Assembly: GCA_963514005.1 (NCBI GenBank)
Contig: OY740809.1
Coordinates: 22,010,001-22,074,000, forward strand
Length of the DNA stretch: 64,000 nt
Origin: Raja brachyura
Lineage: Eukaryota
Direction: 5' to 3'
Shown here piece by piece: positions 1 to 64,000 of this stretch. The stretch's first letter is position 1, and each line of letters opens with the position of its first letter. The translations under genes were made by a program, and so were the position numbers. A model generated the notes under the pieces. The model made no database searches and was not told where the DNA came from. It saw nothing but the letters and a program-made list of their open reading frames with translations.

Positions 1-84
1 AAGCTGGAGTAACTCAGCGGGACAGGTAGCATCTCTGGAGAGAAGGAATATGTGACGTTTCGGGTCGAGACCCTTCTTCAGACT
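1..84 (-). mobile_element. Short Penelope-like-derived repeat arm with intact hammerhead-like core (cut by window start)
   Basis: Reverse complement of 52-84 reads AGT CTGAAGA A GGGT CTCG ACCC GAAA CGTC AC; the same family recurs many times in the window. Confidence 0.8.
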
Positions 85-759
85 ATTTATTTGAGTTACC
101 AGATTCATTCGGTTCCCAGTAGCGTAACAACCCGCTTGATGTACCGAAATAACGGACTGATCCGTACTGACTGTGGTTGGGAAACAGCAGCATTAACCAT
201 TCTTACTGAAGTCATGTATGGCTTTAAGTGGACGCACAGTCGATCACTACGCTCCGAGTTCCAATCTATGTGAAGTTCGGCGGCAAAGCTAAGTGTTGTC
301 TCTGTGCTCCAGGACTCCAAGAGAATCGCCTCTCCGATTGGAGACTCCGTTCATTTAAAAGTGTTGCACTTGAATTACTACAACATTGTCTTTAAGTCGT
401 TTTAGTTTAGTTTTTGAATTAATGTTATTATTTTCAAACTTTTAAAAAACCATTGAGATTATTTCCATTATTTTTAACAACTCTAAATGTCAGAAACATT
501 TAACATTTGAAATTCTTTGCTAACTTTAACAAAGGCAAATCTGCGACTCCTGGTTTGCCAACGGTTAAAGCCCGTCAGGCCCTTCCCTGGAGAAAGTCCG
601 AAGCAGTGCTCACCTGAGGTTTATTCATTTGCTGGGATTTCACGATCCCTCAAGGCTAAGAAAGGCAGATGAATTCCACCCATTTACTCGAGTCGGTGCA
701 GGGTGGCCTGTCCAGGCAGTGGTGCAGCAAGATTACGTCCAATAGATGTAGGTAAGGCG

Positions 760-935
760 TCAAGAGTCAAGAGTGTTTTCTTGTCATATGCCCCGAAACG
801 GAACAATTAAATTCTTATTTTCAGCAGCACAACAGATATGTAAACATAGTACTCTATGGTCAGTACCCGTGATGGACTGGGCAGTGTTTACCACTTTTGG
901 CAATCTTCTTCGTTCCTGGGCGTTTGAGTTGCTGA
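760..935 (-). mobile_element. Rex1/Babar-like LINE 3' fragment
   Basis: Minus ORF FSNSNAQERRRLPKVVNTAQSITG resembles the Rex1-type RT C-terminus; short tandem tail (tcaagag)2. Confidence 0.6.
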
Positions 936-2080
936 ATTTTATAATCTTCAAACATTGGGCTTCTGGCACTGCCTTAAAATGTCAATTGTACTGTTTTCCT
1001 TTCACTGAACCCTTATAATATGCTAATTTAAAAAATAATATACGGTTTGTATGGAGTAATAGGGGTATAATTTAATCCTGATTTTGAAGTGGCATCCATA
1101 AAACATTGTAGCTTTCCTCTTGTGGTTATGATATCATTTGAATCTTCTAATTAAACTATACCCTTTACTGTTCGATTATAACCATCTACAGTTCTTTTCA
1201 TCTGTTCATTGTGAGAAATAAAAACAAATGGAGAGAGGGTGAAATCTAACAAATCTTGAATTAGTATCTGTAAATGACATCTAGAATCTGTAAATTCCCT
1301 TAGCTTTGTGAAGTTGGACGAAGGTGGAAAACTAACTGCATATATTCCTCAAATGGTCAACGTAAGAGTGCACGTTTTAATAATGTTTTGTACCCTTCCA
1401 CCAAACTCTTATTGTTAAACCGTGGAATTTAGTATTGTGTTTGTTCTGTTTCAAGTTTAATTCATGCACAGTTCTTTTATTTATTCTCAACACATAAGGT
1501 TAAATCTACACCATGAGAAATATATTAGAAACACGCATGCTTTTTAAGATTGCTTCTCACTGCTGAAATCTCTTCATGTTTGATATAATACTACAAATAG
1601 ATGCAACTCTTCACTACTTCATGATGTTATAATGAATGGGGAATATTGAAAGCATTATTTAAATGGAATATCACGTCAAATCCAGCCCTTTCTTACAATT
1701 CACACTGACTAATCAGAATAAAATAATCAGAACATGAAGAGTACCCACGCACAATGGGACTATTTACACGATTCTTGGTTGCAGATCATAAGTAAGGCCA
1801 GTCAATTGAATAGAGGCAAGAAATTGTTCGAATGATTCAATTATGTGCATATTTGGTTTAGAAAAAGTGCATCCAATGTTAACGCAAAGCATTCTTTCTA
1901 GCTTACTTTTCAATTATATCCGGAATCAATATTTAGCTCAATGAAAATGAATACACGGACAACTAGTGCCACCTCAAAACTAACCAATGGTCTGTCTGCA
2001 GAGGTATGAATACTTTTTAACCCTCTCAAATGTGTTTGTGAAATGTGATCAATACCAGCACCTTCTCAGAATAATATGGA

Positions 2081-2738
2081 AGAGCTCCTCTACTTTCTCA
2101 GATTAATATGGAAGTTTGGCACGTCTCCAACCACTCTTACCAACTTCTGCTACAGCTGCACCATAGAAAGCAACCTATCAGGATGCATCACAGCTTCGTT
2201 TGACAACAGCTCTGCCCAAGATCACAGGAGATTGCAGAGTCGTGGATGCAACCCAATCCACCATACAGAACCAACCTCCCCACCATCGACCCCATCTACT
2301 CGTCATGCTGCCTCAGAAAAGTAGCCAACATAATCAAAGACCATTTTCACCCCAGTCATTCCCCCTTTTCACTTCTCCCATCAGACAGAAGATACAAAAG
2401 CTTGAAAGCACGAACTACTAGATTTAGAAACAGATTCTTCCCCTCTGCTATCATACTACTGAATTGTCCTTCCATAGGCTAGGGTGTATCCCCAGTCTCC
2501 CTATCTACCTCATTGTGGACCTTGCAGTTTTTCTCTGTAACTGTATAGCCATTAAGCCGTACAAAATATTCTGCACCCTGGTATTTTTCTTTTGTAGTAG
2601 GCATTTCTTTGTTTCTCTACCTGTTGTACTTTTGCTTGCTTAATTGTACTCATGTATAGAATGATTTGACTGGATATCATGCAAACAATGCATTTCACTG
2701 TATCTCAATACATGGAACAATAATAAAACAACACCAAT
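2081..2738 (+). mobile_element. Rex1/Babar-like LINE, degenerate 3' end of RT ORF plus 3' UTR
   Basis: LYFLRLIWKFG..TLTNFCYSCTIESNLSGCITA..AQDHRRLQ and IIKDHFHPSHSPFSLLPSDRRYKSLKARTTRFRNRFFPSAI in shifted frames. Confidence 0.8.
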
Positions 2739-3018
2739 TTATGACACTTTCCTGGTTGTTCTGAAAAGATGATGCTAAGTAGTAAAGTTTACAATACATT
2801 TGAACTAGCAATGATGAAGGAACTGATCTTTCAGGGTATTGTACAATTTGGTGATGGTAGGGATCCTGTGAAGTTACAGGCTTTCTCAAGGCTGTGTGGT
2901 GCAGTTAAAATAAGATGCACAGAATCCGTGGAGCCCTGCTGAATAACACTGCATTTCAATGCCAGAAATGAAGGAAGATATTTGTTCGTTTTAGTCTTTA
3001 AATAAAAGCCACGTAACT

Positions 3019-3054
<36 letters not shown>

Positions 3055-3199
3055 ATTGCAAACAATTGTTTGTTCTCTCTTGTCTCCAATGCTTTAAGCA
3101 TTATGTGCTCATTAACCCTCTTATGACATTAGTCATGTGTTTCCTTCTTAACAATTTAAACCTGAATCCTCAAATTTTACCCTGGTACGTTAATTTGCA

Positions 3200-3420
3200 A
3201 TGAGTATTCAGAATTTACCTTTTCTGTATTAATTATTTTATTGTGTATTTTCATAAGACCACCTCTAGTTTTAAGTTCAAAAAGTCCAAGTTTCAGCAAC
3301 CTTTTCTTATAAGTCAGCCGACTAACACTAGGGGTCAGCTTGACAGTTCTTATCTGCACTGACGCGAGCACAAAGCCTGTGTCACGGTGACCAAGATTGA
3401 ATGCAATCCTCAAGATATGT
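3200..3420 (-). mobile_element. Old CR1 LINE fragment
   Basis: Minus-strand translation LTYKKRLLKLGLFELKTRGGL matches the CR1 ORF2 C-terminal motif (LSYEERL..LGLFSLEKRRLRGDL). Confidence 0.6.
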
Positions 3421-4835
3421 TCTGATTGCAGGGCGGACTGGTTAGTTTATTGACTTGGTACATACACATATCAAATAACGTTTTTGATGTTCAGTTTCGT
3501 TCCACGTATTTAACTTTACAGTTACATTTGAAGCTGGCAAAAGTTTTAGAAGTGTGTAAGTGAGTTACCCGCTTCCTTCCTTCTACCCTCTTCCTTTAAC
3601 AGGAGCTCTGCGGATGCAGATCAAAGTGCATCCTCAAAAGTGAAACACACATCTTCTGTGATAAATAACTTGAAGTTGTCAAATTTAGACTGACAATCCG
3701 CTTGCTCCTTGCAACATTTTACTGCATTGGTGACAAATAAATAAATAACGTTTTCTTGATCATAAATACATTTTTTCTTGTAATTTGGGGAAATAATGCT
3801 TTTGAGATGGCTTATAATCACATTTGCCCTTTCAGATTTAGATGTGTAAAAATGTTATGTTGTGGCTAGTTTCTGAAATTGCGTCCTGTTCCGGATAAGT
3901 GGTGAAACCTCGGCTTTTGGGACCTAACTAAACATAACAAACAATTTAAGTGATCTGTTTGAAGAACTGCAAAATTAACAAGGAAATGGCAAAGAATGGA
4001 TTCGGAATTGGATTTGGAATGGGTATGTTCAATGCCAAATTAAATAAAATGAAATACATAGAGAGGGCACATTTGATCAATAACACAAATAAAATAGTGA
4101 AAAGAAATGTATTTATTTAAACTGTAATCTCAACGTTATTCCCATTATCCCATTAACGATACTTAAAAAAAAAATACAATGAGACTCTGTATTTTAAAGA
4201 GACAAGGTACTAATTTTATTTATCACCGTTTTGAAAGTGTTTATCAATGCTCCAGTTGCGGTGACTTGTTCTTTTACAAATTTAATTGTGCGAACACACC
4301 AATATCGCAAACATTTCAACGAATTTCACTCATAAAAAAAGGCTGTGTGGCAGTGCAGCAGAACTGGGATGGCGAGTTAATTGTATACCGGTCCCATGTC
4401 CTAATTTGCTCCACCTTGTAAGTTCAAATACCTGCGAGCGCCGATCGCTGTTTCAACAACAAAACCTGGACCGATTATAAACTTTAATGAAGTTTAGTAA
4501 ATTGCTTACAAGAAAGTTCTGCAATTTATGCAAAGCGGAAGGAGCAAAAGTCTGATCAGCTTGAAGGTGTGACCCTCGGTAAAGCGGAGTGGCTTTGTAC
4601 CACGACTTCTCCGTGAGTTACATTGAGGTTAGTGACAAAGGAGCTGTGCTTGAACGCACAAACAGAACTCTAAACTTGTGAGGTTAATGTTTAATGTTAA
4701 GAGCCTACAGGCAAATTTCAGGCCTTCTCTTGGGAAAGGAGATCTTTATAATGTTCCCAGCAGATTCAGCATATTATCCGGGGATTTTTAGAATGTGAAT
4801 TCTCACCAGCCTGGAGTTAACTTGTTACCAACGCC

Positions 4836-4931
4836 AGTCTGAAGAAGGGTCTCGACCTGAAACGTCACCCATTCCTTCCCTCCAGAGATGCTGCCTGTCC
4901 CGCTGAGTTACTCCAGGATTTTATGTCTATC
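4836..4931 (+). mobile_element. Penelope-like-derived repeat arm with near-intact hammerhead-like core
   Basis: CTGAAGA (4839-4845) A GGGT CTCG ACCT GAAA (4859-4862) CGTC ACC, then the family arm ccagagatgctgcctgtcccgctgagttactccag. Confidence 0.8.
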
Positions 4932-7900
4932 ACCAATAAAATTATCTTCTTCGGGTGATTTTTACGCAGCCTCGGAAGTTTTCATGCTCATTTCAGTCTC
5001 TCGGTTGGATCTTGTTGGTCGTTTTGATTCACATCGAAGACCGATTGCGTACATATTTGAATAATTCACTATCAGATTTAATATTTAATCTGAAATCCCA
5101 ATTTTTGCAACAAAACATTGCCCAGAATTTTTAACAACAAAAAATCGTCACAGATTCGGTCTCATTCGACCAGGCAACCGGACAGCTGATCTTATCGTTG
5201 ATCTCGGGGCACAGTACTTTTTAGAGCGGTATGCTTGCTCATCCATAAATAATTGCAAGTGTTCACAGTAAATCTACACCGAGGACTGGAGTTAAATCTG
5301 ACTTCAGGATTTGGGAGAGAAAGGGGCAAGTTCTCTTGTCGATATCCATTTTAAATTCTGAAACTTGTGCTGACTTTTAGAGTTTAGGACCTGATGTGTA
5401 TATTAGTTTAAGGCTATCAAGCTGTGGAGGCAAGACAAAATTGGGACGATTTCTGCCAATGGAGCTGCGGTTGTTCCACTTGGTGTCGCTGTGACACCGA
5501 TCCACAGTATTTCTTTGCCGGGGCGAGATGCTCAGCGGCACTGAACCCAGTGCGGACGAGAACAGAGAGAACTTCATGCTGGATGGATGCACTACTGTGA
5601 AAAAAACAAACTCGCGCAGTTTAATGTTAAAACGTTCGTCTTTTTAAACAACGGCTAGCAACTGGAGGGCGAACAAGTGCAATCTTCGAACGGAAAACGA
5701 GTCTTCTAAATCTCATTTTCGAATTTCGAATTTTACAAATTATTTTGAACACATTTCGTATGCCTGAATTATTTCACCGGTTGTTGGTTTCCCCCTACTA
5801 TTTGACATTGTCTTTTACTATTTGCATCCCGGGTGTGTTTCTGCGTGTGCGGGCGTGTTGTGGGGTAGATGTGGTGAGGGTCAGTCATGATATTTAGTTA
5901 TAGAAGCCGTACTTTACTGGAAAATAATTCACGTTGGGTTGGCGCCTAATGGGAGACTGTAACAGCGCCAGTTCGATTGTCAGTTTGTGATTTAGCGCAG
6001 AAGTAATCCAAATCTATCAATACATGTGCGGCAGTAAAACTGGGATTTGATAACCAAAATAATGTAATAGTTGATTTAATTAAAACTGTTAAAATAATGA
6101 ATTTAGCCTTTCCAACGCCGATAAGATTCACCCACAACCGCTTCCCCCGTCCTTCTGTCCAACAACAAAACAAAAAGCCGGGGATAGCTGCAGGCGACAG
6201 AGGGAGAATTCAATTGATTTTAATGTGAGATCTTCAATCTGTGAATGTCCCTCAAAGCTGACACTGGGAACCGGGGGCTCAATCCAACAACATAAGTATT
6301 ATGCAAAGACGGGCAGGGACAAAATCAAATCACATACACATTTACAACAGAAAACGCAACACCAATCGGCGATGTAAGTTACTTAAAAAAGCTGTAAGCA
6401 GTTAGAGAATAGCAATAATATACATTAGGTTGCATCAAATCGCAGTACGTCAAGAAAGATAAACGAACGCCAACAGCAATGAAGCATAGGGATATAGCGA
6501 AGACTGAAATATTTGATAGCAAATATCAAAAATTGAATTCAGATGGAAACGTTTACAAAAGACACGTGGTTATGTGCAGATGACATTTTAATAAATTAGA
6601 AATCGACTTTTTACATAAAGAAAACCATCTAAAATGTGTATGGACATAATTATATAAAAACTGCAGAACCTTAAAATTGTTATTTGAGGAATTCAAAAAA
6701 AAAAGAGAAGTAAACACTACTTGCATCTGTTTTTTATATCACTTCACGAGGTTCATCTCCAGGAAAGCATGCGGATATTACACTGTTAAGTAACATTAGT
6801 TTCGCAAACTGGAAGAAGCAACGGTATTCTGCGGACTAATTACCTGGAAAGTGACGCATCTCCGAAAACCGGGTCAACTGATGAATTGTGTTAAATGTAA
6901 TAAAAGCCAACCGAATCCCCATCCAATTTTAAATCTTAAGCATGACTAATGTCGTTCCTCTTTAAAAAAAACTTCTAAAAAGTTAATTGATTTTAAAAAT
7001 ATAATACCCCTTACTTTAATTGTATAAACTATCCATTATTTACCCCCCCCCCCCCCCCCCCCCGTCAGCACCTTCCCTCCCCAAAAATGAGAAAGATTAT
7101 GCTGGGAGTTGAGGAAGTAGGGGGCTTCGTCCATGTTTTAAAATATTGGAAGTTCCTTAGGGAGGTCTAGCTCCCCGTTATATTCTGATTTATAAATGAC
7201 CAGTCTATTGTCGTGGAGACACCATTTCTATTCTTCCTTTGATTCCATACGTAGTATGTATACATAAGTATGTACTATAACCCAATCTAACATTCTCACC
7301 CCATTCCTTCCCCCTTACGTATTTCACTGGCTTTCTGCATTTTGTCAAAAGATATGACATATTTCGAAGCAATCTGACGAGTTTGGTCTTATAAAGATGT
7401 AAATATCATGTATTTATACTCTTTAAGATCTCTCGTACGTGTTGACCTGAACGTGAACATTTAAAATGTTTCGTTATTTTGATCTATAGATTTCCTCGGG
7501 ACCTGTGTCGGATTTGATCTATGGGGGGGGGGGGGGGGGGGGGGGGGGGATTAGTACTTCTTTGGAAGGACAGCATGTCCACAAATGAAACCTTTCACCC
7601 AAGTTCCGGGTTAGCTACATGTTCCTAAAATCGATAACTTTCCTTTAGATTATTTTAGACTAACAATTATAAAAATGAAGCAATGAAACATTTTCTAGAT
7701 CTCAATCATGTGATCTCACAGTTTAGCTGCTGGGTAAGGCATTGGGAAGTATATAGGCAGCAAGAGCATTTAGGAAAGTGTATATAATGTTCCCTGATAC
7801 CAGTTCTTCATGGACATCTATTGCTTTAACTTGACAAATTCTAACAAATATTGAGGATGTTCTTAATGCAATTTATTTTCAACGCTCGGATCACCTGACC

Positions 7901-10249
7901 TCGTTTGATCAGAGAAGCTGCTTTGCTGAAGAGCGGAAAGTTTTGATTTTCAAGATGCAATCCTCAGCTGAAATATGGCCACAAAGGACGACACTGTGCT
8001 ACGGGATAGGCCGGGAGAAAGCCCGCTGGATGGTTCATCATTATTTAACATATGGTTGTAATGGGTGACTCTCGCAATCACTGCTGAAAGTGAGATGCAG
8101 CGAGATGTGCTAATATACAATACAACTAAGTATATTGGACCACCGCGCTTCCACACCCCACCTTCACACCATGTATCTTAAAGGTGTATCTTGTTTTAAA
8201 AATCAGGACTTACAAATATCGATCCCTCATAAACTAAAACACACCTTCTTGCGTGTATATATTTACAGGCCTTAATCGCTCTGCCTTATTCTGCCCCTTC
8301 TCCGCACACATTTATTTTTAATACAGACGTGGAAGTGGACAATTGATCCTGAAATGAATTAAAGAGAAACCCCTGGTCAATAGCAAAAGATTGAAATACC
8401 ATCCCGATTACAAACGATGACTTTCGCAAATCCGCAGGCCAGCACGCGCCTGGTATCTCGTGTCTAAAATATGTATCGCCCTGTACCTGATTCATAAATT
8501 ACTCCCATAAAGGCTTTTTTAATGGAACTGTGAATTGTTTTTGCCCCATTAAAACCTACCGTGCACAGTTTTAAACTTTCAGGTGATTTGTTTCGGAAAG
8601 TTTTCTAATATTATTTTGAATTTACTGTTTCGATTTAAAATATCCTGGAACCTGCAGCAAGCACATTGGGGTTTTAAAATGTAAATTAGCTACCCCCTGT
8701 GGCAATGCCATTACGAAATGGCCATTACAACTGACCCAAACTTTTTTTTAAACTAACATTCCGGTTAACCATAGGTTAGGATGAAGACGAGATATTTTTG
8801 AACACCGCCTTGAATATAGGTAATGTTGACGTTTAATTACTGTTCTGAGATTCGGTTATTGTATCGACCCACATTCCTGTTAATTAAATCGGAGACAGTA
8901 TCAAGTTACCACACCCACCTCACCGCCTGTTTCGTCCGCATTGAGCCGTATGTCTGAACGGCGAAATATAAAGTTTCCAAAAATGTATCCGAGTAAAGTG
9001 TAAAACAATGGGGATAAAATTCACAGCAAATATCACAAATATTGTTGCTACAATGCTCAACTAATTACCTAGCTAGAAAGGAAATCAAAGCAATTCTGGA
9101 GCTGAGAACTAATCCGATATCTTATTAGTTCCACCTGCTAATTAACAACTTAATTTTAATATCAAGTATTCGGAAATGTAAGTAACATTTTGTAATTGCA
9201 CATTTAATGTTACAGTTGTAATTTGCAAAGTTACCGACACAGGTATTGGCATTGTAACTTACTTTTCCAGATCACCATGGGTTGGTTTGGATTTGGAGAG
9301 CCTTTGAACCTGCAAGAGTTGAATGAGACAATAATAAGGGAGGACTAGAAATATATAGGGGAGCGAGTTTAGAAAAATATGAACGTTAGCGTTTCACAGA
9401 ATACCATCGCAACGAGTACACTAGAAATGATATGCCCTCTTTACTGTTGATAATAATTTGTTAAATGCCTCTCCTTTATTAAAAGAGTTAACCAATAAGT
9501 CTAAAAACATGACATGCCGACCATAGTATAAAATGTAAATATTACAGATACCTTTATCATCACACACTCTCCAGAAGCGTGTGCATCTTAATATTTTTTT
9601 AAAATTTCATTCATTTTTATGTGTAATCTGAATACGGGTAGGCAACAACGACTAACTACAATATGTTTTGTTTCTTTTGGTGGAATCGACGCATCTCCGA
9701 GGCTTTGGGGAGACTTGGAAACTCGGCTTGCATTCAGCACAAAGCTGGGCAGCTTTTTCGAATAGTTGTGAGGCAGAGGAGCCGCAAGCGACGCCAACTG
9801 CTCGATGCATTCAGATTTAAAACAGGCCCTCCGGCACCCTCCCCGGTCGGTAGAAAAGGGTGGATAAAACCGGCTGCCGTCGCGTTTGCTGACTTCCATC
9901 GTTCGGGGCCACTCTCAAACTTTAGACCATTTGGATGTGTTGAGGATTTGAACAGATCCCCCCAAAGATATATGTGTCTTTTAATGCTTTAAAAAAAACG
10001 TATATATTGTTAAAAGTGTGTTCGTTTTCTGTTAAACGATTAATCTGCTTCGTGAAAGGGTTGCTTCGCACATTACTCTGGAGCTCTGGATTATTTGTTG
10101 CCTTTGCGTACGACTTGGAGGGAACTCCGTGGTGGTTATGTGTAAAGCGCACACGTGGACAGTTCTTATAAATAAAATGTTCAAATTGCGTTATACTATC
10201 TCTTGCTTTTCTTTGAAATGTCTCTTTCGGTTCCACCACTATTTCCCTT

Positions 10250-10400
10250 TCCCTCCCGGACCAGGAGTTGCTCAATTTGATACAGGAAGTGCGCGTCCCC
10301 GGAGCCGAGCGTCGGGAACGCGCGGCGCTCGTTCACGCCTGGCTGATTAAAGATTTGCTGATATTTAATAGAAGAGAAAGCCCGGACTCAGTGGGAGAGA
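10250..10400 (+). promoter_or_regulatory. Putative core promoter of the TFAP2 gene
   Basis: CpG-rich block 10290-10345; TATA-like TATTTAA at 10362 with Inr-like TCAGT 28 bp downstream (A at 10390); about 240 bp upstream of the start codon. Confidence 0.5.
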
Positions 10401-10409
10401 CACACAGCA

Positions 10410-10433
10410 AGAGAGAGAGAGAGAGAGAGAGAG
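10410..10433. repeat. (GA)n microsatellite in putative 5' UTR
   Basis: Direct reading. Confidence 0.95.
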
Positions 10434-10550
10434 AAACTCGGATCCCATCTTAGCCTCTTGGTTTCTCTACCGAATAAATTCCCAGCACACGGATCTTTAT
10501 ATGGATTTTGGACTCATTTTCTCCTAATTCTTTGGAGTTGCTCCGATTGA

Positions 10551-10553
<3 letters not shown>

Positions 10554-10582
<29 letters not shown>
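10554..10582. repeat. (CA)n microsatellite in putative 5' UTR
   Basis: Direct reading. Confidence 0.95.
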
Positions 10583-10586
<4 letters not shown>

Positions 10587-10628
10587 AGACTGGGATTGTT
10601 TGGGATTTGGTTCCCTGAGATCGCACAG

Positions 10629-10655
10629 ATGTTGGTGCACACATATGCGGCAATG
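10629..10655 (+). CDS. tfap2e: AP-2 transcription factor, coding exon 1 (MLVHTYAAM)
   Basis: ATG TTG GTG CAC ACA TAT GCG GCA ATG followed by donor gtgagt; matches the TFAP2E N-terminus MLVHTYSAM (similar alternative first exons exist in TFAP2A/B); phase 0 fits exon 2. Confidence 0.9.
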
Positions 10656-11250
10656 GTGAGTACGCAGAGAGGGAAAACGGCGCTGTTTATATCGGATCGA
10701 AGCTGCAAGCGTTATCGGGGCTGCCTTTATTTTCTGATCGAGTAAAATACAACAGATGGTTTAGGCGACGCGCGTTGGGTTTTTTTTTTACCCGCCGTTT
10801 TCGTTATTTTGGCTAACTTTTTCCCCGTACCTCGCAATGATAAACGTGTCAAAAAACTGCAACTCCCACAAAGGACAACTTTACCCACAGCGGAAAAGCA
10901 AAAGGAGAGAGCTGTGGGGACGGGGGGTGCGTGGGGAGTGGCGGTGCTGAGGAGGGAGGGGGTCGTTTCTCCTCAGGGCTAGTGGTGGGGGTGGGTTGAC
11001 TTTATTTCCGGATTTGCAGGCGATATATTTCCTCACAGTACTTTGTCAGGGGGGGGAAAAAAGGCCGATTTTACCCATTGGCAGAAGTTCGGCGGTGAAT
11101 TGAATTTAATACACAGGACTACGAAAACGGCAAGGACCAGCAAATTAAATGAAAGGACGGATCGAAGAAGGTTGTGTTGCTTTGCCTCACTCTGCTGTGT
11201 GCAGTCGATGAGTTTGACTCCTGTAATGGGTCTTGTGTTTCCTCTCGCAG

Positions 11251-11712
11251 GATCGGCACGATGGAATGAACAGCAGCCACAGTGCCCGCCTCGCCCAGCT
11301 CGGCTCCATGAGCCAGGCGCCCTACTCCACGGCCCCGCCGCTCTCGCACACCCCTTCGTCGGATTTCCAGCCGCCGTACTTCCCGCCGCCCTACCAGCCC
11401 TTGCCCTACCCTCAGAGCCAGGAGCCCTACGGTCACGTCAACGATCCTTACTCCCTGGCCAGCCCTCTGCACCAGCCCCAACAGCACCCGTGGCAGCAGA
11501 GGCAACGCCAGGAGGTGGGGGCCGAGCAGGGAATCCTGCACCAACCCCGGGGTCTGTCTCAGTTGTCAAGCCTTGACCACCGTCGGGATTACCATGGGCT
11601 CCGGCGGCCAGATGTGCTGCTCCACTCCGGCCACGGCCTTGACTCCAACCACGGGCTGGTTGACACGCTGGCTCTCCACGCTCTCAACCATCACGGACTG
11701 GACGATGTACAG
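11251..11712 (+). CDS. tfap2e: AP-2 transcription factor, exon 2 (P/Q-rich activation domain with PY motif)
   Basis: Acceptor cctctcgcag, DRHDG...[17 protein letters not shown]...GLDDVQ, donor gtaggg; 462 nt, phase 0/0. Family certain, paralogue identity less so (E about 0.65, B alternative). Confidence 0.95.
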
Positions 11713-14318
11713 GTAGGGGCTCCACTCAGTTACACCCAGACGCGCCTCGGGACGGAGTTGTTCCTGGAAAACTTGATTTAAAAAAAAATTGAATATACTG
11801 TTCCTCAGGAATACAAATATAAATTTAATGTTATTTCCGACATTGCTCCGGGTATTTTAAATTAAAATAAACAATGGCCGCGCATGAATATGAGAAGTTT
11901 TCAATGAATTGATTAGTTCATCTGATTAGTTACTGACTCCGGTGTCCCTGTGGAAAGATCACATTTGACATGGAAGGAGCCGGTAGCATTGTCTGCAAGC
12001 GCTGAAACGATGTTCATACCAGCTCGCCAGTGCGAAAAGATATCCTGCTCTAACACATCCAATCCCGCCAATTATTATTACACGAGTGCACTAGAAAACA
12101 GTGCAGTCGGTGCATTTTGTTTTCCGAATTTGCGTTTTATCCTCAACCTATTCATATCTGGACGTTTTGTTTCCTTTTGTAAATTGATTTCCAAATCAAC
12201 TGTTTTTGCAGATTAATAAATGTATCGTTATTACACGATAAATGTTTTCAAATAAAATCTGCGTAGGTGAGATTGTATTTGAGAGAGAGAGAGCCAGGGA
12301 AGGTGTAACGTAATATGTAGCACTGTTGACAACAACACCGTGGCTTGGAGAGAAAAATAAACTTAGTAAAACGAGTTAACTTAAACCAAGAAAAAGTGAC
12401 GTTTTATTAATAGGGTAGGCTCATAATTGTCACAATTTGGGGTGCGCCCCTTTGTTGTCTCCCCTCCACCTCCCCACCCCACCCCACCCACCCCAACCCT
12501 TTGTTCCCATCTGTGTGTAGGGTGGGTATGGGTTATTGGTTTGTATTTTAACTATGGCTGGGCGATCATTGCACAAAGTGACAGGTTTCACTAAAAAGCG
12601 TTGAGCTTGGATGCCGCATCCAGCCAAACCTATAGCAACTCCTCCACTCAATACCCCACACAACACATTACAGGGCACTTATGTCCATTTGGTCGCGTGA
12701 ATGGCAAATCGCGTTGTACAGTTTTAGATCCAGTTATTTATGATGGTGGCTGCCTTTTCCGATAATTCCGGTGATGCCAGGATGTTCAAAACGAAAGTGA
12801 CAACCCCAATGGCTCATCCTATATGTTTTAGACACCCAGCAAGGCGCACAATGATGTGGTTCTGGTGATTAAAATGTTACAGTTTTTTTTGCACTTTTAA
12901 TTTCGCCGATTAAAAGCAAAACGTCTCTGAATTAAAATATAAATCCAAATAATACGTTGAATAACAAAATTCGGTTTCCGCCTTTATTCAAGTTAAACTT
13001 AAACACAACAATAATTTATTAATATAATACACGAAAGATTTTAAGCCAGAGCTCTCCGTTTGAATTCGTTCTGGGCGGATGAATTGCCTCAAATAAAATC
13101 AAGAACGATTTAAGCTGAACACATCACGGTGTCCCATACTGTCGCTCCCTGGACTCTAGTCCTGAAGAGTTCTGTACAGCTTGGTCTCGGTGGACTGTTC
13201 CACCGAATAGCTTTTCTAATTATAGGCTTTGTAAACACAACTCGGCGCGTTGGACGTGTGTGCAGTGTTTAACGAAAAAAACCAGAATGGCAAACAAAAA
13301 ATCGAGGGGATTAGTCTGCCGTTTGTTCATTCGCAGAAAAGAAAGACCATCGTTCTCAAAGTGGCCGTTTTACATGGAGTGTGGCCACTTTGTGGAAAAA
13401 TGCCCTGTTTGGGCAACTTTTCCCTGTTATTTACAGAACGTTTCTGTAATCATTTTACAACCGGGTGAAAAACGATAAATGCTTTTCTTTCTCTTTGGCT
13501 GAATCTGTTCGGTCTCAATCCCTAGATACAAACTGTGCGCCGAACTAATGCAGCTCCTCGTTGTATTTCATTATGCGACATTATTTTTGTGAGGGGATTT
13601 TTACTTTTGTTATACCAGTTCAGAATTCAGTTTTATATATATTTAGGGATGTGGATCAAAGAAAATAGAGGGAGTGAGTAAACGAACAAGATTTTTTAAA
13701 GTTTCAGAATTGGCATTATAAAACCTAACCTCACCCTTACTTTTTATTGGTTGATGGCATTAAAAATATAAATTTTCCGTCCCTATCGCCTTCAAATCCA
13801 CAGTCCATCGCCCCACCAAAATCCCGGAAGCTAAAAGTTGATTATATTACAGGTAACATACCACCGGCCAATTATCCTACAAGTGGATTTCTACCTAATG
13901 CGATGAGGAATAAGATACATAATCAACGCGATGTTTTGCAGATGTCAGTTTGAATTGCATTCTGGATTTATTAAAGAATGATCTGTTTAATTTTATCTGG
14001 ATTCAACGATGACGTGGCCAAGGTTTAAAACCGTGTCATAGATAGAACGGTGGCAACATGGGAAATTAAGATATTTTGATGTTCCCAAAAGTTTATAATT
14101 GAAAGGGGTAATTCTGTCAACAAGGTAACCTGATATGTAACGATCAGTCTTTTATAGAAGTGAGTTCACCGCTAATCAAGTTTGAGGGTGTCTGCTACCG
14201 GGAGTATTATTAGTGCTGTCTCTGCGGGGTGTTTTGGTGTGTAATTCATATTGCACCAGAACCAGGTGCACTGTCTTAACGCGAAAAGAGGTTGGAGAGC
14301 AGCACTTCAATTCCAGGT

Positions 14319-14526
14319 AGACACAAAAAACTAGAGTAACTCAGCGGGACAGGCAGCATCTCTGGAGACAAGGAATGGGTGACGTTTCTGGCCGAGACTG
14401 TTCTTCAGTCTCGACCCGAAACGTCACCCGTTCCTTCTCTCCAGAGATGCTGCCTGTCCCGCTGAGTAACTCCAGCTCTTCGTGTCAATCTTCGGTTTAA
14501 ACCAGCATCTGCAGTTCCTTCTTACA
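14319..14526. mobile_element. Fold-back (inverted two-arm) copy of the hammerhead-motif repeat with 16-bp TSD
   Basis: Arms of about 80 bp (14319-14400 and 14408-14490) are reverse complements; flanked by cacttcaattccaggt (14303-14318) and cacttccattccaggt (14527-14542). Confidence 0.85.
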
Positions 14527-17385
14527 CACTTCCATTCCAGGTGTCAGTTTAATGAGAAACGGCCTGTCACTCGCACAAAGTTTCTGCCCCTGGTAAATAA
14601 TTATTTCCAGAATAACAGTTATCTAATTTTGAAATACTGAAATTCCCACCGAAAGAATGTGTTTTAATAATGAAATTACCGGCTGCCGTTTCTCATTTAA
14701 CCGTCACGCTAATCATGACATCATAGGTACTGATGCCCCGGTAATATTTTCCATATATTTTAACATCAAGTCCTGATCACAGTCTTTGAATATTATATCA
14801 TCTGTTTAAATGTTCCTCAATAAACGAAATAATTTACCAGAGAAACATCAATTATCATGTTAGCTTCTTAGCGAAGGAAATAGAGCCAACTAGAAGTAGA
14901 AACACCGTGTAATCTGGTTATATAACAAGGGAAGTGTAATGACACACTGCCTTCAGAACACAGACTCTTGAAGGACACGGGAACACCAGGGACACATTGT
15001 AAATCCTCACAACAGATACAACACAACCGACAACCAGCTGGAAGTGAAGCTAATTGCTAAGAATCCGTGGAATGCTCGCCCTAGCTTTGTTTTTACTAAC
15101 TTTTATTGGGAGGCGCAGATAGTACAAGACGAGACTCCAGCTATACTTTTGCAGAAAACAAATCTTCACTTCGTTGAACTTTAATTTATTGTCACCCCAC
15201 CCTATCCCCGCCCCCTCCTCCCAATGTCACAGGCTGCAACGTCACATGTCCCCCAAATCTATGATTTTCGACAGCTTTATATTTATCCCGTCATATTTAA
15301 TCCAAATGTTAATTTTAATGCTAAATTTAGCATTAACATTGAATGCATTTAATGGCTCAAAAATTTCTCAAATGTTCTGCCATCACGTCACATCCCCTCC
15401 CCGAATGACCCAGGACCATATTTTAACTATTCGCTATCACATTAGCCCGAATATCAAATCCCTTTAATTCTACATAATCGCAGAATCTCACCTTCTCTTA
15501 AAATTATATAACTCCGAATAAGCAAAAAAAGGGGAACATTCATTTAATATCCCGACAGGAGAGAACGGTAGCTTTATACTTCACAGATGAAGGTTTGGAA
15601 ACTGATGTTCGTTGTAGTATTTCTTGCGACACCTTTTCCAAATTCTGAAATTGCTGTGCGCGTGAGAGTGTAAAATGCCAAACGGAAGTCTATATCATCG
15701 CATTTAAATTAGAAAGCGAAGAAACCGCCAAAGACCAGTCCAATGGTAGCAACTTACTGAACGGAGATATGTAATGAAGTGCCAACTTGACTTGCATTGT
15801 CGCCTATTTAAAACTGCGCAGAGTGCTAGGAAGATTGGCTTTAGAATTATTAGAGGACGCGAAATTGGGAGAGCAAATGACATTGATCAGGATGACGTGA
15901 TCGGACTCTTCGGATACCTTTAGGTTTTGAATAGGATAAACATTCTGAGTAAAAGTTCTCTCCGAGTCCGAGGATGATCATTCACCCTTGATATAAACCG
16001 ATAAAGTGATCACAGCCGAGTGTTTACTGCTAGCAACGGGACCTTGAGGACTTCCGTAATTTCAATTTAGCATTGACCGTAACTCTCCCTAATTTAAAGC
16101 TATAATGCAAAAAGGACATGATCCGCGCAGTATAATTTATTCTTATCAGTTTCGGTAATTATACTTGCACGGCGCTTGTAAGCGATATATTTCCTCTGCC
16201 GTTTGTTTTTAAATTTACATTGAGATTAAAACAAATACCATATTTCTCAAAACAGCATGAATCAATACAATTTAACTTACAGAACTGAGATAAAAGCAAT
16301 CTCACAAATTGCTAATATATTTTCAGAATAGTAAGTTTAGTTTGAATTTTACTCTTCCTGCTAATTAGCATAAAGTAAGAAATTAACAATATTGACAAAA
16401 TATATTCGATTAATTTTGTTCTAAATCATACTTCAATTTACTTCTATAACAAACTATATGTTGCCCTCCCCCCCCCCCCCCCCCGACTGCTGAGGACCTA
16501 ACGCACTTGTATTAATGTGCATTAATCCCGAGCCTACTGCTCGATGACCGCAAAATAGCGAATGTAGTACATTTGATCTGAGCAGGAAGCTGGTGGAATT
16601 TTGTGAGGCGCTTTCCTGATATCGGTCTTTCTGTTAATCCAAGGTCAATCCCTATTTCTGCCGTGTAGCATGAAATCCATTATGAAATGTTTGTTTTTCG
16701 ACTGTGAGTGTAAATAGCAAAGTCGACACATCGAGATCCCAGTTCCATCAAAGGGGGTTTGAAGCGATAACGGCACCAGCAATTCCCCCAGAAAAAAGAT
16801 GAACGTGGCAGTGGGTTCATATTAAAACGATAGCCCGGATATGTTTGCAGAAACACGGAATACCAACTTCCATTTCAAACTTATGCTCACTTCAATAGCA
16901 AACAATAATCAAGAGGTTTGCAATTCGTGTACAGTAAGCTCTCTGTTCGACGCGACAACTCAAAATAACCAAATCTAGTACTGAAGAATGGCCGGACATT
17001 CATAATGACGAGCAATTTCCACAGCGCGGTAAAGTGGTGTGTTGGGTGTATACTCCTACTCTTGTGAAAGAGCGCTCAAGAGCTCCTAACAGTCCAGAAA
17101 CAGCACGGCGAACTGCAATCAGTCAGACCACTTCTGTCAACATGTTTAGATGTAAATAGGATTTCCTGTTGATGATGATTATGTCGTATCACAGATGCTA
17201 TAGCTTAATTCCCAAAGTGACCATAAACAACCAGGACATATGGAGCTAATTCTGGTGCCTTATAACACAGATCTGTTTGCATGATGGGTACTATGCGGTG
17301 AAGTTCTTTTAACCCTTTATGGCACTCGCTGCCAATTGCACTTAAAAATATATATATTAGTAGACCCAAGAACTGGGCTTGAGGC

Positions 17386-17416
<31 letters not shown>

Positions 17417-19175
17417 GGGGCTTAGACCGGTATTCTAAATTATATTAGGCAGTACATGATATTCATGGATACATCAGATAAGATAGCCACGTATGCCTCT
17501 TTTTTGTCCCTATGTAAAAAGACCAGGCTGAAAGCACGAAAAGTACGACAAAGATCCAAATTTTCATTCCATATCCCTTACGGTTTATTGTTTAATGAGG
17601 TAAGCTAACAGTTTTATCGCTCAGCTTTTTGTTTCTGATAACGATATGATTGCTGATCAGAATTTAACATTGGGATTTGAGAGAAAAAGAGGAGCGGTTG
17701 TTGTGAGGCCATATCCAGATTAAGTAATCACTAAGTATGTTTGACTCTGCGAATCAAGCATTCTTATCTATCCACAATGAATAGCTTGAAACATGGGAAA
17801 CCATTCGGATTCAGGATTGGGACTTATATATTTCAACCATATTAAAGTTTGACCCAACTTTCTTGTCAGGACTGAGAGTTGATCAGGTTTGACGTCAGCC
17901 GAAATGCCACTTTAAGCGCACATGCGTGTACTTATTTCCGCAAAATGAATGCTCTGGTCGCAGCAATTAAAAGTCAGTTGTGCTTCACTTGTTCGCCTCA
18001 TTTAATAATTATTTGCTACGAACAAATTAAAGTATCCAATCTGACTTCACATTCCTTAAATATTGTTGGAATCAGATCTGTAATAATTAATTTGAAAGAC
18101 TTTCCCTTTTCTATTTGGAAACGCTTACCAATATTCCTTGGTGATTTATTTTGAAACAAAAAAACAAGCTGTAATTACTTCGTGGATTAGGGATAGAATC
18201 ATAGCATCGTGTAATACCATCGTGTACATTTCCGAATCATAGTCCCCACTGCACTAGTCACAAAAAAATGTCTGACCCTTCAAATAATTTAAAATCAGAC
18301 GTACAAAAATGAGTCAAGATCCCCATACAACATAACATTTTTAACACCAACTGTCCTGTGTACTAAGTATTCTCAACATTGCGATGCAGTATATACAACC
18401 GTGCGCGTCCCTACTGTTAAAGAGTTTTATATTGACATCAATATAAATGACGAGCCCTCCATTCATATCGGCATTCTGGAATATATCTAAACCGCAACGT
18501 GCCAAATAAATTGGAGCGACCTTTTCCCATTCATTATAACTTCTTGTCCTTAACAAGTATCAATTTTGACGTGCTCTTATTTAGAGAAAAATAGTAAGAT
18601 GCATTTGTAAACGGATCCTTTGCCCAGATTCAAAGTAAGCGACTGTCAAAATACTTTAATCGGTTTCCCCGGCTGCACAACAAGAAAGTAAAACCATTGG
18701 ACAGATGAACAATAAACAGTTAGGAACATATCGGGGAAATAAATGCCTGTAGGTAGTTTTGAACTTTCCTCGCTGAATGTATCCTAAACTGTCTTTCGAT
18801 TCTTGATTGCACTGAAGTCACTCGCAGTTGTGCAAAGATTTGCATTGTCTGTTACTTTTATTTGGGGGTGGAACGGGGGGGGGGGGGGGGGGGGGCGGTG
18901 ATCCGAGGCGAAAGATGGCATTGTGAAGCCTCAGGCGCAAAAACGCACGTGAACTTTAGTTGAAGTTGGCGGGTCCGGGCACAGAAAAACACGCAATGAT
19001 TCTTGAAGAAAAGTGGACAAAATGGAAAGAAAGGGACACGCCTCAATTACACAGATAATATCCAGAGCGAAGTGCAAAATGGGGACAATAAGTGGTAAAA
19101 TTAGGCAATACATTTTTCACTGATTTAGAATGCTTTCACACGTGGGTCAGTTTCTCATCAATTCGGGTGCATAGG

Positions 19176-19290
19176 TGCGAGGGGGAGCGAGGGAGAAGGA
19201 GAGAGAGGGATAGAGAGAGGGGGGGGGGAGAGGAAGGGGAAGAGAGAGATGGAGAGAAGGAGGGAGAGAGAGAGAGAGAGAGATATAGAG
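19176..19290. repeat. GA-rich low-complexity tract just upstream of exon 3
   Basis: Direct reading. Confidence 0.85.
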
Positions 19291-19343
19291 ATTGTCATTG
19301 CAATAAGGAAGTTAAATAAACGATTCGTTTCTTCCCCCTTCAG

Positions 19344-19404
19344 GCCGTGGATGATAACGGAAGCCCTGGGATGAATTTATTGGACCAGTCTGTAATCAAA
19401 AAAG
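19344..19404 (+). CDS. tfap2e: AP-2 transcription factor, exon 3 (AVDDNGSPGMNLLDQSVIKK)
   Basis: Acceptor cccccttcag, 61 nt, donor gtaaac; GMNLLDQSVIKK is the TFAP2B/E exon 3 signature; phase 0/1; not in the ORF track. Confidence 0.93.
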
Positions 19405-21484
19405 GTAAACGACTTCGCCTGCACTGTTCTAACTGAAATAAATGGAACTGATTGTTCGTGTACCTGTCTTATGAGATATATATTCTAGCAAATGGAAAGC
19501 TATCACATAGCAAACATATTAAGTTTTCCACCATATTACGAAGTGAAAATTTAGACTCATAGGCACACCGACTGTGGAAAATATATGCTTGACCAGAAAT
19601 CAATTTACAAAGTCACTCATTTTCGTCAATGTTAACGGCATTGGTTATTTTTTATGGTAAGCCGACTCCTGGGATATGGCAGAGTATTAATATTTGAGAT
19701 AGATCTGTTTCAATACACTTGTTTGAAGAGATTTGCGCTTAAAAGCGTTTAGAAAACAAAAATAATAATGATAATATTTCTATTTCCTTTGCTGTAAATT
19801 CGTGAAAGGTGATGGATAAGCATATTGAAGTTTTTTTAAAGAACATTTTGTACGTGGGAGGTTGCCCGATTAGCCATGCAGCAGCTGAGAGCTTGTTGCA
19901 TGCGGGCAATGAGTCACATTCCGCAAGCTCCAGTTGTTTTATATTTTGTACAAATCTGAAGGCTGTTTAGAAATTATTTGCAATGCTCACAGTTACTTGC
20001 TAATAACAGACTTGGAATGGTTTGCTATTTTAGTGCATAGAATATTGAGGAACGCTAACATTACATATCCTAATTAAAACTGCCAGAGAAATGATCATAA
20101 TTTTAAAAAATGTGTTTATAAAAGTAATCTCCGAGGTCTGAGAATGTCTGTGGTTCGAATAATAATGAAGAGGATTTACATAGCATACATAGGACAAAAA
20201 CCGGCTACTTGTCCCAATCAGGTTAAACTGGTCCTTATGCGACATTCTAACAGTCCCCGCCTTTTGATCTGAACTATTTACCATCAGCTACTTACTCGGC
20301 TCCTCCCTAAATGCAACTAATTTATGTGAGGTAGTAAATTCCTCATTCTTTTCAGACTCCGAAAAAAGAGCAATGTACCAAATTCTCCAATTCATCTTTC
20401 GACAACAAATTTAAACAGACGGGTTTCACCTTTACGCCCTGCATCTAGCCCAGAAAAAAAAAAGTGTTCTATGTTATCATGGAGAGCAGATGCCGGGTTG
20501 TTGCTTTTATATGTTATGGATTTCTAATAGATTCAAGAAAAAGAAAACGTATATTATTATCGTTTCAAATAAAGTACAACGATTTTTTTCATCGTCGTAC
20601 CATGCTTGTAAATTTTTTATACCCTATATCAATTTCTATATCAATTTGCTATTTGAAGTGCTCACATTGCCGCACACCTGTGGACTAACAAGGAATTGTC
20701 AGAAGTCTCTACTTTTCAATTCCACCTTGTCTAGAAATAAACCCAACCACTACTTCTATTTTAACAACATAACCGATGGTGCTACCAATAGCATGTAGTA
20801 ACATATCTAGATTCTTATTTCCTAAGCAATATGTGTTCTTTTTATTCTTCTTAACAAAACGGAATGCCTTGCACAATTCTGCTTATTCATTTCCGATTAT
20901 TTCCTTATTCTATCACTTTATTCACGTTTCATAAATTGTTTCAGTCCTCCATCCCATTGATTGTTCCTTGTACCCAAAGTTGGTTCCATTAGCGAATTGA
21001 AAAGGTGTTCTTGATTTAAAAGTCTGGTTATTTAATAGACACTAATCTGTAGTAATCTCATATAAAAACAAACGTTTAGTCATCTTCCACCTCTTTGCTT
21101 CAGAACTAACAGTTCATTCACCTTCTTGTCACACACTCTTGGCTTTATTGTTGAATCTTATTTGGAAATCTAGACAAATTATATATACTACATTGTCCTT
21201 GTTGACCCCCCCCCCCCCCATCATTCTTTTGCATAAACCAGGATGAATGGTCAAGCAAATCTTTTCTTGTGGAATCTATTCTATATATTTTTCATATTTT
21301 CTCCGTCGATGGAGCTTGCCAATATTACGTGGCATTAATACTTCTCTGGATATTTCAATATTCTAATTTAAACATCTGGTATTACCCTATGTTTTCATGA
21401 ATCCTCTTGGATTAAAACCATGTAACAATATTAAATATTTAGGATCATTTCCTTAGGATCATTCATAATATTCTTGTGAAAGTA

Positions 21485-22417
21485 ACATTAACAAATTTGC
21501 AGATGACACGAAAGCTGAGTGGCAGTGTGAACAGTGAGGAGGATGCTATGAGGATGCAGGGTGCCTTGGGCAGGTTGGGTGAGTGGGCAGATGCATGGCA
21601 GATACAGTTTAAAGTGGATAAATGTGAGGTTCTCCACTTTGGTGGGAAAAACAGGAAGGCAGATTATTATCTGAATGGTGTCTAGTTGGGAATAGGGGAA
21701 GTACAACTAGATCTGGGGTCCTTGTTCATCACACACTGAAAGTAAGCATGCAGGTACAGCAGGCAGTGAAGAAAGTTAATGGCATGTTGGCCTTCATAAC
21801 AAGAGGAATTGAGTTAACAAGAGGTCCTTTTGCAATTGTACAGGGCCCTAGTGAGACCACACCTAGAGTTTTGTGTGCAGTTTTCGTCCCCAAATTTGAG
21901 GAAGGACATTCTTGCTAATGAGGGAGTGCAACGTAGGTTCACGAGGTTAATTCCCGGGATGGCGGGACTATCATATGTGGATAGAATGCAGCGGCTGGGC
22001 TTGTATATTCTGGAATTTAGGATGAGAGGGGATCTTATTGAAACCTTTAAGATTATTAAGGGATTGGACATGCTGGAGGCAGGAAACACGTTCCATTTGT
22101 TGGGGGAGTCAAGAACCAGGAGCCACCGTTTAAGAATAAGGGGTAGGCCATTTAAAACGGAGATGAGGAAACACTTTTTCACCCAGAGAGTTGTGAATGT
22201 GTGGAATTCTCTGCCTCAGAAGGCAATGGAGATCAATTATTTTGATGCTTTCAAAAGAGAGTTAGATAGAGCTCTTAAAGATAGCGGAGTCATGGAATAT
22301 GATGAGAAGGCAGGAACGGGGCACTGAATGTGGATGATCAGCCATGATCACAGTGAATGACGGTGCTGGCTCGAAGGGCCGAATGGCCTACTCCTGCACC
22401 TATTGTCTATTGACTAT
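21485..22417 (+). mobile_element. 5'-truncated CR1 LINE (RT C-terminal half plus 3' tail), relatively young
   Basis: KFADDTKL RT motif; LYRALVRPHLEFCVQF; RGDLIETFKIIKG; FFTQRVVNVWNSLP; tail ctattgtctattgactat; frameshifted. Confidence 0.95.
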
Positions 22418-23404
22418 ATAAAAAAAGAGATTTTAACCGTTGAGTTTCACAAGTTTATTTAACACTTCTCTCTTAAAAAAAACGTAATCTTAGTTGCTTT
22501 CTCTCCTTTGGAAATATCGTTATAGAGCAACCCCTTCATAATTATTAGACTTAATTTGTCATAACCACAGCCTGTCTGTACTATTGTCTTAGTCTCTTGA
22601 TATTTAACTTTTATTGCTCATGTTTGGCTTCCCAATTTTTTCCCTTCTCTCCAAAGTATTTCTATTCTTTCCCGCCATTTCCACTGCCGTCCATGTATTC
22701 GATGTTCAATTCCTGTCCCTATATTCATTGATAGCGTTTTATCAATTATTCTGTTCGTTCTTTAATCATATATGTTTCCACGACACAATTTCAATGCTTC
22801 CTATGACTCCTCTTCATCACCACTTGATAATTTTGGAATTTGGCAAGCTTGGCTTCAACGACCACCGGTCTCCGTAGTTGAAAATCAAACCGTGCTTATA
22901 ACTCGAATAGATTTATTCCAAAAGAGCCGGAAAATCGTGAATAAAACTGTGTCAGGAAATAAGCCGTTATGAGGCAGAGTTAGAACCTTGATACAACCGA
23001 TGTTTTCTTGGAAATGACGAGAGCGAATTAGAGATTGACCTGTGACCGGGGCATTATGAGTGAAAATGGAATAACTGACTGTGGAAGAGGCAGCCGACTT
23101 CATAACTCGCCAAGTTTCACAAGAAATTTTCTAAGGAGCTCAATGTATACGCTCTGCTAAATCTCGGAAAAGCCGATAAAGATGTTAAATTTGTTAACTT
23201 CAATATAAGTAATTCCTTCAGTCTTGTATACAAGTGTAACACTTTAGTTGGTCTTATAAATCAGTTTATAAACGGACTATGGAGATTTAGTGGACAGCAC
23301 ACAATGCAAGGAGAGTTATTCGAATTCATTTGATTTCATATAATGTGAACTGGAGTTTCAAAAAGCATGATTAAAGGAGGGACGATTTTATATACACATA
23401 TACA

Positions 23405-23408
<4 letters not shown>

Positions 23409-23490
<82 letters not shown>
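23409..23490. repeat. (TG)n microsatellite, about 40 units
   Basis: Direct reading. Confidence 0.97.
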
Positions 23491-23492
<2 letters not shown>

Positions 23493-24956
23493 CTGTGTGT
23501 AAACAGGCTGTAATATGTGTGTGTGTGTATATCTATATATATATCGGATTTAGTTTGCATAAAAAAGAAACTATTGTTATTTCCGATTACGCTGTAGAGA
23601 GAGCCAGTATAGATTCCGCGTAAATCCCATGCCTGCAACTAACAATTAAACCTCTTCAATACCAGACCCAACCAGATACATTTAGCTGGAGGTGTTTGAA
23701 CGTTACTGTTTTAATTAATTTAAAGTGCTCCGAAACTGAATAGACGTTAAAGCAGAGACAGGAAGGCGGTCTAGAATAGAAGCTCAGCACCGGCCCGACA
23801 ACATTTTGGCCGACTTTTAAAAGCAATAGAGTTTGATCGATTCCATATCTTCGTGCAAACGGATTAGAAATCGACGTGTAATTCGCTCCTTTCCGAACAA
23901 ATCTTTAAACCTCAAAAAAACATTTCGAAACGGCTTATACGCAGGCATTCCTCGCGGAGACGTTGATGGTCCTGTACCTGCCTCATTTATTTAATTCCGA
24001 AAATACGCGTAGAACGTCTCTAAAAGATCGGCGGAATCTATGTATAAGTCCAGCCAAGCTGTATGACAATATATTAAACGAATATTACTGATCTGTCGAT
24101 CATCCGCTGGGAGTTGATTTTTCCACATGTGGAAGCCACCTCAGCAGAATAGCTGGTTCATCTCCGCGCGTTTACTACTGAAATTCCCCTGGGGTTTGTA
24201 GGGTGCTGAGCTATGGCCGGCTCTTGGGAAGTAGCGCGCCCTAACATCATGCAGAGGGAGGGCGAGTGAGAGTGAGGGAGCGACAGATAGGGAGAGAGGG
24301 AGAGAGGGAGAGAGGGTGGGGGGTTAGTGGGAGGATGTTGGGGAATGGGAGCTTAAAAAACGAAGTATGTCACGTTAGAGCGAAACGCTGTCAGCTGGAG
24401 ATCAAGCGGCCACAGAAAAGGACAGGATGAGTCGGCAAGTCACATCAAAATGAAAATACGAATGTGCGAGAAGCCAGCAAACCAGCAGTGACTGGGGGAA
24501 GAGTGGCGGCGGATGATAGATGGATGTTCATTAACCCTCTCCTGGGCTCGTTTAGTTCTCATTTCTGCTATTAGCCCCCGCTGAGCTATTACAGCCTTAG
24601 ACAAGCGGCCGCTGCGCGGGTCCCAACGTCTCAGCTCGCCTGGGATATTACAGTCTGTTAAATACTCTGCTGCAACCACTCTCAGGTTGTGTCCTGTTCC
24701 CGTGGTCGCTCTCTCTGGTCAAACGCCGGTAAGCTTTGCTCGGCAGCCGGCCGAACGACCGAGTACCTCTGTACTTTAGAAAATTCTCGCTTTTAAATGG
24801 GCAGGTTCACTTTTCACATCATCATTTAATACAATAAACAGAGATGACATCTACCCTCCTTCATAGCTGAGCTGTTGTCCGAGTGCTATTTCTTTTACGC
24901 TTCTTTGCGCTTCTTTTACGACAGATAGATTATTGGCCTGACGTTAAGTTTCATAC

Positions 24957-25033
24957 GGTAGACAAAAAATGCTGGAGAAACTCAGCGGGCGAGGCAGCAT
25001 CAATGGAGAGAAGGAATAGGCCCTTCCTCAGAC
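24957..25033 (-). mobile_element. Hammerhead-motif repeat arm with internal deletion, 12-bp TSD
   Basis: Family arm gctggagaaactcagcggg..gcagcat; TSD taagtttcatac at 24945-24956 and 25034-25045. Confidence 0.8.
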
Positions 25034-26596
25034 TAAGTTTCATACCATCATTTTCCGTGCACTAAAAGGCATGGCCGGTGTTGAGTCCACTTTTGAGAGA
25101 GAAAGAGGACTCATACAGCACAGTTGCAAGGACTATACTTGACTGCAGCATTGCTCCTTTGCGAGACTTCCTTATTTTGATCTAATCTCGAGCATTTCGA
25201 TCGTTTCGCAGAACAGGTAGCTGCTGAACATTTTTGCTACAGCTCTCGTTAATGCCAACAAGCCATACGACGCAGAACCCGCATATTTTCTTGTAATTTG
25301 AATAATTTCTTTAATTACTATCGTCGGTTTCAACTTGCAAATTACACGAACAAAGCCAAAGCCGTATATTATCATAAATGTCAGCACAATAACTCAATTA
25401 TGGTTATATGAGGAGTTGAGCTACCGATCGAATGCCTGAGTCTAGGGCCGGTGTGTAGTCTGAAGCTGTTCACAGGCGGGATTTAAGTGAATTTCGGTCA
25501 TGCACAGAGGGGAGAATTTCCCCAGCACTTTCAGTGAAAGGGTTACCGACCCTGCATCTGTAGTGCGGCTGGAAGAATCAGAGGCTCCACGCTTACTGCG
25601 CTCCTCACACTGATACTCCTGTGTTGTATTAGTGAGGCTGATACCAGAATCCAAAAATAAGAGCATGCAGGTTTCTAAAGTTTAATATCTCACAGCTATG
25701 ATCAAATTCCAGCCAGAACCAAATGGTGCTCGAGAGAGATTTAGTGAAAACAAATGCATGGTAGCGTATATTGGAACGCCCCTGTTGCAAAGATGTACCA
25801 AGTGTTTATTTCACATTGATTGCCACTTGATGGTGAAACGGCTGCAAGTTCAACAGTCCATCAGAGCGTGCACAAGATATTTGCATAATTGTCCTGCACA
25901 AATTAATATTGTTATTTCATGTGGCGTCCAGCTTGGTCATAAATAGCTGCTTCTCATAATAAAACAAAACTTGTGTTTTATCGCCTCAATTCAAATGGCG
26001 CAATTGAGCACGAATTCCTACCAGAAATAAACAATTACACATCTAATTTAACAAACTCTGAGCAGCCCTTTCATTTAAGCGCGGTTTTATCTCACATAAG
26101 ATTCGGATTAGTTTGCTGTTATAGATACCACGCTGCAATGAAATTCCTTGTTCACATGAAGCTCAGAGTAAACAGTATAGTTATGATAGATACCACGGTG
26201 TATGCAAAACAGCGGAATAGTTCACCCACCCGCAATCTGAAACGTTGCAAAAAAAACGAAATGACTCTAAAGAACTTTCCTATGTGTATCTGCACCAGAA
26301 AACGAAGTTGGCAAAAAAAATCAGCTTATTGTCCAAATAACCATCCATTCTAATTCTGTAAAGTATCTACAAATTTATGCAATGGAAAAGGAGTATTCGT
26401 AAACTCCGCAGCTTATGTGAATTGTTACATATAGAAACTGTCCTTGAATGATTAGCATCTACATGCATTTAACAGTGCATCATATAAAAAATGGTGACAT
26501 GGAAAAGCAAATTTGAATGGATTATAAAGATACACTAAGAAAAATAATGGAAAATAACAAAATCAATAATAACCAAGAAATTAGTCAGACTTAGTC

Positions 26597-26752
26597 TTGT
26601 CCCTCCTCCTGTCCAACTTTCTCCCCCCCCCCACCTAACAACCCCACCCATGCCAATCAGTCTGAAGCAGTGTCCCGACCCGAAATGTCACCTATCCATG
26701 TTCTCCAGAGATGCTGCCTGACCCGCTGGGTTACAGATGCACTTTGTGTCTT
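26597..26752 (+). mobile_element. Hammerhead-motif repeat, longer arm, degenerate core
   Basis: aatcagt CTGAAGC A GTGT CCCG ACCC GAAA TGTC acctatccatgttctccagagatgctgcc. Confidence 0.75.
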
Positions 26753-27512
26753 TATTTCAAATCTTACATAAATTACAAATATGTCTAGAATTAGGATAAA
26801 CTTGTGTTTACTTTTAATTATTTTTAATTTATGATGAGTTTTAGCAACTATATAGACAAATATTTCACTTCGGTATGAGTGTCTGTGACTGTGGGAAACA
26901 ATAGTTTTTTAAATGTTTAGCAGTTTTAGACCATTTGGTGCATCTACCATGTCATTTGGATTCAGATTTAACAAGGTGTATCTGTAATCATGTAATTGTT
27001 CACTTCAATTAACATTCTGCCTTAAAGTGAGTCCAGTATTCACTTTTCATTTACATGCTTTCTCCCTCTCTGCACATGAATCACCAAAGAGGCCTGTACT
27101 AAAAAAAACTTGGAACATCTTTTAGGAAATACGTTTTTTAATTACATTTCTCTCACTCATATGGATAGGAGAAAAATCCGAAATCAAAACAATTACATCG
27201 AATAAAAAATTCTGAGCTGGTTTTCTCAAACTCTGTAATTAAAAAAAACAAACTCTGTCAAAAGGATTCTTTACTCATGGGATATATTGTGTGAATGGTG
27301 TCTGAAGGAACACCCCATCACTTTAACAACCTTGCACGGATGTCGGATCCAATTGTCCTGCCCACCCGATCCAAGAGTCAGGTGAGAAGACATGGCAAAG
27401 CTTGGTGGCAATTAAGCCTCAGCCACTGTGCTTGCAGAGCTGCCAGACATGAGGCAAGGCTGTGTGCAGAGTTTCACCTCCTGTCACTACTTGTGAGCCT
27501 TTGTACGTGACT

Positions 27513-27700
27513 TGTAGAAACAAGGAACTGTAGATGCTAGTTTACAAAAAAAAAGGCACAAAGCACTCGTGTAACTCAGTGGGTCAGGCAGCATCTTTGG
27601 AAAACATGGATTGGTGACAAGGGGTCCTGACCCAAAAAATGACCTATCCATGTTCCCTTGGAGTTACTCACTGAATTGTTCCAGCACTTCGCGTCTTTGT
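27513..27700. mobile_element. Degenerate fold-back copy of the hammerhead-motif repeat
   Basis: gtagaaacaaggaactgtagatgc...taactcagtgggtcaggcagcatc...gggtcctgaccc...acctatccatgttc. Confidence 0.7.
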
Positions 27701-28149
27701 GAATTGCTTTATGGTTTTGTAAGAGTGTGCAAGAAATGTTTAAAATTCTTTAAATAGTTTTGAATAATTAAAAACAATCTAGAAAACAGTTGAAAGTGCT
27801 AATAATCCAAGACATTAAAACAATGTAAAAGAAAATCAACTTGCCTTTTACTTCTGAACTTCCAGGTTTGGAATCACTATCCAATGGGACATGCTGGGGT
27901 CTGAACCAAGGTAATGTATTTATGAGACCCCACCATAAATCCATCATTTCCTCAATCGCCGTACATTTGGGTTTCCCCACGTAGAACCCAGCAGCCAAGT
28001 GGCATGGCCTAATTACCGGCTTCAGCCATTCATCTTGTTCTATGTGGGTACCTAGATCCAGGAGGTAGCCAACTGTTGGCTTCAGCCACACCAGTCCTGC
28101 CCAGGCACACAACAACAGAGTAGAAAGGGTGTACCCTCAATAAAATGAG

Positions 28150-28323
28150 ATTCAGATTTTTAAGGTAGAGATAGATAGACTTTTGATTAGTACAGGTGTC
28201 AGAGGTAATGGGGAGAAGGCAGGAGAATGGGGTTAGGAGGGAGAGATAGATCAGCCATGATTGAATGGCGGAGTGGACTTGATGGACCGAATGGCCTAAT
28301 TCCTCTCCTATCACTTATGACCT
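28150..28323 (+). mobile_element. CR1 LINE 3' end
   Basis: tttaaggtagagatagatag...gatcagccatgattgaatggcgg...gaatggcctaattcct, same tail type as 22250-22417. Confidence 0.8.
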
Positions 28324-28591
28324 GCATCTTTATTTCTATACCTAATGAATGCAAAATCTTCTTCATATCTACTCCTCCAAGAAATGTGATGCAACAAAAA
28401 AAAGTCTCGCTGTAAAGGTGGACCTATAAAACTGTGTCCCATTCTTTTCAATAATTTTATGTCCATCAAATGAGAACAATCCAGTGGCTGCTAATCTGCT
28501 TTAATGGCAGGAATATATATATTTTAAATCTTAGTGGAAAATATATACATTTTCTGGTTGGATTATGCGAAAAAAATGTTTGATATGCTTA

Positions 28592-28800
28592 AGAACAGAA
28601 AGAAATAGGAGCTGGAATGGGTCACCAGTCCGATCCTCTAGGCTTGCCCTTCCATTCAATATGATCACGGCTGAACAATGCTGGCCCCAACTCTTCTTCT
28701 GCGCCAGTTCCCCATCACACCCAATTCTTCGACCTTTTAAATGTTTATCCACCTTCACCTCAAATATATCTAGTGATCTCACCTTCACCACTTTGCACTT
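28592..28800 (-). mobile_element. CR1 LINE 3' end
   Basis: Reverse complement of a CR1 tail (ccattcaatatgatcacggctg); minus ORF SLDIFEVKVDKHL. Confidence 0.7.
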
Positions 28801-28917
28801 AGATTCACTTATGTAAACCTGGGCCAATCGTGAAATGCAGGGAAGATATTTGTTTCGAAGGAAGAATATCTCCATTGTGAATAAATGAAAATTGCCTGAG
28901 AAATTCATCCATAATCA

Positions 28918-29080
28918 AAGCAGCAGATAGGATAATGGCGTTTAAGAGGCTTTTAGATCGGTACATGGATTGACATTGGATGGATGGATATAGATTGATG
29001 TGTAGGCAGAGGAGATTAGTTTAACTTGGCACCATGCTTGGGTACAGATATTGTTGGCCACGAGGAAGTTCTGTATACTA
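28918..29080 (+). mobile_element. CR1 LINE 3' end
   Basis: gtttaagaggcttttagatcggtacatggat (FKRLLDRYMD) plus tail. Confidence 0.65.
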
Positions 29081-29145
29081 TTACAATATAGACTTTGATT
29101 ATACTATGTTGTATGTTCACAGCAATTCAATCAGAATTATTTGGT

Positions 29146-29440
29146 TTAGATTTTATAGTTTAGAGATACAGCATGGAAATAGGCCCTTCGGTCCACCGAC
29201 TCCATGCCAACCATGATCACCCATACACTAGTTCTATCTTACACCCCAGGGACAATTTACAGAAGCTAATTAACCTACAAACCTCTCATCTTTGGAATGT
29301 AGAGGTAAATCATATCACATGTAGGAAACCCTTGTGGTCACAGGGCAAACGTACAAACTCCGTACAGACGGTACCTGTAGTCAGGATCGAACCCAGGTCG
29401 CTGGCATTGTAAGGCAGCAACTTTACCACTGTGTGCCGCC
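29146..29440 (-). mobile_element. tRNA-derived SINE (HE1/V-SINE type), near full length
   Basis: Reverse complement starts ggcggcacacagtggta (A-box), gggttcgatcc (B-box), V-domain-like body and CR1-like tail; homologous to 46953-47272. Confidence 0.85.
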
Positions 29441-30069
29441 CGCAATATTTGTCCACCATATTCGCACACATGCCATTTAATTGAATGTAGTGCACTGTAA
29501 CAATTTATTCATTCAGAATGGATGTCTGTAAGCTATGGTTCATCTGGCATTGAAATCTACGATCAGATATTCTCTTTTTCCTCTGCTTTGATGCCAGTAG
29601 AGAGCCTGGACCATTGAAACATGTGCCTTTACCTTTAATGACAGCACGTATGTCCTCTACACATCTCCAATTCTTCTACACATTGGAATGCCGTGGGTGA
29701 TGCAAATACCAGATAGGTGCCATGAGAGCATATTGGCAAGAAATGGAAGAAAAGTACCAAAGTGGTGGTTTTCTAAATTAATCTGATAAATTATGTTGTT
29801 GATATCAATGCCACATATGGTGATGAGGAGAGATAGAATTGCTTTTAGGCTTCGTTTGAATAAGAAACACATAGAGAAACATGCATGCACGCATATGCAC
29901 ACACAGACAGACACACTTACAGGCAAATTCTGTAGTTGCCTGACAAAAAGTTCAGTCATTATTAGTTATCTTCACTTACTTGACTTTTCCTGTTTAATAT
30001 GGGAGCCAAGTGGTTTCCTGAGCTTTTCAAAAGATTTTTAGAATTTTTGTTGTGACATCCTACATTTAG

Positions 30070-30185
30070 TCATAGGATTATGGAGTGGCTCAACTTACCC
30101 ACACCGATCAACACGTCCCATCTACACTAGTCCTTCCTGCCTGCCTGCCTTTGGCCCATATCCCTCTAAACACGTCCTATCCATT
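30070..30185 (-). mobile_element. CR1 LINE 3' tail fragment
   Basis: tttggcccatatccctctaa..cctatccat is the reverse complement of the tail seen at 39490-39560. Confidence 0.65.
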
Positions 30186-30955
30186 TCAATAATGAAATTT
30201 AGGAAAGTTTTAATATTTTGGACAATTTTTTACTGCTTGGTACAGTCAAGGTCAGATTAACCTTTTCACCTGCAGTATGATCTTGGTAGCTGGCATTTAA
30301 TGACATTTACTTTGAAAAGGTGGTTGGACCGGAGGAGGTGGGTGCTGATTGTTGGATTGCCAGCCGTCTGGTTTCCACAGATGTCTGTCCTCTTGTGGAG
30401 CTTGGAATCTCCTGGGCTTTGTGCCAATGGAAAACCACTACCTATCTTTGATCAAGCCTTTGTTACTAAATGGTGGAAAGCCTCTGGCTATGGGAGATGC
30501 CTGGAAACAAGGGTGGTCTCTGGCCTGAGCTTGGACACAGGGAACGGGTGAACAGGGTGGATGGGCTGTGGTTGGTGGGGTTTATGTATTCTGGGAAATA
30601 TAATAGTCAAATGTCAAATGGGAGCCAAAACAAACAGAGCAAATAATAGCCGCTTCAAGCTCTTTAATCAGCAGGTCATAAATGACACTCCCAGCTTTCT
30701 CCAATTCTCCACTTTTACTTGAGTCTTCAGAACCTGATCAAGTACAGCAGTATCAAATTAACTCACAGCCTCAAGATTCTGGTCTCAAGATGCACCAGGA
30801 CTGCAAGCAACATTGGTGTGAAATAATCGCTTTGGGTTATGTCAAACAAATTGATCATCACCTTCAATAATGGGTGAAAATCTCCACCAGTGTCAAACTG
30901 ATGGAAAGTGCCAGAGGGAAATAATAGGTTGACGTTTTTTGTCAACACCTTTTGC

Positions 30956-31068
30956 GTCCGAAGAAGGGTCTCGACCTGAAACGTCACCTATTCCTTTTCT
31001 CCAGAAATGTTGCCTGACCAGCTGAGTTACTCTAGTAATTTGTCTCTATCTTCTATGTAAACCAGCAT
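30956..31068 (+). mobile_element. Hammerhead-motif repeat arm (core CCGAAGA)
   Basis: CCGAAGA A GGGT CTCG ACCT GAAA CGTC acctattcc...gctgagttact. Confidence 0.8.
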
Positions 31069-31574
31069 GGAAAGCCATTGTGAGCGCAGCTCAGGGCAGC
31101 GTATGGGAAGATATAGGTGCTGGAGAAACCAGAAGATGGTTTAGGATTTCACTCCATTTCCCTAAACTGGGATTTATCTAGACTCCTGCCAAGAGGACAC
31201 TTGACACTGAGCCTTCAGTCAAAACTGTGCAATGCTCCAAATGGCAATCAGGGTTTTGACCGAACGCTAAACCAGGGCCAAATTCCTCACAGGAAAATAT
31301 TTGGTGGCAATGAGAGAGAGAAAGTTACAAAGTTCTTACTCCCACAGTTTATCACCTTACTCTGAATCCATGGTGAACTGTATAATATCTTCCAAGTACC
31401 AAGCAGTGGGCAAGGGAGGAAATTGCTTAAATGCTGTGGTGAAAACGAGGGGAGTATATGTAAAATTGAAAATGCTATACACTCAGCATTTCAACAATAA
31501 CTATGGCAAGAAAATAAGAATTGGTGGTGAGGTCCATGTCCTTATATTGGAATAATAAATGATTGTTGAGATCA

Positions 31575-32260
31575 TTTAGGTGGTATGTAGACTGTCAAGA
31601 TGATTATCAAAAATTACAATGGGATCTTGATCATCAGGATAAGTCGCCCGAGAAATGACATGATTAATTTAGATATGTGCAAGGTGTGGCATTTGGGAAG
31701 TCAAACCAGGGGTAGGACTTTCACAGTGAACAGTATGGCCCTCGGGAATGTTGTAGAACTGAAAGACCTGGCAGTATAAGTACATAATTCCTTGAAAGTG
31801 GCATCAGAGGCAGACAGAGTGGCAAAGAAGGCTTTTTGCAGGCTGGCCTTAATCATTCAGGATATTGAACAGATACGTTGGGATGTTATTTTGCAGTTGT
31901 GCAAGACTTTTGTGATGCTTATTGGAGGATTATGCAAAACGCAATGTGACGGAGTAACTCAGCAGGCCAGGCAGCCAGGACTTGATGGATTGAGTTATAG
32001 AAGGAGACTGGGCAAGCTAGGACTCTATTCCTTGCTGCGTAGTGTGAGAGGAGTGATCCTGTAGGGGTATATAAAATTGTGAGGAGAATACATTGGAAAT
32101 TTTTTCCCAGGATTGGGGAAATCAAGAATGAGATGACATAGATTGAAGGTGAGAGGGAAAAGATTTAATAAGAACCTGAGGGGCAACGTTTTCACACAGA
32201 GAGTGGTACGTATGAGGGACGAGCTGCTAGTGACAGTGATTGAAGTGGCTTTTGAATGAC
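31575..32260 (+). mobile_element. Degenerate CR1 LINE
   Basis: VILQLCKT; GLSYRRRLGKLGLYSL; tttaataagaacctgaggggcaacgttttcacacagagagtgg. Confidence 0.85.
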
Positions 32261-32334
32261 CCATTATCATAGCTAGCTCAGTGCAACACTGGATACTTGT
32301 TAACCTTGGCCCTCTTTTGCAATTTATTTTCTCA

Positions 32335-32600
32335 GACATAAGAAAAATAGAAGCAGAATTCGGCCCCTCAAGTTTGTCATGTGTCTCAGTTGTAAATAAT
32401 CAATTTTCCCCATGTCCTATAGTTATGAACCCTAATTTGAGATTCTCTCAGTTGCCGACACATGTTAACATTTACCCTGACGTACCCCCTTTGGATTTAC
32501 ATATTTTAACAAGATTGCCCTTATTCTTCTAAACTCCAAAAACATAGATCTAATTTCTTTAGGTGCTTGTGATACGACAACTCCCTCATTCCAGCAATAG
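32335..32600 (-). mobile_element. Old CR1 3' fragment
   Basis: acataagaaaaatagaagcag tail and ccttattcttctaaactcc, typical of reverse-strand CR1. Confidence 0.5.
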
Positions 32601-32624
32601 CACAACCCTTGAGTATATTCCAGA

Positions 32625-32787
32625 GACAAATCAGGTGTGTAGGTTAATTGGCTTCTGTAAACTTTTCTGTAATATGTAGAACAGAACTAGTGTATGGGTG
32701 ATCGCTGGTTGCCACTTCCTAGGTGGGCCGAAGGGCCTATTTCCATGCTGCATCACTAACCTAACCTAAACTAAACTAAACTAAATT
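32625..32787 (+). mobile_element. HE1/V-SINE 3' half with (ctaaa)n tail
   Basis: tgtaggttaattggcttc...gggccgaagggcct..ccatgctg, then ctaaactaaactaaactaaa. Confidence 0.8.
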
Positions 32788-35700
32788 GTCATCCCAGGGA
32801 AGCTATGGGAAATTTTGTGCATCAGGCGTTTACATCCAAGTTTGAATTGGTGCTTCATGTGTGTTAATGCCCAACCCAAAAACTCTGCTATGATGCAGAA
32901 TTGGCTGATTTATGCCATTATAAGCAGCCAACCATGAAAATCCTAAACTTCACCTCAATCATTCATTATGGTAGATAACATAAACTAAAAATAAAATGGT
33001 TAATTATTAATCTGAATTTATTGAAATCCTCCTTGATTACAAATATGAATTTTACGTCCAAGCCTGTCCAATAAGTCAATTATGTTTCTGCACAAAGCAT
33101 AGCACCTCAAATATAACTCAATACAGAATTATTGTCTTTGGTGCTCAAAGTTCTCTTCACAAATCACTTTACTGAATCTAATTCGCATTGGAGTCAACTC
33201 TCTGATATAATATTACATTTCAGTTTAGGATTTATTCAGTTTTTATTTTATTTTAATTGTTTGTATATGCCTGACTCAAACTACAGACTCTAAGCTGTAA
33301 GATAAAAAGTAATGCTACACCATCAGCAATTTGGCCCCACATCAGTCACAGTGTGCTGGTCCATTGGAATGATGGTAACTTTGATTAGAGGAGCCTATTC
33401 CACAGGACCCAGGTGTGCAGGAATGATCCCCGCGGCCTCTTCTTCAGGTGATAAAGTACTTACAGAGCAACTGTCATTATTGCAGCCACTCCATCAATGT
33501 AGATGAGAGAGACCTATGGTCTGGAAGAGCTGCTGTGAAATCTAAAATATCATTCTGATAAAGAGTAGTCACAGTAACAACCAGAAGGATCAAACCTTTT
33601 GTGGTGAATTCCCTCTACATATAAATAATAGACTCTATAACTGCCCTGGAATAACAATTTTCAAAGCAACATTCATCTGTTACACGCACACAGTTTTGTC
33701 AGCTCCACTTAAGGGACCATCCAATATTGTGTTAAGGCACTGAGGAACAAACACTCTTTTGTGCCCCATTGACAATGATTGCATTGATTCGTGGCAACTT
33801 TAAAACTGAAAGCTCATACTTACTAAACCTGGATGACACATTTGCAGCTATGTTTACAGCTCGTCTGACACAATCACCTCTAAAGCAACATCGCAAGAGG
33901 TTACTGTATTGCTCACTTAAGATAATCTTGTTCAAATTAAAGTGATACGCATTGATTACTTATAAAAATGCAAAATCGGATTGCAGAAGTCAGGACCATG
34001 GAAATTTGTATCCACATGCATGTTGAAGCAAAAGTACTGGTAAAAACATAAATTTGCGATAGATCTAATTTATTTACTGCCTTGTATTTTTTTTTGCGCA
34101 ACACAAATCCTGTTTAGTACCTTTGACCAGTTGGATTTATACTGTTGCAAGTGCAACCTTATTGCCACTTGCTTATGCTTGATTCTCTGTGCAATTCCCC
34201 AAAAGTGTGTGGATTTTGAAGCATGAATTATGCTCAGTGCAGCTCAAGTTTCCATGATCTTTTGTGCTAGTTTAAAAAAAAACCCATTAAGCTTGCTGCA
34301 GGCTCTGTCCTCAAAGCTGGTCACACCACCAGAGTGATTTAATTGCCATTGAGAGTTTCTGTTAATTGCATTTTTTTGCAGGCCCTTTAGAAAACTAAAA
34401 ATTAAGCTGGATCTTTTGGGCTCAAGGACACACTAATAGGTATGTTTTAAATGGTTTGATTGTAATTTTTTTCTTAATTCACCGTGAAGTAGACTATTGT
34501 ATCTCAATCTAATTAAAACAAGTTTTTAAAATATTTTGAAAGATAATTTCCAGTAATTTACGATCTGGTTACTTACAGTTGTTGGATTGGCACTGTGATT
34601 AAGAGGCTTACTTGTGAGAAATCCATTTCACTTGCACTAACCAGATTTTAAATGTCAGCAGCTTTAAACCATAACAAGGAATATTGTTAAAGAAACATTC
34701 TTAAAAAATTATGATTTTATGTTGCCCGATTGCACTAGCTTATGATAGATGTTATGTTACAAATAAAACTAAGCAGAAAATCTGGGGGGAGGAATTCATT
34801 TCATTTTTGGCATAATATTTCCCCGCAGAATGTCCAATTGTAGCCAAGCTAGAGGGACCAGCTCACATATTCAGTACAGATGGGCTTAAGTATTACATCA
34901 ATTTCATGAGATGTCAAATTCGCAAAAAAAGTTTCATCAGTGCCAAATATTATCCGGGGCTTCCCAAAGGATTAACATCTATTAATTTGCAGTGTCAAAC
35001 ATTTTAGGAGACATTCATCATTCTAATTAATCTCACATTAAATATGCTTTTGTTAAGCATTTATGGACATAAACTATTAATCCATCCATATGTTTAATTA
35101 AAGCACTGCACTTGCATTAATTCCCTTAAACTCTCCATTGTGCAATGAATTGCATGAGTCAATTATTTATTTTATTGGCATATTGTTGGGGTAAGTTAAA
35201 GACCCCCTGTCACAGAGGACTGGCAAAGCCATTGAGCTCAAGGTAATCAGTTCTAAAAAGGGAATGAAAACAAATTTAGTAAGAAATAACCCACACGACT
35301 TTAAACTGACTTTGAACTCATCGGTTCAGTACAAAGAATCATTTAAATATCAAATGATGTTAATAAATTTAGATGTGTATTTTATCAGTAATTGCAGTGA
35401 TGGGCTGGGCTGACAGAACATTCCAATAACATACAGATACAAAAAATATTTTAAGCAGATGAACTCCACTAACAAAGTAAATAAAATTGAAATGCTCAAA
35501 ATTATTTGTAGCTTTTATCATTTAAAAAAGGGCAACAGTTGTGTCACAGAGAAACAGGAACTAACTGGTTTAAATTTCTACATTTAAAATCAAAACACAG
35601 TTTTTGGAACTATAGAGAGGAGACCTAATTTGTTACTATATTAGTGGAATCGAGTTCATTAGTAACTACATTAAATAGAAAAGCCAATGAAATTAAGTAT

Positions 35701-38700
35701 CCCGGGCATGATGGCATGGCAAACTGCAAGCTAAGGTTGTTATTCTTTCTATTATTAGATTTGGTCTCAGTGGTGCCATGTGAACATTGAGGTTCACTGC
35801 ATTCCTAATGATGGAAAGAGGAATACAGAAGGGGTTTCCCCCTATCTAGTCACCAATAATGTTCAGCGACACAAGCAATTGCTTGTGGAGTACATTTCCA
35901 TGCTCCAAGAGATAATGTGAGCAGAGCATTTTATCTTGTGAATACATGATGTTGAAATGAAATGAGAATGCTTAACATGAAACAGTACAGCATGGGGGCC
36001 AGGCTCTTCAGACCACAGTGCCTGTGCCAAACATAATGCAAAGTTAACATCTTCTGCTAACATGTGATGCATATCCTCTCTTCTCTGCATATCCATGTGC
36101 AATTGCATGATAAAACTAAAATCAAAAGCAGTGGAATAAATATTGAGACAGTTATACAGCTTTTAGGGCTGAATGTCTTCCATTTAATCCATCCAACAGT
36201 AAAATAATGCACTATGCAGTTGGCTTTTATTCAGGGCACAGGTCATTTGCCACAAATATCATAAATGTCATACACATGTTAGCAATAGTCACTGGGGAAT
36301 TTACATTGCAATATGGAAATGCTTATTCCATATTAAATCTTCAGATTTAGTTTCAATCCCTATTTAGTTAACAAGAATGTACAGCTTCAAACATTCAGTG
36401 AACTGGAAAACACTAGGTATGCCTTTGGATTTTCAAATCTGAACAAATGGGGTTGGCATTCAGTCTTCCTTCATTTGTTAGTTATGTTGCTCATCATGCT
36501 TCTTTTAAAATGCATTGGATAAATTAAAATTTCTGACAGCATCTAAAATATGAATGCTCAGGAAAATTAAAGATTCCTTATTGGACTGAACCTTTAATTG
36601 TCCTGACCGTTCATATTTTACTTGTTGTCAGAAATGTTCATTTATCCAATTAAATTATGAGTTGCTGTAAATTAGTACTTTTGTTTAATTGTATGGATTT
36701 TATTTGTTGAAAGTCTGATTTTTGATCAGTGTAGTGCCTGCAGTGCTAAGTGGTTGTTGTATTGGTATATTGGGGATCTGTACAGTTTGCAATAATTACT
36801 GATTCGTGGCAAACAGCAGCAGATGGCTTTTATTCTCATTAAGAAAACAAGCAACATATTTTTGTTAAAATTTATTCAAACACTTGCTTCGCTGTGAAAC
36901 TAATACATGCATAAATATGATACATAATTTCATTTCGGTTTGGGGAAAAAATGTCATTTGTAAATTAAATAAGGAACTGTGGTATTATTTTTCAATTCCC
37001 CTTGTAATTAATGAAATGTTTCTTTTAACTTGTAACACAAAAAAAAATCAGTGTTAATATCTCTGAGGGAACCACAGGTCTTTTCAGAAAGGATGTGTAA
37101 TTGTAGCTGTTCAGGGTGGCCTCCTGTTCCTGTGTGCCTGTTACACACCCCAGACACCAGTACACTTCAATCCAATGCACTTGCAAACCTGTTTAATAAC
37201 CGCTTGCTGTCTTGTTACAGCAGCGGCCAGGGAATAAGCAGCAAGGAAGGGCCGACTTCCAGAGAAGAAAGCATGTTAGATTACGTTGCATGTTTCATTC
37301 TCCCCCTGAAGTGATCATGATAATAAGATTTTTGTGCCTTAGAAATCACCTACCCCTTCACTAAATGGTGTTCAAGTTGACCTTTTGGAATAATTACAAA
37401 GAATATCATTCAAACACCACATGTTAAATTAGTAATTATTATTAGACTATTTTATATGTCATAATAAATTTTCAGTGCCTTTATAAACAGTACACAAATC
37501 AAACAATCTTGCTGAACATATTAGAGAATGTCTTCATATTGGATTGCTTCAAAATATGTCCCAACTTGTTACTTTGAAGGTTCTTTCAGCACTGATTACC
37601 TCATTGCATTTAAATCCATTTTTTACAGATGTCCCATGCCATCAATTATGATGTAGCTTTAGATGAGAGAGATGATTTTTTATTTTAAAGCAAATCGTTT
37701 AGACATTTTGTTTGCTGTTAATAAGATTTTACTGAAGATATTCAAAGCCTTATTCTCAGGAGGTGGATGCCTATATAAACTAGTGTGACAGTTCACATCG
37801 GACAGCATAAAGGTGTCATCCTCCATCAGATCACTGTTCTTGGGAGTATGCTTTTTTAAAAATACAACAGAATTACTCTTGTCAGGGTTTAAGTATACTT
37901 TGTCTGCTTGTCCTATTTAAGCCTGTAATAATCAAATATTCTGTGGGCGTTACCTCATTAAAATGTTAAAGTTTTGTAATAAAGTAATGAACATCTGGAT
38001 TTGAACTTCTTCCTGATGTTACCATCAGAACAATATTTTTTTGTTATTGGCAGACAATTCTATACAATTGCATTTTTGATAAATTTGGTACTATGTGAAT
38101 CAGGGTGGGGCTGCGACTTAATGTAAAATAAAACACAGGTCCCTTTGCATATGTGGCATCATCATAACTTATTTTAGAAACTATTATGTTTCCTAAAATA
38201 TATTGTGAAATGCTCTGGTTTGGCTACATCTGAAATTATTCTTACTTTTCTTAGTTTGTCTAACAGTAAAGTACAGATTTGATAAATTAATGATTTAATT
38301 TAATCCTATTCACTTCAATTGCAAAATTAATTGATCGACTTGGATTTTTCTAAGTCTTCTAGCTTATTCTTCCCACGGAAGCACTTCTTGATCAATGTCA
38401 AGTATTGCAGGGAAATATAAGAAGTGATTAAAAAAAACCTAATTGTGCAGGAGCTATCATATAATTTACATTTGATTTTCGAACAAAATGAATGGTACTA
38501 TATCTGTCTAGTATTACTTCATAACAAATACATATAGCATAACAGATGGCCAGCAATGATTTACAAAAGCAGTCATTGAATAAAGTGATTCTGAAGACGC
38601 CATTAATGGTGCGACTGCAGCTTAAGCAGACTTGGAAACATCAACAGAACACCAAGCTTAAATTAATGCTTAAAACTCACTGCCAGCTGCTTGTCATTCT

Positions 38701-39309
38701 TTATAATATGAAACCTATAATTTTATCATCATAAGTTTTGGCATTGTATGCCTTTGTGTGGGAGAAGAGATGGATGCTGTAGAAAGTACATAAAGAGAAT
38801 TAAAATAACCTAACACTGATGACAATGAACTGGAAAGTATTTCACCTGTATGACTGCCACAGATGTGTTAATGTTTTAGCATTAGTTCACTAGATAATTA
38901 TTATCATGTAATATTAAGCATTTATTTTGACTGACATACTTTTGGCCATTAACCAGTCCCGCTGATAATTTATATTTAGTAGTTGGAGTGACCAGGCATT
39001 GAAAATTTAATTCTACTTTGTTCTTATTAAGTTTCTGTTAGGTTATAAAGTATGTTTGAGAAAACTCACATATACATGGGATGGTAAAAAAGATATCTGC
39101 TTTTAAAGCAAAAGCAATACATTTTAAATTGTCTGAGATGATGCTTGCCTAAAGTATCAGACTGTTTAAAAAAAACTATATTTGTCAAAGTTTATTTTTG
39201 CAAAGCAAGTGCAAATGAAAGTCTCAACAGTCAGTTGCTTGTTTATAGGGAATCTCTGGAAAAAGGCACAGAACGAGATCTTGGAATCTTTAGGGAAATG
39301 CACACTCTT

Positions 39310-39627
39310 TTATTCATAGTAGGGGAAATGAGAACCAGAGGACATATGCTTGAGTTGATGAGAGAAAGATTTAATAGGAACCTGAGGGGCACATTTTTTA
39401 CACAAAGGGTGGTAGGTGTACAGAACGAGCTGCCGGAGGAGGTAGTTGAGGCAGGTACTTTCACAATATTTAAGAAACATTTTGACAGGTACATGGATAG
39501 GATAGCTTTAGAGGGATATGGGCTAAATGCAGGCAGGTGGGACTTGCGTAGATGGGGCATGTTGGTTGGCATGGGCAAGTTGGATTGAAGGACCTGTTTT
39601 CACAATGTATGACTCTATGACTCTCTA
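39310..39627 (+). mobile_element. CR1 LINE 3' end
   Basis: RTRGH..ERFNRNLRGTFFTQRVVGVQNELPEEVVEAGT..FKKHFDRYMD; tail gactctatgactct. Confidence 0.92.
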
Positions 39628-40069
39628 TGTTTCAAGCATCTTTAGAACATAAAATTATAAATAATGTTTCAACTCTTACTGCAGAAAGTATATAAGCTTA
39701 TGGATTTCATCCAGGTCAGTTTACAAGAATGCTTGAACTTTTACTCTTTCTATGGTTGTTGCAGTACTTAGTGGTCATTCATATTGCACATATTTTCTGA
39801 GATGCTTTGTTGATTAACATTAGTGTATAACTTAGAGTTTATGCTGGTTTATGCTATTTGGAAACCTGATCAGTGAATTAGCTTAAATATTCAAGTTTTT
39901 CAATGTGTTTGTCATGAACAAAACCTAAACTTTAGAACTAGTGTCTCCAGATAAGAAGAATAGCCAGAGTAATAGGATGTGTGTTTCATCCAATGACAGT
40001 CAAATGCTGACTTTGTGATCTCGGGCTGTATTGGCCGAGCTTAACAGATGAACTGTAGATATTCTTTTC

Positions 40070-41300
40070 ACTGAATCATGAAAGTATATGACACAAATGG
40101 CACTTTCATTGCCAATCTATGCTAATCCCATTTGCCTGCATTAAGCTCCATCTCTTCTAATCAAATATCTAGCACTCTCCGTAAGGAAAAATGTACTTAT
40201 CGGATCGCCTTTAAATTTCACCCATTTCACCTTAGCCAGCTAGTTCCAGTTCTAGATTCCTTTGCTCCTGGGAAAAAGAAACATAAAGATTCTCTGCCTC
40301 TCACCATTATATAAACCTCTACAAGGTCGACCCTCAGCATTTTGCTAGAGAATAAGCATTGCCTATCCAATCCCACCTTATGACTATAGTCCTCCATTCC
40401 AGGCAACATTCTGCCTAAGAAGAAGGAGATATAATATATTTTTTTTAAGTATCATAGAATCATAGAAATGCACAGCACAGAAACAGGCCCATATGGCTCA
40501 CCTCATCCTTGCTGACTGTGATGCCTATATACGCTAATCCCATTTGCCAGCCTTAAATTTGTATCTCTCCACGCCTTTCCTATAAAAGTACCTGTCCAAA
40601 TTCCTTTTAAATATGCAATGGTATCTTGTTTCCATTTCCTCCTACGGCGGTTCGTTCCAAATATTCAACATTCACTGTATGAATAATTACCGCTCAGATT
40701 GCTTTTAAATATTTTCCCTCGCACCTTAAATCACAGGCTCTAATTCTAGTCCCTGCCCTAGGAAAAAGATTCTGACTATCTATCCTAGCTATAAAGTCAC
40801 CCCTCATGCTTCTGCATTCCAGTGAAAATAAACCCAAACCAGATTAATAAAGAGTTAATCTTTCTTTATTTACTGCAGCCCTCCATTTCTGGTGAATCTC
40901 TTCTGCACTCTCTCTATTGCTACTGCATCCTTCTTGCATTGTGGAGTCCAGAACTGTAGACCATTCTATACTCTAAAGTGCGGTCTAACCAATGTTTTGT
41001 CTATGCAACTGCAACATGACATCCTAACTCTTATACTCAATGCTGATGAAGGCAAACATACCAAATACCTTTCACATTGCCGAATCCATCTGTGTCACCA
41101 CTTTCAGGACTTGCACCTCGCAAGAGACTGCAGATGCTGGAATCTGTAGCAAATGGAGAGCTGCTGGTGGAGGGAAATGGACAGCCTACGTTTTGAATCT
41201 GGACCTTTCATCTAGACACTTGTTCCTCAAAGTCTCATTGTTCGTAAGGTCCCTGCCATTTAATCAATATGTCCTACCCAGAGTTTGACCTCCAAAATCA
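40070..41300 (-). mobile_element. Two degenerate CR1 LINE copies (about 40070-40410 and 40450-41300)
   Basis: Minus ORF MLPGMEDYSHKVGLDRQCLFS..LRVDLVEVY; tail catagaatcatagaa; a related fold-back-family fragment interrupts at about 41121-41215. Confidence 0.8.
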
Positions 41301-41364
41301 TGTCTCAGGCTTATCTGATATATTTTATTCATTAAATGTACAACTATATAATATATATACATAC

Positions 41365-41935
41365 TTGAATATAAAAGTCAGGAACTCATGTTGCAACTGT
41401 ATAAAACTTTGGTTAGACTGCACTTAGAATATTGTTTGCAGTTTTGGTCACCACATTGCCGCAAAGATGTGGAGGCTTTGGAGAGGGTGCAGAAGAGGTT
41501 CACTGAACTGTTGACTGGATTAGAGAGCATTAGCTATAACGAGGGGTTGGACAAATGTAATTTGTTTTCTAGGGAGAATTGGAGGATGAAGAAAAAATAT
41601 GATAAAAACGAGGTGTAAATGGGGTAGATAGAATATTTTTCCCACTGTAGAAATGGCAAATACTAGAGGGATAGCTTTTAGGGAGAGGAGGAAAGTGTAA
41701 AATATATTTACAATGCAAGTTTTGTTTTACACCAAGGTGCCTGGAATGCACTGCCAGGGGAAGGGGCTATGATAGCAATGTTTAAGAGGCATTTAGACAG
41801 ATACATGATCGGACAGGGAATGAAGTGATTTAAACCATGTGCAGTCAAATATGCAGTTGAAATTGGCATCATGGGCATCACAGACCTTGTGGGTTGAAAG
41901 GTCTGTTCCTGTGTGGCACTGTTCTATGTTCTGTG
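41365..41935 (+). mobile_element. CR1 LINE 3' portion
   Basis: MLQLYKTLVRLHLEYCLQFWSPHCRKDVEALERVQKRFT; tail ctgttctatgttct. Confidence 0.92.
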
Positions 41936-42810
41936 TCATTTGCAGTTACAGGACATATCCCATGACATCTGTTCTTCTTCCACATATATCCCATGAACAA
42001 TATCTAAACAGTTTTTGTACCAGGTTCAGTCCCTCAACGTGCAATGGCAAAGTTCCTTGAACAATGACCTCTCTCTGTTGATATTTTGTGGCAGATACAC
42101 CAAGATTCAGTGCATCCCACGACACTTAGTATTACTGCCCCTTGTAACGTTTGAATATGCAGCATTAATTTGTGGACAGATTCGTGCTTTAGACAGATCA
42201 AAATGTGTCTTTCAACGAGTTGACAACCTCTTGTAAGGAGTTGATGCTTGTATAAGTGTGCATCTCAGTGTTTGTATGAGGCCACTCCTCTCTTTCAAGT
42301 CCCTCATGCCAGATATATATTCTGGAAGAAGGGAAAGCATCTCAATACCACTGCAGCAATCACAGTTTGTGGTGAATCAGAAACTTTGCTGGTTACAAGG
42401 CTAAATTGTAGAATATAAGATAAAGCAATTATCACGCTTGAATTTGGCATTGTCTGACTCCTGGGAGAAGGAATTTGCTTACTGCTTAATCCTTCAGTTT
42501 TGTTACACTGTTCCCTATGAAGAAAAAATGATTCCCACTGGAGCAAATGTCTGTTATTGTGTTGGCTTACCACTGAGCTGCCATTTTTTTTGTGGTCATG
42601 TATATTGAACTTGATTCGCAAGCATGTATTGTGAATCTCTTGTGACCAGTGCAAATATTCCTGTTATTGGGCAGACCTCTAGGCAGAATCACAATGTTGT
42701 GACACTCCACTTGGACAAATAATTCAGTGTTAATGTCTGCATCTAAATCAGTCCCATAGCGGAAACAGGGTGGATGATACTATGATATTAATAGACAGAG
42801 ATATCTGCTG

Positions 42811-43063
42811 GTGTAGAAACAAGGAACTGCAAATACTTTCTCAAGAAAATGGCATAAAGTGCTTGAGTAACTCAGCAGGTTATTCCGCTGACTGGCGAAC
42901 ATGGATAGGTGATGCTCCGGGTCAGGGCCCTTCGTCAGACTGATGACAGGTGATGTTTCGGGTTGGGACCCTTCTTCATACTGAAGAAGGACCAAAACAT
43001 CACCTATGCATGTTTTCCAGAGATGCTGCTTGACCCGCTGAGTTACTCCAACACGTTGTGTCT
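42811..43063. mobile_element. Fold-back hammerhead-motif repeat with two tandem minus-strand cores
   Basis: Family arms on both sides; candidate TSD atatctgctg (42801-42810) / atatcggctg (43064-43073). Confidence 0.8.
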
Positions 43064-43439
43064 ATATCGGCTGTTGTTAGTCCATTTCAGAGTTTCATAG
43101 TTTGCCAAAGGAAAGATTTATTTTGAACAGCAAATAAAGTCAGTTATAAGGGGTACACTAGAAGTTAAAGCTTTTTGATGTTCCGAAGATCACCACTTGC
43201 CTGGTCTTGAAACATACTGTTACTTCCTGTGTTTTCTTGGATGTAGTCTTTGGAATATCAGTGTGGCCCACCAGAGTGCAGGGCCGCTCCCAGTGTATGT
43301 GGTCAACTGTGCTCACAGTAGGCTTTTGACAGCTAGTGAAGTCCTATGCTCAGGCTGTTACATTGACAAATGCTCCACAACACCTGAGAGCTATTAAATT
43401 ATTTAAAAAATTACAAAAACATTTAAACACTCACACAAA

Positions 43440-43750
43440 TGGATTGTGTAGACAATTAGATGGGTTAAATGAGTGGGCAACAAATTGGCAGATGGCGTGT
43501 AATGTGGAAAAATGCGAATTTGTGTACTTTGGAAGAAAGAAATGAAAAAATATATTTAAATCGAGTAAGACCAGAAAATGTAGAGGTGCAAAAGAAACTA
43601 GTAATCCTAGTGCATGAAACACACAATGTTAGTGTATAGGTACAGTAACTGATTTAGGAAGACTTATGGATAATTTACCCTTATTACAAGGGATATGGCA
43701 TGTAAAAATAGAGACGTTTTGATGCAATTCCACACCACACCTGGGGTAGA
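43440..43750 (+). mobile_element. Old CR1 LINE fragment
   Basis: LDGLNEWATNWQMACNVEKCEFVYFGRK motif. Confidence 0.8.
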
Positions 43751-45999
43751 GTATGTAGTCATACAGCATAGATACAGGCCTTTCAGCCCACCATGTCCAT
43801 GCTAACCATCAAATAGCCATATCTACAAAATCTATTTACCAGCACTTTGACCTGTGTTTTTATCTTGGAAGAATACGGAACTTTACAATTCTCCACACCA
43901 GAAAGCTTAACATTTAAACCACAAATGAGTTGAGGCTTATGAAGAGACACCAAGAAAGTGCTGTAGAGGCCAAAATTCGATTACTGGTGATCTTATTGAA
44001 TGGCAGAAGAAGCTCGGAGGGATAACGGGCCAACTCCTGCTCCTGTTTATACAATCAAAATAAAAAACTAGTTCAGTTAGTATAAATGATTTAATTAAAA
44101 TAAATAAAAAAGAGATCTGTTTACCATCTGCTCAGCAGCTTTCTCTTCCCACTGATTTCGATGAGGTTGCTGAACTTGCAGTGGGTTTAAACTGGTGCCA
44201 GTTCAGTGGGCGTATTTCCGTAAGGAAGTCTGTACTGCCCTGTTGGACTCCAATGTGGCCCACACGTGCAGTGCAGGGCACCTGGCAGTACCGACCACAC
44301 AATGGAAGGATCTGCTGTTGGCTTTCGCTAATGCCAGCTCTGGATTTTGGCACTTTTGTGAAGAAACTTGGGCAAGTAAGATAAAAATTCTGGTTACAAG
44401 CAGAAGTCCTGCCCTGATACATTGATTCGCAAAGCAGGTCATTCAACATTATTTGAATATATATTCTCTGGATTGAACCAAGTGCTGAGCTGAATTCTTG
44501 GGTTGTTTACATTGTTGAACTCAGCTAGAATACAGCTAATTTGCTTATCCAGTTGCATAAAGAGAGTAGGAATTGCCTGCAGTAAGTCAATTTTTAATCC
44601 TGGAGATTCATTCCGCTGCAAGGCACAAATGAACAAAATTAGTTAATTACTGCACAAACTCATGACATTGTGTGCACTCTAATCTGGAAACAACACTACT
44701 GCAGGCTTTTCTGGTGAGTGCTGTTGCAGTGAGCACCAGCTGCTTATTTTCCAAAACAACACAGGGTGTGTTAAGCCATAGCCAGCTAGAACTGATAAAG
44801 TACCTCCCACCATTTTCTTGTTTCTCTTAATATCAACATCTTTGTGCTTTCCTGCAACCCCATTAACTTCAGTTCTTTTCCCCAGGAAAAGATCTCCACC
44901 CAACTTTCTGTCTTTTGGATGTTAAAGTTCCCTTTGGTAAGAACTTTCCTTGACACTATGGATAATGTTGACCTGGTGAATGTTTTCCTTTATTCAGTTT
45001 TCAATGTTCTCATCCCACCACTGCCATTCGCAATCCCTTGTATCTGCTGCCCTCTTTTAGTTCTTTTATTTTTTTTCTTTACTTCCTGAAATCTAAATGT
45101 TGAAGACCTGAGAATCTTTAGCAAATTTGTCTAAGATGCACTCGGATATTGCTAAGAATTATTTATCATCTATTTCCACATTCAAATACTACAAATATTC
45201 CAAGACCATCCTGGGATAAAGAGTCACAAGTAAGCTCTTGATATTCCATTTGCCCTAATCTCAAGTGTCATAAGAGTAGGACTATAAATTCACAGACATA
45301 GGAGCAAAATTAGGCCATTCGACCCATCAAGTCATTTGATCATGGCTGATCTATTTTTCCCTCTCAACCACCATTTTGTATGTGCCTTCTCCCAGGTATG
45401 ATTACGGAATACCTTATTTACTATCCTCCGTTACTCTGCATCTGTTAATATGCATTTACCTGTTTGTTTATTGCTACCATGCAAGCTCTCTCCTGCTCAT
45501 CCACTGGACTCTCTGTTTGCACCCCTTTGCGGTGGCAGTTGGCATTGCCCCCTGCTTTACCAAGACCGTCAGTCAAAAATCCTTAACGCATCTGTGTTTT
45601 TCCATTAGTTTGCTATCACCAACCTCTCAATCCTTCTCTGGGTTCCTGACCACAGCATTACTTTCTGGTTCAGTGGCCATCATTCCCACAAATCCCACTC
45701 TGTTTCCCTGTTGATGTTATAACCCTGGTTGCTGCACCCACATCCTCCCTGTACATCTCCAGCCCACAGTTGGAGGATTTTTGTCCCATTGAGTCAGTGG
45801 CAACTCCCATTAGAACAATAACATGTTTAATTGCCCCACTCACAAATATCATAGGTGGGGGAAGAGAGGGAGGAATTACTGCTTATTACAAACTCAACAA
45901 TACCAATGACATAATGAAAGAGCTACTAGACAAGAGCTGTGTTTTATTGACATTCTTATAACTCTCTAGAGCATCTCTCATACTTAAGGCACAAGTCAG

Positions 46000-46440
46000 A
46001 GAAGAGATGGGACAACCTGAATGAATGTAAATGAGCGCGCAATAGTCAGGAACTTAATACCAGCCTGGACTACCCATTTATCTGACCAGCGCCTTATCAA
46101 CCACCTTAAACATCTATTCACTCCATAGACTTTCAAACTCAAGCAGCAAGGTTTGATACCTATAGAATGCACAGCAGCAAGACACCAAGGAATTTTTTAC
46201 CCCTCTTTCCAAATCCATGACTCTTCTCCAACGGGAACGATGAAACCAGCCTCATCATTATAAGCTCATCGTTATCTCCAAGCTTTGCGTTGCCATAACA
46301 AAAACAATCCTTCATCATTGGATCAAAATTTGTGATCTTCCTTCCCAAATGTTCAGGAATGAGGGAGCACCTTCATTGAATGGACTGCAGCAGTTCTAGA
46401 GAATTGCCCACTGAGCCTTCCCAAGGGTAACTCGGACTTA
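46000..46440 (+). mobile_element. Ancient CR1/L2-superfamily LINE 3' fragment
   Basis: Similar to 55440-55900 and to the reverse complement of 59290-59750. Confidence 0.5.
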
Positions 46441-46952
46441 GGTGATGAAACCAAACATGAAATACTACAGATGCTGAAAATCTGAAATTGGAGTTTATTT
46501 TCTCTTTTCTGATTCTTCCAGTGCAAATGCTGGCAACAGCCTTTGTTTCCACATCAGCCAGTAGGAAATGATCTCCTTTGCATGATAAAAGATGGATTCC
46601 TATCTGTAGGACTCCAGGGCTTGACAGATCATAGGGTGAGGGAATACAGCAATCAGATTTTCAGTGATCTAGTTAAGGGTGGCAAAGGGGTGCAACTGGT
46701 AGAACTGTTGCCTCACAGCGCCAGAGACCTGGTTTTAACTTAACTAAGTTGTGATGTGTGTTAACTTGTGTCCTTTGTATTCATGCCAGTAACTTAATGT
46801 CTCAGAGCAGCGGGACATCAATTGGCAGAATCTCGTGGCTGTGGAAACCATGCCAAACATTAAATAAATAGATCTTCCTATCAGTACAGTAATTGCATTC
46901 TGTAGAAAATGTATTTTATTCAATGGTTTGGTTTTATGTTACAACATGGTTT

Positions 46953-47272
46953 GGGCGGCACAGTGGCACAACAGTAGAGTTGCCGCCTTACAGTGAATGA
47001 GGCCCGGGTTCAACCCTGACTATGGGTGCTGTCTGTACGGTGTTGGTACTTTCTCTCTGTGACTTCGTGGGTTTTCACCGGGTGCATCGGTATCCTCCCA
47101 CACTCCAAAGACGTACAGATTTGTAGGTTAATTGGCTTCAGTAAATTGTAAATTGTCCCTATTGTGCAGGATAGTGCTGGTGTACGGGGTGATCGCTGGT
47201 CGGCATGGACTTGGCGGGCCAAAGGGCCTGGTTCCACACTGTATCTCTAAAGTCTGAAGTCTAAATCTAAAG
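46953..47272 (+). mobile_element. tRNA-derived SINE (HE1/V-SINE type), full length
   Basis: ggcggcacagtggc (A-box region), gggttcaaccc (B-box), cctcccacactccaaagacgtac V-domain, tail tctaaagtctgaagtctaaa. Confidence 0.9.
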
Positions 47273-48577
47273 TGTATGTCAGTAAAATTACAGCTTTGAT
47301 CCTGGCACTGACAACTGATTTTAGCCGAGAATGGGACAGGAGGCTACAATAAACCTTAATTACCGAGGGATAGCGTAGCTGAAATCTTGTTCTGCATCTT
47401 ACCAGAGATTCGATTCAGCCTTTGCTAGATAGTTTTGCAAAGCTTGACTATTCTTAATTGAAAATGGATTGGCCTATATTGGAAATGTTCATATTCATAA
47501 CATCTTGTGACTTTTCCGAAAGTGTATTCAGTATGGATTTTTTAACTTGGTTGTCAATTTATGCATAGTCCAATATTCACAAATATCAACACAATAAATC
47601 CCTTATGAAACTGATCTGGGGATGTTGGTTGAGGGATATACCTGCTTTATCTCTATTTTATCTTTAAAAAAAATACACAAAGGTGTTTTCTGTCTACCTG
47701 CAACCATTATCACTGCAACACAACATCTCTTGTTACATTTAGTGCCAAATGTTTACTTTGTATAAATGTCATGAATAAGTAATTTACAACTGCATGGATA
47801 TCAAAATAAGTGCAAAATAAGGGCATTTGTAAAGTCCATGCCCGTTACAATGAATCACCAAGGGATGAACATGTCCTGGTTTTGTGCTGCTGGATTTGGA
47901 AAACAGAGATACTGTTCTTCCGGTTACATCAAGAGAGTAGGAATCGCCTGCAGTAATTCATTTTCGGGCCTGGGGATTCATTCAGCTACAATGTGCAAAT
48001 GAGCAAAATTCATTAATTAGTGCACAAAATCTGCATTGTGTGTGCACTGTGTTTTGGTAACTGCACTGGTGCAGGATTTTTTTTTCAGGTGTGTGCTCTT
48101 AGAGTAAGCACCAGGTGTTCTTTTCTTCCACTGCAACATCGCGCTTGTTAGACAACAGCAGTTGGAACTGATGCTTCTGAAAAACCCGTTTGTATTTTTC
48201 AAAGCAAAATTATGTGAAAAGAAGCTGACGGGCATAAGATTGCAACAGAAGAAAATTAAATGTGAAGGGACCATTTTGTGAGAGACTTCACAGAGCCCTC
48301 TATAGTTACATGTAACTGGAAATTAGCACAATCTTAGAAAAATTGTAGTTTGTTCAATATATTAAGTATATTTAACTGAAATAATTTGGGGAGAGGAACA
48401 AATAAAATATTATAGAATTATTGCCAAATCTTATTATGGCCATTTGCTTTCTTTATTCTTCAATTTCCTCAAAGACGGTGATTCATGTTGGGTGCGGTTG
48501 CAGAATTGCTGACTGTTCTAAAACCTCATCCAAGTGGCAAAGCTAATTATGTAAGCCAAGCTAGTGATAGATTGAGG

Positions 48578-48693
48578 GTTACACAAAAAGCTGGAGAAAC
48601 TCAGCGGGTGCAGCAGCATCTAAGGAGTGAAGGAGATAGGCGACGTTTCGGGTCGAGACCCTTCTTCAGACCCTTCTTCAGACTTCAATCTAT
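48578..48693 (-). mobile_element. Hammerhead-motif repeat arm with intact core and perfect 17-bp TSD
   Basis: TSD ctagtgatagattgagg at 48561-48577 and 48694-48710; core at 48638-48673 on the minus strand. Confidence 0.88.
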
Positions 48694-49507
48694 CTAGTGA
48701 TAGATTGAGGTTTGTCTTTTTGGGGACACAAACTGGAGTGTAGTGACTGCCTGTTTATACAACAGGTTGATTTAATTTTCAGTGATATCAATAGAACGGA
48801 ATAATGAAAGCAGCATGAAAAATGTGTGGTCAATACAATTCACTCGTTTTCTGCCTGTACCCAGGATGACTTTTAGTACTTTGTGAATATTGCAGACTAC
48901 TTATTATTTGTAAACTGGGTAAAACCACTGTCAAGTCTTATCCTGCCCTCACCTGCTAATCTAGAAAAGAGATCACTAAACAGAAATTAATAGCAGGAAA
49001 TGAATTATTTTAATGACTTTCTTGCTCATCTCTGGTATTATCTTCATGAATTTTAACTGTATTATTCAGAAACATAGGGACTGGAAAACCAGGAGTGGGT
49101 TGTTCAATCCTTTGAATCCATGTGTTTCTTCATGACTGATTTGTATCTTAATTTGAATTCCGGGGCATTTTGAATTAACTGATATATATTATTAAAATTC
49201 TTTTTTTTTCAAAATCTAAAATAGAAAACACAAAATGACCTTTTCTATTTTCATTCAAATATTTTGGTGAATTTTGCATTGGCACTGTCATTATCTCTGT
49301 CAAAAAAATCTTTCCATTTAAGGATATGTCTTTTCCTCTGGAAGTGTTCTTTGACAGTAGGACATTCTGCACGAATTGTGCAAATCATTAATAATGACAG
49401 GGTTAGAGAAGAAGTTTAATCAGAGCAGTCTCAGGGAAGGTGCGCTGCGCAAGCATGTCAAACTGTGCAAAGTAACCATTGACTATGTTGAGAGTTATTC
49501 TACCTGT

Positions 49508-49875
49508 AGGTTTAGGTTTATTATTTTCATGAGCACTGAGATAAGATCAAAAACTATGTTTTGCATGCTATCCAATTAAATCAGATAATCCTATACATAA
49601 ATACAATCAAGCCAAACTCAAGTACAACGGGTAGGGCAAAAGGAAAAAAATACAGAGTGCTCAGCATTGTAAAGCGACAGTTCCAGAGACAAGTCCAATG
49701 TCCACAATGGGATAGAGGTGAATCGGACAGTATACTACTTTATGGAAGGACTGATCAGTCACCTGGTAATGGGAGGAATAAACTGTTGCTGAGTTTGGTG
49801 GTGTGTGCGTTCAAACTTGTGTTAATTCTGCACAACGGGTGCGGGTGAAAGAAGGAATAACTAAGGTGGGACATG
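49508..49875 (-). mobile_element. LINE 3' end (Rex1/L2-like); second copy at about 58160-58290
   Basis: tttaggtttattatt tail; shared aaatcagataat..tatacataa.tacaatca.gccaaa.tcaagtacaa. Confidence 0.6.
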
Positions 49876-50287
49876 TATAAGAAATCAGCTAGGAATGTTT
49901 GAGATTCCTGATTTTCTTGGTGAAAAGTAGTATCTGCCTGTAAAATAGTTAGCCGAGGTTATGATTAACTGTGAATATCTGTTTTGTAAGGATTCAATTT
50001 TATTGCTTCTTCTGTCTTTATAAAATGCACCTCTCACTTTACAGTGAAACTAGAAATGTCATTTCAAGCGCATTATAGAGGGAGGAGCATACCTAAATGC
50101 ACAGATGGCAGTACAACACAGATCTACCTGAAGTTCAGTATGAAATGTTTGATAATCCAAGACTAGTTCTAACTGACATTTTGAAACATAACCCCAGTTC
50201 CGAAGGGAAATGTCATGGTTGATATATAGATGGTACTGCATACAGTAATAAATGTAGGAGAAGACATAAAAACTACAGTCAATCATT

Positions 50288-51220
50288 AAAGAGGCTGTTC
50301 CACTGCGGCAACCTAATTGCGAGTTTAGAGGAGTTTGCCCTCGACACAAACTCGCAGCATGGTATAGGAGGTCCTATGAGGTCACTGGAACTCTCCTTCA
50401 TGCTCGAGGGAAGTTCCCGAACACTCGTGGCCTCAGCTAGGTCGCGGTAAATTTTTCAGCATGTTGAAAAATTTTCCGTGAGTAACATTTGGGCGGCATG
50501 GTTCTTTTTGACTCGTAGTGCAGTGAAATGGGGTCGCTATTCAGTTACAGGCAGTCGAGGGCAGCCGTAGGCAATCTCCTTCGCTGACCGGGCATTTTGA
50601 TTGGCTCATTAGAGTTTTCAGGAGCAGGGAAAACTGACCATTAAAGGCCTGTCCCACCAGCATGCAACTCTATGCGATGAATGCGATTGAACTAGAAGCG
50701 GGGGCCGCGCGGAGGTCGGGTGATCCCCTGTCCAGGGCCGTTCCCACCAGCATGCGCCTGCATGCGGCAAGCGCAACCAAACCGGCAGTAGGGGCCGCGC
50801 GGAGGTCGGGTGAGTAGCGCAACACGGCGCAAAGTGAGGCGAACTTGGAGCGAAGTCCAAGGTAAGTTCGCCAGGACAGAGAGGGGCACACAGAGAGGGG
50901 CACCGAGGCACACACACACACACACAGGGCCACGGAGCCACACACATAGAGGGTCATGGAGGCACTTACAAATAGGTTCACGGAGGCACGATGTCGGGGC
51001 AGTGTTTAAATGTCGAGGCGACTGCGAGCCGACAAGCCGTTGCCGCGTGGAATTTTTGGACATAGTCGGTTTTTCGGAGCCCCGCACGGTGTCGGGACGA
51101 ACTCGGGACGAACTCCGCACAATTCCGCACGGCTCCGGCGATCGAAGTGGGACCGGCCCCGCGACGCTGGACGGGTCAAGCGACCACGTTAGGTCGCGCT
51201 AATCGCATAGAGTTGCATGC
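50288..51220. mobile_element. Nested non-autonomous DNA transposons (PIF/Harbinger-like MITEs), right end deleted
   Basis: Ends start ttaaagaggctgttccact (50286) and ttaaaggcctgtcccacc (50641); perfect 19-bp inverted repeat 50660-50678 / 51202-51220; GC- and CpG-rich against a depleted background. Confidence 0.7.
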
Positions 51221-53059
51221 CCCCTCCCCCCAGTTTGTTAATGTTGCTTGTTCTTTGTATCTCTCTAAGTCAACAAAATCTATGCTGTTTTTGGAATTTT
51301 TTGTGTTTTTAATTTTTCCGTTTTATATTGTCTCTTAACTCTTCAGTAGTTTATGCTTATGCGTCAAATTATATGTTGTGTATTTTCTCGTGGCAAAGAA
51401 GGAGGACTTTGAGCTCACAAATATCAAGTGCACAGGAGTACCTGGAATAACACAATATAAACAAAGACCTACCTCCACCACCTGTACATCTTCACTGTAC
51501 TGTTTTACTGTGTCTGGATCACAGTTCAATCCCATCCATTCCATTCCCCCATTTACCTATTCTGTCTCACATGCACATTATTTCCGGCACAATTTCCCTA
51601 CTATGACCTAGGGTAGGAATAATTTACAATATTCAATCAACCTACCAACCTACTCATCTTTGGGACAGGGGAGGAAACTGGAACACCTGAGGGACACCTC
51701 CTTTCTCTCACAGTCTCTGCGTTAGTTATATTGGAGAGCGCCCTGTATATCTTTTTAAGCACCTTTCCTGCCAGCTCTCACAGTCTGAGAACATACATTC
51801 TCTATCACCCACACTTTTCAGTATCGTGCCATTTACTGTGCATTCCTTTGATGTACCTGACCTCCCCAAATGCAATTTCACATTTCTCTTCACAGCTGAT
51901 ATTTATTTCTCATGTCCCCAGCAGCGTTTACCCTTCGGGGATATAAATAGGTTCTGTATCACTTTCAATTATTTCTTGCACACCTGCCGCATATCTGTTT
52001 TACATATCATCAGACTTGTCCAGGTTGTTGTCTCCGGCTTTGCTCTGTTGAAGTCGACTGTACCTAGATCTAGAATATTTGCAGGTGTTTGGCTTTCTTG
52101 CTTTCAAGTTCTGTGATGAATTCAGTCATGTTATGAATGCTATTAGAATGATGTTCATACTCCTCGAGGCTATTACTCATGAGTCATTGCTACGTCTAAT
52201 GCGGTCGACTCGTTGGGCTCCAGGACATACAGTTGCAGAAAACTGAGCACAGACAAGAAGTTCATTATTTTCCTGACATGTGCTAGCCTGTTTATTCTAA
52301 TCTATATCAAAGTTAAAATCCTACGTATAAAGTGCACGGCCTTTGCTGCATCTGCTCTCACCTCTGCCATCTCCTGAAACCTCCCAAAAGGTTCTCTCAT
52401 GTAGAAGATTCACAACTCCACCTCAGTCATCAATTATTTTTCTATTCTCTCTGCACTAGGATTCTAGTTCAGGTGAAATCTATCTGATCGTACCTGTTCC
52501 TCCTGGTGCCGGTATCTCATGTAAAAGAATGCCTTCCACACCATTCTTCAGCCACATCTTTTGATTGGCCTTTCACCAGAATGCAGTAGCCTGGATTATA
52601 GGGCTCCAGTCCGAGAATATGTATGTCTTCCCCCAGACTGTACTCCGCTCCCTCATTTCTGGGCCTGCAGAGTGTTGGTCTAGATTATAGAGCTCCAAGT
52701 CCAAAGCGTATGCATATCCAGCAACAGTGCAATGCCCCATTACTGGCATCTAGATTATTGACCTGGATTATGGAGCTTCCATCTTGAAGTATACACATAT
52801 GGTGAGAGTGCAACACCATGCTGCAAGGGGATTGTGCCCTGCAGGTGAACAATGACAAACATGCCATTCTGAGCATTGAGGAGGCCATTCAGCCCATCCT
52901 GCCCCTAGGGGTCTTGTCTTTGAAGGTACTATCCATTTTATTCCATGCCGTTGTGCGCATTCCCTGCCGGGGAATGTGGTAAGAAGATTGTGCTTCAATT
53001 ATATAGGAAGTCAGTGAAACCATAGGTCGGGGTAATGCTCTCTTGTAAAATACGGTGTT

Positions 53060-53720
53060 ATAATGTAAACAGTTCAGAGAAGGTTAATAACATTGATTCT
53101 GGGAATGGGCGAGTTGTCCAGTGAAGAAAGGTTAAATAGAATAGGTTCTGTATTCATAAAAGTTCGGAAGAGTGAGGGTGGACTTAATTGAAACATAAAA
53201 TCATGACAGATCTTGACAGGTTGGATGTGGAGAAGATATTTTAGGAGAATCTAGAACACAGGATTTCTATTTAAAATTTAGTGGTCAACCATTTATGACT
53301 GAAATTAAGCAAATATTCCTTTCTCAGAGGGTCACGAGTTGTTGGAACTCTCTACCTTAAAGGTGAGGCAGAGCATTTGAACATTGTTAAGACAGAGATA
53401 AATAGAGAAACAAGGAACTGTAGATGTTCATTTACAAAACAAGACACAAAGTGCTGGAGTAACATTGGGTCCGGCAGCATCTTTGGAGAATATGGATAGG
53501 TGATGTTCCGGGTCGGGACTCTTCTTCATCTGAATTACTCCAGATGAGTTACTCCATCACATTGTGTCCTTTTTGGAGGTAAATAGATTCTTGTTTGGGT
53601 AAAATGGGTAAAGGTTTACTGTAGATAGGCAGGAATGTGGCATAATTGTTACATTTGGAGTAGCCATGATCTTCGTGGATGACAGTGGAGGCTTGAATGG
53701 TTGAGTGGAGTTGGAATTTG
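53060..53720 (+). mobile_element. CR1 LINE 3' portion interrupted by a hammerhead-motif repeat (53407-53575)
   Basis: gacttaattgaaacata, ttctcagagggtc..gttggaactctctacc, CR1 tail agccatgatct; insert flanked by gagataaataga / gaggtaaataga. Confidence 0.85.
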
Positions 53721-54354
53721 TATGTTTGCATGTAAATCCAGACGGGTTAGGTAATATTCCATGGTTTATAACATTTAGGGTCCTGATATAATTTAACTCC
53801 TGGTTCTTGGAGCTTTTAATCAGAACCACTTGCCACTTCATTCCTCATTTGTTGATTTAAAATATAGCCCATGCTGACTGGCATTACTATTTCAAGCCAT
53901 CTGGAGAAGACTGTTACCCGGGCACCAAGTAGGCAATATATTATGTGGGATTCTAAACTCTACACATTAATCAAATTTTGACCCTGCACCTCTCCAGCTG
54001 TGACCAAACCCTGGAACAAATTGTCCAAATACTTCTGTTCCTTTATATGTATCACTGTGACTCCAAATTGGAATCCTAGCTCAGTGACTGAGCCAAATAG
54101 ATTTAAAAGCAGGATCTATTGCACCAGTATTTACTTAAGACAGAATTGCTGTCATATAATAATCCATAATATTTAAACACACCTTTCAGTAGAGCGTAAT
54201 TTTGATTCATACTGTAGGTACCAAAAAACTAGATAACATTTTGGATAAATATTATCTCAAACCTGCATGGAATTACAAGTGTTGGAGGGAAAACAAAATA
54301 TCACCTTTGATGCCTTCAATGGATTTAAAAGATATCTGGCTGGAATATTGAGCA

Positions 54355-55025
54355 AGAAACAAAGTGCTGGAGGAACTCAGCGGGTCAGGCAGTGTCGATG
54401 GAGGGAATTGGAAGACTAGGGGGAAGCCACTGAGCTGATACACGTGATCCAGCTGACTATCGCCCGCAGGGGGTAGCCACCGGGCCAGTCCCCCGCGATT
54501 GAACGCGACCTGGTGGACTGCGGTCTGGAAGGGAGAGCCCGCTGAGCCGGTCCCTGATCATCCCCCAAAGACAATTGAGTGGGAGGATGGAGCTGGCAGC
54601 AACAATGGACACGACCAGCGAGACGGAGGCTGGTAGCAGAGGAGAGGGAGCCGGGGTCTGGCCAACCGCGCCCTTGAGGTTTTCTGCACGAGGATCCCCT
54701 GGGGCACAAAGGTGGACGGGAGAGCAGAGGGACGTTGGTTCACAGGTCGATCCACATGATCAAGGAAGGCAATGGCTGGAGGCCTTGCAGCAGCCTGAGG
54801 CTTGCCTGAAAAGGGGGCAATGCTCATAACAACTGGACTGGACTTTGAAAATGGCACCAAAATATACGGCTCTTGCATGTGGGATCAGTGGACTGTTTTT
54901 GTACATTCGCCAATCGTGGATGTGCTTGGGTATGGCAATACTCTGCTGGACTGCTTGTAAGAAAAGAATTTCACTGTGCATTTGCACTTCACACATGTAA
55001 CAAAAAAAAAGCACAATTGAACCAT
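54355..55025 (+). mobile_element. Fold-back family arm (54355-54412) followed by a GC-rich LINE-tailed retroposon
   Basis: aaagtgctggaggaactcagcgggtcaggcag arm; 3' part ends aagaatttcactgtg...aattgaaccattg like other LINE tails. Confidence 0.5.
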
Positions 55026-55439
55026 TGGACTGATCGTCCCACAAATGGTGAGAACTATATCTATACTTGTTGATTGCAATGAAGTCATCACAGTAACCAT
55101 TTGCTACCAAGTGATTTCCTCATCAAACCAGCAGCAATGAAGTGGCACTCCACATTGCTTAAAGGAAACCAGCACCTTAAAGAGCATGTTGCTTTATAGT
55201 TGGTGCTGGCACTGAATCTAACTTGAGAAACATTGAAGGATGCTGCAATGTGGGACAGGGCTCTCAAAGGTTTTCTGATGACTCCAAGTGGAGCTGCAAA
55301 TTAGCAAAGATATCTTGTATTTTCAGAGGCTATGACACCCTCTGTATGTAGGATGCAAACCCTTCACTCTTTGGATGCAGTGATAGTAAATAGCTATGAA
55401 GATCAATGCGAGGAGTGCAGCCTTGAAGAGATGAGATCA

Positions 55440-55900
55440 GAAGCATGGAAAAATCACCTCTTGCCGAGATGAATGCAGCGCAAACAACTCTCAAGAAAAT
55501 CGACACCATTCAGGGTGAATTAGTCTGTTTGATTGGTTTCTTCCTGTACCCTAAACATTCAGTCCTTTCACCACCAGTGCATTCGGAGTGTGTCATTGAT
55601 AACATGCACTGCAATTACTCACTCGGGCCATCTAATAGTATTTGCCAAATACTATTAGATGGCCGCTCTATGATCTTTAGTATTTGCCAACTCACAGTGT
55701 CTAACAATAAGAAAGACAAGGCAACACTCGGGTTGCCTCCAAATTCTGCACCATCCATGCAGGCGTTGATCATTGCTGGGTCTGAATCCTGCACCTCCCC
55801 ATCCAGTAGCACAGTTAGTAACATCACCAACACTGCAGTAGTTCAAAAAGGAAATTAAGGACAATTGGGAATGTGCAAAACATTCCCATGAAGCCCATAA
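55440..55900 (+). mobile_element. Ancient CR1/L2-superfamily LINE 3' fragment
   Basis: SPLAEMNAAQTTLKKIDTIQGELVCLIG resembles a LINE RT C-terminal motif. Confidence 0.65.
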
Positions 55901-56733
55901 ATCAAAAATAAAATAAACATGTATTGTTATATAAATAGATATTTTTATATAACATGTAAAATTGTGTTTCATGCTATATAAAAAAGAGATACAATTAACA
56001 TTGGGCAATCCTGAACATCACTTAAAATCCAGAAGAAAAAAGCAGACCATCTAATGATTATTTAATTGCAGGAACTTGTGTGAAAGTTTGCAGTGGCATT
56101 TCCTATGTCACAGTGGAAATCACACTTCAAGCGAGCACTTCATTGAAGGTGCAATGCTTAGGAATGTCCTGAAGTTGTGAAATGTGTAAAAGATAATTAT
56201 TTTGTACCTTGAGGCAATGTTCTGGACTGGCACAAATTGGCATCATTAGGTTTGCGCACTTACCTGGAGAACGCACTGGAATACAAATCTCGGTGTCCTT
56301 TCGTTCTGACTCTGCCGGAAGCAGTGACCAAAGTCAAAATGCCCTGTCCACTTTAAGTATTTATTTGAGGACTTTTTATTATTATTTATGGTTGTTATAT
56401 GAAATAAAAGAATGCCAGTGGCTAACAACTAAGGACTTTGAGGATATGATGGCAGTTTGCGACTTGAAAGTGAGTCTGTGATTTTACTAATGAATCCGGA
56501 GTCAGGAACTATTGTCCATCTTCAGTAACGTCCCTGGCTGGCCATTGACCCACATGTTTTTCATATCAGATCAAAATCTACATGCAAATAGCACACATCA
56601 TTTTAATCCTTGATTGATTTTTGACAAACAATTTTTTTGATTCACCCATTCAATGTTAACCATTGTTTCTGTGAGAGTGCTTTCAAAGTTTCATGTGCTG
56701 CATTCTATCGTGACATGTTTTGCTTTGTTGCAG

Positions 56734-56959
56734 TTCCAATGTCGATTAAAGCCAACGGCAGTTCACTTTCTCTGAACATGCAAAAGGATGGCTCAATAGG
56801 AGGAGTGACAAACCCAAATGAAGTGTTTTGCTCAGTCCCAGGCCGCCTGTCCCTGCTCAGCTCCACGTCCAAGTACAAGGTGACCGTGGGAGAGGTTCAG
56901 AGACGTCTATCATCCCCAGAGTGTCTGAATGCATCACTACTCGGAGGAGTGCTGAGGAG
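56734..56959 (+). CDS. tfap2e: AP-2 transcription factor, exon 4 (basic DNA-binding region)
   Basis: Acceptor ttgttgcag; VPMSIKANG...[46 protein letters not shown]; donor gtgagc; 226 nt, phase 1/2. Confidence 0.96.
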
Positions 56960-57345
56960 GTGAGCGGAGGAAGGAGGTCAAACCTGTGATTGAATAAGAG
57001 TTGGAGTCAAAGAGAAAGGTTGAGAAAGATGAAGAAATTGCACTACATCGGAGAGGAAAAAAATAACCACAAGAGGCATTGAGGTTAGAAGGTAAAAGTG
57101 AAGGGGAATAGAAAAGAGGATAGAGAGGGAAATATTTAAAAAATACACAACATTAAAAAGTAAACAGAGATGGAGGTTGACAGGAAGAAGGTACAGGAAA
57201 CATGGACATTGAAAACATTCAAAGCAATAATGAGCTTTTTAACTTTGCATCTAATGAAAGGTAACTAAATATATGGATATACCAAGAACAAGTTGGCACA
57301 GTTCCATTTGTGCACTTGATTTAAACGCATGTCTATCTTCCTCAG

Positions 57346-57464
57346 GGCAAAGTCAAAAAATGGTGGTCGATCCTTAAGAGAAAAGTTGGAAAAGATTGGA
57401 CTGAATTTGCCTGCAGGAAGGCGCAAAGCAGCCAATGTTACCTTACTCACCTCACTCGTCGAAG
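57346..57464 (+). CDS. tfap2e: AP-2 transcription factor, exon 5 (basic region to start of helix-span-helix); gene continues beyond the window
   Basis: Acceptor cttcctcag; [40 protein letters not shown]; donor gtaagg; 119 nt, phase 2/1. Confidence 0.96.
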
Positions 57465-58479
57465 GTAAGGGAACTTTCAACAGACACTTGAAGACAACAG
57501 TCAGTATGCTTCTTTCTTTTGAATCTGCAAACCCAAACAGGCACATAATGCACAGAAAGTATTAATAGCCTTGTGACTTCATGTGTCAACTAATTCGTTT
57601 TGAGATTCAAACAACAGCTTGATTCTGCAAAGTCCAACTGCAATGTTTGGGTATGCAACAAAACATGAACAGCTTGTCACAAATTGTTTTATATTGAACC
57701 TTTGCACTGTTAAAGCACATGAGGATCCAGAGCAAAAGGTCAACGGGAAAGAGCCAAACCTAATTCTGCTGCCTGACCGTAACTTTTTGATTGCTGCTAT
57801 CTTTATGGTGGAAAACTCGTTTTTTGCAGTAAAATGATTCAAACATTTCTATCAATAAAAAAATAATGGAAACATACAACAAATTTGGAATTTAATGCCA
57901 AATATACCAGTCAGATAATTTGAAGAGAGCTATTTAAGGACAAAGGACAAAGGACAAAGGACATTTATTGTCACATACACCAATTCTGTTCTTGGTCATG
58001 GTTCTTCCAGCAAATCTGAACTTCTTTTCCCCACACAACTGCTGTTGAAAATGCAAATTGTTGAAAAGCTGGAAGAACATTGAGTGAAAAAAGAGTTCAC
58101 AGCAACCGCCTGTATGTACGAATATGTATTACGTAGATCTTAATTTTCTGCTTCATAGTTTAGGTTTTAGTTTATCATTGTCGTGGCTACTGTTTTGCGT
58201 GCTATTCAATCAAATCAGATAATACTATACATAAGTACAATCAGGCCAAATTCAAGTACAAAAGGTAGAGCAAAAGGGAAGGTGCAGATGGAAACATCCT
58301 TCCTCTCTCCCCTCTCATCATTTGCATCAATTCTCCCTGATTCTATAATTTGTTTACACACCATGGATAATTTCCAGTGATCAGATAGACAACCAATAAT
58401 TCTTTCATAGAAAATGGTTGGGCGATCTTTTGGGCCAGAACTCTTCTGTAGAGTGTCTCGATTTTTTTCTATTGTTGGC

Positions 58480-58769
58480 ACAAATAAATGCAGATGCTAA
58501 TTTACAAAAAATAACTAAAAATGTTCGGAGTCAGGCAGGAATGGGGTACTGATCGTGGCTGATCAGCCATGATCACAGTGAATGGCGGTGCTGGCTCGAA
58601 TGGCCGAATGGCCTATTCCTGCACCTATTGTCTATTATCTCCGAAGAAGTGTCTTGACCCAAGATGTCACCTATCCGGTTCATCCACAGATCCTGCATGA
58701 CCTGTTGAGTTACTCCAGCACTTTGTGTCTTCTTTTGTAAATCAGCATCTGCAACTCCTTGTGTCTACA
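58480..58769. mobile_element. Fold-back hammerhead-motif repeat with a CR1 3' tail (58533-58636) nested inside
   Basis: Inner segment is nearly identical to 22308-22411; outer arms match the family. Confidence 0.8.
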
Positions 58770-58781
58770 GTAAATTTTTGT

Positions 58782-58925
58782 TGTGTGGGACGAAACTAGA
58801 GTGCCTGGGGGGAATCAAAGCAGCCACAGGGAGAGTGTGCAAACTTCACATCGATATCAGAGGTTAGCATTGAGTCCAGTTTGCTGGTGCTCTGAGGTAG
58901 TAACTCTACTCCCCATGTCACTGTG
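58782..58925 (-). mobile_element. Old HE1/V-SINE 5' half
   Basis: cacagggagagtgtgcaaactt..ac, similar to 29340-29440. Confidence 0.6.
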
Positions 58926-59289
58926 TTTGCTTACAAGGAGTTCACCAAGATGGAGATTTCAGAAGGTGATGATAATTCCTTACGCTGCTTTAATTACAAT
59001 GTCTTTATGCTGTCTTAATTAATATCAGGTGCTGATATTAATTAAGACAGGCCATAAAACATAGGTCCTTAAATGATAAGATTTCAATTTTATATGTGTT
59101 AGAAAATTAAAATATTGACCGTATTAAAGTATGATTTTTTTGGTGTAAAGTGCAAAACTTGTACTTTCATGGGCATTTCACTGAAATATTTCAGAGTTTG
59201 AACCTCACCCCACTTGTGTAGTTATTTATTAAGAAAACACATTTTCGGTAAAGCCACACAGGTTTGCAGATTGTGCCAATCCTTCATGC

Positions 59290-61200
59290 TGCAGGAATCA
59301 GTAACAGGGCCAGCATTTATTACCTATCCATAATTGCCCTTGAGATGCAAGTGGTGGTGAGCTATACGTTGTGGTTCTCTGGTGAAGGTGCTCCCAGTGT
59401 GCCCTTGGATAGGGAGTTTCAGGATCTAGACCCAGCAATGATGAAGGAATGGACATACAGTTCTAAGTTAGGATTTGAGGTGACTTGGAAGGGAACATAC
59501 ATCCGGTGGTGTTCCTGTGCTCCTGCTGCCCTTGTCCCCTTTTGGGTAGCGGTTGTGGAGGTTGTGGTTAGGGAGATGGAGTTGGAGCAGCATCGGTGAG
59601 TAACTACAATGCATTTTATAGTTGGAATATTCTGCAGCCGATACTGGAGGGCATCAACGTTTAAGATAGTTGATGGGGTGCCAGTCAACTGGGCAACCTT
59701 ATTCTCTTTGATGCTGAGCTTTTTACACATTGTCACAACTCAACTCGTTCAGGCAAGTGGAGAGTAATCATTCACACTCTTGTTAGTTCCTTCGAAATAG
59801 AGGAAATAATTTGAGGTGATAGGAGATGAGTCAGTTGCCAGAGGATACTCAGTCTCTGATCCAATCTTGGAGACACTGAGAATTTGTGACAGATCCAAAT
59901 GAGTTTCTGTTTACCAGGATGTTGGTGATGGGAGAAAAGATTAGAGTAACATCAATTAAATTATGGGTAGATAGACCTTTTCTGGTAGGAAAAGGTAATT
60001 GCTGGCTCTTTAGTGGTGCACGGGTTACTTATCACTTATTAACACGTGCCTACATGTTGTCCAGGTCTTGCTGCATGTAAGTACAGTCTGCTTCACTTTC
60101 TAAGAAGTTGCAAATGGAATTCAACATTGTGAAATTATTGGCTCTTTGTCATGCCTTGATAGCAAGTAGTCACTTTCTCCTCCCTTCTGCAATTCAGCTC
60201 TTGTCCAAGCTTGCAGGATTTAATCCTGGTGAAAGTCAGATTTGCATTGGCAAACAGGTTATTGATGATTAAGTGTCACTTGATAGTTGTCCAAAAAACA
60301 TTTCCATCATATTACCAACAATTTGGAATAGATTCATTTGGCAGAAACTAGTTGGATTGTATTTGTCCCGATTTTTGTGGCTAGGATACAGCTGGACAAT
60401 TTTTCACAGATGTGCCGTTGTACTGAAACAGTTTAGCTCAAGGTGTACTTAGTTCTGGATGCTAGTCCTCGGTAGCACTGCTCGGACGTTGCCTGGATCT
60501 ATAGCCTTTTTGCTGTATCCAAGGTGGTTAGCTATGCCTTAATTTTACATGGATTGAATTGAATTATCTAATGACTGGTTTCTGTAATGGTTGTGATCTC
60601 AGGAGGAAACTGTGGCAGATGATGCGATCGACACTTTTGATTGAACGTGATTGCAATTGTACAGCCTTGCCTTCAGCACTCACATCTTGGGTCCCACCAG
60701 CAGTGAATATCGGGATATCTTTGAATTCTCCTCCTTTTGTCTGTTGACTACCATTCTTATTTAGTTGTGATAGAACTGCAGAACCATGATCTGGGTGCTG
60801 TAGAGTGTCTTGGTTTTTTTCTATTGCAGACACAAGTAACACAGGTGCTGGCTTACACAACACAAAGTGCTGGATTAACTCAATGGATCAGGCAGTACCT
60901 CTGGAGAAGTGTCCCGATCCAAAACAGTGCCTATCCATGTTCTCCAGAGAAACTGCCTGACCTGCTGAGTTACTCCAGCATTGTGTCTTTCTATCTATTC
61001 CATGCTGTTTTGATTCAAGAAAGCACATTGCCCTGTGCCCCAGCTTTAATAGATTGGCCCTTCTTTTTTGTGGCTGGACTTTTACTTGGCAAGAGTATCG
61101 TGCCAGATGACAGGGCTAGAGATGAAGTTGGTGTATATTTGTGTGCTGCTGATTGTCCAACAGGTCCATTCTGATGTGTTCTATTTAGCACAATGACAAT
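59290..61200 (-). mobile_element. Long ancient CR1/L2-superfamily LINE remnant, interrupted by a fold-back repeat at about 60826-60992; a second copy of part of it at about 61858-62130
   Basis: Minus ORF NKVAQLTGTPSTILNVDALQYRL; 60337-60440 aligns by eye with 61861-61962. Confidence 0.65.
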
Positions 61201-63012
61201 GCCACATGATATGAAGAGGGTGACTTGGTCACTTGACCTTCTTCAAGCCCGTCTTTTCTCATTGAGTTGACCTGTTGGTGCATTGAGCTTTTATAACAGG
61301 TAACGTCACTTGTTGACTATTGTAAGACAATATTATTTTATATCTGACCTTGCATATTCAGTATTTTATTAGGATATGTCTTCAGATTTGTCTATTTTTC
61401 AATTGGCACTTTGCTGTATCTGTTTATGTATATGTTTCTGTCCAAGACTGAACAATCAACAACTATTGATGTTCATTTCATTATATTGGACATTTAACTT
61501 TCCCTTTAATTGTAAGATCATTACATTTTCATTCTATCACTGTATGACAATAGCAGCATATGAGCTGTTTAAATCACTGTACAGACTTTTGCCAGCTTCA
61601 GCGTTATACCACTCATTGCTTCGTGGCATTGTTTTTTGGTTCTCAATTGCTCTCATTGAGAAACTCCTTGGTTGAGCATCTGTGTGTTACATTGCATGCT
61701 GAACTTATGTGCTCTTTAATTTTTATATTTAAAGCATTTTGCTGATCTAAATTGTGATGGGAGATTGGTACCAGCTTTCCCCTCCTGCCTTACCTTTCTC
61801 ACTAAACCTTAATGTCAAAAAGACATTCCATTATATTGCCAAAAATTTAGAGTGGACAGTTTTGGCAGTAACTAACTGGATTTTATCTGACCTGATTTTT
61901 GTGGATAGGACATAGCTGGGCAATTTTTCACAGTTTTGCAGTTGTACTGAAACAGTTTGGCTGGCGTTACATGTGCATGTCTATATGCATGTCTTCCATA
62001 TTACTGCTGCGATATTATCTGGTTCTGTAGTTTCCAAGGTTCTCAGTTGTGCCTTGAATTCACTTTGAATGAATTGAATTGTCAGATGACTGGCTTCTCT
62101 GATGGTGGGGGATCTCAGGAGGAATCTGAGGTGGGTTATGCATGCGGCACTTTTGGCTTCCCCCACCTGATTTACCTTCCTCACCAAAGTCACTCACTCA
62201 TACGATTTTGCTTAATTTTGTACTTCACAAATTTGTTGCACCCACATGACCATACACTTCATTAAGATTGCCAAAATTCCTTGGTGTATTTAGAAGTCAT
62301 CTCCATTGCTGTGGCTATCTTACATGCCCACCCATATGTTGTGCATTCAATAACTTACAGTAGATTGAACTTGTCACTATGTTGAAGCGTGCATGAAATC
62401 ATTACATTTGATTGAGGAAGATGCCAAAATCACAGTCATCATGACAATACTTTACTATAATTGGTATAATGCTACAAGTACTAATGGTCTCTTTTGATTT
62501 TGGGTTCTGCTCCTAAATTTGTGAATTTTTAAAATCTCTGAGGATGCTGGAGTAGTGTTTCTCCAAAGTCTTTGCAACTTCACCAAACAAAAGAACTTTT
62601 ACCTTGTTCAGAACCAGGAGGTCCGGTCTGACTTTTATTATATGTTGTCACAAGGGGCCTTATATGTAGTTACACAGTTCATAATTCCTTTGAGAAAATA
62701 CCAGTCCTGCAGTTCCAATTTTGAAATGTTTGCAAATTCAAGACTGGCATCTTTATAGTGATGTGTACCTGGCAACCGGAATGCTCAGAACCTTCACAGT
62801 TCATACTGATTTTCAAACAGCTGTAGTCAAATTTATATTATCTATGCCAGTTAATTGTTTAGCTCTGCAACTTCCAAACATGCTTCAAAAACTTTGTAAA
62901 AGTGTCTACATTTTGGTGCAGCATCCATCTACTTTGTGTCAAAATAACCGGCACTGACTTTGGGTTCAGTTACTGTTTGGTTGCTGAGGAGAATTAATTT
63001 TTTTGCTGTCTT

Positions 63013-63143
63013 TCAGATTCAGATTCAGATTCAGATTCAATTTTAATTGTCATTGTCAGTGTACAGTACAGAGACAACAAAATGCATTTAGCATCTCCCT
63101 GGAAGAGCGACACAGCAAATGATTTGAATAAATAACAATAAGT
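63013..63143 (-). mobile_element. LINE 3' tail with (ttcaga)n microsatellite end
   Basis: ttcagattcagattcagattcagattca followed by attttaattgtcattgtcagtgtacag. Confidence 0.65.
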
Positions 63144-64000
63144 GTTATTGTTATGGGTGTCTCTTATGGTGTCTCTTCTGGTACCTCCCAAGTTTTTAGA
63201 GGGATTAGTTTAGTTTCAGTGAGAAATGGTTTCATTGCCTGATGGATGGGAAATGGTTCAAAATGTGTTCATCTCACATGGATTTATTTTTGGAAAAAAC
63301 AAGGTAGGTAATTTAAAAGGGCGTATAACCTGAATCTGGCATGTTCCTGTTCAATAGATGAGGTTTAAATTATCCTTAGTGTCTTTAGTGCTTGCATGTT
63401 AAAAGCAAATGTTAAATCAAGGTCAATAGGCCATGTTACTCAAGCTGCATATTGTAAATCTGTGGGAAAAGGGTAAAAGACACAGTCAAAGTCTCCCCTA
63501 ATCATTCCTATTTTTTCTGTGAAAGTAGGTAAGGAGAATATACCAGTACAAATAGTTGTTCACCATGATATATTAAATTCTGCCCTGATTATGGATTCAG
63601 AAAGACAAAGAGATATATCATTCCAAAATAAATGTGCCAATACCCTAAGAATGATACACGGAGACTATGTTGGATTAATTGCTCTGAATTCGCTTTCTGT
63701 TACCTCTTGGCAAATTTACGAGGCCTTAGATTGCGACCAGTTTCTAGTTGCTACTTCACCAACTCTGAAAGTTGTTTTAAATTATTTACCTGATAAATAT
63801 TCGGGAACTGTTCAAATTCCATCCATGGGAAACTTGATTTAAGTTTGAGTGCAACATTGCTAATGTATTCGCTTTGAATCCTATTACATTTGATAAGACG
63901 GGCAAACTTAACTTGGACCTTATTTATATCCCACGTACACCTGTAACTGAGGTATAAAATAGATGCCCTCTTATTGCAGTTCTTCTTTCGAGGAAAACCA

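Follow-up and report, generated by a model that had tools for sequence, protein, structure and literature searches.

Minimal hammerheads of Penelope-like elements and the skate motif

Minimal hammerhead ribozymes in the terminal repeats of Penelope-like elements (PLEs) have been known since 2014; Cervera and De la Pena list them for Neptune, Poseidon and Xena elements of fish (PMC4209133). According to PMC6155905 all available PLE sequences carry such motifs. The minimal hammerhead is described as inactive as a monomer and weakly active in dimers (PMC4209133), and the role of PLE hammerheads is called unclear by Craig et al. 2021 (PMC8557442). For the Anolis Poseidon element PAc, cleavage is reported to need the element protein and to be dispensable for insertion (Frangieh et al. 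2024, PMC11167929).

The window analysed here, a stretch of 64,000 nucleotides from the skate Raja brachyura (GCA_963514005.1, contig OY740809.1, positions 22,010,001 to 22,074,000), contains such a motif. At 4836-4870 (+) the original prediction placed a hammerhead core with a G-U pair at the base of stem II, and the sequence agrees with it. C3 is located at 4839, CUGAAGA occupies 4839-4845 and is followed by an extra A at 4846, and helix II consists of 4 bp between GGGU (4847-4850) and ACCU (4855-4858), with the G-U at its base. The 3' part of the core is formed by GAAA (4859-4862), the C-G of 4863/4864 and U16.1-C17 (4865-4866). Helix I has 2 bp (4837-4838 with 4867-4868), and helix III is the palindromic ACGU at 4862-4865, without a helix III loop. 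This minimal type I hammerhead spans 4837..4868 (+), passes a hammerhead descriptor and is predicted to be cut after C4866.

The PLE motifs described in PMC4209133 are likewise of type I, with a CUGANGA/GAAA/UH core, an extra base between positions 9 and 10.1, a G10.1-C11.1 pair, no loop 3 and a palindromic 15.2-16.2 stretch. They also occur mostly as single dispersed copies, and like them the skate motif lies within the terminal repeat of a PLE. The helices differ from those of the Schistosoma motif, where helix II has 7-8 bp and helix I 4-5 bp, against 4 and 2 here (PMC4209133). The 2-bp helix I is common to the skate motif and that of D. virilis and marks a variant (PMC4209133). Judged by the features that can be tested in sequence, the motif belongs to the Penelope minimal hammerheads and has short helices I and II. 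Supplement file 2 of PMC4209133 contains no shark or skate term.

The motif occurs repeatedly in the window. The core pattern has 8 matches against 0.01 expected from shuffling, and a profile of the family 3' end detects 18 family pieces, about one per 3.6 kb. A motif descriptor and the Rfam hammerhead models had been proposed as checks. The descriptor, which was written for the present analysis and run on the window, a 580-kb genome sample and 5 shuffles, accepts 3 window loci, 13 loci of the 580 kb and none in the 5 shuffles; the Rfam scan of the window and of an intact copy alone matched no hammerhead model at E<=10. A score for the Rfam family AEV_CRE in the window was rejected as an RNA family of its own because it stems from the palindrome formed by the head-to-head pair at 14306..14526.

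The copy that carries the motif, at 4832..4931 (+; profile match 4831-4951), is classed as a pseudo-LTR piece of a Neptune-like Penelope element, namely a solo 3' terminal unit lacking a tail. It shares 90% identity with the 3' end of a long copy with reverse transcriptase and endonuclease. A candidate 5-bp target-site duplication (4827..4831, right copy 4932-4936, +) was seen by eye and is so short that it could be due to chance. Contigs of four organisms cover the left flank of this copy and run into it. Because all share the junction, the insertion predates the split of the four organisms. The copy at 4836-4870 is old and probably an inactive relic.

Intact cores had also been claimed at 52-84 (-) and 48638-48673 (-), and both were verified in the sequence. 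The first belongs to a copy that is cut by the window edge (3..84, -; sequence, pattern, profile and descriptor), the second to a copy with a U-G variant of helix I at 48568..48683 (-; sequence, profile and descriptor). The latter has a 12-bp duplication of the core start; inspection by eye also gave a 17-bp direct repeat around it (48694-48710 / 48561-48577) and, at its 5' junction, 9 bp of target DNA that fold back (within 48684-48710, -). The head-to-head inverted pair at 14306..14526 (profile and pair analysis) has a tail on one arm only, with damaged or truncated hammerheads. In the inverted pair at 42820..43067 (profile) the minus arm holds two degenerate tandem cores with a 41-bp period, which at 1.9 degenerate units are the single tandem of the window, and an older, degenerate inverted pair is located at 60839..61002 (profile and pair analysis). 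The other pieces are a solo copy at 30956..31069 (+) with U4 mutated and a G-U at the helix II base, a copy at 24955..25036 (-) with helix II and III deleted, and degenerate copies at 26647..26759 (+) and 58640..58760 (+), all found by profile and alignment. Further degenerate copies lie at 27522..27633 (-; profile) and 53411..53528 (-; pattern and profile), and 3' arm fragments at 31934..31975 (-) and 54340..54407 (-), both from the profile. The loop variants and the CTGACGA near 42935 that had been noted are both present in the window. In the four-position loop, two sites form a CpG that is lost by transition; the remaining two vary by subfamily. A tblastn search found no remnant of a Penelope ORF within the window.

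The abundance of the family was estimated from a sample of 58 stretches of 10 kb (580 kb), taken at round coordinates on large contigs. The profile detects 219 pieces in this sample, which is 0.38 per kb or one per 2.6 kb, with 0-13 pieces per 10-kb stretch, and this corresponds to roughly a million family pieces in the genome of 2.70 Gb. Most copies are units of ~100-135 bp, and as a rough estimate from 219 pieces of ~100 bp in 580 kb the unit makes up a few percent of skate DNA. A genome-wide search with an exact pattern that demands core, helix II and 2-bp helix I all intact gives 16,387 matches, and the reversed control gives none. The family consists of several subfamilies of different age. 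Copies of a young subfamily are 98-100% identical, with 40/40 scored copies at 99-100% over 200 bp, and older long copies, whose frames are broken, agree at 83-90%. A near-perfect head-to-head pair of the young subfamily, with ~190 bp per arm, is found 6 kb to the right of the window (L064:6135-6530). At L095:9714-9854 and in L023 units sit inside another abundant short repeat, presumably a tRNA-derived SINE, and the target resumes on both sides. The skate copy number is far above the 4,000-9,000 reported for coelacanth and Xenopus, and within-genome variation is low, unlike in the families described in PMC4209133.

The parent element and its terminal structure

The derivation from Penelope elements that had been proposed is demonstrated by longer genomic copies, in which the motif was indeed found attached to an ORF for reverse transcriptase (RT) and GIY-YIG endonuclease. 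A hammerhead lies within 450 nt downstream of 65 of the 71 GIY-YIG C-termini examined, most of these loci having been picked for it, and of 8 of 10 in an unselected sample. Long copies reach through the RT, and alignment of the broken copies to relatives gives the ORF order RT then GIY-YIG. The relatives are RVT_1 proteins, often with GIY-YIG, the best being shark proteins at 65-69%; the linker C-x4-CxxC, the endonuclease CCHH residues and the YIG motif all align with RT + GIY-YIG relatives. In the young subfamily a stop-free endonuclease stretch of 234 residues is present directly upstream of the motif. The UTR between stop and core differs among subfamilies, being ~90-300 nt in the longer genomic copies, and the order established from these copies is RT, zinc linker, GIY-YIG, stop, pyrimidine-rich UTR, hammerhead, 3' arm and optional tail. 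Pfam scores of the genome's own RT and GIY-YIG pieces are under the curated cut-offs. The loci examined include no full-length intact copy, and two young loci that were followed upstream are both 5'-truncated.

The repeat is very probably the 3' terminal segment (pseudo-LTR) of a Neptune-like, endonuclease-bearing skate PLE, with the motif as its minimal type I hammerhead. The label Neptune-like is suggested by motifs, which form a Neptune/Nematis signature, and the linker is common to Nematis too. The wording 'short retroposons or truncated pseudo-LTRs' of the original prediction fits because most copies are such short units.

The same architecture of RT, CX2-5CxxC linker, CCHH residues and C-terminal GIY-YIG is described for endonuclease-bearing Neptune-clade PLEs, together with 5' truncation, an inverted 5' copy and a tail of 30-40 bp on one end (Craig et al. 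2021, PMC8557442). The skate family has two 3' end modes, near model positions 186-203 and 216-228, ~30 nt apart, and its copies carry the Penelope tail of 30-35 nt. The sample, window and flanks contain 48 head-to-head pairs (41 from the sample, 7 from window and flanks) vs 7 tail-to-tail pairs, and the tail is present on exactly one arm in 35 of the 48 head-to-head pairs, compared with 23.9 expected (p=0.001). PAc also has two 3' ends, which match two internal RT starts, its hammerhead lies upstream of these starts, and unprocessed RNA is the main template (PMC11167929). However, PAc belongs to the Penelope/Poseidon clade without zinc linker (PMC8557442), whereas the skate family has the linker. 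The PAc ORF starts inside the hammerhead (PMC11167929), but no such ORF start was seen in the skate family, and none of 192 tailed ends is a pLTR continuing into an ORF start. From the published work, the element protein would nick DNA, and reverse transcription could start at two internal RNA sites with a spacing of ~30-35 nt. This may account for both 3' ends and for inversions with a single tail. The hammerhead itself may cut only as a dimer held by ACGU/ACGU or with the help of the element protein.

Several further structures were observed in the long copies. The apparent 5' end of the full element (L162, L163) begins with TGAAGAAG followed by TCTC, like the first half of the hammerhead. 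In short chimeras (L008:1404-1490, L119:1124-1147, L134:21-41, L151:9786-9802, L142:297-320) the 3' tail is fused to this end at differing places, which suggests template jumps or internally deleted non-autonomous forms. Upstream of the RT, the ORF of L082, L162 and L163 has a long low-complexity, internally repeated GC-rich stretch. In the 3' arm (e.g. window 4886-4920) AGATGCTG has a complement, CAGCATCT, in the tail and another, CAGCAT, closer by, and the arm also contains a hairpin GCTGAG...CTCCAGC in which subfamily variation is mainly in the loop. Both are candidate RT-binding structures.

Decay, constraint and folding of the hammerhead

The decay of the motif was counted in the 129 of 252 pieces from the sample, window and flanks that span core and arm. 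The CUGANGA...GAAA...UH core is intact in 48 of these, and core and all helices are kept in 13, of which 11 have G10.1-C11.1. The unpaired A between 9 and 10.1 is found in 120/129. The pair 10.1/11.1 is G-C in 72 copies and G-U in 23, and helix III has its C-G in 53 of the 129, the others being mostly CpG transitions. The catalytic G12 is replaced by A in 36/125, in line with the remaining CpG sites (22-45 of about 125). C11.1 is replaced by U in 28/125. U4858 is such a CpG transition, and the G-U of the copy at 4836-4870 is due to CpG decay of C11.1.

These counts bear on the claim that the GGGT/ACCC helix is largely kept: helix II mismatches amount to 11.5% vs 9.1% in the arms, so that this helix is not better kept than they are. 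Excess conservation of core and helix II over the arms, or covariation, had been named in advance as signs of a functional ribozyme; within copies the core has no such excess, and no compensatory pair was seen. An apparently better preservation of the core (6.4% vs 9.1% in the arms, p=0.0015) is gone when the comparison is made with subfamily-invariant arm sites (82/1275 core vs 342/4403 arm, p=0.12). The constrained A6/A9 mutate like the free A7 and the extra A (23/256 vs 21/255). Among the eight commonest pair types, no two-sided compensatory change was found at any helix position; the helix changes are one-sided, U-A to U-G only, in a single lineage with little depth. The copies decay neutrally. 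As to the proposal that the family spreads a self-cleaving motif, the spreading material is mostly decaying DNA and not working ribozymes, because there is neither excess core conservation nor a compensatory pair.

A different result is obtained between subfamilies. Comparison of five subfamily centres gives diagnostic changes in 0/19 core and helix II columns vs 15/52 arm columns (p=0.007); the 11 core positions are the same in all five. The changes in paired positions and at the cleavage site are tolerated ones, namely U-A to U-G at 2.1/1.1 and 10.4/11.4, and C17 to U17. Core and helix II are constrained among source elements, and this is visible only between subfamilies.

In silico the monomers misfold. 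In three window copies helix II has a pairing probability of <=0.014, since GGGU finds better partners beyond the cut site. For the dimer a hammerhead-like fold is calculated at -7.5 to -12.7 kcal/mol vs a dimer minimum of -19 to -21 kcal/mol. According to these calculations the dimer hammerhead fold would be stable without being the minimum, in agreement with what PMC4209133 and PMC11167929 report.

The 5' boundary of the copies and its possible origin

Random 5' truncation would thin coverage smoothly. In the sample, coverage along one long copy instead falls from 159 in the arm and 121 at +8 to 85 at -2 and 15 at -12, so that the step from 121 to 15 takes no more than 20 nt and coincides with the core's 5' edge; further upstream it is ~10 over the endonuclease end and 1-2 over the RT. 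Breakpoints were mapped against 15 reference UTRs, with 57/219 pieces dropped because they had no anchor or too little flank. The 162 breakpoints include 56 at -6 to -1 from C3 vs 9.9 expected, spread over ~6 nt in two humps. Copies that start at the cut site (+27 to +29) do not form a class (5/162 vs 5.0 expected). The same boundary is found in exact genome-wide counts, which decrease from 7,079 to 4,651 and 2,278 when the pattern is lengthened from +3 to -1 and -4, vs 27, 25 and 24 in ORF-linked copies. The UTR signature is present in 13,562 of 63,467 copies that reach -4 vs 18/24 ORF-linked ones, a calibration set that is small and biased to well-kept copies. Loose ends listed for four public runs, all of them contigs, include 4835-4838, and among those listed 4866-4867 does not occur; no RNA run was listed for the locus. 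Flanks of the 24 solo copies within the peak resemble genomic DNA, with a mean pyrimidine content of 0.52 vs 0.77 in the UTR, and ~6 of the 24 flanks resemble unlisted UTR types.

The usual inserted unit begins with the 5' strand of helix I and finishes at either of the two 3' ends. Apparently the templates are RNAs uncut at the hammerhead, and the ~100-135 bp unit inserts by itself. If, as the copy ends suggest, the copied RNAs are mostly uncut at the hammerhead, cleavage would not be what defines the inserted unit. The passages of PMC8557442 that were consulted do not mention such a very sharp 5' boundary at the hammerhead for Neptune-clade PLEs. In the literature searched no shark or skate report of the motif, or of the 5' boundary, was found, although supplements may list the motif.

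Two simple causes of the boundary were rejected. Stalling of the RT at helix II would end copies 3' of helix II, near +19, and with a fixed 3' splice junction the flanks of solo copies would resemble a common exon and not, as they do, target DNA. All UTR types (e.g. L026:1480-1509) have a pyrimidine tract, often CTRAC, and a CAG abutting helix I, which resembles a 3' splice site; in D. virilis the 5' end of helix I marks where an intron stops (PMC4209133).

The boundary may arise during integration, through snap-back of the cDNA end, or its resolution, at the quasi-palindrome TCAG-T-CTGA; solo units and head-to-head inversions would both result from this. This is a reasonable possibility to which we nevertheless give less than an even chance. 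It is in agreement with 26 of 71 breakpoints of the inverted class being at -5 to -1 and with an identical 12-bp overlap in 5/48 pairs, at least 3 of which are centred on TCAG-T-CTGA; palindromes at inverted junctions have been read as self-priming (PMC3846280). On the other hand, the hairpin would have merely 3 bp, and the solo units with target-like flanks end at this position without an inversion.

The second possibility is that the ~100-135 bp unit is a SINE-like element, with an internal promoter at the TCAGT before the core and internal RT priming, so that its RNA is a complete template. We take the TCAGT just before the core to be initiator-like, going by its consensus. The sharp fall in coverage, the clustered breakpoints and the decrease of the genome-wide counts that ORF-linked copies do not share all argue for such a unit, as do direct repeats of 9-12 bp at several solo units (~4/24 by eye). 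An internal promoter is also reported for Penelope of D. virilis (PMC2377424). Still, the breakpoints are scattered over ~6 nt in two humps, short and long copies have subfamily types in common with no short-only lineage seen, and the TCAGT lies within the quasi-palindrome that can explain the boundary without a promoter. We therefore regard a SINE-like origin of the unit as possible but tentative. A wider proposal, which we consider somewhat doubtful as a whole, is that of a SINE-like non-autonomous Penelope unit of ~100-135 bp and a million copies, with its 5' end given by an internal start at the hammerhead edge and its 3' ends by internal RT priming. Its copies would record uncut templates in vivo, and the hammerhead, kept in the sources, would act at another step.

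It is rather unlikely that the motif descends from a hammerhead that no longer cuts and is kept by the source elements as a protein-binding or promoter element. The 2-bp helix I, the competing fold that pairs GGGU past the cut site and the lack of excess copies starting at the cut site would be consistent with this, and the anole element inserts in vitro without cleavage (PMC11167929). However, the 11 core positions are constant across the subfamily centres and the nearby changes are those that hammerheads tolerate. Moreover, the D. virilis motif with a 2-bp helix I cut weakly when helix III was extended (PMC4209133).

That the copies are retrozyme monomers which replicate as circular RNAs through hammerhead cleavage is very improbable. 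Non-LTR retrozymes derived from Penelope pLTRs are reported in one chondrichthyan, and they are non-coding and carry a type I hammerhead like the skate unit, but they form tandem arrays with a hammerhead per unit (bioRxiv 10.64898/2026.07.22.740005), whereas the skate copies are dispersed monomers and inverted pairs. Tandems make up 10/252 pieces in window, flanks and the 580-kb sample, the single one in the window is short and degenerate, and unit ends are not at the cut site. By the tandem criterion, applied to these same sequences, the family is not a retrozyme.

Host exaptation of the copy at 4836-4870 as a ribozyme or regulatory element near an AP-2 gene is hardly credible: the copy lies ~6.4 kb upstream of an AP-2-epsilon-like exon and its insertion junction is common to four organisms, but it has the usual CpG damage at G10.1-C11.1, and nearness to any gene is expected with one family piece per 2.6 kb. 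A chance resemblance of an unrelated repeat to a hammerhead, for which the absent Rfam hammerhead match could be cited, is just as remote, in view of the link to the ORF, the location of the motif where minimal hammerheads sit, and the full or partial presence of all four additional sequence-readable features that published minimal hammerheads have.

The ribozyme itself adds little, since minimal hammerheads in Penelope terminal repeats were published already. The value of the family is that it provides a large natural data set on the role of the hammerhead, in which the 5' ends of copies pile up ~30 nt upstream of the cut site and match the uncut RNA template found in vitro. For genome annotation, hammerhead scans will be flooded by the skate unit.

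Other features of the window were also noted. A 28-bp stretch at window 5345 is present in three other organisms and absent from the Raja brachyura genome. At 11227-11715 (+) lies an AP-2 transcription factor exon with 98-99% identity to AP-2-epsilon/beta-like proteins of skates, and the window probably holds much of an AP-2 gene. Stop-free pieces of another abundant repeat are located at 21818-22327 (+), which has no Pfam match, and at 39142-39588 (+); to us they resemble the 3' end of CR1-type LINEs. A long imperfect hairpin at 36533-36631 gives a below-threshold score with a plant miRNA model and is possibly a small inverted-repeat element.
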